In this document: positions 1 through 64,000 of the stretch, one piece after another
Layout of the letters: each line of letters begins with the position of its first letter
Numbering within the stretch: position 1 is the first letter of the stretch
NCBI RefSeq assembly: GCF_004010195.1
Contig: NC_057755.1
Location: forward strand, 8,607,320-8,671,319
DNA: 64,000 nt
Direction of reading: 5' to 3'
Origin: Chiloscyllium plagiosum
Lineage: Eukaryota
Program-made: the position numbers and the translations under genes
Notes under the pieces: generated by a model
What the model was told of the DNA's origin: nothing
Databases searched by the model: none
Seen by the model: only the letters and a program-made list of their open reading frames with translations

Positions 1-440
1 ACCCAGCAAAATATGTTAAAAAAATAGCCTCGACCCTAACTTTCTCCTGTTTTAAAGCCAAATGCCAGGTACTGCATTTAGACAGAATTCGCTGGATCAA
101 AATATCAGATTTAAAGCAAAATACACTTCGTACATACACTATAGTTGAAATACAACAAAAGAAAGTGGAAACTGTAATGACTTAAACCTAATAGAAATAT
201 TACCAAAATTATACATTATTTAACTACTAAGTATTAGCTTGTCTAATGTAATAAATCCCCCGAAGCACACGTGTGGCAAAAAGCAAATTCAATAAAACAC
301 ACTGTCTCACATGCAATTCTAGCAGCAGGAGAGAACCCCAGCTTTGAGCTGCAACCAAGAGAGGGGGAAAAGCAGCTTCTACATCCTCAGGACCCCAAGA
401 ACTGCTTTCACTGAAAATCTAAAACAGAAAGCATTGGTTC
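1..440. mobile_element. Degenerate LTR fragment, related to the 14776-15401 / 29140-29442 LTR family
   Basis: By-eye similarity of 1-130 to the reverse complement of 29250-29440 and to the first part of the 14776 LTR. No ORF. Confidence 0.35.
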
Positions 441-464
441 TGTCGGAGACAGTTTGAAGTTGAG

Positions 465-572
465 TGTCGTGATTGGAACGAGGGCCAGGAGAATCTTAAT
501 GATGATGAGATCCCTGATCGGGGTTGTTATCCTGCACCAGTCAGAGATTCCTGCTTGACAGATATAAACAAC
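465..572 (+). mobile_element. 5' part of a Gypsy family-A LTR, interrupted at the TATA-like motif
   Basis: TG start, ccctgat-gggg-tgtta and gacagatataaaca motifs, shared with the LTR copies at 3332, 33272, 39306, 54718 and 59580. Confidence 0.65.
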
Positions 573-765
573 GGTCTCTTTCCCCCTCCAACTCTATTTT
601 GATTTAATCCCTGCCCTCCCCTTCACTGTTTGATCACGCAATATTGCCCTTTGAGGTGAAGGGCACTGCTTGTCACTGGCCACTCAGGTGTTTCCTTTCT
701 TCCTGGTGGTGGAAACAGAATAAAGAATCGTGCACCTTGTGTCTTTCACTGTGTCTCACACCTGT
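573..765 (+). mobile_element. Tx1-like (L1 clade) LINE 3' end inserted at the LTR target site
   Basis: Closely matches the 39418-41843 units (ccctccaactctattttgatt...aataaag...gtgtctcacacc). Starts right after gatataaaca. Confidence 0.75.
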
Positions 766-769
766 AACA

Positions 770-3560
770 AGTTCAACCCCAGGTTGCTATTTATATTGAT
801 GAAGTACTAATAACAGGAAAGCCAATAAATAGTACTTAAAGAAGTAGAACATAGTGCTTAAATGTTTCTCCAAGGCAGGTGTACACCTTGGAAGGGAGTA
901 GTGTGCGTTCCAGGCAGCACAAGTGATCTATCTGGGCTGCAGAGTGACAAAAAAACACATTCCACCCGCTGGAAGATAAAGTGAAGGCAATCAAACATGT
1001 TCGGACTCTAACATCTGCACTGGACTTTAGGTCTTTCCTTGGTTTGGTGAACTGTTACTGGAAATTCATATGTAATGTGGTCTCCATCTTGGCACCCTTA
1101 CATCTGCTTTTAACTAAGGGTCAGTTTTGGAACTAGTCACATAGCCAAGACGTAGCCTTTTGGGAAGGTAAAAACAGTTATCATCATCTGGGGTGTTGAC
1201 CCAGTACGATCCGAAGCAAGTGGTGGTGCTGACATGGGATGCTTCCCCGTATGATATTGGGTTGCTGTTGGTGGTGGGTCACTGGTGGCCCAACAGTGAG
1301 GAATGTCCGATACCATACGCTTCCCGGATTTTGGCTCATATAGAGAAGGACCATTCGACGGTAATCTTTGGTGTGGGAAAGATCCACCAATACCTTGAGA
1401 AATGTAAACTTGTAAGAATAAAGGTCAACAAACCCCTGCTGGGGTTACCTAAGAAAAGGAAAGACCATGTCGCCCATAGCATCTGATCAAATTCAGCAGT
1501 GGCCCTTATTCTCAATTATAACTTGGAAGAACGTGGGGTGGATCAGTGGCTCACTGGTTAGCACTGCTGCCTCGCTGTGTCAGGGACCCGCGTTCGATTC
1601 CAACCTCGGGCATGAAGTATTCACATTCTCCCTGTGTCTTTGTGTGTTTCCTTTGGATGCTCCGGTTTCTTCCCACAGTCCAAAGATGTGCGGGCCATGC
1701 TCAATTGCCCAAAGTGATAGGTGCAATATTCGTGTGTAGGCAAAAGGGTCTGGGTGGGTTACTCGTTGGAGGGTCGATGTGGCCTTGTTGGGCCGAAGGG
1801 CCTGTTTCCGCACTGTAGGGATTCTAATCTAATTGTCGGGAAGACCAAGTGACAAATGTGGATGCCGTCTCCCACTAATAGATATACCATTGATTGTGCA
1901 TTCCCTGGTAGAGTCTGTTCTGATTTTAAACTTTCTGGACCACATTCGGGTCACTCCTGGCAATATCCGACTGTGCAAACAAAAAGCTTCCACCTTGGCA
2001 AAATGAAAAGAGCTGGTGGTGAAAGGGGAAACAGAAGAACATCACCATCAGAAGTGAGACCTTTCTGGACCAACGAAGCCAACATCACAGTAGAGGACAG
2101 CACATTATTAGGGGTTGTGTGAATAAAGGTGGCCTGAGTCACTGTCTGATCTCTATCAGAGACATCCATCGGTTTCCAAAATGAAAACTTTGGCATGAAG
2201 CTGTATGTTTAGTGTTTAGGATTGAATGCGAACAAAGTTACGTTGGTGGAGCTTTGCCCAGAGTGCCAACAAGTGCAAGAATTACCGCCAAGTGTTCCCC
2301 TACCTTCGGGTGAATGACAGGTTGAACGTTGGAGTGGGTTACACCTCGATCGTGTTGGTCCATGCATGGGCTCAATGTTCTTGGCTATTGTGGATACCCA
2401 TTCAAAGTATTTGGACGTGCAAAATGTTAATTTGTCAAACTCAGGGATGACAATTGAAAAGCTGCGAGCAACATTCATGATTCATGGAAAATGGGATGTC
2501 ATTTTCCAGCAGGGATTGCCAGTATTTCCTGACATCGAAAAGCATTCGGCATGCTCAGGCACCTCTTTAATATCCATCGTCCAATGGTCTGGTAGAAAGA
2601 ACAGTCCAAACATTGAAGGAAGGTTTTAAAAAAACAACAATCAACAGTTTCACTGGAAACTAAACTGTCCCGGGTCCTGTTTGATTATTGGACCACCCCT
2701 CACACAACAACAGGGATAGTTGCAGCAGAGTTGCTAGTGGGGAGAAGATGCTGCACCAGGTTAAACCTGATACTCCATGGCCTTGGAGGAGGCTGAAACA
2801 TGATCAGGCACACCGATACCAGTCACATGCCTCCTCTAAGAGAAAGAGATAGTTTACTTCAGGGGATGAAGTTTGGTATCGAAACCACAGCAACGGCCCT
2901 GGATGAGTACGAGGTGAGGTCAGTGTGATGTCAGCTCCCATGACTTATAAAGTTTGGGTAAATGAGGCTGTCCTGAACAAATATGTCGATCACATGAAAG
3001 CTTCTCCTTTGAAAACGAGGCAGGATTAATACATACCTGTACCCCCTCAGAACAACCACAAAGTCTTTGGGAACTGTGGGTTCTCCCCCTCCAAATAAGA
3101 TCAAAGAAACCTCCAAGTCTGAGATGGATGCAGCCGCAATACCGTTACCACCTGAAGAAGAGGAAGAAACTCTCCCAAAATGCTCTGGGCACAAAAGTCA
3201 TGCCCCAGTACAGTGCACATTGCCCACGTCAGTATAAGAGTCGAAGGAACCAGATCTGGAGTGAAAATGTCCAAGGAGAATATGTAAGAAAATCAACAGG
3301 GTTTCGTCCCTTAACTTCGAGGAGTGAGCAATATAGTGAATGGAATGATGTTGACCCAGCTGGATCACATTGACTATGAGTCCCCTGATTGGGGCTGTTA
3401 ATCTGGGCCTTTCAGTGAGCCCTGGCTGACCGAGATAAACAGGAGTCTCAGAGTCTCCTCACTGAAGGAATGGCTCTGAAATAGTTCCTCAGATTCTGCA
3501 GATTGTCCTTCTGTAAATAAAGGGTGAGTTGGCAACAAGATAATGGCTTTTATGCAGTTT
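770..3560 (+). mobile_element. Degenerate Gypsy/Ty3 LTR retrotransposon (family A): RT-RNaseH-integrase remnant plus 3' LTR (~3332-3560)
   Basis: YIDEVLITG (YxDD-like), WDASPYDIG (RNaseH) and MGSMFLAIVDTHSKY (integrase), with many stops and frameshifts. LTR has an unoccupied ATAAACAGGAG at 3435-3445 and aataaagggtga. Confidence 0.85.
1545..1832 (+). mobile_element. HE1/V-SINE-type tRNA-derived SINE
   Basis: tggttagcactgctgcctc A-box head, gttcgattcc B-box, ctccggtttc core and ctaatcta tail. Inserted in Gypsy pol. Confidence 0.85.
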
Positions 3561-3618
3561 TCTTACCCTCCAAGCCACTCACATCCTGACTTGGAAATAC
3601 ATAACCATTCCACTGCTG

Positions 3619-5533
3619 TCATAGAGCCGCAGAAATTTACAGTACGGAAACAAACCCTGCAGTCAAACCTGTCCATGCCGACCAGATATCCTCACCTTAC
3701 CTAGTCCCATTTGCCAGCACTTGGCCGATATCTTTCGAAACCCTTCATATCCAGATGCCTTTTAAATGCGGTAGTTGTACCAGCCTCCACCAATACTTCT
3801 AGCAGCTCATTCTGTACACGCAAATCCCTCTGTGTGAAAAATTGCCACTTAAGTCCGTTTTAAACGTTTCCCCTCTCATGCTAACCCTCTGCGCTCTAGT
3901 TCTTGACACGCTCATGCCAGGGAAAAAAAAATGTGTATTTATCCTATCCATGCCACTCATGATTTTATAAACCTCTATAATGTCACTGTTCAGCCACCGA
4001 AGCTCCAGGGAAAACAGACACAGCTGATCAGCCTATTCAGTCTCTCTCTATAACTCAAATCCTGCAACCCTGGCAACATTCTTGTAAATCATTCTGAACC
4101 CTTTCAAGTTTCACTACATCCTTCCGGTAGGTGGGAGACCAGACTTGCACAGAATATTCCAAAAGTGGCCGAACCAATGTCCTGTACAACCGCAACATGA
4201 CCTCCCAATTCCCACATCAATGTTCTCATAAGTAAAGGAAAACATATAAAATGCCTTCTTCACTATTCTAGCTAACTGCAAATCTACTTTCAAGAAACTA
4301 TCAAACTGCACTCTAAAATTTCTTTGTTTAGCAACACTGCCCAGGACCTGACTATGAAGTGCATAAGTCCTGCTCTGATTTGCTTTTCCAAAATGCAGCT
4401 CCTCCCATTTATCTAAATTAAAGTCCACCTGCAACTCTTCAGCTCATTGGCCGATCTGATCAAGGTCCCATTGTAATCTGAGATAATCTTCTTCACTCTC
4501 CACTATACCTAAATTTTGGTGTCATCTGCAAACTTACTAACTGTACCTCCTATGTTCACAGCCAAATCATTTATATAAATGCTGAAAAGTAATGTACCCA
4601 GCAGAAATTCTTGTGGGATACCATTGTTCACAGGCCTCCAGCCTGAAAAGCAACCCTCCACCACCATCCTTCATCTTCTACCTTCGAGCCAGTTCTGTAT
4701 CCAAATGGCTAGCTCTCCCTATATTCCATAAGATTTAACCTTGTTCAACAATCTCCCTTGAGGAACCTTGTCGAACGCCCTACTGAAGTCCATATAAATC
4801 ACATCTACCGCTCTGCCCTCATTAATCGTCTTTGCTACTTCTTCACAAACTCAATCAAGTTCGTGAGACAGGATTTCTCACGTGCAAATCCATGCTGACT
4901 ATACTTAATCATCCCTTGCCTTTCCAAATACATATAAATCCTGTGCCTCAAAATTCCCTCCAGCAACTTGCCCACCACAGATGTCAGGCTCACTAGTTTA
5001 TAGATCCCTGTTTTTTCCTGACCACCTCTCTTAAATAGCGACAACATGTTAGCCAAGCTCCACTCTACCAACACGTCGCCTGAGACTATTGTTTATACAA
5101 ACATATCGGCAAGGATCCCAAAAAATCATTTTCCACGCTTCAACACAGAAGTATAGGATACACTGAATGAGGTCCATGTGGATTTGTCCATTTTTATGTG
5201 TTTCAAGACATGCAGTAACGCCTCCTTTGCGAGATGGATATTTTTCAAGACGCCAGCATCTATTTCCCCACATTCTATATCTTCCATTTCATTCTCCACA
5301 TTAAACACTGTTGCAAAGTAACCATTTCAAATCTCTCCCATCTCCTGCGATCTCCACGCAAAGGCTGTCTTACTGATCTTTGAGGAGCCCTTTTCTCTCC
5401 ACAGTTACCCTTTTGCCTTAATGTATGTTTTTTTAAAAATTTGGATTCTCCTTAACGTTATTTGCCAATGCAATCTCAAGGCCACTTTGTGCCATCCTGA
5501 TTTCCTGCTTAAGTATACACCGCCTTCATTTTT
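3619..5533 (-). mobile_element. CR1 (HER1-like) LINE, 5'-truncated and degenerate
   Basis: Minus-strand peptides YKLVSLTSVVGKLLE, SQHGF and SCLTNLIEF. Splits an older LINE 3' end that is uninterrupted in the paralogous block at ~36790-36870. Confidence 0.9.
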
Positions 5534-6585
5534 ACTCGCTGGTCACAATCATGGAGCACCCTCCCTCAGGGCAATGTGTGTCACCCCACAGAAGGTAGTC
5601 TGCAAATATTCTAGACAGTGCCGCTTTCGTCTCAAGGGGCAACTCGAGATTGACAATACGTACTGGTCAGCCGGCTCACATCCCACATATGAATGAAAAA
5701 AATTCACTTTGATTATGTTAATTTGTATTGATACCAGTTGTGTCTGAAAAGTTACATTTTATGGAGTGATAAGAACAGTTAGGGCAGAGTGACTAACCAA
5801 ATCATTCAACACCCGGAGTTCACTTCCAGCATCAAAGAGTTTATTGATGCAATACCTGTGGGAGGATACCCTCTGGGATTCCAAAATGCTTCTTCACTGG
5901 AACGAAGTAAAGTCATAAACGTTTATACATTTATTTTATCCTAACTTAGCAATTATAGGCCAGTCATATTATTAGTTACTTTACAATCCAATTGGATATG
6001 TGACTGTGTGGTCAGTGATGGACATACTTATAGACAACTCTTGGTCTTCTATGATCTCATGATGTTTCCCAGATGCTCTTATGTCTATCCTTGGAGCTTT
6101 CACAGTGCGTGCTGTATATAACCACATTCCATTACTGCTGATGTACGCACCTGCAATAAAATCCTCCCTGCCAACAGTGTGAGGGCTCACCTTGACTGTC
6201 CAGACGATTTTTAGTTAAATCTCTTTAATGCTTGTTAAGTTTTTTTAAAAAAAACTGCATTTATATTCAAGTTCTGTAGCTAATGCAAAATTTATAACTA
6301 TCAGCCTCTAGAAATCTTAAAGTCATTCTATTTGTGATGGTTCTCAGTCTTTATAGCAGTTGTCTATGGAAGTCTTCAATAAGCATCCTCAAAGGTGTCC
6401 TTACCCAATGGTCTCTGCATCAACAACGACAGCTGCATGTCTGCAACAGGACCCTTTGTGCATTATTTTGATCTGTTACCTTGTTTATATTCTGTATACA
6501 AAGCCACAATTGTCCTCACTCATGCGTTACTTTATACTACATTAAGCAAGTTATTTTTAAGTTAGCTGAAAACCACGGTCATCTT

Positions 6586-7513
6586 TGTAGCGATGGGAAC
6601 AAGGTGGACCTCACAGAATACGAGTTCCCTGTTTGGGGTTGCTATCCCCACTTAAGAGTGGTCCTAAATGAATCGCAGAACGTTGATTTGCAGGCGCAAC
6701 AGTTAATCAGGAATACAAATGGAATATTGGCTTTCATTGCTTGAAGAATTGCATTGAAGAGCAGGGAGTTCTGTAGCAATTGTATAAGGTGTTGGTGAGG
6801 CTACAACTGGAGCATTGTGCGCAGTTCTGGTCTCCTTACTTGAGGAAGGATGTATAAGCTTTGGAGGCAATGCAGACAATGTTTAACAGGTTGATTCCAG
6901 AAATAAGGGCGTTACCCTATAGAGGGGAGGTAGATGCACCTGGGACTGTACTCGCTAGAGTTTAGAAGAATCAGAGGGGGATCTTGTCGAATCATATAAA
7001 TCAATGAAAAGGATAGATAAGCTGCAGGCAGTCAAGCTGTTTTCACTGTTGTTAAGACTCGGACGAGGGGACATTGCCTCAAGATTCGGGGAATAGATTT
7101 AGGACAGAGATGAGAAGGAACTCCATTTCTCAAAGAGTCGTGAATTCTCTGTCCAAGACAGCAGTGGAGGCCGCTTCATTGAACATTTTAAGCTAGAGTT
7201 GAATGGGTTTTTGCATGGTAGGGGGATAAAGGATTATGAGTATAACATAGGTAGGCAGAGGTGAGATGAGGGATAGATCAGCCATAACCTTAATGAATGG
7301 TGGAGCAGGGCCGACAGGCCAAATTGCCTATTCCTCCATGTATTACTATGAAACTTGGTCTGATCAGGAAGCCTTGGCTGACAAATACAAACAAGTGGAT
7401 CAGGGATTCTGTTCACTTTGAGAGCTGACTCTGACGAAGCTGCAACAGTGCAATGTCCGTGTAACTAAAGGAGGACTTCCTATTGGGATAACGATCTCTG
7501 TGGAGTTATTTCA
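6586..7513 (+). mobile_element. Solo family-A LTR with 5-bp TSD ATCTT, containing a CR1 insertion; Tx1 target site empty
   Basis: TG...CA termini with atctt at 6581-6585 and 7514-7518. Flanks are paralogous to those of the 39306 LTR. Confidence 0.8.
6645..7350 (+). mobile_element. CR1 LINE 3' fragment
   Basis: GILAFIA, LYKVLVRLQLEHCAQFWSP and a CR1-type 3' UTR. Confidence 0.85.
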
Positions 7514-8011
7514 ATCTTGTGTTAGTTCCAGCCAAGGGTAGCCCCTACAGCTGTGATGCAAATATGCGATTGATCACAACTGAAGAATGATCACTTTGTT
7601 GCAAGGAATTAGTGAAAGAAGCAATTCCCTGACATTTGCCTTATTGAGGAAGAAGTACCTTATTAAGATACAGATTTTGGAGCGAGCTTATGCTGAGCGG
7701 CACTGAGATTCTGAAGAAAGAAATAACTGCTTATGCATTCACTTACTTTTTTAACTTATGGACTATGAGGATAACATAGGCAATGGACATGGGATCCAAT
7801 TGAATTTGGAATCGTTTTAAATCACAAGAAGACTGCATCTGTACACTTAGCTTCAGTGATAAAGAGGTAGAATATTGGGGACGTACTTTATCTCTCATCT
7901 ATAGAGGCTCGTTTCTGTTGCCTGATACACGTGTCCAGGATCCAATTGGTAGTGTTAATTAAACTGTTTCCTGCTGCGAAACATAAGTTTCACCTGCCTT
8001 TTCAATCGTCG

Positions 8012-8370
8012 AGTTGTCGAGTCATGCAGCACAGAAACAGAGCCTTCGATCCAACTCAACCATGCCAACCACATTTCCCGAACTAAGGTAGTCCCATTTC
8101 CCTGCTTTTGGCCCAGTTTCCTCTAAACATTTTCTAATCCTGTACCTCTCCAAATATCTTTTAAATGTTGCAACGGGACCTGCACCGACCATTTTCTCTA
8201 GCGGTTCACTCCACGTACGAACCACCCTCATGTCTCTTTTAAATCTTTCTTGTTTCCCTTTAAAATTATGGGCTCTAGTTTTGAACTCCCCCAACTTACG
8301 AAAAACACCTTTGTTCTTCATCTTATCTATGACTTACATTATTTTATAAACCTCTATAAGGTCACCCTCA
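8012..8370 (-). mobile_element. CR1 LINE 3' end
   Basis: TRAHNFK...RVVRTWS...ATFKRYLE C-terminus. Paralogous to 46635-47010. Confidence 0.75.
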
Positions 8371-8585
8371 TTTTGGTGTTTTCACATTCTCCCAGTGTCT
8401 GCCTGGGGTTCCTTGAGGTGATCCCGTTTACTCACACAGTGCAAATATGTGCAGGTAAGTTGTCCCATAGCACCTTGAAATGTGCAGGCGAGCTGGTTTA
8501 CCAATGGGAAATGTAACATTACGGGAATAGTGTGAGGGTTCTGTAGGTCTGGCTTGGCTACGTTTAGGAGGATTGGTGGGGACTT

Positions 8586-8898
8586 TAGATTAGATTAGAT
8601 TACTTACAGTGTGGAAACAGGCCCTTCGGCCCAACAAGTCCACACCGACCCGCCGAAGCGCAACCCACCCATTCCCCTACATTTACCCCTTTACCTAACA
8701 CTACGGTCAATTTAGCATGGCCAATTCACCTGACCTGCACATCTTTGGACTGTGGGAGGAAACCGGAGCACCCGGAGGAAACCCACGCAGACACTGGGAG
8801 AACGTGCAAACTCCACACAGACAGTCGCCTGAGTCGGGAATTGAACCCAGGTCTCTGGCGCTGTGAGGCAGCAGTGCTAACCACTGTGCCACCGTGCC
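8586..8898 (-). mobile_element. Young full-length HE1/V-SINE inserted into an older plus-strand SINE (~8370-8945)
   Basis: Near-consensus copy with (TCTAA)n tail, flanked by actt on both sides. Confidence 0.92.
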
Positions 8899-9861
8899 AC
8901 TTGATGGGCCGAATGGCCTGATTCCGCATTGTAGGGATTCTATGAACTGTTTGTATGTGGGGTTCAGGGAGATGAAAGTGCTGAAATGACAGACCTGATG
9001 GAAAACAATATTCATTCCAACGGAATCTGCCATCCTGCTAGTTCATCTTTACAATTATATGTCTCTTTGAAAACGGGATGATATTGAATTGCACAAATGA
9101 ACTCTATCTGTATTCCAGGCAAAAAAAAACAGATTTAAGTCAATGCCACGCAAAACAATGTTGGAAGGAAAATTCAAACAAATGCAGCAAAACTGATCTG
9201 ATTGACTTCCCTTTATAGACAGTGCTATAGACTTAAAAACATCAATAAGTTTACTAAAGCAAGCTGTTCAGCAATATCAAGATATATCTCTGGAATAGGA
9301 GGGACTTGATCCTGGGACTCCCTGGTCCACAGATAGGAGTTGATAGCACCGGAACAACAGAATTGGATGCTGCTAGGCATCTCCCAGGGAACCAATGCAA
9401 CTCACTATTTTGAAAATGTAACAGTCAGATTGTAGAAGTACATATTAACTCATCCCAGGCAATATGCTGTGAAATTATTTATTCAAACTCACAACACACA
9501 GATCTAATTGGCAACAGTCATTTATGGGCAGAACAAAGTTCTGCTAATCTGATGGTTTGGAATTGAAGCTATTTTGTTTTGCTGTGTTTGATAATTTAAG
9601 GGAATTATCTACCAATCATTGTCCTTTGAAAAACAGTCAAGCAACAAAAGTATTGATATAGGACCACTTGATCACCATGAATCAGAAAATATATCTTTCA
9701 ATGCTAACCAATACATGAACATTATTGCAATCATCACGAGAGAAAACACTTTTCGTGAACTATGTGGAACATGTAACTAACTGCCATATGTGAAAAAAGT
9801 GAAAATCGCATGTACTCATTAGTTCCATGTACTAATTAACAGATATTTAACACATTACTCA

Positions 9862-10407
9862 AGATATGGTGAGTGGTTTTGATCCCCGTGTCTAAGGAAG
9901 GAAGCTTTGGACTTGAAGGAGGCTCAGAGGAGGGTCACAGGAACTGTGCACGGGGTGAAGGGCTTGTCATATGAGAAGCGGTTGTGAACTATGATTCTGT
10001 ACACCTAGAGTTTATAAATAAAATGGGGAATCTGAATGAAACTAACAAAACACTGAGAGACCTGGATAGAGTGGAAGTAGAGAAAATGTTTCACTAATAG
10101 AACACATCAGGCCCTGAGGCTATGCCTAAGGGTGAAGGGATGACCAAAAAGAACTAAGAAGAAGAGGAATTTCTTCAGCGAGAGGATGGTGAATCTGTAG
10201 AAATCATTGACATAGAGCTGCTGTGGAGAACAGGTCACTGAGTGTTTTTTTTAAGACAAAGATGGTTTATTGATGATAAAGGGATCAAGGGATACAGGGA
10301 GAAAGTAGAAGAATGTGGTCAGGAAACATGTCAGCTTCGATTGAATGGTAGAACAGATTTGTTGGGCTTAATTCCCATTCTATACCTTACTTTCTTATGA
10401 TCTTATG
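9862..10407 (+). mobile_element. Old CR1 LINE 3' fragment, shared by all three GPCR introns
   Basis: CR1 C-terminal and 3' UTR motifs. Paralogs at 31210-31745 and 49160-49700. Confidence 0.75.
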
Positions 10408-10409
10408 GA

Positions 10410-11640
10410 CAAGTAAGTAGTAAACAACATTTGATCACCACAAGTGTCAGGCAAGTACCATCTCTAACAAAAGAGATTCTAAACATTGCCCGTTGATATT
10501 CAATGACATTGTCATTATGCAATCCACCACAATCCACATCCTGGGGTTTGCTATTGCACCTATGGCTTAGGCATATAAGTATTGTTGCTACAAGTGTCGG
10601 TCAGAGGCTAAGAATCCTGCTGCAAAAAACTCACCTCCTGACTCTCCAAATCGTGACCACAATCTACAATGCACAAGTCAGGAGTGTGAGCGAACACTCC
10701 CCACTGGCTGGGATGGGTATGGCTCCAACGACAAGCGAGAAGTTTGACACCGTTCAGGACCTTGGGAAGTTCTGAAGAAAACTCATACCAGTCTCAAAAC
10801 CTTAACCTTTGTTTGTCCATCCAAAGGAAATGGCAGCTCCCTTGAGACTGACTTGCATTGTCTTTGTTTATTAAAGATATCTGGCTTGCGCTGTAGTTTG
10901 CCTTTATTCCAGGATATATCAGGAGAAAGTGAGGACAGCAGATGCTGGAGATCAGAGCTGAAAATGTGCTGCTGGAAAAGCGCAGCAGGTCAGGCAGCAT
11001 CCAAGGAGCAGGAGAAACGACGTTTCGGGCATGAGCCTTGAAGAAGGACTCATGCCCGAAACGTCGATTCTCCTGCTCCTTGGATGCTGCCTGACCTGCT
11101 GCGCTTTTCCAGCAACACGTTTTCAGTCCAGGATATATCAGCCCACTTAACCGTCACTACATCCACAAACCTTTAGTTTGTACCCCCAGCGACGTCAGTG
11201 ACAGCAGGCTGTACCATATACAAGACATATTCTGCAGCTCATCAAGGTTCCTCGGAACGGTCTCTCTCCCACTCCTACTGGCTAGAAGGTGCAGGTAGAT
11301 TGGAATGACATCATTTGCAAGTTCCCTTCAAGCCACTTACGTTCCTGGCTTGGAAACACATCACTGTTCCTTCAGCGTTGCTGGATTAGTTAAAAGGTAT
11401 TTCGACAGCTCCATGGATAGGAAAGGTTGAAGGGGATATGGGCCAAATACGAAGAAATGGGACTAGTTCCGTTTAGGAAAACTGGTCAGCATAGAAGAAT
11501 TGGACCGAAGTGGTTGTTTCCGTTCTCTATGACTTTATGCGGGTGCTCTTACACCAAACGGTCGACAGTGGTTTGAGAAGGAAGCTCACCACCACGTTCT
11601 GAAGTGGAACTCTGGATAGGGAATAAATGCTGACTCAGCC
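10410..11640 (+). mobile_element. Old CR1/L2-group LINE RT 3' remnant, interrupted by younger insertions
   Basis: GQRLRIL...TIYNAQVRSVSEHSPLAGMG peptide. Paralog at 49705-50700. Confidence 0.65.
10923..11126. mobile_element. Penelope-like-element-derived palindromic repeat with 15-bp TSD
   Basis: Long inverted repeat centred near 11040 with a hammerhead-like core (tgaaga...cccgaaac). TSD tccaggatatatcag at 10908-10922 and 11127-11141. Empty site in the paralog at ~50207. Confidence 0.75.
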
Positions 11641-11859
11641 TGTTCTGTATTGGAACTAAATGCTCTGGAAAAAAATATAACTAAACCTGCTTCAGCAGAC
11701 GAAAGGAAACAACAATGCAACTGAACTACTGGTGAAATCATTAGGAATACATTGTGTGGAAAAAACCGAAGTCATGCAAAGAATGTCAAATTCCAATAAA
11801 GAATGAGGAAGTCAAGTTAAACGGGATTAACACAATTATAACTGGATTTAAGGACTTAC

Positions 11860-11929
11860 CAATAATACCAACAGCTGCAAGTATTGGATAGTAAATGCGT
11901 GCTATCTGTAAGATTGCTGAGTATTTCAT
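11860..11929 (-). CDS. Coding exon 1 of a GPR139-like GPCR paralog (exon 2 predicted left of the window)
   Basis: ATG at 11929 encodes MKYSAILQIARIYYPILAAVGII followed by a G|GTAAG donor (phase 1). 21 of 23 residues are identical to the exon at 51086-51155. Confidence 0.85.
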
Positions 11930-13143
11930 TCTGCCCCAGTCAGGGCTGTCAATTCTTGTGGAGTCAATGCCCACTGAAATACAATCATGTTGTCAACACA
12001 GTCTCATTTTATTTGGAAGCTAAATGTCCAGTGAGAAAATAAATCGCGTTGAGTCACTAATTACATTAGTTGCAGTACTCTGAGCAAGTAGCAAAATAAC
12101 GACTTTTCTCTGAGGATTATGATGCTGGGAATTTAGTTTTAAGAATAAAATGTCACTAATTTCTTGAAAATTCGAATAAGACTTTATTGTCATATGTACT
12201 CAAGTACAGAAGTGCATGAGTAGTGTGAATAGTGGGTAATGTCACTATATCTTTTGGCAGCATCTTTGGTACAAAGGTAGATTGGGATAAAATCTGATGT
12301 ACAAAGTAGAACAATGGTACAATTTCAAATATTCCAGTATGTCTGAGCATTAATAAGAAGAAAAAGGTGAAATAATGTCAAAAATTAAAAGATTAGTATT
12401 TAAATATTTACAAAAGACAGAACAATGCACCACAGTTTGAAATAAAACTATTGTGTACCAGATTGATACGTTCTTTTTCCCAAATTATCACATTTTAAAA
12501 CAACAAAATAATGGGATGGATATTCCGGTGATTGGGAATATCACACCAATTGTTAATCTGGTTCTTCTCTGATTAAAGTGATGCAAGAGTAAGGTGCCAG
12601 ATTGGTCATGACTTAGGGTCCATGTTAATAGGGTGCAAGGTGGTTAGGTTGTCAAGGTGCCAGGTATGTAGGGTGCTGACTGGTGAGGTGTTTGAATATC
12701 AATTAGAATGTGGGTAGTATGGACATTATGTTCCATGATTGGGGCTGTTTACTTGGCCCAATCAGAGAGCCCTGGCTGACAGATATACATAAGAGTGTCA
12801 GTGGCTCTATTAACTCTCGGAGATGGCTCTGAGCTATTTGAGTCAGTGTCATGTACTAGACCCGTGGAAATAAAAGGGTACTTAGTGACGGGACACCAGC
12901 CTTCGTGGGGTTATTTCACTGGCAACGAGAGCAACATTAATGATGTAAACATACAAAATGACCTAGGAACTGAAGCCCAACTGAATGTCAAACAGACATT
13001 TCAATTCTCTCTATCATCAGGAAATGCAGCAAGTGAAGTTTGTGAGTTACAGGGTAGGGCGATGAAATTGGACAAACTCACCAGGCTGAGTGAGCTTAGA
13101 GCACACCACTTCAGTGAAGACAATTGCACAGCGTCAATCTGGA

Positions 13144-14522
13144 CATTGAGCATAGCACTGTGCAGCACAGGAACGGGCCCTTTAGAAAACAATACTGTGT
13201 TGAACATGGCCCCAAACCTAATCAGTCCCTTTTACCTGCCCTTGTTCCATATCCCTCCATTCCTTACATATCCAAAAACAACCTGAAATTCTCTGACACC
13301 TCCTTATAGATCCTGCACTCTAATCCAGGCAGCATCCTGGTAAATCTCTTCTGCACCCTCTCCAAAGCTTCCACATCCTTCCTGTAAAGTGGCAGCCAGA
13401 ATTAAGTGCAATATAATAAGTGTGGTTAACGGAACCTTGATAGTGCAGCAACATACAGAATCTCAAAAAAAATTATAAGATCATGAGAGGCATGGACAGT
13501 GTGAATGCACTCAGTCTTTATACCAGCGTTAGGGAATCGAGCATTGGAGGGCATCAGTATAAGGTTAGAGGTGAAAGAATAAAAAGGGACCTTGAGGGGA
13601 AGCTTTTTTTTACACAGAGGAATTTTCCAATTCGAATGAGCTTCCAAATGATGAGTTAGATGGATGCATTAACATCATTTGAAAGGTATTTGAACAAATA
13701 CATTGATAGGAAAGGTTTAGAATAATATGGGCCAAGTGCACGGAAATGGGGTTATCGTGGATGGACATTTTGATCGGCATGGACCAGTTTGAGCCGAACG
13801 GAGTGTCTCTGTGCTGTCGGAGTCAAAGACTATAGGACTCTATATCATAAAATTCTGACTCTTACACGCAATTCCCTGATCAATAAAGGTAAGCATGCCA
13901 TACACCTTCTTTACCAACCTATCGACTTGCATGGCTACTTGCAGGGAGACATGGAGTTGAACCTCAAGATCATTCTGTACATCAATGTTGTTCAGCCTCC
14001 TGCCATTAACTATATACTTTTCCTTAACATTTGATCACTCAAAGTGCAGCAGCTCACACTTATCCGGATTAAACTCCATCTGCCATTACTTAGCCCATAT
14101 TTGCAACTGATCTATGTCCCGCTGTATCCTTCTACACTATCTGTAACTCCACTGATCTTTAAACCGTCTGCAAACATACTAACCCACCCATCTACAGTTT
14201 CAACCAAGTCATTTATATATATTGCAAACAGCAGTGGTCCCTGAATGGTCCCTGCGGAACACCACTAGTCACAGACCTCCAAACTGAAAAATACATTTCC
14301 ACCTCTACCCTCGACCTTTTATGGGAAAGGGTTCAAAATGATCCCAGTCCAACACCAATGCATCCAGATCTCAGGAAAAAAAAACAATTCTGAAACCACA
14401 CGGCCAAATCACGTGGATCCAACACATCGTATTCTTCGGGATGAGCATAGCATGAGAGACCTTGCCGAAATCCTGACTAAATTCCATGCAGACAACATCC
14501 AATGCTCTCCCATCTTTGACCA
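13144..14522 (-). mobile_element. CR1 LINE remnant, itself interrupted by a plus-strand CR1 3' end (~13460-13840)
   Basis: Reverse complement of the GWVSMFADG, QMEFNP and QFWLP motifs. Host Gypsy sequence resumes on both sides. Confidence 0.8.
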
Positions 14523-17500
14523 CCTTATACCGAGCAGATGGACTCCAGGTTAGGCCACACTAAAAGCCCAAAACAAAACAAAACCTCGTCCAAGCTGGAA
14601 ATATTTTCTTCAGGATTCGAGCTGGTAAGCCATTGTACTTGCTGCTGGACTTGTGACAGTGAAAGAGTCCCACTATACATGAAGTGATAATAGAACTGAT
14701 ATATGTTATCCAGAATTTGCACACCCTGGAAAGTCCACCTACAGCGAGTTTGGAACAGTTACAATGTTTAGCAAGTATTATGGACGAAGGTAGACCACTC
14801 AAAACATTCTTAAACAGGCAGCTCAGACTTTTACTCTGCAATTTGTTTTGGTACGTGCACATTGAAAATTACCAAGATTAAGTCTGCTAGGTTGACTATT
14901 CGATTTTAAAACAGGCAAAGAAAAATTCACAAAGTGACGCAACGAAGCATGAAGAACAGAACAAAGAAATCCTACAGAACTCAACCTATCCAACGAGAAT
15001 AAATTATGTTGATCTGAATATACACAGCCGCCCCATTAAGCAAACTGCCTTTTAAACCCAATGTAAATGGAACGCATACTTTCAAGGTGAAGTTGAAGGG
15101 CAGAAAGAGGGAGAGATCTTCCAGATAGCTCCCTGTTGAACTTCCAACCAGTTCAAGGCTGAACTAAAACTGCTCAGCTCGGCTAGAGAGCTAACCACTC
15201 ACCTTTCTTTTTACAGGCCACTTCTACAACATGCGCACTTCAGCTAAATCTCATCTGTTTACATAGAAACAAAAGGTCTTTCAAATTCCTTTTCATCAGA
15301 GCCCAGCCCAGTTTATTACCCCTCTTTAAAAAAAATCAAGGAAAAAGTCTCCTTGAGCCAAGGAACAGCTTTTAGAAAAGAAGGGGGCTAGCTTTGTGAC
15401 ACGTCGTCCCTTAAAAAAAAAGAACTATCAATACTAAAAGATGGCTTCATTTTTAAGCCTTCAAAACCCGGTAAAGATTCTAATCACACATATACATTAT
15501 GATAACTATAAACATGCAAACATGCACAACGCCAAGCAAATTCAGGCCTCGGTACACCCACCAACGAATGACTTCATATCCCATTAGAATCTAGATATCT
15601 ATCAACAATCACATTTTCATGAACTGCCAAATGCACAATTGTCAAATTAAATGGTTGCAGCAACAAGCTCTATCGAAACAGTCTGGCACTTTTGTCATTA
15701 TTTTTTTCCACAAATGTCAATGGGTTATGATCAATGTGGACAATTGTCTCAGATACATTGCTGGTAATATAACCAATGAAATGTTGTCGTGCCAACATCA
15801 AGCTGAAAGTCTATTTTTTCACCATGAAATATTTCTATTGATGAACGCTCGATTTCCTGGAAAAATACCCGATGGGTCTTTCTGTTCCCTCATCATCCTC
15901 CTGTAGGAGCTCCACTCTGATAACCACATCAGTGGAATGGATAGACACCTTGAAAGGCATCGTGTCATTCCATGTATCTCATGCTGGGGCAGTAGCTAAC
16001 ACAGATTTTAGGCTGTCAAATGCCTTTTCACAGTCCGTTGTCCACTGAAACCTTTTGCCTTTTTTAGCAATTCGTTGAGTGAAGCAACCACACTGCTTAA
16101 GTTTGGCACAAATATTTGATAAAATCCACTCAACGCTAAAAACCATTGTACTGCTTTTGTTGTTGACGGTGTGGGAATCTCTCCAATTTCTTCCATTTTC
16201 GCATCCCATGGGGCCATTTCTCCATGCCAAATAACATGGTTCAGGAAGATGACTTCAGCTTTTGCAAATTCACTTTTACCTAAGTTTACCACCAAGCCTG
16301 CTATCCAAAGTTCATCGAACAAGTCCAATAAATGCTGGAAACTTTCCTTCCAGGAGTGACTAAAAATCATCAGGTCATCAATGTATAGCACACAGTTGGA
16401 TAATCCGGCAATGACCTTATTAGTCAGTCTCTGAAATCTGGCTGAAGAGTTTTTTTCATATCAAATGGCACGACTTTGAACTAATATAGCCCATTTGGCG
16501 TTATGAAAGCAAAAAATGCCTTTTTTCACTCTCTGACAGAGATACTTGCCAGTAGCCTCTGAGCAAGTCCAATTTAGAAATATAAGTTGCTTATCTGACT
16601 TTTTTGACACAATCCTCCAACCGTGGAATTGGATATGCATCAGTCTTTGTAACAGCGTTGACTTTGCAATAGTCCACTCATTGGATACCATGACTATGGG
16701 TGGGCTCCATCATTTTAACTTTGATTATGACATCTTAGAGCATGCGCTATATCTTCTTCTGAACCTGTGCCAAGCTGTGAGGCTTATGGATGTCACTTAA
16801 TAAGAACAGCATCGCCCATATCTTCGTCATACATAACTAGGATAGTACTTCCCAGTTTATTTCTGTATATCTCTACATGTGAGAGTAAAACCTCTGTCAG
16901 GTCGTTTAGATTTTTTTTGTGGAAGGTAACTCAATAATTTATCCCAATTTCAAACGACTACTTCATTGTCCAATTTGATTTGAGAAGTGTCTAATTCAGA
17001 ATCCTCTAAACATGTCCTTCTGTGCTATAATCATTAACATCTTCTCCTCTTGCTTTCCTTCCCTATCAAAATACCTTTTGAACATATTCACACGACACAC
17101 TCTGTGAGATTTCCTACATTCTGGAGTCCTTATTAAGTATTTCACCTCACTCTGTTTCCTCTCGAATTGATACGGTCCACTAAACCTTGCTTTTAAAGGC
17201 TTACATGTTACTGGAAGTAACACCAAATACCTTATCCCCACGTGAAATATTGCAAGTTTGTGACTTTTTAACCGCTCTTGTTTCATTACATGCTGTGATA
17301 CTTTTAAATACAGTCTAGCCAACTCGCCAGCTCCATTTAATTCTTCTCCACAATCTGACATAAAGTCCAAATGAGTGGTCTCTGAATTCTGATTTATTGA
17401 TTTTTCCTTAATCAATTTTAATAGTCCTATTACTTCACAATCAAAAATTAATTCACAGGGACTGGATTTGATCGATTCATGCGGTGCATCTCTGATCGCA

Positions 17501-19784
17501 AAAAGTATGAACGGAACTCCCTTATCCCAATCATCTTCATAATTCTGACCATAAGCCACTTCATCATAGTCTTTCTTAATCAATGGTATCCCTCTTGCGC
17601 TCCTTACGTTTTAAGATGATATGGATTAGATTTGAATTGCTTCATTCCCAAGTTATCCATAAAATCTTTTAATAGTTATTTGAGAAGTTTGATTTTTGAT
17701 CTGACTGAATCTCTATTGGCAGTCCATATCTCGTAAAAGTTTAAGTAATTTTTCCACAATCCTTTTAGATGTGATGTCGCGTGAGGGGTTGCCTCTGGAA
17801 ATTTCATCAACATATCCATTAATAAATACTTATTCCCACCTCTTGTTTGAGGTAGGGGGCCTACACAATCAATCAGACGCTTGTGAAATGCTCCTCAAGT
17901 GCTGGAATAGGTATGAAAGGTGAAGGTTTTATTACTGCCTGTGATTTTCCGATTAGCTGACATGTATGGCATGTGTGGCAAAATTCAACTACGTCTTTGC
18001 GTAGTCCAGGGCAGTAAAAAAAGTCTTTGTATTTTAGCCTGTGTTTTCCTCACCCCGAAATGGCCTCCAAGTTGTACCACATGCACCATTCGCAGTGCCT
18101 CCTTTTAATCCAACACTGGCAAAACAATTTGATGAGTCTTTGCCTATTTGTCATCTGTTGAAAGTGTGATGGTCTCCTTTTCCTTACTCAGACAGCATTT
18201 GTTAAGTAATAAAACACAGGAATGCATTCGCTTTCTTTCTCGGTATATGCCTTTTCTTATAACTGTTTTCACTCCTATCTTTCTGTGTAATTCAATGAGA
18301 TTAGGAGAGATAAAGATACTGGCATGAATAGCTATTTTCTCCTTCTTTCTTCCATTTATCTGATCAAAAAAGGCCACGGATAACACTATGTCAGCTTCCT
18401 TATCTCTGTCTTTTGATCTCTATTACTGAAGCTTGTGCTCTTGTGATCTTGTGACAACTCAATCCTGAATAAAGGGTCCTTCATTTCTTCAGTTGCCTGC
18501 GTTTCCACTGACCTTTCAACTGGAGTATGTAGCACACCTCACAGTGAATAAGCTATATCATTTTCAAGGACAAATTGTATTCCTGGTGCTGAGAGTTTGT
18601 CCAGTACTCCTACCAAAAATTCTCTATTCTTCTCTGGACTCTCTCGCCTCATATTGCATAATTGAACACTGTTTGTCTCACCATGAATTCTTGTTACTAG
18701 TACCTTTTCTGTCAATGGTCCCTCAGGACTGCATATCTCCACATCCTTAGCATTACAGACTGAGAGGATCCTGTGTTCCTTATTATTGTTACCTCCTTAC
18801 CTACTACTCCTGCCCTATGTAAGTAAACTTTTCCTTTGCATGTACATTTTTAAAGCAGATCTGGCACTTCCTCCTTAATAAACCTCTGATCATCTTGTAC
18901 ACTCTGGGGCAGTTTTCTAACATCCCTTGGGCGTTTTGTTCCTCATTCAACAAAACTGCCAGGGCTTGTCTGGTTTTCCTACATCTGGTTTTCTCCTAGC
19001 CAACCAACACTGATTTCGTGTGGCCCACATTATTACAGTGAAAACACTGGAGCCTTCTGACTTCTTTGTTCCCCTCACGGGTTTATTTTTAAACCCTATG
19101 GTAAGTTATCCTTATGGTCTTCATTGATATCTATCTTTCCATTTCCACATGAGGGTGTCTGTTTGCCTCAATTACTATCCCGCATGGATTGAAATTGATT
19201 CTGGAAGCCAAACGGAGTTGTTTGGACCAGCTCATAATCATCAGTCACTTCAGATGTTAATCTTGCTGCTTTAACTCGTCCACATGAGTTAGTATTGTTT
19301 CCTCACTGAGCCTACCATCAGCCTTTATCTCCAGCCTTTTAAGCTGAAGTTCCGTTTTAAGTATCAATGTTTGAACTTCAAAGACTCTCTTTTTCTTTCT
19401 GTTCTGCTGCTTTCTTTCTTTCTCTTCTGCTTCTAAATGTAACTCAAACTGTTACATTTCTGCTGCCCTTTCCTTATCTCTCGCCTCTAACTCGAGCTGA
19501 CTCATTTGCACTTGAATTCTTGTCATTGCTATAGATTCCGATGGTTTCTCCAGCAAGTTTAAATGCTCTAATTATCTCTCCTTTCCTCACAGAAACAGGC
19601 AGTTGCAATTCCAACTTCTCTGCTAAATCTTGTAACTTGGCCCTATTCACATTTTGCAAAACTTCCAAATTCACTGCATCCACATTCAGAAAACTTTTGG
19701 CGACTGAAAAAGCCATTCCTATCCCAAGCTTTGACCACCAACCAAAGTAAAATCACTTGTGATTTAAAAACCCGCAAAGAGTTC

Positions 19785-22516
19785 GTTAGATGGGTCGGTG
19801 TTTGTCCAATGTGTGCAGGAGGGTTTCCTGACACAATATGAAGACAGGCCAACAAGAGGTGAGGCCATACTGGATTTGGTTCTGGGTAACGAATCAGGCC
19901 AGGTGTTAGAATTGGAGGTAGGTGAGCACTTTGGGGACAGTGACCACAATTCAGTGACTTTTACTGTAGCGATGGAGAGGGATAAGTGTGCACTGCAGGG
20001 CAAGAGTTATAGCTGGGGGCAGGGAAATTATGATGCGGTGAGGCACGACTTAGGATGCGTGGCTTGGAAAAGTAAGCTTCAAGGGAAGGGCGCAATTGAT
20101 ATGTGGAGCTTGTTCAACGAGCAATTATTGAGTGTCCTTGATAAGTATGTATCTGTCAGGCAGGGAGGAAAGGGTCGTGTGAGGGAGCCGTGGTTTAATA
20201 AGGAATTGGAATCCCTTGTTAAATGGAAGAGGGCGGCCTATGTAAAGATGAGGCGTGAAGGTTCAATTGGGGCGATTGAGAGTTATAAGGTAGCCAGGAA
20301 GGACCTGAAGAGAGAGCTAAGAGCAGCAAGGAGGGGACATGAAAGGTCCTTAGTTGGTAGGATTAGGGAAAACCCTAAGGCTTTCTATAGGTATGTCAGG
20401 AATAAAAGAATGACTAGGGTAGGAATAGATCCAGTCAAGGATAGTAGTGGGAAGTTGCGTGTAGAGGCTGAAGAGATTGGGGAGACACTGAATGAATACC
20501 TTCCGTCAGTAATCACTCAGGAACAGGACATTGTTGCCGATGTGAACACTGAGTCACAATTAANNNNNNNNNNNNNNNNNNNNNNNNNNNNNNNNNNNNN
20601 NNNNNNNNNNNNNNNNNNNNNNNNNNNNNNNNNNNNNNNNNNNNNNNNNNNNNNNNNNNNNNNNNNNNNNNNNNNNNNNNNNNNNNNNNNNNNNNNNNNN
20701 NNNNNNNNNNNNNNNNNNNNNNNNNNNNNNNNNNNNNNNNNNNNNNNNNNNNNNNNNNNNNNNNNNNNNNNNNNNNNNNNNNNNNNNNNNNNNNNNNNNN
20801 NNNNNNNNNNNNNNNNNNNNNNNNNNNNNNNNNNNNNNNNNNNNNNNNNNNNNNNNNNNNNNNNNNNNNNNNNNNNNNNNNNNNNNNNNNNNNNNNNNNN
20901 NNNNNNNNNNNNNNNNNNNNNNNNNNNNNNNNNNNNNNNNNNNNNNNNNNNNNNNNNNNNNNNNGGTGAAAATAGATAAGTCTCCTGGGCCTGATGGCAT
21001 TTATCCTAGGATTCTCTGGGAAGCAAGGGAGGAGATTGCAGAGCCATTGGCCTTAATTTTTATGTGCTCGTTGTCTACAGGAGTAGTGCCAGAAGATTGG
21101 AGGCTCGCAAATGTGGTTCCCTTGTTCAAGAAGCTGAGTAGGGATAACCCTAGTAACTATCGGCCGGTGAGTCTCACTTCTGTTGTGGGCAAAGTCTTAG
21201 AGAGAATTGTAAGGGATAGGATTTATGAACATCTGGATAGGAATATTGTGATCAAGGATAGTCAGCATGGTTTTGTGAAGGGCAGGTCGTGCCTCACAAA
21301 CCTTATTGAATTCTTTGAGAAGGTGACTAAGGAGTGGACGAGGGTAAAGCGGTAGATGTGGTGTATTTGGATTTTAGTAAGGCGTTTGATAGGGTTCCCC
21401 ATGGTAGACTACTGCAAGAAATACGGAGGTATGGCATTGAGGGCGAGTTGGAGGTTTGGATTAGGAATTGGCTGGCTGGAAGAAGACAGAGGGTAGTAGT
21501 TGATGGTAAGAGTTCATGTTGGAGTGCAGTAACGAGCGGTGTTCCGCAAGGATCTGTTTTGGGACCTTTGCTGTTTGTCTTTTTATAAATGACCTGGAGG
21601 AGGGGCTAGAGGGTTGGGTGAGTAAGTTTGCGGATGATACGAAATTCGGTGGAGTTGTTGACAGTGAGGGGGGATGCGTCAGGTTACAGCGGGATATAGA
21701 TAAGCTGCAGAGCTGGGAAGAAAGGTGGCAAATGGAGTTCAATGTAGGTAAGATTAAAGTGATTCACTTTGGTAAGAGTAACAAGAAGATGGGGTACTGG
21801 GCTAATGGTCGGATACTTGGTAGTGTGGATGAGCAGAGGGATCTTGATGTCCATGTACACAGATCTCTGAAAGTTGCCACCCAGGTAAATAGTGCGGTGA
21901 AGAAAGCATTTGGCGTACTGGCTTTTATTGGTAGAGGAATTGAGTTCCGGATTCCTGAGGTCATGTTGCAGTTGTATAAGACTCTGGTGCGGCCGCATCT
22001 GGAGTATTGTGTGCAGTTTTGGTCGCCATACTATAGGAAGGATGTGGAGGCACTGGAACGGGTGCAGAGGAGGTTTACCAGGATGTTGCCTGGTATGGTA
22101 GGAAGATCGTATGAGGAAAGGCTGAGGCACTTGGGGTTGTTTTCATTGGAGAAAAGAAGGTTTAGGGGTGACTTGATAGAGGTGTACAAGATGATTAGGG
22201 GTTTAGATAGGGTTGACCATGAGAAACTTTTTCCACGTGTGGAGTCAGCTATTACGAGGGGGCATAGCTTTAAATTAAGGGAAGGTAGGTATAGGACGTA
22301 TGTTAGGGGTAAATTCTTTACTCAGCGAGTCGTGAGTTCATGGAATGCCCTGCCAGTAGCAGTGGTGGATTCTCCCTCTTTATGGGCATTTAAACGGGCA
22401 TTGGATAGGCATATGGAGGATAGTGGGCTAGTGTAGGTTAGGTGGGCTTGGATCGGCGCAACATCGAGGGCCAAAGGGCCTGTACTGCGCTGTATTTTTC
22501 TATGTTCTATGTTCTA
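19785..22516 (+). mobile_element. Young 5'-truncated CR1 (HER1-like) LINE ORF2 with two frameshifts, spanning an assembly gap
   Basis: PTRGEAILDLVL, KSPGPDGIYP, NYRPVSLTS, YLDFSKAFD, GVPQGSVLGP, FADD and a (TTCTATG)n tail. Confidence 0.95.
20564..20964. other. Assembly gap (401 N)
   Basis: Run of N. Confidence 1.
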
Positions 22517-24974
22517 ATCCCGAATCTGTTATTGTTTAAGCCAGACTACTCAAAATATTCTAAAGCAGGCAGCAACTCTGCAATTTATTTCGGTAAGTGT
22601 ACAGTGAACATTACCCGGATTACGTTCGCTAGGTTGACTACTAGAGTTTAAAAACAGACAAAACTTTATTCACAAAATTACGCAATGAAATACAAAGAAC
22701 AGAATAACAAAACTCCTACAGAACTCAACCTATCCAACTAGACTTAATTGTGCTGTTTCGACTATACACAAGAGTCCCAATGAACAAACTCCCTTTCAGA
22801 ACAATTTGAAGGGCAGAAAGAGAAAGCGAGTTTACAGACAACTCCCTGTTGAATTTCCAACCAGTTCAAGACTGAACGAAAACTGCTCAGATCAGCTGGA
22901 GAGCTGACCACTCCTCTTTCTTTATACAGGTCACTTCTGCAACATGACTACATGCCCTGAAGTCTAATCTATTTTTTTCTAAAAAAAAAAGCCTCTCAGA
23001 ATTTTTTACATCTCCGTACCAATACAGACTGATCAGAGCCCGGCCTGGCTTATCACCCCTCTGAAAAAAAAATCCAGGACAGAGTGATCCTGAGCCAAGG
23101 AACAGTTTTTAGAAAAAAAAGGACTATCTTGGTGACACAACATTCAAGTCAGAACCAATTGAAACAAACATCTGGTTAAATTGTCACCTGATTCTAAAGG
23201 AGGAAGGTACTAGCACAGCTGCATCAGTGATTGCAAATTCAAACATTAACAATGTTTGCTCGAGACTCCAAATCATACGTTTGTGTAAGACTTCGGCTTG
23301 ACTGAGAACCTATCAAAGGGAACATTTTCAGATTAAGACGCCAAGTTTGGTTCCAGGCTCGGATGAGAAGCAACTGTTTCAGTTCGCACTGATTGTAGTA
23401 AAAGGCTCAGGCTCAAGACTGATGGGGGGAAATTGGCTGAGAAAGATTCACTTTCATTGGCTCATCCATTTCGACTCGAAAATAGCTGTTTGGTTGAAGG
23501 CCGAATGAAATACCAAACGGTTTTTCACGAAAGTCCAGGGGTGCCCGAAGGAGACAAGGCCACATTGCATGTTGACCAGGAAGAAATTCCCTGATTCTGC
23601 AATTCCCGCCAAGTGTCATTTGCCTTATGGGGAAAAGTAGAGGTAGAAATCAGGAGGGTGGAAAGGGAAGAAGTCATGAACCCAGTACAGTTTGCAAAAT
23701 GGACAGCATTGGCTGTACGTAATACGAGGCCTCAGTGGGTCGATTTGCCATTGTGGGATTTTAAACTAGCAGTCCAGAAATTCTCATAACCAGATAAATA
23801 TCGAATCCTTCAATCTACAGAGCAACATTTTATTATAGGGCACTGGAATGATTGTCCCAAGCAAAGGTAAACCCTGGACTCTTTTAAACATAGACACAGG
23901 TCCTCTCCTGGGATCAATGTTCTTGGTTATTGTGGATGGCCATTCAAAGTGGATGGACGTGTAATTTGTCAAAATGGGATGTTGATAACAAGGTGTGTGC
24001 ATTATCAGTGATACATGGACTCCTGGAAGTGCTAGTCATGGACAATGGGATGTTATTTTCCAGCTGGGATTTCCAGTATTTCCTGATGTTGAAAGGCATC
24101 CGGCAAGTTCAGACACTTCCATAACATCCACTGTCCAATGGTCTATCGGAAAGAGCAATCCAATGATTAAAAGCAGATTTAAAGAAATCACCACAGCTTC
24201 ACTCGATACCAAACGGCCCCACGTCCTGTTTGATTATTGGACAAACCCGCACAGAACAACAGTGTTGCTGATGGGGAGAAAAATCTGCACCAGTTTAAAA
24301 CTTGTACTCCTGGGCCCGAGGTAGGGTGGTTAAACAGAATTAGGAAGACTAGTAGTGGCCAAATGCCTCCCTCCTACAGGAGAGAGTTGACTTCAGGAGA
24401 AAATAAGTTTGGTGTCAAACAAAAGAAATGTCCCTGCATGGGGACGAGGTGAGGTCAATGTGACGTCAAGTCCCGTGACTTACAAAGTTTGGGTAAGTGA
24501 GACGGTCCTGAACAAACAAGTAGAGCTCAGGAAAGCCGCTCCCTTGCAAACGGAACAGGAACAAAACATCCCTGGCCCGTCAGAGCAGCAGGAAAGGCTG
24601 TCAGAAACCAAGTGTTCTCCTGCTCCATCTGGCGTCGAAGGAAACTTTGAGTCTGAGATGGATGCAACCTCGATACCGCTGCCACCTGAAGAGGAGGAAG
24701 AAACCCTCCTGTTACACTCTGGGGGCACGAGACTGGTTATGGTCCAGTACACGCCACCCGTGCCCGAGTCAGAGTCAAAGGAACCAGACCTCAGGTTAAA
24801 ATATCCTGGGAGAAACTACAAGAGGAAGTGCACATCCCTGGACTTCGTGGGGGATTAATGTCATCGTTAGATCGAGGGCCAGGTGGATCGCATTGGCAAT
24901 GCGATCCTTGATTCTTTTTAACCCTGGGCCAATCAGGGAGCACTGGCTGACAGAGGTAACCCGTCCCTCGTTGG

Positions 24975-25555
24975 TCCTTGAAAATGGTGGAGTGTTGTTT
25001 CTTATCCACGTGCTGTAAGCTGACCAACATTGCCTTTCGGGAGGAAATTCCAGGATCTTCACCCAAGGACAATGAAAGGACAGCAATATATTTCCCAGTC
25101 CAGATGGTGAGTGACTTGGAGGGGAACGTGCATGGTATGGTGCTCCGGTGTACCTGCTACCTTTGACTGGATGGAAGTGGTCACGTATTTGAAATTTGCT
25201 GTATGAGGATCATTCTACAGTGTATCTTGCAGCTTGTCCACCCTGACGTTATTGAATGACAGTGGTGGAGTGGCTGGAAATTTTTGGATGTGCCTATATT
25301 TAAATAGGTTGCTTTGCTTTTTCCTGGATGGTGGGAGTCACAGAAGGTCCGAATGCATCCAAGGAACAGGACAGTCGACATTTTGGGCAATAACCCTTCA
25401 TCAGGAATATGGGGGTGGGTGTGTCTACCACCTGGGCTGATAGATAAATGGGAAGGGGTCGGGGTGGGAATGATCACTTGTTCCTTTTCATAGATGGTGT
25501 CAAGCTTTGTGAGAGCACTTGGGCCTGTACCCATGCAGAGACAGGGATTAAAGGG
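24975..25555 (-). mobile_element. Old CR1/L2-group LINE 3' remnant with a Penelope-derived fragment (~25350-25430)
   Basis: Reverse complement of the 36640-37000-type LINE tail. Paralogs at 33640-33940 and 55560-55975. CTGATGAagggttattgccc on the minus strand. Confidence 0.6.
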
Positions 25556-27728
25556 CATCAATAGAAGATTGGGATGAGGAGGAATGCCATTCCCCAGAGA
25601 GATTGGTGGCTATGGAACTCCATTGCACAAGAAAATATGGAGGAATAGTCCTTTCCTATATTTAAGGTAGACAGAGACAGATTTCTGATCAGTTGCTGAT
25701 TGACGGGTTCTGGGGAAAGTACAGGAAAGTGGACATGAGAACTGTCGCACCAGCCATGGCCCTATTAAATGGTGTAGCAGTCTCGAGTGGTCGGGCGGCC
25801 TCCTCCAATTCTTATGTATTACAGCATCATGGTCTTTTAGACCGTCTAATCACTATCCCACTGAGCCACTAAACGTCATGCATTCCTTGTTAGAGAGGAA
25901 TGACTGAAGGCAATCACTTGACAATAAGTTTCATTCCAATCATGAAATTGTTTATTTCATAGCCAGCGGAGATTAAGTCACCGGGTTTCCCATGTGCTTA
26001 TCCACTGAACAAACGAAATCATGCACTTTGTTTACTTTTCAGAAAGCACATCCTGACTGCTTCAGGATTTCTTACACAATTAGTCTCAGTGGTCTTTTTT
26101 TTCCTAGTTAGTGTCAGTGTTCAGTATATCTTTCATAGTAAATCTTGGTGCTGAGTCTCAGTGTTCGGGGCGCTTTTCAGATATGGCGCGGCAAGTGACC
26201 ATCCACTGTGCATTGTAATTAATGTGCCTGGAAATAAACTGTAACAATAAAGAGTAACAATTGTAGGCAGGAACTGAAACCTCAACTGACATCTTATGAC
26301 AGCTTAAACAAAACAAAATTTAAGCTACACACAACTAAGAATTTTCAGGAATGTTTACAATCGGGTAATTTTAATGATGGAGGGTGGTGGATGATATAAA
26401 ATAATGGGAACAAATGTACACATTGTTTTTGGGAAACAATGCTAAAGAGTGAGTGTGAATTGTGGAGGACGCTTTCAAATATTGTACGTTATGATCCCAG
26501 TTGCTAAATAATACTGCTAAAATCAGATCTCAGAATGACAGTAGTTTGGAAGATTTTTAAATTAATCTTTGCATTTGGATGCCATGGAATATACTCACAT
26601 GAGGCTATCATGTGAGCCTCATGTGAGCCTCATGAGCATAAATAAGAGCATAAATTTATTAATGAGAAAATGTAAAGCTATAAATGCATTAGCAATCGGA
26701 AAAGGTCTTAAAATGACACAGAATAAGAAAGACTCCACCTTTTGACCAGCAAAATCTTTTACACATTTTCAAACACAGTGAGATATTATTCTCAACTCAA
26801 ATCATTAATTTCGTGCACAACTGATTATTTCCAATTTTCTGAGACATCTGAGAGGCGTCTTTCCAATTCTGAGGACATAGAATTCATTTCAATTAGTGCA
26901 GCCAGGGAAATTTCACAAGGTCTTTCAACCTGGAGAACTTGTTGTAAGACTGGAAATGCATCATCAAATAGAGGTCAGACTTGTGTGCTTATTTGAACAG
27001 TTTAACCATTCGAATAAATGAATATTTTGCTCCGTTGATTAACTCCTCTCTGAATTTTGTATTAGAGAATATAGACAGGTGCTGGTGCACAAACTCAGAA
27101 GCCGTAGCATGAATCCAATTTTTTGAAAGACAAATATTGAACCTTTCAAAGTCTTGTCCTTATAATTATGGTTCATTTCTCGCCGGATTAAAACTTGTAT
27201 GACAAGTGCTGGCCACAACCATATAGCATTAGCAGACAGTGCAAGAGCAAGATGATGGAATTTCTTCGGGTGACCACCTCTGAATCAGTATTATTCTGTC
27301 CATTTCGGTGGATGTGGAGGCGACAGCGGCTCTTGTAATATTCCTGGCAGTCAGAGCATTGAACACCAAAATCAATACAATTGGAAGGAATAGTATCATT
27401 ATAATATTTATCAATGTATACACTTTCCAAAATAATGACGAGTAATAGTCTGATATTATGATGCAAGACCATGGTACATTGTCAATAACAACTGAAGGAA
27501 TAAATACAAAATACAAAATAATTGACCGAAAACAGCTGGCCACGCTCACATTTACTGTAACCACAAATGCTGTTCTCGATTACAATATCTTGTTCTTAGC
27601 TTCTGGCCACAAACTGCTACAAACCGATCAAAAGTAAAAGCAACTGTAACCCAAACGGAGCAGCTCAGCGCTGCACTGTACATAACAACTCTCAAGGCAT
27701 ACTCAGGAGTGATGGATAACGAAGTTAC

Positions 27729-28324
27729 TGGGCGGCACAGTGGTTAGCACTGCTGCCTTACAGCTCCAAAGACCTGGATTCAATTCCCGCCTCAGGCGAC
27801 TGACTGCGTGGAGTTTGCACATTATCCCAGTGTCTGCGCAGGTTTCCTCCGAGTGCTCCGGTTTCCTCCCACGGTCCAAAGATGTGCAGGTTAGGTGAAT
27901 TGGCCATGCTAAATTGCCCGTCGTGTTAGGTGTAGGGGAATGGGTCTAGGTGGGTTGCTCTTCGGCGGGTTGATGTGGACTTGTTTGGGCCGAAGGTGAA
28001 GATACTGTCATGGACAGTATCACTGAGAGGGATGGGGAAGCTGTGTATACTGTCATGGGCAGTCAGTATCACTGAGGGGGTGGGGAAGGTGTGAATACTG
28101 TTAGGGGCAGTCAGTATCACTGAGAGGGCTGGGGAAGGTGAAGATACTGTCAGGGACAGTCAGTATCACTGAGAGAGGTGGGGAAGGTGAGGATACTGTC
28201 AGGGCAGTCAGTATCACTGAGAGGTGTGGGGGTGGTGAGGACACTGTCTGGGGCCGTCAGTATCACTGAGGGGATGGGGAAGGTGAAGATACTGTCAGGG
28301 GCAGTCAGTATGTAAGTAATCTAA
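27729..28324 (+). mobile_element. HE1/V-SINE inserted in the pseudogene coding region
   Basis: SINE body 27729-28007 and tail tgtaagtaatctaa 28311-28324. Confidence 0.9.
28003..28310. repeat. 49-bp minisatellite, about 6 copies
   Basis: Unit ~tggggaaggtgaagatactgtcaggggcagtcagtatcactgagaggga. Starts at 28081, 28130 and 28179 give a period of 49. Confidence 0.9.
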
Positions 28325-28691
28325 AAGAAGTAATGATTCGGTCCAGTATTAAAGGAAAAATGACGTGAAGTAAATCTGCTGTAGACATGCTCAACAAATA
28401 GTGAGTGATGCATTTGGAGAGCGCGAAATTGCCTCGATTCAGATTCACAATTCCCACTAAATCAACTGAAAGAAAAATAAATAAATGCACACTTTTTCCA
28501 GATTAGACCCACAGCAAAATCATCAGCTTGGATGACTGCTAAATCAGACCAATTGCCTCAGATTAATGCCTCGATGACATGAGACAGGATTAAAAGTTAC
28601 ATTGGAAGCATAGACTAACTCGAAACAGAATGAAATGAAGACATGTTGGGAACCAATGTACAAACAGAAAAAGTAAACAAATAAATTACGT

Positions 28692-28721
28692 GGAGGTATA
28701 GCTCAGTGGTAGAGCATTTGA
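28692..28721 (+). pseudogene. 5' half of tRNA-Cys(GCA), retrocopy fragment
   Basis: ggaggtatagctcagtggtagagcatttga matches the first 30 nt of vertebrate tRNA-Cys as recalled (GGGGGTATAGCTCAGTGGTAGAGCATTTGA) at 29 of 30 positions. Stops before the anticodon. Confidence 0.75.
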
Positions 28722-28725
28722 TAGT

Positions 28726-29024
28726 GGGTGGCACAGTGGCACAGTGGTTAGCACTGCTGCCTCACAGCGCCAGAGAGACCCAGGTTTAATTCCCGCCTCA
28801 AGCGACTGTCTGTGTGGCGTTTCCACATTTTCCCCGGGTTTCCTCCGGGTGCTCCGGTTTCCTCCCACCGTCCAAAAATGTGCAGGTGAATTGGCCACGC
28901 GAAATTGCCCATAGTGTTAGGGGTAAATGTAGGGGAATGTGTCTGGGTGGGTTGCGCTTCAGTGGGTCGATTTGCACTTGTGGGGCCGAAGGACCTGTTT
29001 CCACTCTGTAAGTAATCTAATCTA
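28726..29024 (+). mobile_element. HE1/V-SINE
   Basis: Consensus head, core and taatctaatcta tail. Confidence 0.9.
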
Positions 29025-29139
29025 AATGAGAAATAAAACCCGTGATGAATGGAAGGTTCAGCATTATCAATGGTGGAAACAAAGAAGCAGGTCCTGCTTG
29101 ATCCTCCCTCTCACTGACATCTCTCCTGTAAGACCTTGG

Positions 29140-29442
29140 GTTTGATTTTACCTTTTGTGACAAAGGATGCTTGTGGGCAAGTATTTAGAACAACATCGTT
29201 AAATTGGTATGATTTGTTGGGTCTTCGGAATAGGTTAAAATATTCTGAATCCTTTGTTTCTCTTTTGTTTGTATTTCATCTGATAATCTTGCAAATAAAT
29301 TGTTTCGTTTAAAACTAAGTGGTTGGGCCAGCTGCAGCACATATGGAATATCCACTTAACACCTGCTTAAAACAACTTGCAAATTTAGTGTCCGGCTACT
29401 TCCTTGAAATGTTTTGAGGGGGGTCTGGCCTGGTCCATAACA
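29140..29442 (+). mobile_element. LTR 3' fragment related to family B
   Basis: Ends gtctggcctggtccataaca, the reverse complement of the family-B LTR terminus, followed by gattgg. Confidence 0.6.
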
Positions 29443-29984
29443 GATTGGTTATTATGGATGTCCATTGGATGTGCAAGGAGTTAATTTGTCAAAAATAATT
29501 TAGAAGCTGCGAGCTTCATTCATGACACGTGGACTCCAGAAAATATTGGAAGCGAGATCGCTGAAAGTATTTGAAAAACGAGATCGATAGAATTTTTAAA
29601 TACCAAGAGGTTGAGGGCTATGTGGAGCTGGAACGAAAGAAGTTTGAGACTTGCAGCAGTTGAGTCATGATCTTATCGAACAGCCGGCAGGATTGAGGAT
29701 TGCCTGCATCTGCTCCTGTTCCTGAGGTTTATATAACATATCAAGAATTCTTAAACATCAAGAAAGTGTGAGAATTCAAGCTTTGGAGGAGATCAAAAGG
29801 AATCAGGAAAATTAACTTTATATACCACCCTGATTGATCATTGAACTATAAAAAGAAATATGGTTACGAACAGCAGACTGCAGAACTCCAGGAAGAAGGC
29901 ATTGAGGACCATTCTCAGAAATGGATCCTTTGACGCAGGGTGTGAAAATAGATTAAAGTATACAGAAATCAAACAAGTGTTTGG

Positions 29985-30335
29985 CGGTGGCACGGTGAAT
30001 TAGTGGATAGCACTACTGTCTCACAGCGCCAGAGAGTCGGGTTTCATCCCCTCCTCGGGCGATTGTCTGTGTGGAGTTGGCGCATTCTCCCGTGTCTCCG
30101 TCGGTTTCCTCTGAGTATTCCGGTTTTCTCCCACAGACAAAAGATTTGTAGTTTGTTTGGATTGGCCATGGTAACTTGTCCCATTGTATTGAGAGTTGTG
30201 CAGGCTAGGTGGTAAGTCATGGGAAATGCAAAATTAAAGGAATAGTGTGGGTGCGCCATGAGTCTGGGTTAGATAATCTGAGGAGGATTCATGTGGATTA
30301 GATGGGTCGAATATTCCACATTGTTGGGTTTCTAT
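29985..30335 (+). mobile_element. Older V-SINE, paralogous to 48028-48365
   Basis: SINE head and core motifs with shared flanks. Confidence 0.8.
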
Positions 30336-31209
30336 GAACTGAGGTTCTGCGGAAAGAACTTCAGGGAATATGGAAGTACTAAAATGGTAGAACTGACGAA
30401 AAACAAAGATCCTTCTCGCAAAGTCTGTTGTCCTGCTCCTCCCCCTTGGCAAGAGAATTTCAATTTGATAAAATAATGGTGTTGAATTGCACAAATCAAT
30501 TTTATCTGCATTCCAGGAGAAAAAGAAGAACATATTTAATTCAAAGCCATACAAAACAATGTTCGAATATTAATCTTAACAAGTGCTGTAAAATCATATA
30601 TTATTTGATTGACTTCCATTTGTAGACAGTGCCAGAAATTTTAAAGCATCGATATGTTTTCCAATTCAAACTGTTCAGAAATGTTATGATATACCTTATG
30701 AACAGGTTGAACTTGGTCCACAAGTCAGGATGAATAACATCAATACAGCAGAGTTGATTGTGGTTGGGAAGGTACTGGGAAGCCAATATACTTCGGCTGG
30801 TTGAAATTGCAACAGTCATAATGTAAAAATATATATTAACAAGCCCCAGGCATCATGCTGTCTAATTATTTACTCAAGCTCACAACAGGCAGACACAGTG
30901 AAAGCTGTCATTTTATGTGCAGTGCTGCTAATCTGATGATTCGGATTTGAAGTTATTTTGAATTGCTGCGTTTGATAATGATATTTTACACCTTCTACTA
31001 AAAAAAATTTAAAAAATGATCACAGGAGCAAGCGATTGCCAGAAATCAGAAAATATATCTTTCAATACTAACATGTAATAGAAAATTATTGCAATCATCA
31101 CAAATAAACGAACTTAGAAAGAACTATGTGGGAAAGGTGACTAACCAACATATGCAATAAAATTAAAAGTCTCATGTACTCATTAGTTTCATGTACTCAT
31201 TAGCAGATA

Positions 31210-31745
31210 TGTAACACCTTACTCAACATTTCGCGAGCAGTTCTTGGGCCCCGTGTCTAAGGAAGGATGCATTGAACTTGAAGGAGGTTCAGAGAAGGTT
31301 CATAAGAATGGTCTTAGCGATGAAGGGTTTGCTTAGAAGGAGCGGTTAAGGACTCTGTCTAATCCGCAATATGGTTTAGAAATATGAAGGGCAGTCTGTT
31401 TGAAATTTACAGAATATTGAGAGACCGGGATAGAGTTGACGTGGAGAAGATGTTTCCATTAATAGGACGCATCAGGACCTGAGGCACAATCTTGGGATTG
31501 GAACTGAGACAAGGAAGAACTTCTTCAGCCAGAGGATGGTGAATCTGTCGAATTAATTGCCACAGAAAGGCTCTGTAGACCAAGTCACGAAGTGTATTGA
31601 AGAGACGGATAGCTGTTGATGAACTATCAAGGATTACAGGGAGAAAGCTAGAAAATGGCGTTAAGAAACGTCAGCCATGATTGAATGCCTTAGCTCATTC
31701 ATTGGGCCCGATGGTCTAATTCTGCTCCTATGTCTTATCTTATGG
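31210..31745 (+). mobile_element. Old CR1 3' fragment
   Basis: Paralog of 9862-10407. Confidence 0.75.
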
Positions 31746-31804
31746 ACAAGTAGTGAATGACATTTGATCCACAAAAGTGTCAGGCAATAACCATCTTCAA
31801 CTCT

Positions 31805-33381
31805 ATAGGGAAAAGCCGAGGCAGAAATCGGAGGCTGGAAAGGGAAGGAATCATTAACCCAGGAGAGTCTGCAGAATCAACAGCACTGCACGTACTGATT
31901 GTTAAACCTAATTGGCCTTTTGCCATTTGAGGATTTTAAACAATCTGTACACCAATTCTCACAGCTAGATAAATATCTAATCCCTCATTATAGAGGACAG
32001 CATTTTATTATGGAGAACAAGAGGGATTGTTCCGAGTAAAGTAGTCTAACTGATATTGGTTGAATACCAGCAGGGTTATCCAGGGCTGTCCAAAATGAAG
32101 ATGTTGGAGTGAAGTTACGTCTGATGGCCAGGATTGGATGCCAACATGGCCACGTTGGTGGGACAGTGCTCAGTGCTCATATGGATAAACATTATTTGCA
32201 GCAGGCACCCCCAACCCCCACCCCACCCCCACACTCCTGCAAACGGCTGGGTAAACCCTGGATTAGTTTACACATGGACTATATCGGCCCTTTCATGAGC
32301 TTAATGTTCTTGGTTATTGTGGATGTCCATTGAAAGTGGTTGGACCTGCATTGAATTCATTTTGTAAACTACGTGATGATGATTTAGTGGCTGTGAACAT
32401 CATCCATGATATACTGACTCCTGGAAGTACTGGTCACAGACAAGAGCATGTCATTTTCCAGCAGTGTTTTCCAGTTTTTCCTGACCTCAAGTATCATTCG
32501 GCATGTTCAGACAGCTCCATGCTATCCACCATCGAATAGTCTGGTAAAAAGAGCAGTTCAAGCATTGAAGGCAGGTTTAAAGAAACAGCCAACAGCTTCA
32601 CTCGATACCAAACTGTCCCGGGTCCTGTTCGATTATAGGACCATCCCTCACAAAACAACAGAACTAGCTCCAACAGAGTTGTTAATGGGGAGAAGATGCT
32701 GCACCAAGGTTAAACCTGATATTCCCAGACCTGGGAGAGGGTGAAACAGCATCAGGAGCACCAATACCAGATAAATGTCTCCTCTAATCGAGAGAGACAG
32801 TTAACTTGAGGAAACGAAGGTCGGTGTCGAAACAACAGAAATGGCGATGCATGGGTAAAAGATAAGGCTATTGTGACGTTTGATTCCAAAACTTACATGG
32901 TTTCGTAAGTGAAGCGTCCCTGAACAAGAAGGTAGATCATATGAAAGCTGCTCCGTTGCACACTTGGCTGGAGCAATGCATACCTGGCTCCTCAGAACAG
33001 CCAGATAGTCTAACAGAAACCGTGGGCTCTTCCCTCTGCTTAGCGAAGAAGACACCTTCCAGTCTGAGATGGATGCAGCCTCGAAACCGTTACCAACAAA
33101 TAAGAAGAGGAAAGTCTCCCGTGACACTCTGGGGGCAAGAGACTGGTTACAGTCCAGTATACATCACCCCATGGCCGGTTCAGAGTCAGAGAAACAAGAC
33201 CTGGGGTAAAAGTATGCGAGGGAAGCTACAAGAGAATGAACAGGCGTGCATCCCTGACTTGGTCGGGGAGTAATGTCGTCATTGAAACAAGGGCCTGGTG
33301 GATCACTGACGATGTGAGCCTTGACTAGGGCTGTTAACCTGGTCTAATCAGGGAGCCCTGGCTGACAGAGTTAAACAGGAG
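31805..33381 (+). mobile_element. Gypsy family-A pol remnant plus 5' half of the 3' LTR (~33272-33381)
   Basis: KPWISLHMDYIGPFM, TAPCYPPSNSLVKRAVQ and LFDYRTIPHKTT integrase motifs; PPT ggggag. Confidence 0.85.
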
Positions 33382-33620
33382 CTGGTCTCTGCCGTGTGCC
33401 TGTCCCTCTTCTGCAGTGGGGTCCGAGGGTGGGTGTCCTCGGAGAGGGAGCATGGAGTGTCTCGATGCATTTAGGGAGAATTGTTCCTGTGAGGGAGAGA
33501 GTGCTTGGTTCCCCCTCCAACCCCATCTTCATTTCATCTTTCTTATTCACTTCCCTTTCATCGTTGGCCTTGCTTGTTATTGAAGTCTTGTCCACATAGA
33601 TGCTTTTCCTGGTGGTTGAA
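33382..33620 (+). mobile_element. Diverged Tx1-like LINE 3' end at the LTR target site
   Basis: VRGWVSSEREHGVS and PSNPIFI are homologous to VRARVSLEKEHAVS and PSNSILI. Begins directly after taaacaggag. Confidence 0.7.
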
Positions 33621-34294
33621 TCATAGAATGACCAACCATACCCTTAAAGAGGAAATTCCAGAATATTAACCGAGTGTCAGTGAAGCAACAGGTATATATT
33701 TCCCAGTCGAGATGATGAGTGATTTGGAGGGGAACGTGTGGGGAGTGGTGTTCCCATGTATCTGTACCTTTGACTGGAGGGAAGTGGTCAAGTCTTGGAG
33801 GGTACTGCCTCAGGATCTTTGGTGAATTTCTGCAGTGCATCTTGTAACTGGTACACACTGCAGTTATTGAGTGTTAGCGGTGAATGGGCGGGACGTTTGT
33901 GAATGCAGATATAATCAAGTGGATTGCTTTGTCCTGGATGGAATAAATAATTTTCTTTATAATTAGCATCATTGCTCAGTATTCCTTTCAAAGTGAATGT
34001 TGGTGCTGAGTCTCAAAGTCCAGGGAGCAGCTTAGACATTTTGAGGCAAGTGACCATACATTTTGTATTGTAATTAACTGTACAGGAAAAAAGTAACACC
34101 AAGAGTCACAATTTTAGGAACTGAAATCTAAACTTGTATTTTATAACAGCTTAAACAAAACAAAATGCATGGTGCACCCAAAGAAGGAGGTTCAGGAATG
34201 ATGACAATGTGATTGTTTCAATGATGGGTAGTGCGATGCAACAATGAGAACAACTGAACAAGTTGATTTTTGGAGGCATAGGCAGAGTCTGAAA

Positions 34295-34490
34295 GTGGGT
34301 CGAGAGCGTGGTGCTGGAAAAGCACAGCAGGTCAGGCAGTATCCGAGGAGCAGGAGCACATCCATTCCTGATGAAGCGCTGATGCCCGAAATGTCAATTA
34401 TCCTGCTCCTCGATGCTGCTTGACGTGCAGTGTTTTTTTCCATTACCACACTCTCGACCCTGATCTCCAGAATCTGCACTGGTCACTTTT
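34295..34490. mobile_element. Penelope-derived palindromic repeat
   Basis: Inverted arms and a CTGATGA...cccGAAA core near 34368-34391. Confidence 0.7.
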
Positions 34491-35000
34491 TGTAAGGGAC
34501 TGAAAATGAAAATGAATCATCACAACTGCAAATAATGCCACTAAAATCAAATTTCAGAATGACAGTAGCTTGGAAGATTTTATGTTTAATGTTTGCATTT
34601 CGTTGCCATGGTAGTCAGTCATTGAACATATTTACGCAGATTTTTCACTGAACCTTTAACATAAGAATGTAAGCTTATTGATTACGGAAATCAATGATTT
34701 AAATAGTTTTCGAATTGGACTAGTTTTTCACATGAAACACATAATCAAAAACTCAATCCTTTGACCAGCAAAATCCTTGACAGATACTATATCTCAATGA
34801 CATATTTTAAATACAAATCGTTAATTTTTTGCACAACTGATCATTTAAAATTCTCGTGGCCAAGAGTCGTCTTTCCAATTCTGAGAACATGGAGTTCTTT
34901 TCAGTTAATGAAACCTGGGAAATTTCACAAGTTAGTTCAACTTGGAGATCCTGTAGGAATACTGGAAATCCATCTTCAAATACAGGTCAAGCTTGTATGC

Positions 35001-35905
35001 TTATTGGCACAATTTAATAATTCGAGTAAATGGATATTTTACTCCATTGATAAATTCCTCTCTGAATTTAGTTTGTGTTAGAGCGTATATGCAAGTGTTG
35101 GTGCACGAACTCAGAAGCTGTAGCATGAATCCAATTTCTTGAAAGACAAATATTGCATCATTCAATGTCTTGTCTTTATAATTATAATTTGTTATTTGCC
35201 AGTTGAAAGAGTGTAGGACATATGTCATCCACAACAGTACAAAATTAGCAGACAATGCAAAGAGCAAGATGATGGATTTTCTCCTGTTTACCACCTCTGG
35301 ATCACTATTATTCTGTCCATTTCCGTGGATCTGGAGGCGACAGCGGATGCGGTTAGATGTCATAATATTCCTGACAGTCAGAGCATTGAATATTAAAATC
35401 AATACAATTGGAAGCAATGGTGTAATTATACTGTCAAACCATTCATACACATTCCAGAATAATGATGTATAATAGGCTGATTTAAAGATGCAAAACCATG
35501 GTATATTGTCAATAACAAACGAAGGAATAATTGCAAAATACCAAGCACTTGATTTCAAACAGCTGACCACACTCACAGTTACTATAACCACAAATGCCAT
35601 TCTCGCATTGCAATATCTTGCTCTTAGTTTCTGGCAACAAATTGCTACAAACCGATCAAATGTGAAAGCAACTGTGAACCAAACTGAACAGTCTCGGGTT
35701 GCAATGAACATTGCAAGTCTCAAGGTACACACAGGAGTGATGGATAAAAAAGTAACTGGGAAATAAAGATTGTTAATTCGGTGCAGTAAGACATTAAAGA
35801 TGACGAGAAGCAGGTCTGCTGTAGACATTGCCAACAAATAGCGAGTGACGCATTTGGAGAGCCCACAATTGCCTCGATTCAGAATCACAATTCCCACCAA
35901 GTTAA
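35001..35905 (-). CDS. Coding exon 2 of an intact GPR139/GPR142-like class A GPCR (probable G-protein coupled receptor 139-like; 324 aa with exon 1 at 51086-51155)
   Basis: Open 905-nt exon with pyrimidine tract and cag|TT acceptor in phase with exon 1 (GII-V-NLVGIVIL). Hydrophobic TM segments, AMSTADLL (TM2), TFDRFVAIC (DRY-like), PLLPIVLILIFN (TM5), SCTNTCIY (NPxxY-like) and KFREE (helix 8). TAA at 35001-35003. Confidence 0.93.
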
Positions 35906-37446
35906 CTGTAAGAAAAATCAAAAAATGCACACTTCCTCACGATTAGAATCACAGCAAAATCATCAGCATAATATATCTGAAAAATCAGACCAATTGCCTC
36001 AGATTAATATGTTAACTCAATTACACGATGCACAGTGAAAAAGTTATATTGGAATTACAGACTCAAGCAAACCAGAATGAAATAAAGACACGCTGGGAAA
36101 AAAATAGAGAAGCAGAGTAAATCAACAAATAAGCGAGAATAAGAACCATAAAAGAAAAAATGAAATATTTTAATGCAAGTAGGTCATGCTAACAGACTCA
36201 TTGAAATATTGCTACAAAATATTGTAGCAGACTTTTCATACTTATTAAACTGGTAATGGAAGAAAAAAATCAAATCAAAATGTTAATAAGGACAAGATAT
36301 TTTCCATCAATGGACCTGATCGGGAACTGAGTATGAACAATCACAACAGTATACTTTTTTATGAAGTAAAACTGAGATGGTTGAATATGAAGTCTGAATT
36401 GTTGGATTGAGGTGTCACTGAATTGGGTCCCATGCTTTCTCATGTATGCTAGTCACAAATCTGTAGGGTCTGTTAATGAGGGGAGGTAGACCTCAGAGTT
36501 GGGGAGACATAGGAGCATGTGAGAATCAATAGGGAACTTAGTGAATGTGGTTCTTTATCATAACAGTAATACTGTAATTGGAAGGTGTGATTACAACCTG
36601 CTTGATTAGCATCACATCTACAAAAGTATCCACCTCATCTACAACCAAAACGCAGGGCCAGCAGTGTGTACTATCTCCAAACTTCGCTGCAGAAATTCAC
36701 CAAGGATTAACATAAAGCAATAGCCACACTCCGATTCCATACACAAGTACAGGATGTCTGATACACGGTAACACCACCACGTGCAAGTTCCCTTGAAGAC
36801 ATCACCATCCTGACTTGGAAATACATCACCGTTCCTTCACTATTGCTGGGTCACAATCATGGAGCTCCCTGCACCAGGCCATTGTGGGTAACCCCACAGC
36901 AAGCAGCACAGCGGTTCAAGAAAGTGCCACCATCTTCTCAAGGGGCAACTAGGAATGGGCAATACATACAAATCTGGCAGCTCACATCCCATTCATGAAT
37001 GAGAAAAAAAGGATCAGTCAGATTTCAAAATTCATTCGAATATGCCAATTACTGTTCAGATCACTTGCGTTTACAAGGTTAAATTTTGTAGAGTGATATG
37101 GACAGTGGTATTGGGAAAGAATGACGAAATGAATCACTCAGCACCCGGCGTGTTTAATATGCGACACTGGTGTGAGGAAACATCTGGCGTTCAGGAAGCT
37201 TCTTCACTGAACAAAGGAAAGGCGTATATGTTTATACATTCATTTCATCCCACCATTATAGAACGATCATGTTAATAATTTCGAACATGCACAACTAATC
37301 TGATTACTTATGTGGCTGTCAGGTCAGTGATGGAAAGCGTTGTAGTCAGCCTTTGGTCTTCTATGAAGTCATGATGTTTCCCAGACACACCTATCTCTAT
37401 CCTTGGAGCTTTCGCAGTGAGTACTGTATATAACCACATTTCAATA

Positions 37447-37757
37447 TGGGTGGCAGAGCAGTTAGCACTGCTGCCTCACAGCGCCAGAGACCCGGGTTCA
37501 ATTCCCGCCTCAGGCAACTGTCTGTGTGGAGTTGTACATTCTCCCCGTGTCTGCATGGGTTTCCTCCGGGTGCTCTGGTTTCCTTCGTCTGTCGAAAAAC
37601 GTGCAGGTTAGGTGAATTGGCCATGTTAAATTGCCCAGAGTGTTAGGTGAAGGGGTAAATGTAGGGGAACGGGTCTGGGTGGATTGCTCTTCGAAGTGTC
37701 AGTGTGGACGTGTTCGGCCGAAGGGCCTACTTCCACACTGTAATTAATCTAATCTAA
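37447..37757 (+). mobile_element. HE1/V-SINE
   Basis: Consensus body and tail. Absent from the paralogous site at ~6130. Confidence 0.9.
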
Positions 37758-37821
37758 TACTGCTGACGTCTGCACCTGCATTTCAATCCTATCTGTAATA
37801 GTATGGGACTCCTCCTTTACT

Positions 37822-38123
37822 GGGCGGCACGGTGGCACAGGGGTTAGCACTGCTGCCTCACAGTGCCAGAGACCCGGGTTCAATTCCCGCCTCAGGCGAC
37901 TGACTGTGTGGAGTTTGCACGTTCTCCCCGTGTCTGCGTGGGTTTCCTCCGGGTGCTCCGGTTTCCTCTACACAGTCACAAAGATGTGCAGGTTAGATGA
38001 ACATGCTAAATTGCCCAAGTGTTAGGTAAGGGGTAAATGTAGGGGTATGGGTGGGTTGCGCTTCGGCGGGTGGGTGTGGACTTGTTGGGCCGAAGGGCCT
38101 GTTCCACACTGTAATCTAATCTA
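37822..38123 (+). mobile_element. HE1/V-SINE (young)
   Basis: Near-consensus copy. Absent from the paralogous site at ~6195. Confidence 0.92.
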
Positions 38124-38490
38124 CTATCTCGAGGATTTTTAATGGAATCACTTTAATGCTTATTACGTTTTTACGGTTATGTGCATATCTATTCAAACTC
38201 TAACTGATTCATAACATGTAACTGTGAACATCTGGAAATCTCAACCAATTAAATCTATTTGCACTGGCTTTCAGACTTTACAACAGCTGACTATGGAATT
38301 GCTCTATCAGCATACTTAAGGGTGCCCTTATCCAGCCTTTTCTGCATCAGCAACTGCAGCTGCATGTCTCTAACAGGACCTTTTGTTTATTATTTTAACC
38401 TGTTACCTTGGATGTAATATGTCTGCAAAGCTACGACTGTCCGAAACACGTGCATTATTGTAATGCATCACCAAGCAAGTGTTTTGAAGT

Positions 38491-39262
38491 TGAAGACATG
38501 TACTGTACCTTAAAGATAGAGGGAATGCTGAACTGAACTGAGAGATTACAAGCAACTGTATGTAAGTTCAGATGGCAGTGTCAGAGTGCCCTAGAAAATT
38601 GAAAATTTGTAACATTTGGCTGTAAAATGAATCCTGAGTTTTGGTTCATGTTTTCAGAGCAAATCAAATTTAACCAAAGGCTAATTTAACGTTTTAAGTT
38701 ATGCCCCCGCATACTAAAATTCAATTGAGTTTACATTTATTGTTTTGCCAACATTGAACCAATGAGACCATCCAATGTTGGCATGATGTAAAAATGCAGA
38801 CATGTTGAAAATTGTTCAGAGATCAACTGCCACACAGAGAAACTACTGGAGAGCGAATTTCCCATCTAACATCTTGTTCTCCAAAGAAATAGAAAACACA
38901 CTCTTTCAATGGTACGTTTTCACGTGAAACATACTCGCAGTAAAAAGAAAGAAGAAGACCTGGAGAGAACATCAGCTGGAAGAGTGAAGACACAGAAGAG
39001 GACAAAGATCGTGTGGTTTTGAAATTAAATTGATGTACCTTTAATGAGTGTCTTTTTGGAACAGCGTATTGTCATAGAGTTTTTATAAAAGCATATTTTT
39101 GTAGAGTAAGATGTTCAGAGAAAAGAGGGCTTAGATTTGTGAAACGTTTACTGAATTTTGGGAGTTCTCTGTCACCCATATTTTAACATATTGCCAGGCA
39201 AGTCAAGCTGTTCTGTATGATTCGTTGAATTACCAGTGGGTTTCAATCTTTGTGTCATAACA
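38491..39262. mobile_element. Probable solo LTR of a third family
   Basis: TG...ATAACA termini and no ORF. Absent from the paralogous position at ~6560. Confidence 0.55.
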
Positions 39263-39417
39263 CATTCCAATTCTTAATCAACTGCAAGCCACTTTATACC
39301 ATCTTAATAGCGATGGGAACACGGTGAGCCAGGGACATCTCACAGAATATGAGTTTCCTGATTGGAGCTATTGACGTGGTCCAATCAGTGACCCCGGCTG
39401 ACTGATATAAACAGGAG

Positions 39418-41843
39418 ACACGTTAGAGCCCGGGTGTCCTTGGAGAAGGAGCACGCGGTGTCCACCAACACCCTGGAGTTGTTCAGGGAGAGGTGGGCGC
39501 CGCAGGGAGTGGAGTGCATCATTTCTCCCTCCAATTCTATTTTGATTTAGTCCCTACCCTCCCCTTCACTGTTTTGATCACACAGCACTGCCCTTTGATG
39601 TGAAGGGCAGTGCTTGTCACTGGCCACCCGGGTGTTTTCCTATCTTCCTGGTGGTGGAATTTGAATAAAGATTCGTGCACTTTGTGTCTTTCACTGTGTC
39701 TCGCACCTGCGCACACACACACCAAAAAAAAAATACAGGAGATACGTTAGAGCCCGGGTGTCCTTGGAGAAGGAGCACGCGGTGTCGACCAACACCCTGG
39801 AGTTGTTCAGGCAGAGGTGGGCGCTGCAGGGAGTGGAGTGCATCACTTCTCCCTCCAACTCTATTTTGATTTAGTCCCTCCCCTCCCCTTCACTGTTTTG
39901 ATCACACAGCACTGCCCTTTGATGTGAAGGGCAGTGCTTGTCACTGGCCACCCGGGTGTTTTCCTATCTTCCTGGTGGTGGAATTTGAATAAAGATTTGT
40001 GCACTTTGTGTCTTTCACTGTGTCTCACACCTGCTCACACACACACACCATGGATGCTGGGGAAAAAAAAATAAGCACTACCGCACTTAGAAAGAAAAAA
40101 AAATAAAAAATAAATTAATAAACAGGAGATTTGGTTACGTTAGGGCCCTGGTGTCCTTGGAGAAGGAGCACGCGGTGTCCACCAACACCCTGGAGTTTTC
40201 AGGGAGAGGTGGGCGCCGCAGGGAGTGGAGTGCATCATTTCTCCCTCCAACTCTATTTTGATTTAGTCCCTACCCTCCCCCTCACTGTTTTGATCACACA
40301 GCACTGCCCTTTGATGTGAAGGGCAGTGTTTGTCACTGGCCACCCGGGTGTTTTCCTTTCTTCCTGACAAAAAAAAAGATAAACAGGAGATTTGGTTACG
40401 TTAGGGTCCGGGTGTCCTTGGAGAAGGAGCACGCGGTATCCACCAACATCCTGGAGTTGTTCAGGGAGAGGTGGGCGCCGCAGGGAGTGGAGTGCATCAT
40501 TTCCCCGTCCAACTCTATTTTGATTTAGTCTCTACCCTCCCTTTCACTGTTTTGATCACACAGCAATGCCCTTGGATGAGAAGGGCAGTGTTTGTCACTG
40601 GCCACCCAGGTGTTTTCCTATCTTCCTGGTAGTGGAAATTGAATAAAAAATTCGTGAACTTTGTGTCTTTCACTGTGTTTCACACGAAAAAAAAAGAAAA
40701 AAAATTTAAAAAAATATTTTAAAAATAAACAGGAGATTTGGTTACGTTAGGGCCCGGGTGTCCTTGGAGAAGGTGCACGCGGTGTCCACCAACACCCTGG
40801 AGTTGTTCAGGGAGAGGTTAGCGCTGCAGGGAGTGGAGTGCATCATTTCTCCCTCCAACTCTATTTTGATTTAGTCCCTCCCCTCCCCTTCACTGTTTTG
40901 ATCACACAGCACTGCCCTTTGATGAAAAAAGAAAATAAAAAATAAACAGGAGACTTGGTTACGTTAGGGCCCAGGTGTCCTTGGAGAAGGAGCACGCGGC
41001 GTCCACCAACACCCTGGAGTTGTTCAGGGAGAGGTGGGCCCTGCAGGGAGTGGAGTGCATTATTTCTCCCTCCAGCTCTATTTTGATTTAGTCCCTACCC
41101 TCCCCTTCACTGTTTTGATCACACTTTGATGTGAAGGGCAGTGCTTGTCACTGGCCACCCGGGTGTTTTCCTATCTTCCTGGTGGTGGAATTTGAATAAA
41201 GATTCGTGCCCTTTGTGTCTTTCACTGTGTCTCACACGTATACACACACACCATGGGTGCTGGGGATAAAATAAGCACTACCGCACTTAGGTGGTAGTGT
41301 GGGGTATAATTAAAAAAATAAAAAAATAAACAGGAGATTTAAACCTCCTCCTCTGCTAATAGAAGAAAAAATAAACAGGAGATTTGGTTACGTTAGGACC
41401 CTGGTGTCCTTGGAGAAGGAGCACGCGGTGTCCACCAACACCCTGGAGTTGTTCAGGGAGAGGTGGGTACCGCAGGGAATGGAGTGCATTATTTCTCCCT
41501 TCAACTCTATTTTGATTTAGTCCCTACACTCCCCTTCACTGTTTTGATCACACAGCACTGCCCTTTGATGTGAAGGGCAGTGCTTGTCACTGGCCACCCG
41601 GGTGTTTTCCTATCTTCCTGGTGGTGAAAATTGAATAAAGATTCGTGCACTTTGTGTCTCTCACTGTGTCTCACCCCTACACACATACACCATGAGTGCT
41701 GGGGAAAAAAATAAGCACTACCGCAATTAGGTGGTAGTGTGGGGGTAATAAAAAAAAGAAAAAAACGAAAAAAGAAAAAGAAAAGAAATAGACAGGAGAT
41801 CCCCCTCCAACTCTATTTTAAAAAAAAAACAAATAAACAGGAG
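39418..41843 (+). mobile_element. Tandem array of seven Tx1-like LINE 3'-end copies plus two micro-inserts, each ending in A-tail + ATAAACAGGAG
   Basis: Units start at 39418, 39742, 40129, 40390, 40736, 40953, (41337), 41382 and (41799). They encode VR(A/V)RVSLEKEHAVSTN(T/I)LELFRERWAPQGVECIISPSNSILI*, which resembles a Tx1 ORF2 C-terminus. Confidence 0.8.
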
Positions 41844-44800
41844 ATTCAGAGTCTCCTCAGTTTCGGAGACTGACTCTGTGCTGTTTGGTGCTACAGTTAG
41901 TTTCTGCTTCCCTTCTTTTCTGGAAGGGGGAAACCTGACTTCTGAACTAGCAGAATTATTTAGCCAGTTTGTTAACTGGCATTCCTTTTAGTGAGGACTG
42001 ATTGTGAAACTCCTAGTGCACATAATGTGTTTCAGGTGGAACTCAGTTCTCATTAGGGGGTTGTTGTCTCACTGGCTGGTTACAGTCTGTGTGTTACTCT
42101 TTTTACTATTTACTTTTTGAGAAAAGGACAATGTGGATTTTATGGTGGGGAGTAGCCCTTGGACTCAAGTTTTCTTTGTTTTTTGTATGTATCCTCACTG
42201 TTTTTGGTGTTTGGACCGAGCCTTCGTGGAAGACATACATTTTACCAGAGGAGCTGTTCCTGTGGGGAGGCCTAGCCCTGGGACTGGGCCACTGAAGATT
42301 GAACACCTGTGTGTGTGCTGGGATGTGAGCAGTTGCTGTATCTTGGAGTCTGGCAGCAGAACTTTCCTTCAGGAGTGGACCATACCCCTGTGAGTTAACT
42401 GAACCTGGACTATGTTCCTGTGAGTGGGCCTGGTTTTCCAAGGCTGGGCCAGGACTCCATGGAGACTGAACACTTGTATGTTGTGCATTTGCTGCCTTCA
42501 GGATTGGACTCTGCCCTTGGTTGCGGACTTTGATTTTACCAACGGACTCTGCAGTTTGGAGCGGACTCTATTTCCAACAATGTACATCGTATACTGGAGT
42601 GGACTCTTCCTAGAAATTGATTCTATATTTTGAAGACTGTATAGATTTGGACTGTGTACCAGAAAGGACTCTGGTTTTTATTTTTTGGTAATTAACTGTA
42701 TTGTCGTGTTTCCTGGGTCTATCACCTGCACTGTCTAGTGTGTCCCTGGGTCTGGCAGGCCTTACTGTGAACTGGGAGGCTCATGGGTCGTCATGAAAGC
42801 TGTCACCCCGAGAGCCGGAGGGCGGGTAGGCCATCCTGTGAACGTGAAGGTTGGTAGGCTCTCTCGAAAGCCGGAGGGTAGGTAGGCTTCCCTGATGCCA
42901 GTCACCCTGAGAGCCAGAGGGTGGGTAGGCCGTTCTGAGCGCTGTTGTCCCGAGAAGGGGTAATCGGGACGGGCTGCTGTAGAGGTGGTCGAAAGGTGTC
43001 AGAGCAGCCGAGCTAGAAGGGGCGTAGGGGCGGGCTGAGATCCGGAAGGCTTGTGGGCTACCCTGCACGCTGTCGTCCCAGGGAGGGGGACGGGCTGTCC
43101 TAGAGGTGGTCGAAAGGTGTGCCAGGATAGCCCACTGGCCGGATGGCACATCGGGATGAGTGAGAGCCCAATGGTAACGTAGGTGCAGGCCGAGAGCCAG
43201 AAGGTGGGTAGCCGTTCTCAGCGCTGTCACCCCGGGCAGGTACTGGGGCGGGCTGTCCTACAGGTGGTCGAAAGGTGCTGAGGGTGGTTAGTGAAGCCGG
43301 AAGGTGGGTAGGCCGTCCTGACCGCTGTCACCCCGGGAGGGTACCAGGGCGGGCTGTCCTAGAGGTGGTCGAAAGGTGTGTCAGGTTCGACCGAGGTCTG
43401 GAAGGGGCATGGGGTGGACCGAGAGCTGGAAGGTGTGTAGGGACGGGCTGCAGTTGAGTGGTCGGAAGGTGGGAGGGACAGAGGCTTGCTGGGTCTGTAT
43501 TGTATGCATCTTTTTATGTAACTGGATTGTCCTTTTATGTACAAATGTCATTGTCACTGTCTTTTATATGTGGAACTGGGATTTGAGGTTTGTCCACATC
43601 TCCCTGAAAACTGGTTGAACGGTAGGGTTTGGGGCCTAGATTTGCTGCTCCTCTCCCTTGTAAAATTGCTGTTGTATACAGCTGTGAATGTTAACTGTTT
43701 TTTATAAACTGTTTTGTAACTGTTTAATAAAATAAAGAAATAAACTGGAACAAAAATTAACAGGAGTTTCAGAGGTCTTCTCAGTTTATGGGGCTGACTC
43801 TATGCTGGCTGGTGTTACAGTCAGTGTGTTACTGTTGGTTTCTGCTTCTTTTTTTGGAGGGGGAAACCTGATTCCTGAACTAGCAGAATTATTTAGCCAG
43901 TTTGTTGACTGGTATTTCTGTTAGTGAGGACTGATTATTAAACTCCTGATGCACATAATGTGTTTCAGGTGTAACTCAGTTCTCATTAGGGGGTTGTTGT
44001 TTCACTGGCTGGTTACAGCCTGTGTGTTACTCTTTTCTCTTCTACTTTTTGAGGAAAGGGCAATGTTAATTTTGTGGTAGGGCTTAGCCTTGGACTCTAG
44101 TTTCCTTTTTTTTGTATGTATCCTGACGGTTTTTGGTGTTTGGACTGAGCCCTTGTGGAAGACATATTTTACCAGATGAGCTGTTCCTGTGGGGAGGCCG
44201 AGTCCTGGGACTGGGCCTCTGAAGATTGAACACCTGTGTGTGTGCTGGGAGGTGAGCAGTTGTTGTATCCAGGAGTTTTGGAGAAGACCTTTCGTTCAGT
44301 AGTGGACCAAACCCCTGTGAGTTAACTGCACCTGTACTATGTACTGTGTTCCTGTGAGTGGGCTTGGCTCTCCAAGGCTGGACCAGGACTCCATCGAGAC
44401 TGAACACCTGTGTTATGTGGGGTGTGCATTTGCTGTCTCCAGGAGTGGACTCTGCCTTTGGTTGCGGACTGTTTTTAGCAACGGACTCTGCAGTTTGGAG
44501 CGGATTCTAATTCTGACATTGCACATTGTATACTGGAGTGGGCTCCTCCTGGAAATGGATTCCATATCTTGAAGACTGTATCGATTTGGACTGTGTACCA
44601 GAAAGGACTGTTTTTTTGGTAGCTAACTGTATTGTGGTGTTTCCTGTGTCTATCACCCGCACTGTCTTGCGTGTCCCTGTGTCTGGCAGGCCTTGCTGTG
44701 AGCTGGGAGACTCATGGTTCGTTCTGAAAGCTGTCACCCCGAGAGCCGGAGGGTGGGTAGGCCATCCTGTGAACCTAAAGGTTGGTAGGCTGTCCTGAAA

Positions 44801-46462
44801 GCCGGAGGGTGGGTAGGCCACCCTGATGCCAGTCGCCCCGAAAGCCAGATGGTGGGTAGGCCGTTCTGAGCACTCTCATCCCGAGAAGGGGTAATCGGGA
44901 CGGTCGGTCCTAGAGGTGGTCGAAAGGTGGGAGGGGCAGGGGCTTGCTGGGTCTGTATTGTCTGCACTTTTGTATGTACCAGTATTGTCTCATGTACAAA
45001 TGTCATTTTCACTGTCTTATCGTATGTCGAACTGGGATTTGAGGTTTGTCCTCATCTCCCTGTAAAATGGTTGAACGTTAGGTTTTGGGGCCTGGCTTTG
45101 CTGCTCCTCTCCCTTGTAAAATTGCTGTCTCATGTGTACAGCTGTAAATGTATTTTGGAAACTGTTTTGTAATTTGTTTAATAAAATAAAAAAAGTAAAA
45201 AGGAGATTCAGAGTCTCCTCAGTTTAGGAGACTGACTCTGTGCTGGCTGGTGCTGCAGTCAGTGTGGTACTGTTAGTTTCTGCTTCCCTTCTTTTCTGGA
45301 AGGGGGAAACTGATTTCTGAACTGGCTGAATTATTTAGCCAGTTTGTGAATTGGCATTCCTGTCAGTGAGGACTGATTGTTAAACCCCCGATACACATAA
45401 TGTGCTTCAGGTGTAACTCAGTTCTCATTAGGGGGTTGCTGTTTCACTGGCTGGATACAGCTTGTGTGTTACTCTTTTCTCTTTCTGAAAAAAGGACAAT
45501 GTTTATTTTGTGGTAGGGCATAGCCCTTGGACTGTAGTTTTCTTTGTTTTTTGTATGTGTCTTCACTTTTTATTGGTGTTTTGACTGAGCCCTGTGGAAA
45601 GCATACATTTTACCAGAGGAGCTGTTCCTGTGGGGAGGCCTAGTCCTGTGTGTGTGCTGGGAGGTGAGTACTTACTGTATCCTGGAGTTTGGGAGAAGAC
45701 CTTGCCTTCAGGAGTGGACCAAAACCCCTGTGAGTTAACTGCACCTGAACAATGTACTATGTTCCTGTGAGTGGGCCTGGTTTTTCAAGGATGGGCCAGG
45801 ACTCCATGGAGACTGAACACCTGTGTGCTGTGGGGTGTGCATTTGCTGCCTTCAGGAGTGGACTCTGCAGTTTGGAGTGGACTCCATTTTGGATAATGCA
45901 CCACAAAAACTGGAGTAGACCGTTTTTGTGAGAATGGACTCTACATTTCGAAGTCTCTACATCTGGACTCTGCGGACCAGCAAGGACTCTGTGTTTTTTT
46001 GTTAATTAACTGTGTATTGTGGTGTTTGTTGGGTCTATCACCTGCACTGTCTTGCGTGTCCCTGGGTCTGGCAGGCCTTACTGTATTGTATGCACTTTTT
46101 TATGTAACTGGATTGTCCTTTTACGTACAAATGTCATTGTCACTGTCTTTTATATGTGAAAGTGGGATTTGAGGTTTCTCCTCATCACCTTGTAAACTGG
46201 TTGAACGGTAAGGTTTGGGGCCTGGCTTTGCTGCTCCTCTCCCTTGTTAAATTGCTGTTTTGTGCGGCTGTAAATGTTAACTGTTTTTTATAAACTGTTT
46301 TATAATTTGTTTAATAAAATTTAAAAAAAAACACGTGTTTCAGAAGTCTTCTCAGTTTAGGGGACTGACTATGTGCTGGCTGAGCACAGTGTGTTGCTAT
46401 TGTAGTTGGTTTCGGCTCCATTTTTTGGTGGTGGGGAAACCTGTTAAAAATAATAAACAGGA
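41844..46462 (+). mobile_element. Four tandem copies of a non-coding, A-tailed element with an LTR-derived 5' leader (element B)
   Basis: Units 41844-43766, 43767-45205, 45206-46337 and 46338-46462. The first three end in aataaa + A-rich tail + degenerate acaggag. They carry a variable internal GC-rich repeat. Confidence 0.75.
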
Positions 46463-46634
46463 AGCTGAGGATTTCAGTCCACGCTGAGAGCTGGCTCCAA
46501 GGAAACCGAACCATGCGATGTCTGATGCATGCGTAAATAAAGGGTGAATTACTGATGGGTCCATGATCCAAGTACTGGCGTTCTTTAAACTGTTTCCTGG
46601 TGTGAAACATCTTATTTTTACGTTGCTTTTCAAT

Positions 46635-47545
46635 CATAGAGTCATACCACAGAGTAACAGAAATCTCAGGCCAAATTGGCCATGCCAACTGGGTTTCCCA
46701 AATTAAGGTAGTCCTATTTTCAGGCGAATTACCAGTTTCCCTCTGAACCTTTCCTGTCCATGTACCCGCGTAAATGTCTTTTAAATATTTGAACTGTTCC
46801 TGCATCCACCACTTTCTCTGGCTATTCATTCCACATATGAACCACCCTCTATATGGTAAACCTGCCCCGCAGTTCTCTTTTAAATCTTTCTCCTTTCTCT
46901 TTAAAATGATGGGCTCCTGTTTTGAGTGCCCCTCCCCCCAACACCTAAGAGAAAATACCTTTATTATTCGCCTTACCCTTTGTATTTAGGATTTTCTAAC
47001 CTCTATAATGTTACCCCTCAGTCTCTTATGCTGGAGAAAAAATAGCCCCAGACTATTCTGCCTATCCTTATGACTCATACTCTCCAGACCTACAACATAC
47101 TGTTAATTTTCAACTGAAACCAAAGTAATACTATTCCTTGGATCGCAGATGACCAGGACTGTACACAGTATTCCAAAACTGGACTCACCCAACGTCCCGT
47201 ACAACCACAATATGACATCCAAATACTTGTACACTGTGATATGAGCTATGAAAGATTCCAAACGCCTTCTTTACTAGCCTGCATACTTGCGACATAGCAT
47301 GAAAACAACTATGTAACTGAACCTTGAGATCTCTCTGTTTGACAGCACTACCCAGTGTCCTTCCATGAACTACAAAAGCCCTTCCCTTCTTCATCTTACA
47401 AAAATGCAACACCTGGCAGTGATCTAAATTAATTTCCATCCGTCGCTCCTCAGCCAAGTGACCCAATTTATCACGATCCCTTTCCAATCTTAGATAACAC
47501 TCACAGTCTGCTATACAACCAATGCTGGTGCCATCTGCAAACTTC
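46635..47545 (-). mobile_element. CR1 LINE remnant
   Basis: RRMEINLDHCQVLHF and KQRDLKVQLH peptides plus 3' UTR. Confidence 0.85.
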
Positions 47546-48027
47546 CAAACAATGCATCAAATGATGTTATTTTCTCAGAGGATAGTGAATATCAGGAGTT
47601 CTCTGCCCAGAAAAATTTGGAAGCTAGATCAGTGAATGTATTCTAAGCAGAGATCGACAAATTTTTGAAATATCAAGGAGTTGAGGGCTTTGTGGAACTG
47701 GAACTGAAGAGTTGTTGTGACTTGAGGCAGATGAACCATGACCTTATCGAACAGCCATCAGGCTATTTCTGCTTCTGTTTCATATGCCCTTATGTCATAT
47801 TTGAATTTATATGGATCATGGAAGTGTGAGGAAAATTCAACTTTTGGAGAAGATCAACATATGAGAGGAAGAGCTTCGAAAGAAATGAAACACCATTTTC
47901 AATCTTGGAACTGTTAAAAGGCTAAGAACAGCGCACAACTACAAGAAGAAAACAGGGCGGACCACACTCAGAAACGGAAACTATGATGTCGGGAGGAGAT
48001 AGAAACAGTGGTAGACTGCTTGGCAGT

Positions 48028-48365
48028 TGCACGGTGGCTCAGTGGTTAACATTGCTGCCTCACAGCGCCATGCACCCTGATTCATCCCACCTTCGGGCGA
48101 CAGTCTGTGTGGTGGTTGAATGTTCTCCCCTCCAGGTGCTCCGGTTTCCTCTTTCAGACCAAAGATGTACAGGATAGGTTGTATGGCCATAGCAAGTTAT
48201 CACATCATATCTGGGAATGTGCAGGTGGCTTTGCCATGTGAAATGCAAAAGTACGGGAATATGTTTGGCGGGGTTTGGGTTCTGTGTTAGATATTCTGAG
48301 GAGGATTGGTGTAGACTCAATGGGTCGAATGGGCTGCTTCCACGCCATTGGCATTCTATGATTCT
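48028..48365 (+). mobile_element. Older V-SINE
   Basis: SINE head and core. Paralog of 29985-30335. Confidence 0.8.
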
Positions 48366-48654
48366 GTGGACTGTCCTTTCGAATCAAATTTCGGAGTATG
48401 AAAGTACTGAAATGGCAGACCTGACGATAGACAAAGATCAATCTCATGGAATACGTTACCCTGTTAGTCTACTTTGTAATAGAACATATATTTGATAAAA
48501 TGATGAAGAAAACTTGCACAAATGAACTTTATCGCTCTCTCCGAGGAGTAAAACAGGAATACATTTAACTCCGTTTCAATAAACTTCAATAAAGTTTGTA
48601 GATGGACAAATTAACTCGTCCCAGGCATTATGCGATGTAATTATTTATTTAACA

Positions 48655-48782
48655 AGGAGAAAGTGAGGGCTGCAGATGCTGGAGATCAGAGTCGAGAATG
48701 TGGTGGTGGAAAAGCACAGCATGTCAGGAAACATCTGAGGAGCAAGACAATCAACTTTTTGGTTAAGATCCCTTCATCAGGT
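48655..48782 (-). mobile_element. Penelope-derived single-arm repeat
   Basis: ggagaaagtgagggctgcagatgctggagatc...cccttcatcag. Absent from the paralogs at ~9480 and ~30870. Confidence 0.7.
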
Positions 48783-49159
48783 GTTCGGTTTATCCAAGTT
48801 CACAGCAGTCAGAACCAGTGGCTGCAGTCATTATATGGGCAGAACACGGTGCTGCTAATCTGATGGTTCGGAATTGAAGTCACTTCACATTGCTCTGTTT
48901 TATAATGTGTGGCACTATGTTACATCTTGCGCAAATGATTGCCCTTTGATAAACAACCAAACAACAAAAAATTGGACACAGGACCAGGAAGCAGAAAATA
49001 TACCTTTCAATATGAACAAATGCTGGAAAATGATTGCAATCATCAGAAAAGGACAAATACATCGTGAACTACGTGGATCATGTAACCAATTCACATACGG
49101 AATAAAAGTGAAAGTTCCATGTACTCATTAGTTTCATGCACTCATTAGTAGACATTTAC

Positions 49160-49700
49160 CACTTTGCATAAGATATTGTGAGCAGTTTTGGGCCCCCTGT
49201 CTACGGAAGGATGTGTTGAACTTGGAGGGGGCTCAGAGGAGATTCATAGGAATAACTTTGTGGATGAGGAATTTGGCATATGAGGAGTGTTTGAGGACTC
49301 TTGATCTGTATGCAGTGGGGTTTATAAATATAACGGGGAATATGACTCAAAAGTACAGTCTGCTAACAGACCTGGATTGAGTGGACATGGAGAAGGCATT
49401 TCCACAATAGGACAGAGCTGGATCCAAGGGGACAGGCTCAGGGTGAAAGGACAAGCCTTTAGAACTGAGATGAGGAATAATTTGTTCAACGAGAATATGG
49501 TAAATCTGTGGAAGCCAATGCCACAGGAAGGCTGTGGAGAAATAAATAGTTTGTTGATGAATGAGGAAATCAAACGATGCATGAAGAAAGCAGGAGAATG
49601 GGGTTAGGAATTATATCAGCCACGACTGAATAGTGGAGCATATTTGCCCTGCTATATAGCCCCATTCTGTTGACTACCTAATGTTCTTGTGATGTTATAG
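49160..49700 (+). mobile_element. Old CR1 3' fragment
   Basis: Paralog of 9862-10407 and 31210-31745. Confidence 0.75.
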
Positions 49701-51085
49701 ATAAGTAGTAAACAATATTTGATGCTCACAAGTATCAAGCAATTGCCGTCTTCAACAAATGAGATTTTAACCAAAGATCTTTGATATTCTTTAACATTGC
49801 CATCATGTAATCCACTACTATCCACATCCTGAAGATTAACCATTACCCAAACCAACTCTGGCTTAGCCACGTTAGTATTGTTACGGCAAGAGCAAGTCAG
49901 AGGCTAGGAATCCTGCTGTGAAACAGACATTTCCTTACACCGTGAAGCCTGACCACCGCCAACAAGGCACAAGTCAGTGGTGTGAGGGAATAGTCCACAC
50001 TTGCCTCGATGGATACAGCTCCAACAACACTAAAGAAGCTCAACATCATCCAGGAGCAGGGAAAATTCTGAAGAAGATTCATAGCAGAATTGCAAACTTA
50101 ACTTTTTTTTAATCTCTATCCATCGAAACTGACAGATCTGGCAGGTATATCCAACATTTTCTTTGGTTATTATAAATAACCAGCATATGTAGTAGTTTAC
50201 CTTTATTCCATAATATATCAGCCCACTTGATATCCAACACATCCACAAGCACTGTCCCCCTCCAACACTGTCGCTCATAGCAGAAGGGTGTACCAACAAC
50301 AATAAACATTGTAGCAACTCACCAAGGTTCACAACACAGCTCTCTCTCTCTCAACCTCACAGCCACTACTGTCTACAAGCATGGGAATGACACCACTTGC
50401 AAAATTGCTTGAAGACACTCAACACCACCATTCCTTCAGTATTTTTGAATCAGTTAAAAGTTATTTTGACAGCTCCATGGAGAGCAAAGGTTTAGGAGGA
50501 TATGGGTCAAATGGAGGAAAATGGGTCTAGTTCAGTTCAGAAAATTGCTAAGCATGGAAGAGTTGGACCGAAGTATCTGTTTCCGTGCTCCGTGACTCAA
50601 TTTGGATGATCTAACACCAAATGGTCCGCAAAGGTTTTAGAAGGAAGCTCACAGCCGCCTTCTGAAGCGGCTTGGAATGGGGAATGAATGTTAAATCAGC
50701 ATGCTCTGCATACTAAATAGAGCGTAAAACATTTCTTTTTAAAAAAGCCCTACTTCATCAGACGGAAGGAAAAAAAATAAAAATGAACTACTCGCGAAAT
50801 CAGTACGATCGCAAAGATGGGAAATAACCAAAGAGAGGGAAAGTTTGTCAAATTTCAATAAAGATTGAGAGAGGTAAGTAGGTTTTACACAAACATAAAA
50901 CCCACAAGATCTCCGGATACTGTAAATCAGAATCAAAATGCAAGTTGCTGGAGAAGTTCTGTGAAAGGGTTACATACCTGAAATGTTATTTCTGATTTCT
51001 CTTCCCAGATGCTAGCAGACTTGCTGATCAGTTCCAGCACCTTCTGTTTTTGTTTACAGAAACATAACTGGATTTAAGGACTTAC

Positions 51086-51155
51086 CAATAATGCCAACAC
51101 CTGCAAGTATCGGGTAGTATATACGTGCTATCTGTAAGATTGCTGAGTATTCCAT
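51086..51155 (-). CDS. Coding exon 1 of the intact GPR139-like GPCR
   Basis: ATG at 51155 encodes MEYSAILQIARIYYPILAGVGII followed by G|GTAAG. 70 nt + 905 nt = 325 codons, with intron 35906-51085. Confidence 0.87.
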
Positions 51156-51224
51156 TCTGTCCCAGTCAGGTCTGTCTGTATCTGTGGAGTCAATGATTCT
51201 GTCCACCAAAATATAATAATATTG

Positions 51225-51275
51225 TCAGCACAACCTCATTTTATTTGGCAGCTAAATGTCCAGTGAGACATTAAA
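51225..51275 (-). promoter_or_regulatory. Putative core promoter block of the GPCR gene
   Basis: ctcattttatttgg(c/a)agctaaatgtccagtgaga is nearly identical at 12003-12035. It gives a TATA-like AATAAAA on the minus strand ~80-90 nt upstream of the ATG in both paralogs. Confidence 0.35.
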
Positions 51276-52004
51276 CCTTTTTGAATCATTGCAGTCGTCT
51301 GAATAAGCAGGAAATTAACCATTCCCCTCTGAGAATTATTGCAGAATAGAATCTGTTTCTAAAAATGAAATACCACTACGTTCTTGAGAATTTCAATTTG
51401 ATTTGATTGTCATGCGTACTCAAGTGTATGAGTGCAGTGAAAAGTGTACACTGCCACCATTTCTGGGGGCATCTTAGGTACAAAGGTACCTCGTACAACA
51501 TCGTGTACAAAGTAGAAAAAACAAAGTTACATTTAAAAGATTAATTTTGAAATATTTTCTAGAGACAGAACAAAACGCTCCAGTTTTCAGTAAAACTATT
51601 CTGTATCATACTAAGATTCAACGATTTCCTTCATTGTCGCCTTTTAAATTAAGCAAAAAAATACCAGGACAGGTTTTCGAGTAAATGGGAATCCCACACG
51701 GATTGCTACTCCGGCCATTTCCTTTGTGATGAAAGAACGAAGCTATGCATTTCTGAGTGGAGATTCCATTCAGGATTACCCTCAGGAATGTGCAAACGTA
51801 TTTCCATTTTGACAGATCATTTCTGGCTGCAACTGTCTTGTAATGCATAAAGTCAGTGTGATTTAACATTACTGTAAGAGTAAGCTGCTCGGTGGAGAAT
51901 GATGGCGGGCATCATTTTAATCGAGTGTAAGGTGGTTCGGGTGCCAATGTTCCTGGTATGTAGGGTGCCGACTGGTGATGAGTTTGAATGCCAACTAGGA
52001 TGTG

Positions 52005-54815
52005 AGTAGTGTATTGATTGAGTTTGCTGATTGGTGCTGTTAACCTGATCCAATCCCTGATTGACAGATACAATTAAGAGTGTCAGAGGATCTGTTCACT
52101 CTGAGAGCTAGTTCTGAGGAAATTCCACCAGTGTCAAGTACTTTACAAACTAAAGTAAAAGTGACTTGATTACGGGATACCGACGTAGGTGGAAGTATTT
52201 CATTGAGATTCGTGATGTATTCATGCAAAAGCATCTACTCGCTGAAATACAACTGGACTTCAACCAGGTATTTCAAATGTGGTAAGTGGAACATGCCAGT
52301 GGACAGTCTTCCCAGACCAACTGGGCTTTTGGCAAAACCCCTTGAGTGAACGCAATTGCATCTCCTCAGGACATATCGTGAGCAGATGGACACCAGGTCA
52401 GCTCACACCAAAACCCCAAAACAAAGCCAAAACTTAGCCAAATCATGAACACTTCGGCAGACCAGGGGTGAGGTTGAAATAACATCAGGAGCGCGAAGAT
52501 CAGGCACATGCTTCCTCTTAGCGAGAGAGACAGTTTACTTCAGGGGGTGAAAATCGCTTTCGAACCGAATGGCCCTGTATGGGTACAAGGTGAGATCGAT
52601 GCGAGGTCAGGTCCCCTGACTTGGAAAATGTGGCTCAGTGAGGTGGTCCTGAACAAGCATGCAGATCATGTTTGCTCCCTTGTAGGAGCAAAACGTACCT
52701 GTTCCCTTTAAAACAGCCAGTAACGCTTTCAGAAACAGTGGGTTTCCCCCGCTGTCTAGCGTTGAATGAACCTGTGAATCTGAGATGGATGCAACTTCGA
52801 TAGCATTACTGCCTGAAGAAGAGGAGTAAATTCTAACGTGACACTCTGGTGGCAAGAGACTGGTTACGTTCCCATGCATTTCGCCTGTGTCTGAGTCATA
52901 GTGGGAAGAAACAGACGTGGGATGAAAAAGGACCAGTACCAATTCAAACTAATGACCCAGCCAGACAAACGGAGACTTTGGCAAGGACTGAATGACATCA
53001 CAGGTTCTAAAAAGAGACAGTGCAAGATAACAGATGCTGGCAAATCCTTCCCAGATCGTCTCAACGGCTTCGAGGCTCGCTTTGAGCAGACTTTTGGCAG
53101 AGAGGTAACATCTATTCCGACAATGCCTGACCAACAGTCATGGCATGCGAGGTCAGATTAGTTTTCCCTCATGTGAATCCAAGGAAAGCAATGGGACCAG
53201 TTGGAGTACCAGACCGTGAACTCAGAGTATGCACAGATCAACTGGCCGAAGTATTCTCGGACATCTTCAAACTTTCCCTGCAACAGATCACTGTCCCTGC
53301 CTGTTTCAAGAGGGCCAACCTCATTCTTGTGCCTAAGAGGGCTCATGCAGCATGTCTCAATGACTAGCGCCCAGTGGTCCTAACGTCGGTGGTCATGAAG
53401 TGCTTGAAAAAGCTGGTAATGGCATTAATCAGCTCCAGCATCCCCACTACTCTTGACCCACTCCAGTTTGCATGTCAGACCAAAAGATCCACGTCAGTTG
53501 CCATATAACTTGCCGTTCAATCCTCCTTAGAACATCTTGACACCAAGAACAGCTCCGTAAGAATCCTACTCATTGACTACACTATTATCCCATGATTAAA
53601 AAAGTAGTGATCTCGGACTAAGCCCAATCACTGCAACTGGATCCTCAGTTTCCTGACCCATAGGCTACAATCAGTGAAGACTGGGGACAATATTTCACCC
53701 TCACAAAAACTCAAGACTGGAGCCCCCCAGGGGTACGTACTCAGCCCCCTACTGTACTCATTGTAAACCCATGACTGCGTCGCCAAATACCAGACTAATG
53801 CCATTTACGAGTTTGTTGATGACATCAGCATAGTCGATCGAATCTCAGTTGGTGTCAAAACAGACTACAGACGGGAGGAAGAAGACTTGGAAAAATGGTG
53901 CACTGAGAACAACTAAGCTCTCAACACCAGCAAATCAAAGGAACCCATTATTGACTTTTGGCGGTGTGTTATTCATACCCCGCTACACATTAACAGCACT
54001 GAGTTGGAACAAGTGGTGAGTGTCAAGCTCCTGGGAGTGGTCATCAACAACAAGATTTCTTGGACTCTTTATGTGACGCATGAGTTACAAAGGCTCAACA
54101 ACATCTCTTCTTCCATCAGGCATCTGAGGAATTTTGGCATGACGGTGAATAGCCTTGTCAACTTTTATGGGTGCGCTTTCGAGAGCATTCTGTCTGGATG
54201 TATCACTACTTGAGATGGCAATTATACCATTCAAGATCAGAAACGGTTGCAGAGAGTGATCAACGCAAACGCGGAAAATCACACACGTCAACCTCCCATC
54301 TACAGGTTCCATCGATAGGCCCGCAGTCAAGTAAAGGCTGCCAGCATTCTCACAGATCCAGTCCACTTGCCAATACTTTCCCACAACCTCCACCGTCTGG
54401 GAGAAGGTACACAACACTGAACACACGCACCAGCTGGTTTGTAAGAGTTTCTATCCTACTGTTGTTGGAATACTGAATGGACTCACAAGCTCTTAACATT
54501 CGCATATCTGTGTTTTTGTTTTTGCCGCTGTTGACTCGTTATTTAATTAACTATGCTTTTAACTATGCGATCTGCCTATTGCTCGCAAGACAAAGCATTT
54601 CATTGTGCCTTGTCACACGTGACAATAAATTCAATTGAACGCAATTCAGTTCAAAAAGTTGAAGTAGAAGGTACAAGAGAAAGAGCAGGTGCACATCCCA
54701 GGACTTGGTGGGGGAGTAGTTTTATCACTGGAACGAGGGCCAGGTTTGATCACACTGACGATCAGATCCTTGACTGGGAATGTAAACCTGGGCCAACCAC
54801 AGAGTTAAACAGGAG
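52005..54815 (+). mobile_element. Internally deleted Gypsy family-A element (5' LTR ~52005-52202, 3' LTR half ~54718-54815)
   Basis: Paralog of 12716-24955, in the same position upstream of exon 1. PPT ggtgggggag precedes the 3' LTR. Confidence 0.7.
52920..54652 (+). mobile_element. Rex1/Babar-clade LINE, degenerate
   Basis: RKAMGPVGVP, CLND*RPVVLTSVVMKC, LDPLQFA, GAPQGYVLSPLLYSL, ESILSGCIT and a gacaataaa-ttcaa tail. Confidence 0.85.
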
Positions 54816-55092
54816 ATGGTCTCTGCTGAGTGCCTGTCCATCTTGTGCAATGATGTTCGAGGCCGAGTGTCCTTGGAGAGGGGACATGTGGTGTCTACCA
54901 ATACTCTTGATGCCTTTAGGAGAGTTTGTCACAATGGGGAATAGAGTGTTTTATTTCCCCTTCCAAATCCATTTTCATTTCTTCCTTGCCCTTCCCTTCC
55001 CTTTCACTTTATTTTCTCACGCACACCTTACCCCTTTTGGGCTTTGCTTGTTAATGACTACCTGGCTACATGGGTGTTTTTCCTGCTGGTAG
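54816..55092 (+). mobile_element. Diverged Tx1-like 3' end at the LTR target site (duplicate of the 33382 insertion)
   Basis: VRGRVSLER...STNTLDAFR peptide with the same 5' junction (tggtctctgc) as 33382. Confidence 0.7.
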
Positions 55093-56075
55093 AATTATAG
55101 CATAGATTTCTTTTGCAATGATGTGGGTTTTTTTCTGAGTCTATACATACTTACACAGCCAGAGGGACACGGGTGATGTGGGAGAAATATAAGCGATACT
55201 GCTGTGCAGTGGGCATGTCGGGGATCAATAAAATAGAAAGGGAAATAAAGAAAACAAAAGGGTCTTCTCACTGTAAGCACAGGCTTTGAGCTGGTTGGTT
55301 GAAGCCCATGGACTGTGTTCTTGTAAATAACAGATAACATGGTGAATGGATACCGTTCTCTGTTAAGTGATTTCAGTTGTAAATGAATGCATTCATTTGC
55401 TATGAATGAGAAGTTATTGCAACTCTGAACCGGCATAAGAAAAACAGTAATTTGTGTGTTGGAACATTATGTCTGTCGGGTGCCACAGGAGAGGGACCAA
55501 AATGCACAACTGTTTTTATTCGGTAACATGAGCACAAATTACCGGGTCAAGTTCCTTGCTTTGTGCAATGACGCAGGCATTGAGGCTGTGCTAGCATTGA
55601 TAGCCTGCCCCTTGAAGGTGGAGCAGCGCTGCTTCCTGTCAATAGCTGGTAGGCTGACCCACGTGCTCTGAGGGAGGGAATTCAAGGAGTCTGACAGAGT
55701 GATAGTGAAGGAACAGCAATATACCTCAAACTCGAAATGGCGAGTGACTTGGCGGGGAACGCATAGGGTATGGTGTTGTCATGTATCTCTGCCCTTGTCT
55801 GGATGGAGGTTATCACGTATTGGAAGGTCCTGTCTCAGGATCTGTGGTGAATTCCTGCAGTGCGTCTTGTAGCTGGTACACAATGATGATATTGAGTATT
55901 GGTGGTTGAAGGGCTGGATGATTGTGGATATTGATACAATCAAGCATATCGCTTTGTCCTTGGAGAGTGTCAAGACGTTTCTTTATAATTGGTGTCAGTG
56001 CTTAGTTTCTCTTTCACAGTGAATATTCGTGCTGACTCTCAATGTTCGGGGAACTGCTCAAATATGTCGATGCAT

Positions 56076-57465
56076 GTGTGATGTGCTGTGCAAAATGGCC
56101 TTTGGGGAGGGAATCCGTGAATGGATCTGACTGCTCTGCATCAACATCATTAGCGCGGTTTCAATCAATGGGTCAATGAGTCAGGCGGGGCTGCCCATTC
56201 TCTCCTGCCTTGTTTGCCTGTTGTATAGAGCATTTGTCAAGTACATCAGAAGGATGCGAGCCTGAGAGGGGGATCTGTTTCAGGCAGCGGAGGTCTGCAG
56301 TTCATAGCCTCTCCGTACATTTATGGCATCACCGATTTCTACTCAGATCTACTGTGGGTAACAAGACTCGAGCATCTGTGACCAGTTCAAGCTGGCCTCA
56401 GGAGCCCAGAGAATCCAATGCAAGAGTGAGGCCATGTTCTTTAGGATCTAGACCAACCGATTCATTATCCGCTTCATAGTCAGAACAGATTACCTAAAGG
56501 TGCTGAGCATATGATTCAGAGGGGCTGGAGTGTACACAAAATCTGGAATGAGCACTTTGCCAAGGTGAGGCAGAAACAGGGAGCATCGCTTCTTCTCCAT
56601 TTCGAGTAAAAACCTGGTCATCAGGTGTGAGACATTATCTCTCTTGTTGTTGTCTGTGATGCAGGTTTGGCCCATTGTCCAGAACTGCACTGTTTCATTC
56701 ACCCGAGCCATTTTCCACTTCATCTAGAAATTGAAGATGGACAGTGTCCACGGAGACTCCACGGAAAATAAACGCAAACAATTGTATAAGTGAGGGGAAG
56801 GATGTACTCAACACTGTCCTCACCCTTTTGGCTACATTTAGGTGCAGCTGCATCAAGCTGTGCAAACAAAAAGTGTCACTATGTACTGAGGTTCTACCTG
56901 TCCCCAGTTTTGTGAAGGATGGGACTGGCCTCGTTACCACAGAACACTCCAGGTAGTTTCGTTATCACGTGTCCTTCATGGGGACACTTGCAAAGAGAAA
57001 TACCTTTGACCACCAGTCCATCAGGAATTCGGCAGCACGCAATGTCCCTGAGACACTGCAAGGAAAGGAGAGGGAGGATCCTGTCACATGGTTCCCTGAA
57101 CAGACTATCAAAGTCCTTTGGCAGAAGTCTGGTCAGATGGCCCTTTGTAATATGCATCAAGATATCGCTTCACTGGTGGTGAGAAAGGCACTATCTGAGA
57201 GACCCTTCATCTGCACCCGGTCTGTCCGTGCCTCCACACGCTGCCTTAAGACAGTGCATGGGGTGGGGTGAGCAGATTGCCACACGTCCCCTACTGGGAT
57301 GTGCCTGTGCAACGGAGGTCTGGAGGAAAATGAGGTAGTTTTTGAGGGATATCCCAAGTAGCTCCATGATGGAGGACGCCATGCACTATGGTCTGTTCCC
57401 CAGGACACACATCGATACAATTATCTGGTGCACCCAAAAAACCATCCACTCAGTGAAAGATGCTG
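56076..57465 (+). mobile_element. Tx1-like LINE ORF2 (RT) remnant
   Basis: KMAFGEGIREWI, SAVSING, RRGCPFSPALFACCIE, DYLKVL and HQDIASLVVRKAL peptides, with many stops. Confidence 0.75.
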
Positions 57466-57559
57466 ATACATTTGCAGAGTATTTAATTTAAACCTGGTGT
57501 GATCACATGAAGGTTGCAACTTCATCACGTTGCTTTTCGCTGTAATTGGAAATCACAGA

Positions 57560-58287
57560 ATTGACTTTGAAGAGAGAGTCGAAGGGTGGGTCAGCAAATT
57601 TGCAGATGATACAAAGATTGGTGGAGTTGTGGATAGTGAGGAGGGCTGTTGTCGGCTGCAAAGGGACTTAGATATGATGCAGAGCTGGGCTGAGCAGTGG
57701 CAGATGGAGTTCAACCCTGTCAAGTGTGAGGTTGTCCATTTTGGAAGGACAAATAAGAATGTGGAATACAGGGTTAACGGTAGGGTTCTTAGTAAGGTAG
57801 AGGAACAGAGGGACCTTGGGGGTCTATATTCATAGATCTTTGAAAGTTGCCACTCAGGTGGATAGAGCTTGTAAGAAGGCCTATGGTGTATTAGCGTTCA
57901 TTAGCAGAGGGATTGAATTCAAGAATCGTGAGGTGATGTTGNNNNNNNNNNNNNNNNNNGGTTTATAAGATGATCAGAGGAATAGATAGAGTAGACAGTC
58001 AGAAACTTTTTTCCCCAGGTACAACAGAGTGTTACAAGGAGACATAAATTTAAGGTAAAGGGTGGAAGGTATAGGGGGGATGTCTGGGGTGGGTTCTTAA
58101 CTGCGAGAGTGGTGGGGCATGGAATGCGCTGCCTGTGGGAGTGGCAGAGTCAGAATCATTGGTGACCTTGAAGCGGCAATTAGATAGGTACATGGATAGG
58201 TGCTTAAGCTAGGACAAATGTTCGGCACAACATCGTGGGCCGAAGGGCCTGTTCTGTGCTGTATTGTTCTATGTTCTATGTTCTATG
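57560..58287 (+). mobile_element. Young CR1 3' fragment containing an 18-N gap (57942-57959)
   Basis: GWVSKFADDTKIGG, WQMEFNPVKC and a (TTCTATG)n tail. Confidence 0.92.
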
Positions 58288-58504
58288 ACTCCTTTCTGTA
58301 GTTAAAAATATATATACTTAGGACTGAGGCAATAAAGGACAATTGTGATCACGTTAATTTGCAAACAAATTGTTAGTTGTATTCTGCCAAGATTAAAGGT
58401 GTTTCGTTGTTTTTCAAATTATAATCAGTATTGAAATAAAACTGGTAAATGTCCATTCCTTTTCTGCTGGCAGTCAGTTATTGAATTGTAAATGATGAAC
58501 ATTA

Positions 58505-59430
58505 TCTCCCTCTTTTTATTTTTCTCTTTGTGTCTGTCTGCGTTTCATTTTCTTAACTCTCTCTTCCCTTCTGTTTCTGTTTGTGCACCACTGCCTCATT
58601 TTTCTATCTGTCTCTTTGTCTCACTCTCTTTTCTCTTGCGAATCTATTTTTCTCTCTCTACCTGACTCTGTGTATTTGGATTTCTCCCTCTGTCTCTCTT
58701 TGTCGCTCCAATTCTCTCTATCTTTGTGTTACAGAGTGATATAGCACGGAAACAGACCCTTCAGTTCAATCAGTCCATGTTATGTATAATCCCAAACTAA
58801 AATAGTCCCACCCACCTGCATATGGTCGATATCCTTCCAAGCATTTCTTATTCATGTACTTGTCTAATTGTCTTTTAAAGATTGCAACCAAGGCCATACG
58901 TTTAGCTCTATAAGTCTTGTTTTTTTCCCCAAAATGAAACACTTCACATTTATCCAGATTAAACTCTACTTTCCACTACCCAGCCCATTGACCTAATTCA
59001 TCAAGATCGGTTTGTAATCTTCGATAACTTTCTTCACTGTCATTATACCACCAATCATAGTGTAATCCGAAAATTATGAACCATACCTTCTATATGCAAC
59101 TCATTTATGTAAATGACAAATGAAAACTGGACTCGACACTGATCCCTTTGGAACGTCACTGATCTGCAGGTTTCCAGTTCCCTTTCTTTTCTGTCTCTTT
59201 CTCTCTCATTCTGTGTATCTGTGATTTTAATCCTTTCTTTTTCTGTCTCCATCTCCATCTCTTTCTATGTTACCCCCCCCCCCGCCCCGTATTTCTCTTT
59301 CACTCTCTTTCCATCTTTTCTCTCTCTATCTGTCCATCTCTGTCTCGTCATGTATTGTTTTCTCTGTCTCTCTGTGTGTATTTCTCTGTATATCTGCATC
59401 TCTCCTTTTTTTTCCTGCCTCACTCTATCA
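58505..59430. repeat. CT-rich low-complexity tract interrupted by a minus-strand CR1 remnant (~58730-59175)
   Basis: Degenerate (CT)n/(CTGT)n with reverse-complement CR1 tail and RT motifs in the middle. Confidence 0.7.
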
Positions 59431-59579
59431 ATCTTGTTGTTGTGCCTCTGACACAGTGACTGGCTCTTTAACTTTGATTATCCATTCGCTCAGTCAACCT
59501 GTAGAATGTGTGACGGGGACTGCAACGTCATAAAATGCAAGTTATGGATCTCGAGCTTAACTGTATAAAGTTGGCCTCA

Positions 59580-61530
59580 CAGTGATAGGAAAGAGGGCTA
59601 AGTGGATCTCATTTACAATAAGATCGTTGTTTGGGGTTGTTAACCTGGGCCAATGTGAGAGCCCTTGCTGACAGAGATAAACAGGAGGATCAGAGAGTAT
59701 CCTCATTCTAAGCACTGATTCGGAGCTGGCTGTTTACGTCACTGGTGGAATATAGCGTGCAATTCTGGTCTCCTTCCTATCGGAAAGATGTTGTGAAACT
59801 TGAAAGGGTTCAGAGAAACTTACAAGGATGTTGCACGGTTGGAGGATTTGAGCTATTGGGAGAGGCTGAACAGGCTGAGGCTGTTTTCCCTGGAGCGTCG
59901 GAGGCTAAGGGGTGACCTTATAGAGGTCTACAAAATTATGAGGTAAATGGACAGGGTAAATAAGCAAAGTCTTTTCACTGGGGTAGGGGAGTCCAGAACG
60001 AGAGGGCATAGGTTTAGGGTTAGAGAGGAAATATATAAAAGAGACCTACGCGGCACATTTTTCACCCAGAGGGTGGTGCGTGTTTGGAATCAGCTGCCAG
60101 AGGAAGTGGTGAAGTCTGGTACAATTTCAACATTTAAAAATGGGCATATGAATAAGAATGGTTTGGAAGGATATGGACGGGGCGGGGAGTGGTAGGAGGG
60201 ACTAGATTGGGTTGGGATATCTGGTCGGCATGGACGGGTTGGACATAGATGCTGTACATCTCTATGACTCTATGGACAGAATCTATGTACTATGCACATG
60301 TAAATAAAGGGTGACTTGGTGATGGGATTGCGGACTCTGCAGTTATTCAGTGGCAACGACGAAAGTGGCAACAGTCAACTTTGAATTGGGTAGGTATTTG
60401 TGGTATTATACTTCTATTTGGGAAGTTTGACTTGTTCGAATCTACTGTTAAATTCTGGGATGTGGAAAGAATGCATTATTTTTTGCAGGCGGAAGAAAGG
60501 CAACCATAACCCTGATCGATGCAGACCAGCAGAACATTCAGTTATTAGGAGCCTAATTTTCCGAGAGACATCAGCCGCCAAAAAACTTTCAAGGGTGATG
60601 CATTTACTTCAGCAATATTACGACTCCAAACCTTCTCTAATTCTAGCTCACTATCAGTATTATTCAACTCTTTGAGAACCACAGAAATTGTAATCAGGTT
60701 TTTTTGCATTTAAGACGACCAACCGAAGCTCGTGACATTGGGTTAACCCTGAATGATACTGTTCGGTATGTGGGATTCTTGTCGTGACCAGGCAGAGTAC
60801 CTCTAAGTTGAAGACTAACTGGACTTCAAATTGGCATTAAAAATGACTTTGTCAATAGAACATGTGGCAAATGGGGCAGGAGAGCTGCAGGGTATCCCAA
60901 TGGAAGTGGACATCCTACTATGGAACACCACCTGAGTGCAGGCAATTGAGGAGCCTCACGCAGGGCATATCCTGAGCAGAAGGACCATCCATCAGCAATC
61001 CACAAAACGCCGTGCCTTGGCCATGTAGCTCTCATGTTCTTCAGGATCCTGGCTGACAAACCATTGGAGTTGCTGCCAGTATGCGCAATCGAGACAGCAA
61101 AGGGGTCCTACGAGGTCTGACTTGTGTAGGAGAACTTTTAGGCCAGTATCCAAGACAGTACCAGCCCAGGAAAGTCCCCCTATGCGTGGGATAGAACAGT
61201 TAACTTGGTTGTCAACATCCTTATCAGAGCCAAGCGAAGTAAACGTCTGGCAAAATAGTCACCCGGTTCTTATGGACGTCGATAAGACCCATCTGTGTCA
61301 GTGATTGCAGAACGAGTCTTTACCAAGATTCATGGTGGATTCTAATCCTGACAATTGCACAATACCTCAACCAGATCCTATCCTGGCAAAACTGAAATGG
61401 CTGATGGTAATGGGGCGAATAAAAGAGCCGTCAGAACCAGGATTGAAAGCTTTCAGCACCTCAGCGAGACTAGATCACCGTAAAGGACGGCATGTTACCA
61501 TAATTCTCTCCGAGTAAAGATCGCTGTTAG
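59580..61530 (+). mobile_element. Gypsy family-A 5' LTR (~59580-60349, with CR1 insert ~59740-60275) and gag-pol remnant
   Basis: LTR motifs with an unoccupied ATAAACAGGAG at 59677-59687, aataaagggtgac and PBS-like tggcaacgac. Protease-like HPVLMDVDKT. Confidence 0.75.
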
Positions 61531-62350
61531 GTGAGGTGCTGGAAGATTGGAGCTTGGGACCACGCCATCGTTTAAGAAAGGTGGTAAGAAAAATCCAGGG
61601 AGCTATAGACATCAGTGATGGGAAAGTTGTTGGAGGGAATCCTGAGGGACAGGATTCAAATGTATTTGAAACGGAAGGACTGATTAGGGATAGTCAGCAT
61701 GGCTTTGTGCGGGGGAATTCGTGTCTCACGAACCTGATTAAATTGGTTGAAGATGTAACAAAGAGGATTGATAAGGGCAGAGTGGTGGACGTGATCGATA
61801 TGGACTTCAGTAAGGTGTTCGACAAAGTTCCTCATGGGAGACTGGTTAGCAAGGTTATAGAATATGGAATACAGGGAGAACTCACCATTTGGATACAGAA
61901 CGGACTCGACGGTAGAAGAGAAAGGTGGTGATGAGGTTTTCTTTTCAGACTGGAGGCCTGTGACTAGTAGTGTGCCATAAGGATCTGTGCTTGTTTCACT
62001 GCATTTTGCCATTTAAGTAAATGATTCGGGTGTGAACGTAGGATGTATAGTGAGTAAGTTTGCAGATGAGAACAAAATTGGAGCTGTTGTGCACAGCAAA
62101 AAAAAAGGATCTAGATCAGATGGTTCGATGGGCTGAGAAGTGGCAGAAGAGGCTTAATTAAGATAGATGTGAGATGCTGCGTTTTGGAAAAGCAAATTAG
62201 AGCCGGCCTTACAGACTTAATGGTAAGGTCCTGGGCAGAGTTACTGAGCAAAGTGACCTTGGAGTGCAGGCTCATAGTTCCTTGAAAGTCGAGTTACAGG
62301 GACTTAGGAGAGTGAAGAAGGCATTTCGTATACTTTACTTTATTTGTAAG
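61530..62350 (+). mobile_element. CR1 LINE RT remnant
   Basis: DSQHGFVRGNSCLTNLI and DMDFSKVFDKVPHGRL. Confidence 0.9.
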
Positions 62351-62354
62351 AGCA

Positions 62355-64000
62355 TTTCTTTACTTTTTTAAATTGATTTTTCTTCAAACAATTAAAGCAG
62401 AACAGGTGCAATCACAAACAATAAACAGCAGTTAACAAAACCCCAACCACACTCCCCATGGCAAATCCCTTCCCCAAAAATTTAAAGAAAAATGACAAGC
62501 AACCAGAGTAAACACAAACATCTACAGAACACACAACATAAAAATTAAACCAGCAGTAAGATAACTGCATAACAAAAGAAAAAGGAAAAAAAATAAAACA
62601 AATTTGTCACAAAAGAAGATATCTCAATCTGGGACAGGTATAAAAACAATACCCTGAGAATATGAAATGAAGGGTTCCGAATATTTGTAAATTTGTTAGA
62701 GGAGCCAGGTAAGGGTAGTCTAATCTTTTGTAATTTAGTAAAGTATAATAAATCTTTAACTCAGCGTGTATGAGTAGGTGGATTTAAGAACATTTTAACA
62801 ACATCAATCCTCTGGCCATTGGGTAATGAATGCTTTCATGGAGGAGAAAGCGAAGACTGCAGATGCTGTAGATCAGAGTCGAGAGTGTAGCGCTGGATAA
62901 GCACAGCAAGGTCAGGCAGCATCTGAGGAGCAGGAGAATTGACGTTTCGGTCATAAGCCCTTCATCAGTAATGAATGTTTTCATGTTTTTTTTGGAGGAA
63001 GAGAGATTAGGTAAATAGGGTGACATCCCATATAAAATGGTAATAGCAGTAGGAGTGAAATTTTCGCCAGATACTTGAGATAAGGTGTCAAACGTATCAG
63101 TGCAATATCTACATAAAGAAGGGCAAAGTCAGAACAAATGCATATAATTTGCTGACACCAATCATAGGACGGAGACATCTTCTCAAATACTTTTGCAAGT
63201 GGGGCTTTGGTGTGCTGGGCGTGGTGTAAAATCTTGCATTGAATAAAACAATGTTTTCCATAGGTAGAAGATCTGTGCATTCTTTGCAAAATCACATCCC
63301 TCAAATCACCCGGAATTACATCTTCCACATTTGCCTCCCAGATAGCTTTAATAGAATCAAGAGAATGTGAGCATACTTTATGGATGTTTGAATAAATAGC
63401 AGAAATAGCCCCCTTTAAAGAAGAAAGCGGTTCTACAACGATGTCAACGTCAGAATCATTAGGAAGGGCGGGGAAAACCTGAAATAAGCTATGAACAACA
63501 CTGTGTACTTAGAGGTATCTAAAGAAATGGCTTTTAGGAAGTGAAAACCTATCAACCAATTGCTGAAAACGTGCAAAAACATCATCAACATATACATTTC
63601 AAAGTTTGTATTCCGAACTTGGCCCGACTAAAAAAAGGCACTATCCACGAAATGGGGGGAAAAATGATTTGCTACCAATGGTGCCTTAGTAGAAAATGAT
63701 CGAAAACAAACTGACATCAACATTGAAATCAAATTTTAAGACAGGATAAAACAATTATATTACTCGTGTAAATAGAGGTTGAAGAAAGGAGCGGTGAATG
63801 CAATAAAGCCTTCAATATTTTGGAAGTGTAGAATTTGCCTCAATAGTCAACCAATTTGGGAAAGCACCAAGGTTCACATTTTGGAACCAATATTTCAAAT
63901 TTCTAATGTTTGCTGCCAAATAAAAAAAAAAACAACATATTCGGCAGTGTAATTCCACCTTGCATTGTTAGCCTCTGCAATAACTGTTTTCGTAACCTAG
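62355..64000 (-). mobile_element. L1-clade LINE ORF2 3' portion and 3' UTR, degenerate
   Basis: Minus-strand HFFRYL, IKAIWE, IQCKILH, PPTHT and KLQKIR motifs typical of vertebrate L1 ORF2 C-termini; T-rich 3' UTR. Confidence 0.75.
62841..62967 (-). mobile_element. Penelope-derived single-arm repeat with 18-bp TSD
   Basis: TSD gtaatgaatg(c/t)tttcatg at 62823-62840 and 62968-62985. Minus-strand CTGATGAagggcttatgaccGAAAC hammerhead-like core. Confidence 0.8.

Follow-up and report, generated by a model that had tools for sequence, protein, structure and literature searches.

The question raised by this locus is why a single short long terminal repeat (LTR) of the shark Chiloscyllium plagiosum is filled with a whole stack of A-tailed inserts, each followed by another copy of one short motif. 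The window, that is the whole stretch of DNA analysed, comprises 64,000 nt of the forward strand (GCF_004010195.1, NC_057755.1, 8,607,320-8,671,319). Its part 38800-47200 was inspected and the units were aligned, the positions of the A units being given on a 379-nt reference which is unit A7 (Table 1). The LTR at 39306-46560 is interrupted 5 nt past its TATA box, and between its two parts there are 13 units on the + strand, all with A-rich tails: seven LINE 3' ends (A units), two micro-inserts and four copies of element B. An earlier reading of the letters alone (the sequence-only reading) had counted 13 A-tailed inserts in one split LTR, and both the inspection and the alignment bear out this count of 7 + 2 + 4.

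Table 1. Features of the array and of the other occupied LTR copies, in positions of the window (ref, position on the 379-nt reference)
Feature	Position	Strand	Content and end	Rare variants
LTR copy with LINE 3'-end piece	470-765 (LTR 470-577)	+	piece ~111-297, few nt past motif	
LTR copy, 5' half	33280-33640 (LTR 33280-33381)	+	older diverged Tx1-like LINE 3' end right after TTAAACAGGAG	
LTR 5' part	39306-39417	+	inverted CCAAT, CCAAT, TATA box; ends gaTATAAACAGGAG; first ATAAACAGGAG at 39407-39417	
Unit A1, Tx1 LINE 3' end	39418-39741 (body to 39730)	+	ref 9-311, A tail, degenerate motif AAATACAGGAG	0.3%
Unit A2, LINE 3' end	39742-40128 (body to 40117)	+	ref 8-349, A-rich tail, exact motif	1.8%
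Unit A3, LINE 3' end, 3'-truncated	40129-40389 (body to 40378)	+	ref 1-239, A tail, exact motif	1.3%
Unit A4, LINE 3' end	40390-40735 (body to 40724)	+	ref 1-293, A-rich tail, exact motif	4.8%
Unit A5, LINE 3' end	40736-40952 (body to 40941)	+	ref 1-189, A-rich tail, exact motif	2.7%
Unit A6, LINE 3' end, canonical end	40953-41336 (body to 41325)	+	ref 3-376, A tail, exact motif	2.8%
Micro-insert 1	41337-41381 (body to 41370)	+	~27 nt, A tail, exact motif	
Unit A7, LINE 3' end, canonical end	41382-41798 (body to 41787)	+	ref 1-379, long A-rich tail, motif ATAGACAGGAG	3.5%
Micro-insert 2	41799-41843 (body to 41832)	+	~19 nt of A (~112-131), A tail, exact motif	
Unit B1, non-coding element B, 1.9 kb	41844-43766 (body to 43755)	+	AATAAA, A-rich end, motif ATTAACAGGAG	
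Unit B2, element B, internal deletion	43767-45205 (body to 45194)	+	~86% identity to B1, A tail, motif GTAAAAAGGAG	
Unit B3, element B, larger internal deletion	45206-c.46325	+	~85% identity to B1, A tail, very degenerate motif	
Unit B4, first ~110 nt of B only	c.46326-46463 (body to 46452)	+	short A-rich tail, motif ATAAACAGGAA	
LTR 3' part	46464-46560	+	predicted start-site region, AATAAA, repeat end (by comparison with uninterrupted copies)	
LTR copy with single old insert	54716-55365	+	same diverged Tx1-like 3' end, A-rich tail, decayed motif, LTR remainder	

The 5' part of the split LTR is 81-86% identical to many dispersed copies which read through the motif unbroken. Exact matches to ATAAACAGGAG occur ten times in the window, eight of them as unit boundaries of the array and the remaining two (3435 and 59677) in two other LTR copies. 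Five more array boundaries are motif copies with one or two mismatches (39731, 41788, 43756, 45195 and 46453), and that between B3 and B4 is too degenerate for detection; a recognisable copy is present at 13 of the 14 boundaries, as expected from the claim that every unit brings a new, sometimes degenerate, motif. With up to two mismatches allowed, the window contains 41 matches vs 23.4 expected, a number reached in none of 100 shuffles. The A units have a common 5' junction and differing 3' ends: the junction is GGAG-ATTTGGTTACG in five of the seven (once with one change) and GGAGA[C/T]-ACGTTAGAG in the other two. The 22-nt junction of the window, searched with at most one mismatch, has five occurrences in the genome, all within this array. 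The junctions of A6 and A7 are the same, though a micro-insert now lies between the two units. Five of the seven A units and B4 are truncated at the 3' end and nevertheless A-tailed, which simple copying of a full LINE RNA does not predict; A4 ends about 35 nt past an internal AATAAA, and the end of A5 falls in the loop of a hairpin of the 3' UTR. Unit B1 carries internal G+C-rich repeats. An Rfam scan of 38-48 kb gave nothing above threshold and one sub-threshold chance match only.

Judged by its best named matches and by the order of its domains, the source of the A units is a Tx1-clade LINE, as the sequence-only reading had proposed. Its ORF2 is 51% identical to Xenopus Tx1 ORF2 (YTX2_XENLA) over 948 aa (100% coverage, E 2.7e-292), and tblastn aligned residues 35-1171 of the 1308 of Tx1 ORF2 at 47.7%; the other named matches of the LINE protein are labelled 'transposon TX1' or 'YTX2'. 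A reverse transcriptase (RT) domain (PF00078, E 4.5e-33) was found in locus L074 and an APE-type endonuclease domain (Exo_endo_phos, PF03372, 45.9 bits at a cut-off of 24.5) in locus L075, and in the alignments of these two loci the order of endonuclease and then RT is collinear with Tx1 ORF2. A second, older and diverged Tx1-like LINE family occupies the same LTR site in the copies at 33280 and 54716. Derivation of the head of the LINE 5' UTR from the LTR was considered and rejected, the alignment score of 21 not being significant against shuffles (16 +/- 2.3, maximum 27).

About eight further LTR copies are located in the window; with the three that hold an insert at this site, and with the array itself, four of about nine are occupied. 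Many LTR copies are empty despite an exact motif, for example those at 3435 and 59677, and the LTR at 6586-7513 has, as had been stated, a diverged motif and no A-tailed insert. Uninterrupted copies show TG..CA ends, CCAAT, TATA and AATAAA, and a 5-bp duplication flanks the LTR in two of about ten copies examined by eye (L036 and L053). Three copies in the window have about 0.9 kb of upstream sequence in common. No two-LTR element was found, and the uninterrupted copies elsewhere share no flank (17/17) and are therefore solo LTRs. The family had been called Gypsy: upstream of the copy at 3334 there is indeed a degenerate pol with an RNase H match (RT_RNaseH_2, 32.6 bits at a cut-off of 29.8, at 1172-1483), but the integrase-like frames upstream of the same copy were recognised by eye only and Pfam gave no matches on such frames upstream of LTR copies; the family probably comes from a Gypsy-like element.

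Use of the site is not limited to the window. Among 32 LTR copies elsewhere, found by their 5' half alone, eight are occupied at the site and 22 are uninterrupted there; seven of the eight hold LINE pieces of varied 5' ends and one holds B, the inserts starting 0-21 nt past the motif. The test set beforehand, a tabulation of what follows the A tails across the genome, showed enrichment of the motif. The exact LINE 3'-end word GGTAGTGTGGGGGT has 5,438 genome occurrences (220 for the control), and AAACAGGAG lies 4-34 nt downstream of it in 814 of these canonical 3' ends and in none of the control; in sampled loci, which were chosen by likeness to the full 379-nt unit and are biased to the young central copy, the motif follows 32 of 69 A pieces vs 2.7% of random 80-nt windows. 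The motif with TGTCAG was counted 915 times in its native TATA context, left edges of some occupied copies included, and 667 times behind an A run, several per array included, in exact-word counts which miss decayed copies, the genome search itself scoring best candidates only. Of the first 100 listed 3' ends, 59 belong to 21 same-strand clusters within 2 kb and none to a mixed-strand cluster, the chance of such a neighbour being 0.3%. Similar arrays are present at many other loci. Ectopic insertions with duplications were also found (L007, at a motif-like 14-mer, L008 and L013).

Most probably, a Tx1-clade LINE strongly preferring the sequence around (AT)AAACAGGAG inserted here repeatedly, each target-site duplication recreating the site. 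This sequence is situated 5 nt past the TATA box of the short LTR family. Facing the A-rich beginning of the motif, the bottom strand would be nicked by the APE-type endonuclease; the T-rich end thus freed would pair with the poly(A) tail of an RNA and prime its reverse transcription, and the top strand would be cut 11 to about 30 nt downstream, so that the target-site duplication contains the motif; the site would then be present twice after each event and could be hit again, building a head-to-tail stack. The templates would mostly be the LINE's own RNA, with other poly(A) RNAs (element B, LTR transcripts, mRNA ends and bare poly(A)) copied in trans. The second strand seems to be started by the upstream end, composed of the motif and a few nucleotides of the resident neighbour, annealing to the cDNA, by which a new insert would take the 5' junction of its right-hand neighbour and motif-bearing RNAs would be joined exactly at the motif. 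We infer the nick positions and priming steps, as well as the recognition of a sequence by the endonuclease, the latter from insertion sites only. Duplications start at ATAAAC.. or at AAAC.. and end 0 to 21 nt or more past GGAG, which means that the cuts are not precise.

The strongest rival explanation needs no sequence-specific enzyme: an L1-like TTT/A endonuclease would have hit the TATA region once, and the poly(A) tails would then have drawn further insertions. L1 and Alu are known to insert into the tails of older elements, the tails of the array are long and A-rich, the duplication starts vary between ATAAAC and AAAC, and some LINE copies sit at motif-less sites (L012, L017, L072 and L077). 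First hits, however, require no tail, yet eight of 32 LTR copies were hit within a 21-nt window. It is the motif, and not merely A's, that follows every unit, which argues for the motif, rather than some random point of a tail, as the place of the cut, and the 814 exact motifs behind LINE tails against none in the control point the same way. Attraction by tails is further opposed by motif-like ectopic targets (L007, TAAACAGCAG; the E75 junction, AAACTGGAG), by the second diverged Tx1-like family at the same site and by the target specificity of clade relatives reported in passages of PMC4494074. This explanation is thus considered improbable, and a generic L1-like taste for A-rich DNA, existing tails included, could add to the stacking by a site-preferring LINE.

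Growth of the array by local DNA events (unequal crossing-over or replication slippage) from one or two insertions would fit the TRF periods of 324, 262 and 217 with 94-96% matches, the 5' junctions common within the array and unique to it, and the clear higher-order duplication in another array (L057). Against it, 3' ends and tails differ from unit to unit, the nearest neighbour of every A unit of the window (7/7) is in another locus, and rare variants in common are absent from 17 of the 21 unit pairs (background mean 0.19). Adjacent A pairs share none or one, while 14 are private to A4 and 13 to A7. Rare-variant density ranges from 0.3% to 4.8%, a more than tenfold difference in age, and the B units, 84-86% alike, are as distant from one another as from B copies elsewhere. 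Simple local tandem duplication, which the sequence-only reading had named as a counter-case, is contradicted by these data, and local growth is for this array largely refuted and very improbable; the units of the window, as their variants indicate, are independent retro-copies of unequal age and not local DNA duplicates. Copying of an array transcript, or a long target duplication of the neighbour, was likewise ruled out for A3/A4 by zero shared rare variants despite the 14 in A4; in addition, the LTR-RNA units of L045 and L049 derive from another LTR subfamily. A1/A2 and A5/A6 may be early long-duplication copies. From A1 to A7 the density of rare variants tends to rise (Table 1; rank correlation about 0.75, 7 units), as it also does from left to right in E74 and L022 but not in L009, L014, L019 and L057, and the age polarity along the array is weak. 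The comparison with a repeat-spacer record amounts to no more than a likeness; ordered acquisition is not general, the same four loci, from a sample biased to a young central copy, disagreeing with it.

It was also considered whether the inserts had been gained during the LTR element's own reverse transcription, through a switch of template at strand transfer, and then passed on as part of the LTR. The site is near the U3/R border, and the copies at 33280 and 54716 share the old insert and its junction and may therefore have been copied together with the LTR. The junction of the array is, however, confined to it genome-wide, the 5' half of its LTR has no other match better than 85-86% identity, the units are of different ages, inserts of identical type are also seen outside LTRs, with LINE-type duplications, and the inserts are overwhelmingly 3' ends of one LINE family, all of which makes this origin extremely unlikely. 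An assembly artefact, with reads from many dispersed copies wrongly stacked, is hardly credible either, for although the region is composed of high-copy repeats, its units differ by 4-15%, have unique tails and ends easily resolved by assemblers, and have their like in arrays at many loci.

Repeated insertion by a site-preferring Tx1 LINE is not new in kind, as R1 arrays, tandem SINEU-3 and LTR-preferring Tx1 families appear in the published passages cited here. The sequence-only reading knew of no description of such a target; main-text passages of Kojima 2015 (PMC4494074) do report Tx1 families which prefer LTR retrotransposons, and tandem copies 'sandwiching a TSD' by sequential insertion. 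The preference of the shark LINE surpasses the 20% flank criterion given there. No Tx1 family at an LTR TATA box was found described in the literature searched, the LTR positions of Kojima 2015 sitting in its supplements. The closest named protein, with 51% identity over 948 aa, is that of Xenopus Tx1L, the type element of the clade, which has the Tx1D DNA transposon as its target; both LINEs combine an APE endonuclease with RT, end in poly(A) and insert at a single site of another repeat family (passages of PMC4494074), but the target of Tx1L is of piggyBac type and that of the shark LINE is an LTR promoter region. According to the same passages, crocodilian Tx1-Mar with SINEU-3 and Tx1-8_Crp / Tx1-4_AMi likewise prefer a site in another transposon, and SINEU-3 shares the target of Tx1-Mar as its non-autonomous partner, to be compared with B and the shark LINE. 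Stacks of 13, a TATA-proximal site and capture of other RNAs are features of the shark array with no mention in those main-text passages. In Drosophila R1 28S arrays, copies are separated by a 14-bp target duplication as they are by motif copies here, and the portions of Stage and Eickbush 2009 (PMC2718515) drawn on here report that new R1 copies insert into the duplication bordering a resident one on its 5' side, with junction precision depending on annealing of the cDNA to target-derived sequence. R1 differs from the shark LINE in its clade and in having a host gene as its target; heterogeneous captured RNAs are absent from those portions, and at the highest levels an inserted unit carries on average two to three R1 elements. 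Insertion-site preference is given as the main source of head-to-tail tandems of transposable elements in McGurk and Barbash 2018 (PMC5932611), a Drosophila population survey dealing mostly with dimers, whose consulted text describes no regenerated motif stack in an LTR. The shark stack is unusually long and mixed for such arrays.

What is added is a new documented Tx1 target, a motif located just past the TATA box in a family of LTRs of which about a quarter to two fifths of the copies are occupied. The arrays are long enough to expose usually hidden details of target-primed reverse transcription, such as variable top-strand cuts, inheritance of the neighbour's junction, poly(A)-only events and capture of 3'-truncated re-adenylated RNAs. 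In genome annotation, composite arrays of this sort should be named neither as satellites nor as new families of repeats. A LINE endonuclease with a putative preference of 9-11 nt would be a candidate for site-directed insertion tools.

In L1-type trans-mobilisation, the source of processed pseudogenes and SINEs, poly(A) RNAs foreign to the LINE are copied; this is true here of B, LTR RNA and mRNA-like ends, but their copies end up at the site for which the LINE is specific. B lies behind the motif in 20 of 20 sampled heads, in accordance with the flanks claimed for it, and in an exact-word search of the genome ACAGGAGA precedes 25 of 63 exact B heads. B had been called an unrelated element, which does not quite hold: its positions 2-15 are identical (14 nt) to the post-motif sequence of the LTR copy at 3446; a relation of the B head to the L041 LTR was rejected, the alignment not being significant. 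L045 and L049 contain LTR-RNA units of a different LTR subfamily, with the joint at the motif, and L034 has units of poly(A) only. Composite array RNAs are found inserted at other places with duplications of their own (L008, L013). It is possible, though rather unlikely, that the LINE and the LTR family are linked by promoter parasitism, in which the LINE and B would be placed under a Pol II promoter, the LTR TATA box 5 nt upstream, array transcripts would be copied anew, as those composite RNAs show, and the arrays would be self-feeding RNA sources. In that case the arrays would incidentally preserve germ-line poly(A) RNAs, some of them cleaved and re-adenylated fragments, as an archive with dates. 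The string of micro-insert 2 is also the start of three units in an array on another contig.

The array at 39306-46560 was found to be built as the sequence-only reading had described it. A short LTR-like repeat is split directly behind the motif, an 11-mer lying 5 nt behind the TATA box of this LTR family, and the unit alignment places 13 units in the gap, all on the + strand: seven 3' ends of a Tx1 LINE (A1-A7), two micro-inserts and four copies of element B (B1-B4). An A-rich tail closes every unit, and a copy of the 11-mer comes next. The exact 11-mer occurs ten times in the window and eight of these occurrences are unit boundaries; five further boundaries have one or two letter changes, and that between B3 and B4 is decayed. 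With up to two mismatches, 41 matches were counted in the window against 23.4 expected, a number reached by none of 100 shuffles. The observation of a 13-unit array is thus confirmed, as the array stands in the assembly. The A units have their 5' junction in common and differ in their 3' ends, a pattern that the sequence-only reading missed and that is opposite to the way LINEs are ordinarily truncated. Element B includes degenerate tandem repeats, and much of the difference in length between B1 and B2 is due to how many of these each has; B3 is devoid of this region.

Features of the array, of its target and of related loci (window positions unless a contig is named; A units on the 379-nt unit A7)
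Feature	Position	Remarks
LTR-like repeat, 5' part	from 39306	runs through the TATA box, ends with gaTATAAACAGGAG at 39407-39417
Same LTR-like repeat, remainder	from 46464	directly after ATAAACAGGAA
A1	9-311 of A7
A2	8-349 of A7
A3	1-239 of A7
A4	1-293 of A7
A5	1-189 of A7
A6	3-376 of A7
A7	1-379
Two micro-inserts		~20-30 nt each
B1		1.9 kb, non-coding
B2, B3		internally deleted, non-coding
B4		~first 110 nt only, non-coding
Tandem repeats inside element B	42760-43480; 44690-44930	G+C-rich, degenerate, periods ~28, 43, 101
Hairpin in LINE 3' UTR	41553-41585 (A ~172-204)	13 bp, -23 kcal/mol, z -3.1
LTR copies, nine to ten, all +	~470, 3334, 6586, 12705, 24865, 33280, 39306, 52000, 54716, 59602
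Diverged Tx1-like 3' ends	33382-33640; 54816-55255	in LTRs of one subfamily, nearly identical 5' junction
Run of N, then an open RT frame from another LINE	~20560-22433	YLDFSKAFD ... FADDTK type, unrelated to the array
Long LINE copy (L078+L074)	G000:C6:52796600-52809400	at right end of an LTR array
Micro-units only	G000:C4:14399258-14399402	five tail + motif + TGTCAG copies, ~30 bp spacing, judged from coordinates
Insert without poly(A) tail (L059)	G000:C6:72151320-72154426	~210 bp, 3 nt past motif, flanked by 16-nt duplication containing the motif

Local tandem duplication of DNA, which the sequence-only reading had itself raised as an outcome that would speak against it, is largely ruled out as the origin of the window units by distances, neighbours and variants. 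Mean distances within the seven A units (0.039-0.072) equal those to copies elsewhere (0.034-0.071), the nearest neighbour of all seven lies in another locus, and 17 of the 21 A-unit pairs have no rare variant in common, with 14 variants peculiar to A4 and 13 to A7. Rare-variant densities from A1 to A7, left to right, are 0.3, 1.8, 1.3, 4.8, 2.7, 2.8 and 3.5%, and because they differ the A units must have been inserted at different times. The oldest layer of the array is that of the B units, since they are only 84-86% alike, the same as B copies elsewhere. The junction common to the A units is local: a search of 3.56 Gb for its 22-nt word, allowing one mismatch, gave five matches, all of them in this array. 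The same habit, each time with a junction of its own, was observed in five other loci (L009, L014, L019, L057 and E74), and DNA duplication contributes to the growth of some arrays as well (L057).

On every test the site proved to be used elsewhere in the genome. When 32 other LTR copies were collected with the LTR 5' half alone, 22 were uninterrupted at the site, and the inserts comprised seven LINE pieces truncated at various 5' positions, one B and two others, all starting 0-21 nt after the motif. In the window four of about nine LTR copies are occupied, two of them by an older, diverged Tx1-like 3' end with a frame that still aligns with the C-terminus of ORF2, the LINE protein; this pair was either copied together with the LTR or had its junction guided again. 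The canonical LINE 3' end, taken as an exact word, is found 5,438 times genome-wide (control 220), and AAACAGGAG follows 4-34 nt behind it in 814 of these cases (control 0). Heads of element B were located after the motif in 20 of 20 sampled cases, seven directly behind an LTR 5' half and 13 behind a tail and motif (a pair among the 20 seems to be one locus represented on two small contigs). The outcome of the flank check which had been proposed from the sequence is favourable. An exact 8-mer stands in front of 25 of 63 exact B heads. Counted as exact words genome-wide, the motif joined to TGTCAG has the native TATA context in front of it in 915 cases and an A run in 667. A 9-mer with at most one mismatch lies within 80 nt downstream of 32 of the 69 A pieces in the fetched loci and of 5 among 14 in another sample, decayed versions in many pieces being scored as misses, against 2.7% of random 80-nt windows. 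LINE 3' ends are as a rule stacked: of the first 100 listed, 59 fall in 21 clusters within 2 kb, none of mixed strand.

Uninterrupted LTR copies are ~240 bp long, begin with TG, end with CA and carry in order CCAAT, TATAAACAGGAG, a predicted start site, placed by spacing ~18 nt past the motif, and AATAAA. Flanks were unrelated in all 17 uninterrupted copies examined elsewhere, and ~0.9 kb of upstream pol-like sequence is common to three copies of the window. It had been claimed that the target is a Gypsy LTR. A Gypsy-like element is plausible, because upstream of the copy at 3334 there is decayed pol with an RNase H match (PF17919, 32.6 bits, cut-off 29.8) and integrase-like frames recognised by eye. 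The LTR cluster of the window is far denser than genome-wide word counts suggest.

Unit A is the final ~375 nt of a longer element, long copies of which are present in the genome; its first ~130 nt are still coding (the ORF2 C-terminus) and in many loci similarity extends into an open frame farther upstream. The readable 948 aa of one LINE copy include an RT domain (PF00078, E 4.5e-33), and in another copy an APE-type endonuclease domain (PF03372, 45.9 bits) lies in front. The closest named relative is the Xenopus "Transposon TX1 149 kDa protein" (51% identity over the whole query, E 2.7e-292), of which residues 35-1171 of 1308 align in one frame by tblastn. Given these domains and this relative, the label "Tx1-type" appears to hold as far as sequence likeness goes. 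In the long copy L078+L074 an A piece that stops near position 232 is joined to the 5' UTR with no tail between them, and since such tail-less fusions recur in two other loci (L015, L020) part of the LINE 3' end seems to be present as a copy at the 5' end as well.

The kind of phenomenon is already known. Crocodilian Tx1 families with a preference for LTR retrotransposons, and tandem inserts on either side of a target-site duplication, are described by Kojima (2015, PMC4494074). In the R1 arrays of Stage and Eickbush (2009, PMC2718515), copies are separated by a 14-bp duplication, a new copy enters this duplication where a resident copy has its 5' end, and junction precision is set by annealing to target-derived sequence; according to McGurk and Barbash (2018, PMC5932611), TE tandems arise mainly from site preference. 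In the literature searched, no Tx1 family was found to be described at the TATA box of an LTR. The interpretation of the array as a landing pad for retro-insertion is supported, and this array stands out by its promoter-proximal target, high occupancy, stack length, mixed content and preserved mechanistic detail.

The inserts are poly(A)-tailed, strand-specific and set at one motif with motif copies between them. Target duplications measure 11-15 nt at three ectopic sites (L007, L013, L008), one of them motif-like, and up to ~28 nt in LTRs (L045). Units consisting of poly(A) only (L034), units of LTR RNA from another LTR subfamily whose joint lies precisely at the motif (L045, L049) and mRNA-like ends (L082, L091) were also noticed. 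In L008 and L013, composite pieces built of A, tail, motif, fragment and tail lie outside LTRs, flanked by 11-15 nt duplications of their own, so that transcripts of arrays are retro-copied in their turn. It is inferred that the bottom strand is nicked where the motif begins with its A-rich part and that reverse transcription is primed on poly(A); a staggered top-strand cut would yield a duplication containing the motif and thereby renew the site. The second strand would be primed when the upstream end, that is the motif and a few nt belonging to the resident unit, anneals to the cDNA, which would explain why the junction is inherited without shared body variants; the overlap would be shorter than ~17 nt, since A6 lacks the variant of A7 at position 17. 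In keeping with this, most inner motif copies are followed by ATT, the first three letters of B, as if repeated duplications, each 14 nt or longer, had carried it leftward. The proposed mechanism leaves unexplained that B4 and five of the seven A units are truncated at the 3' end yet A-tailed. These units suggest, as a conjecture, cleaved and re-adenylated RNA, as if cut in the loop of the LINE 3' UTR hairpin. The A ends at 293-311 come after an internal AATAAA, the end of A5 (189) lies in the hairpin loop, and units in two other loci, L024 (two units) and L009, begin there.

Follow-up and report, generated by a model that had tools for sequence, protein, structure and literature searches.

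Stacked insertions of a shark Tx1-clade LINE repeat locus-private 5′ junctions and may take them from the resident copy

In the genome of Chiloscyllium plagiosum, copies of a Tx1-clade LINE are stacked in arrays in which neighbouring units often repeat a 5′ junction private to the locus, while each keeps a tail of its own; many units combine a local 5′ part with a foreign 3′ part, and those on the 5′ side of the arrays are the younger ones. We consider it moderately probable that a new cDNA, arriving at the 5′ target site duplication (TSD) of a stack, anneals to the DNA of the resident copy just downstream and inherits its junction.

Results

An array of LINE pieces within a split LTR

The window, that is the whole stretch of 64,000 nucleotides analysed, holds at positions 39420–41744 seven head-to-tail 3′ pieces of a Tx1-clade LINE, and the stack as a whole is made up of these seven pieces, two mini-pieces and four non-coding passenger units, all on the plus strand and counted as they stand in the assembly. 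An A-rich tail and an identical target duplication close each unit. The insertion point is the TATA box of a solo LTR, presumably of the Gypsy type, which is split there: its 5′ half occupies 39305–39418 (start approximate), with CCAAT at 39381 and TATAAA at 39406, and the last TSD together with its 3′ half is found at 46453–46570 (end approximate), with AATAAA near 46536. The TATA box and the first TSD copy, at 39406–39419, recur before each unit.

Element coordinates are given with 0 as the canonical 3′ end and negative values for nucleotides upstream of it. Specifically, unit 1 (39420–39724) extends from −352 to −50, followed by A tail and TSD, unit 2 (39743–40090) from −353 to −14, unit 3 (40133–40366) from −356 to −122, unit 4 (40394–40685) from −356 to −66 and unit 5 (40740–40924) from −356 to −172, while unit 6 (40957–41304) and unit 7 (41386–41744, with the ORF2 C-terminus at 41386–41520) both run from −356 to the canonical end. 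The two mini-units, each cut at both ends and provided with its own tail and TSD, lie at 41340–41360 (from about −551, a near match to a reference copy) and 41801–41819 (from about −246). The array is then continued by passenger family B with unit 1 (41845–43735), which is non-coding and G/T-rich and has AATAAA and an A tail, the internally shorter units 2 (43768–45189) and 3 (45207–46320), and a 5′ fragment with a short tail (46338–46443).

All seven Tx1 units start within the last 45 codons of ORF2. The sequence-only reading of this DNA had placed five units at a single ORF2 point with two beside it, and this holds: five begin at −356 behind acaggaga(t/c)tt, the other two at −352 and −353. 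The seven places at which it saw A tails are also correct, but the last two are the canonical end, so that five are truncated, and its list of units lacked the mini-units at 41340 and 41801 and the family B continuation to 46450. Units 3–7 carry the same minor allele at 11 nt from the junction; the last two of them, 6 and 7, diverge after about 230 nt. Because units 1 and 2 start 3–4 nt off the others and differ at the marker 11 nt in, they may represent an independent hit.

Rfam returned a single match at chance level over 38500–47500, a tRNA search found none, and the 44-aa C-terminus encoded by the array had no Pfam match. Elsewhere in the window, an intronless rhodopsin-family GPCR frame lies on the minus strand at 35001–35936, 3.4 kb from the array (7tm_1, E 1.8e-15). 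The LTR TATA site is also present at 3439, 33375, 54809 and 59681, and those at 33375 and 54809 have behind them a diverged and older sequence related to the Tx1 3′ end.

Repeated 5′ junctions and unique tails

A 24-mer taken from a unit has 3171 exact matches in the 3.56-Gb genome. The first 100 matches on one contig, in order of position, gave a sample of 82 loci with 236 units in 90 clusters, each locus having, by the way it was sampled, one unit that spans −298 to −275; a second sample consisted of the best-hit loci and comprised 21 arrays.

The main junction of the window array occurs exactly five times in the 3.56 Gb, all five in that array. A junction of their own is repeated in 22 of the 43 multi-unit arrays of the first sample (the other 21 are without one) and in 11 of the 21 arrays of the second. 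Counted by pairs, the 5′ junction is common to 73/461 within-array pairs as against 19/23,140 between-locus pairs, and four of these 19 turned out to lie in one array each; the per-array count of 22/43 is the fairer figure, because a single array, L097, supplies 28 of the 73 pairs. The repeated junctions map to many different positions, from −36 to −1115, and are found in 12/20 multi-unit arrays at the LTR and in 8/19 outside it. The LTR is not needed for junction repetition.

The tails behave differently: both samples and the window together contain 63 repeated 5′ junctions in 34 arrays versus four repeated tails in three arrays. Truncated 3′ ends, in turn, are repeated in 1/52 within-array pairs. 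Since each unit has its own tail, the units represent separate reverse-transcription or priming events rather than duplications of DNA, and the amplification through RNA proposed from the sequence alone is supported to that extent. A satellite growing by unequal crossing-over is expected to repeat junctions and tails jointly, which does not fit these counts.

Chimeric units and polarity of the arrays

The 63 neighbouring same-junction pairs were compared at non-CpG subfamily markers, with matched pairs from other loci as controls. Markers differed at 22/270 sites (8%) within 100 nt of the junction and at 151/763 (20%) beyond, the corresponding control values being 1309/4018 (33%) and 4108/11,309 (36%); this contrast between near and far is weaker when CpG sites are counted. 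As the local match near the junction declines further on, many units are chimeras, and clean switches are seen in L050, L051, L145 and L046. Two observations argue against a resident-DNA template: the pairs of L039, L044 and L135 agree nearly throughout, as they would if made from local RNA, and the 20% discordance beyond 100 nt lies below the 36% background.

The clearest chimera is the unit of L124. Its first 50 nt carry four rare alleles common to both old units of L123 and two more found in one of them; past this point, it is without the four rare alleles that the two L123 units have in common. The L123 units are located 14 kb downstream in the same array, with full-length elements between. 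Neighbours with different junctions are as divergent as controls (6–7%).

The arrays are younger at their 5′ side. The last unit is more diverged than the first in 34/47 arrays (Wilcoxon p = 2e-5), which places the resident copy downstream of the nick. Where both units of a pair have the same junction, 26/48 pairs have the younger unit on the left, 14 have the older one there and eight are ties (p = 0.08), by a divergence-based measure of age that also counts mutations of the source. Long duplications that are out of register occur in L102 and L143.

Ends of the family across loci

The fixed 5′ ends and variable 3′ ends of the window array had been taken for an inverted truncation pattern. As a trait of the family this was dropped: in the sample, 5′ starts differ widely between loci, with a range running from −27 to past −2200, and most tailed 3′ ends (110/171) lie at the canonical position, the other 61 being truncated. 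Templates cut at the 3′ side and then tailed, as the sequence-only reading supposed, do exist: 13/31 tailed solo copies are 3′-truncated. Truncated ends fall on A in 21/47 cases, more often than the 20% expected. The internal AATAAA at −108 was rejected as a source of short 3′ ends, which do not cluster there (13/64 ends in the interval assigned to it, p = 0.39). Around −355, independent starts are somewhat crowded.

Internal deletions are frequent in young copies (L077, L082, L086, L112, L124), suggesting that the reverse transcriptase may skip along its template. In L072, L109, L114 and L143, tiny tailed fragments form chains, each fragment behind a different foreign target duplication, which could be either nested 3′ transductions or end-to-end template jumps. 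In L045, where units start at −379, each unit is preceded by three to four copies of the target duplication itself, and a SINE-like insert separates units.

Identity of the element and of its target

By its closest protein hit and its domains, the element is assigned to the Tx1 clade of non-LTR retrotransposons. The best of 15 protein hits is the Xenopus Tx1 ORF2 (149 kDa protein; E 1e-150, 44% over 95% of 653 aa). The long copy L036 encodes a reverse transcriptase and a C-terminal zinc motif; RVT_1 and zf-RVT are weak and under the curated cut-offs in the partial frame, and the atlas hits give RVT_1 plus zf-RVT at 0.97. Full-length copies additionally have an APE endonuclease (Exo_endo_phos, 5.6e-7) and a putative ORF1, for which L152 offers a frame of 410 aa containing, on visual inspection, a CCHC-like motif; Pfam gives no match for ORF1. 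TSDs of 7–30 nt, mostly 12–18, accompany 23/32 solo copies, and the script found none in the other nine.

The target LTR is about 220 bp long, and its uninterrupted natural copies (L155–L174) have TG...CA ends. A polypurine tract precedes it in L168 and L022, integrase- or protease-like frames adjoin some copies, and a weak rve_3 match (E 0.0055) lies next to it; from its motifs we take the LTR to belong to the Gypsy superfamily. The LTR TATA site is a preferred target and not a strict one, being the location of 28/75 classifiable clusters, and a TATA-like motif is present at 12 of the 47 remaining non-LTR clusters versus 3.4% in the background. CCAAT lies near 13/47 non-LTR insertions, versus 8%. 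TATA-like motifs just before the insertion in the left flanks of L042, L078, L080, L089, L116, L119, L134 and L137 hint that insertions outside the LTR aim at promoter-like sites as well.

The 5′ ends of full-length copies and the passenger family

In 28 of 30 5′ UTR loci (L205–L234), the start is formed by a piece of 3′ UTR from the element itself (23 by BLAST and five by eye, with one gap and one locus without it). The piece ends at about −126 to −145; the shortest starts near −151 and thus measures about 20 nt, the longest beyond −1500. Such 5′ ends carry a TART-like, non-terminal repeat of the 3′ UTR.

A second look at these extensions covered 40 loci of 10 kb (L235–L274). A twin of the extension was found behind the copy's own tail in L248, L258, L264 and L271 by string match and in L245 and L260 by inspection; overall, 7/37 extension strings were matched at up to three mismatches, against a null of 2%, two of the seven lying wholly inside element sequence. 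In L244, L261 and L273 twins are present upstream only. We had expected a downstream twin for every full-length 5′ extension, but 20/27 copies with a visible 3′ end have none, and most extensions therefore need another template, namely RNA. It is likely, then, that extensions come from two templates, resident DNA in a minority and RNA in most, with RNA acting either through a jump to the 3′ UTR of the TART kind or as a master transcript that bears the tag. The first bases of the 5′ UTR of full-length copies resemble the LTR downstream of its TATA box, and the element may borrow the LTR promoter.

Family B is non-coding, G/T-rich and up to 1.9 kb long, has 1414 hits of a 14-mer and was mobilised into the same TSD as the Tx1 units. 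Its full-length copies have one fixed start, where the sequence resembles the LTR 3′ half. Family B repeats junctions too, at both places with adjacent truncated copies among 30 sampled loci (L183/184 and L186/187); Tx1 RNA is therefore not needed for the effect.

Read-through products and RNA

Behind tails there are often pieces of the LTR 3′ half and target duplications that do not belong to the locus, so that read-through RNAs from arrays were likely retrotransposed; on this point, too, the sequence-only reading stands. In poly(A) single-cell reads of run X21, of which about 2% were used, 2135 reads cover the family 3′ end, strongly one-stranded and 3′-biased, and 56% of the aligned reads continue into unlike sequence. 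With another copy of the family as reference, run X22 gave no aligned reads, and the aligned RNA reads had no sharp starts or ends.

Discussion

A resident copy as template for the 5′ junction

In the mechanism that we favour, each new insertion would enter at the 5′ target duplication of an existing stack, and growth at this point would put a resident just downstream of the nick; the new cDNA is the complement of that copy's top strand. The cDNA would start on its own RNA, thereby keeping its own 3′ end and tail, and late in synthesis it would pair with the resident DNA as template; once the top strand is cut within the resident and the gap filled, a step that we infer, the observed products would result, the new unit taking over the resident 5′ junction. 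The chimeras and the polarity of the arrays would fit a templated insertion of the L1 type, by synthesis-dependent strand annealing (SDSA). Joining of the R1/R2 type was not found, as off-target arrays repeat their own local TSD and have no imported upstream tag. Homology-based template switching would also explain the variable 3′ UTR piece at the start of full-length copies. For an ordinary non-LTR site that was cut twice, our guess would be that a nick left unsealed was primed more than once during a single event.

Four other explanations were weighed against resident-DNA templating. An array transcript containing TSD and 5′ junction might be the whole or the final template, with target homology fixing the junction in the manner of co-transcribed rRNA in R1 and R2. 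It would gain from the read-through products (LTR pieces and foreign TSDs behind tails), from the 3′-biased presence of the family in poly(A) RNA, with more than half of the aligned X21 reads entering unlike sequence, from the same-junction pairs that agree over their whole length, and from a precedent in R1, as far as the cited part of that source goes (PMC2718515). Nevertheless, such RNA should seed identical junctions at distant loci and none were seen, which disfavours freely moving RNAs; junctions are also repeated outside the LTR, and the chimeras turn to local sequence only as synthesis ends. Moreover, the TSD of the first unit contains the TATA box, and by standard TATA spacing an LTR transcript should begin downstream of it. 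A nascent transcript kept at its locus could imitate the DNA route, but on the whole we regard templating by local RNA as unlikely. Homology thus appears to fix the 5′ junction, as the sequence-only reading had it, but the source that it named, read-through RNA with the upstream 11-mer, does not seem to be the main route, the junctions being locus-private and recurring outside the LTR (8/19) and many units matching their neighbour only near the junction. We give little credit to later gene conversion, by which units inserted with random 5′ ends would have been rewritten from a neighbour in tracts ending in the common TSD. The same 5′-local gradient would be expected, and different-junction units of one array have slightly more rare alleles in common than controls, but conversion must cross length differences while anchored by about 12 nt, does not agree with different-junction neighbours as divergent as controls or with tails that are not homogenised, and would have to account for L124 retaining the L123 junction despite the distance and the full-length elements between.

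The out-of-register joins of L102 and L143, together with a short left twin in L131, recall a long target duplication made without homology, in which a random top-strand cut falls in the resident, only an A tail or short cDNA is inserted and the 3′-truncated units are duplicated DNA. The longest unit should then be the rightmost one, whereas the right unit is shorter in L051, L097, L135, L114 and L103, which contradicts a pure giant-TSD model as the sole cause; solo copies are 3′-truncated too (13/31), and in-register chimeras require homology. We hold this explanation to be very improbable in its own right, and long target duplication is probably a minor branch of the resident-template mechanism. 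Deletions after tandem duplication or unequal crossing-over, or else microhomology hot spots of truncation, have next to no weight in our assessment: the four repeated tails in three arrays point to occasional occurrence, and independent starts are somewhat dense near −355, but tails should repeat as often as junctions (63 versus 4, which rules out unequal crossing-over as the main cause), truncated 3′ ends are almost never repeated within arrays, and hot spots do not agree with repeated junctions at so many positions. The sequence-only reading had named random 5′ ends and fixed 3′ ends genome-wide, with the array made by duplication and deletion, as the outcome that would speak against it; in the sample, 5′ ends are indeed random and 3′ ends mostly fixed, but the local pattern is not accounted for by duplication with deletion.

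Comparison with known systems

L1 is said to make templated or chimeric insertions by SDSA-like annealing, as Gilbert described in 2005. A more recent study describes 22 tumour cases in which L1 cDNA detaches from its RNA, anneals to homologous DNA close by and so duplicates it, with templates mostly below 250 bp and near the site (10.1101/2024.08.27.596794). Whereas such L1 insertions are rare by-products, in the shark about half of the multi-unit arrays are concerned, in the germ line. TART is a telomeric element of the jockey clade. The sections cited describe a non-terminal stretch of its 3′ UTR that is repeated at the 5′ end (PMC1636488, PMC5537684) and propose a jump from the 5′ to the 3′ repeat as the way to extend it (PMC1636488). 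Unlike telomeric TART, the element studied here is a Tx1 at LTR TATA boxes, with a shortest tag of about 20 nt.

R1 arrays in Drosophila grow by insertion into the 5′ TSD, according to the cited part of PMC2718515, and the excerpt used of 10.1101/158386 reports jockey double insertions in which dimers have a common TSD, distinct 5′ truncations being the hallmark in 6/10 dimers. Growth at the 5′ TSD is alike in the shark array, but separate insertions here have a common truncation point. In R1 and R2, homology of the cDNA 3′ end yields precise junctions, as stated in the passages cited (PMC2718515, PMC11371274); in those elements the homologous stretch is supplied by RNA and lies upstream of the nick, whereas here it would lie downstream, in the resident copy. 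The closest known counterparts are Tx1L of Xenopus laevis and the crocodilian Tx1-Mar, Tx1-8_Crp and Tx1-4_AMi with SINEU passengers, which are alike in targeting transposons and in their tandem passengers. The cited part of Kojima 2015 (PMC4494074) describes Tx1 families with other transposons as targets, among which are two LTR retrotransposons, and SINEU-3 copies in tandem with a common TSD. It does not mention 5′ junctions that are inherited and private to a locus, often-truncated 3′ ends or a 3′ UTR piece repeated at the 5′ end. A literature search outside subscription journals and Repbase did not bring up LINE arrays whose inherited 5′ junctions are private to the locus.

Meaning for the family

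In conclusion, we take the element for a member of the Tx1 clade whose way of joining its 5′ end likely differs from the known ones, Tx1 targeting of transposons and tandem passengers with a shared TSD being already known. Joining of the LINE 5′ end and the site of the second-strand cut are open questions, in the words of the part cited of PMC2881922; with 3171 exact 24-mer hits, this genome holds thousands of natural records of junctions likely inherited from a neighbour, and a resident template would make the sealing of the LINE front end testable. The working rule that a shared 5′ truncation means duplication and distinct ones separate insertion does not hold here, and the arrays offer a route to chimeric LINE subfamilies. 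If the mechanism is true, a homologous pad placed in advance downstream of the nick could set a precise 5′ junction in RNA-templated gene insertion. Only tentatively, and with more doubt than belief, we would go further and picture a vertebrate LINE with homology-guided template switching built in: its RNA would begin with a copy of about 20 nt of its own 3′ UTR, it would aim at TATA boxes with earlier copies as landing pads, and each locus would propagate its own 5′ junction, mix old and young subfamilies at each insertion, and turn truncated copies behind the LTR promoter into new sources of RNA.
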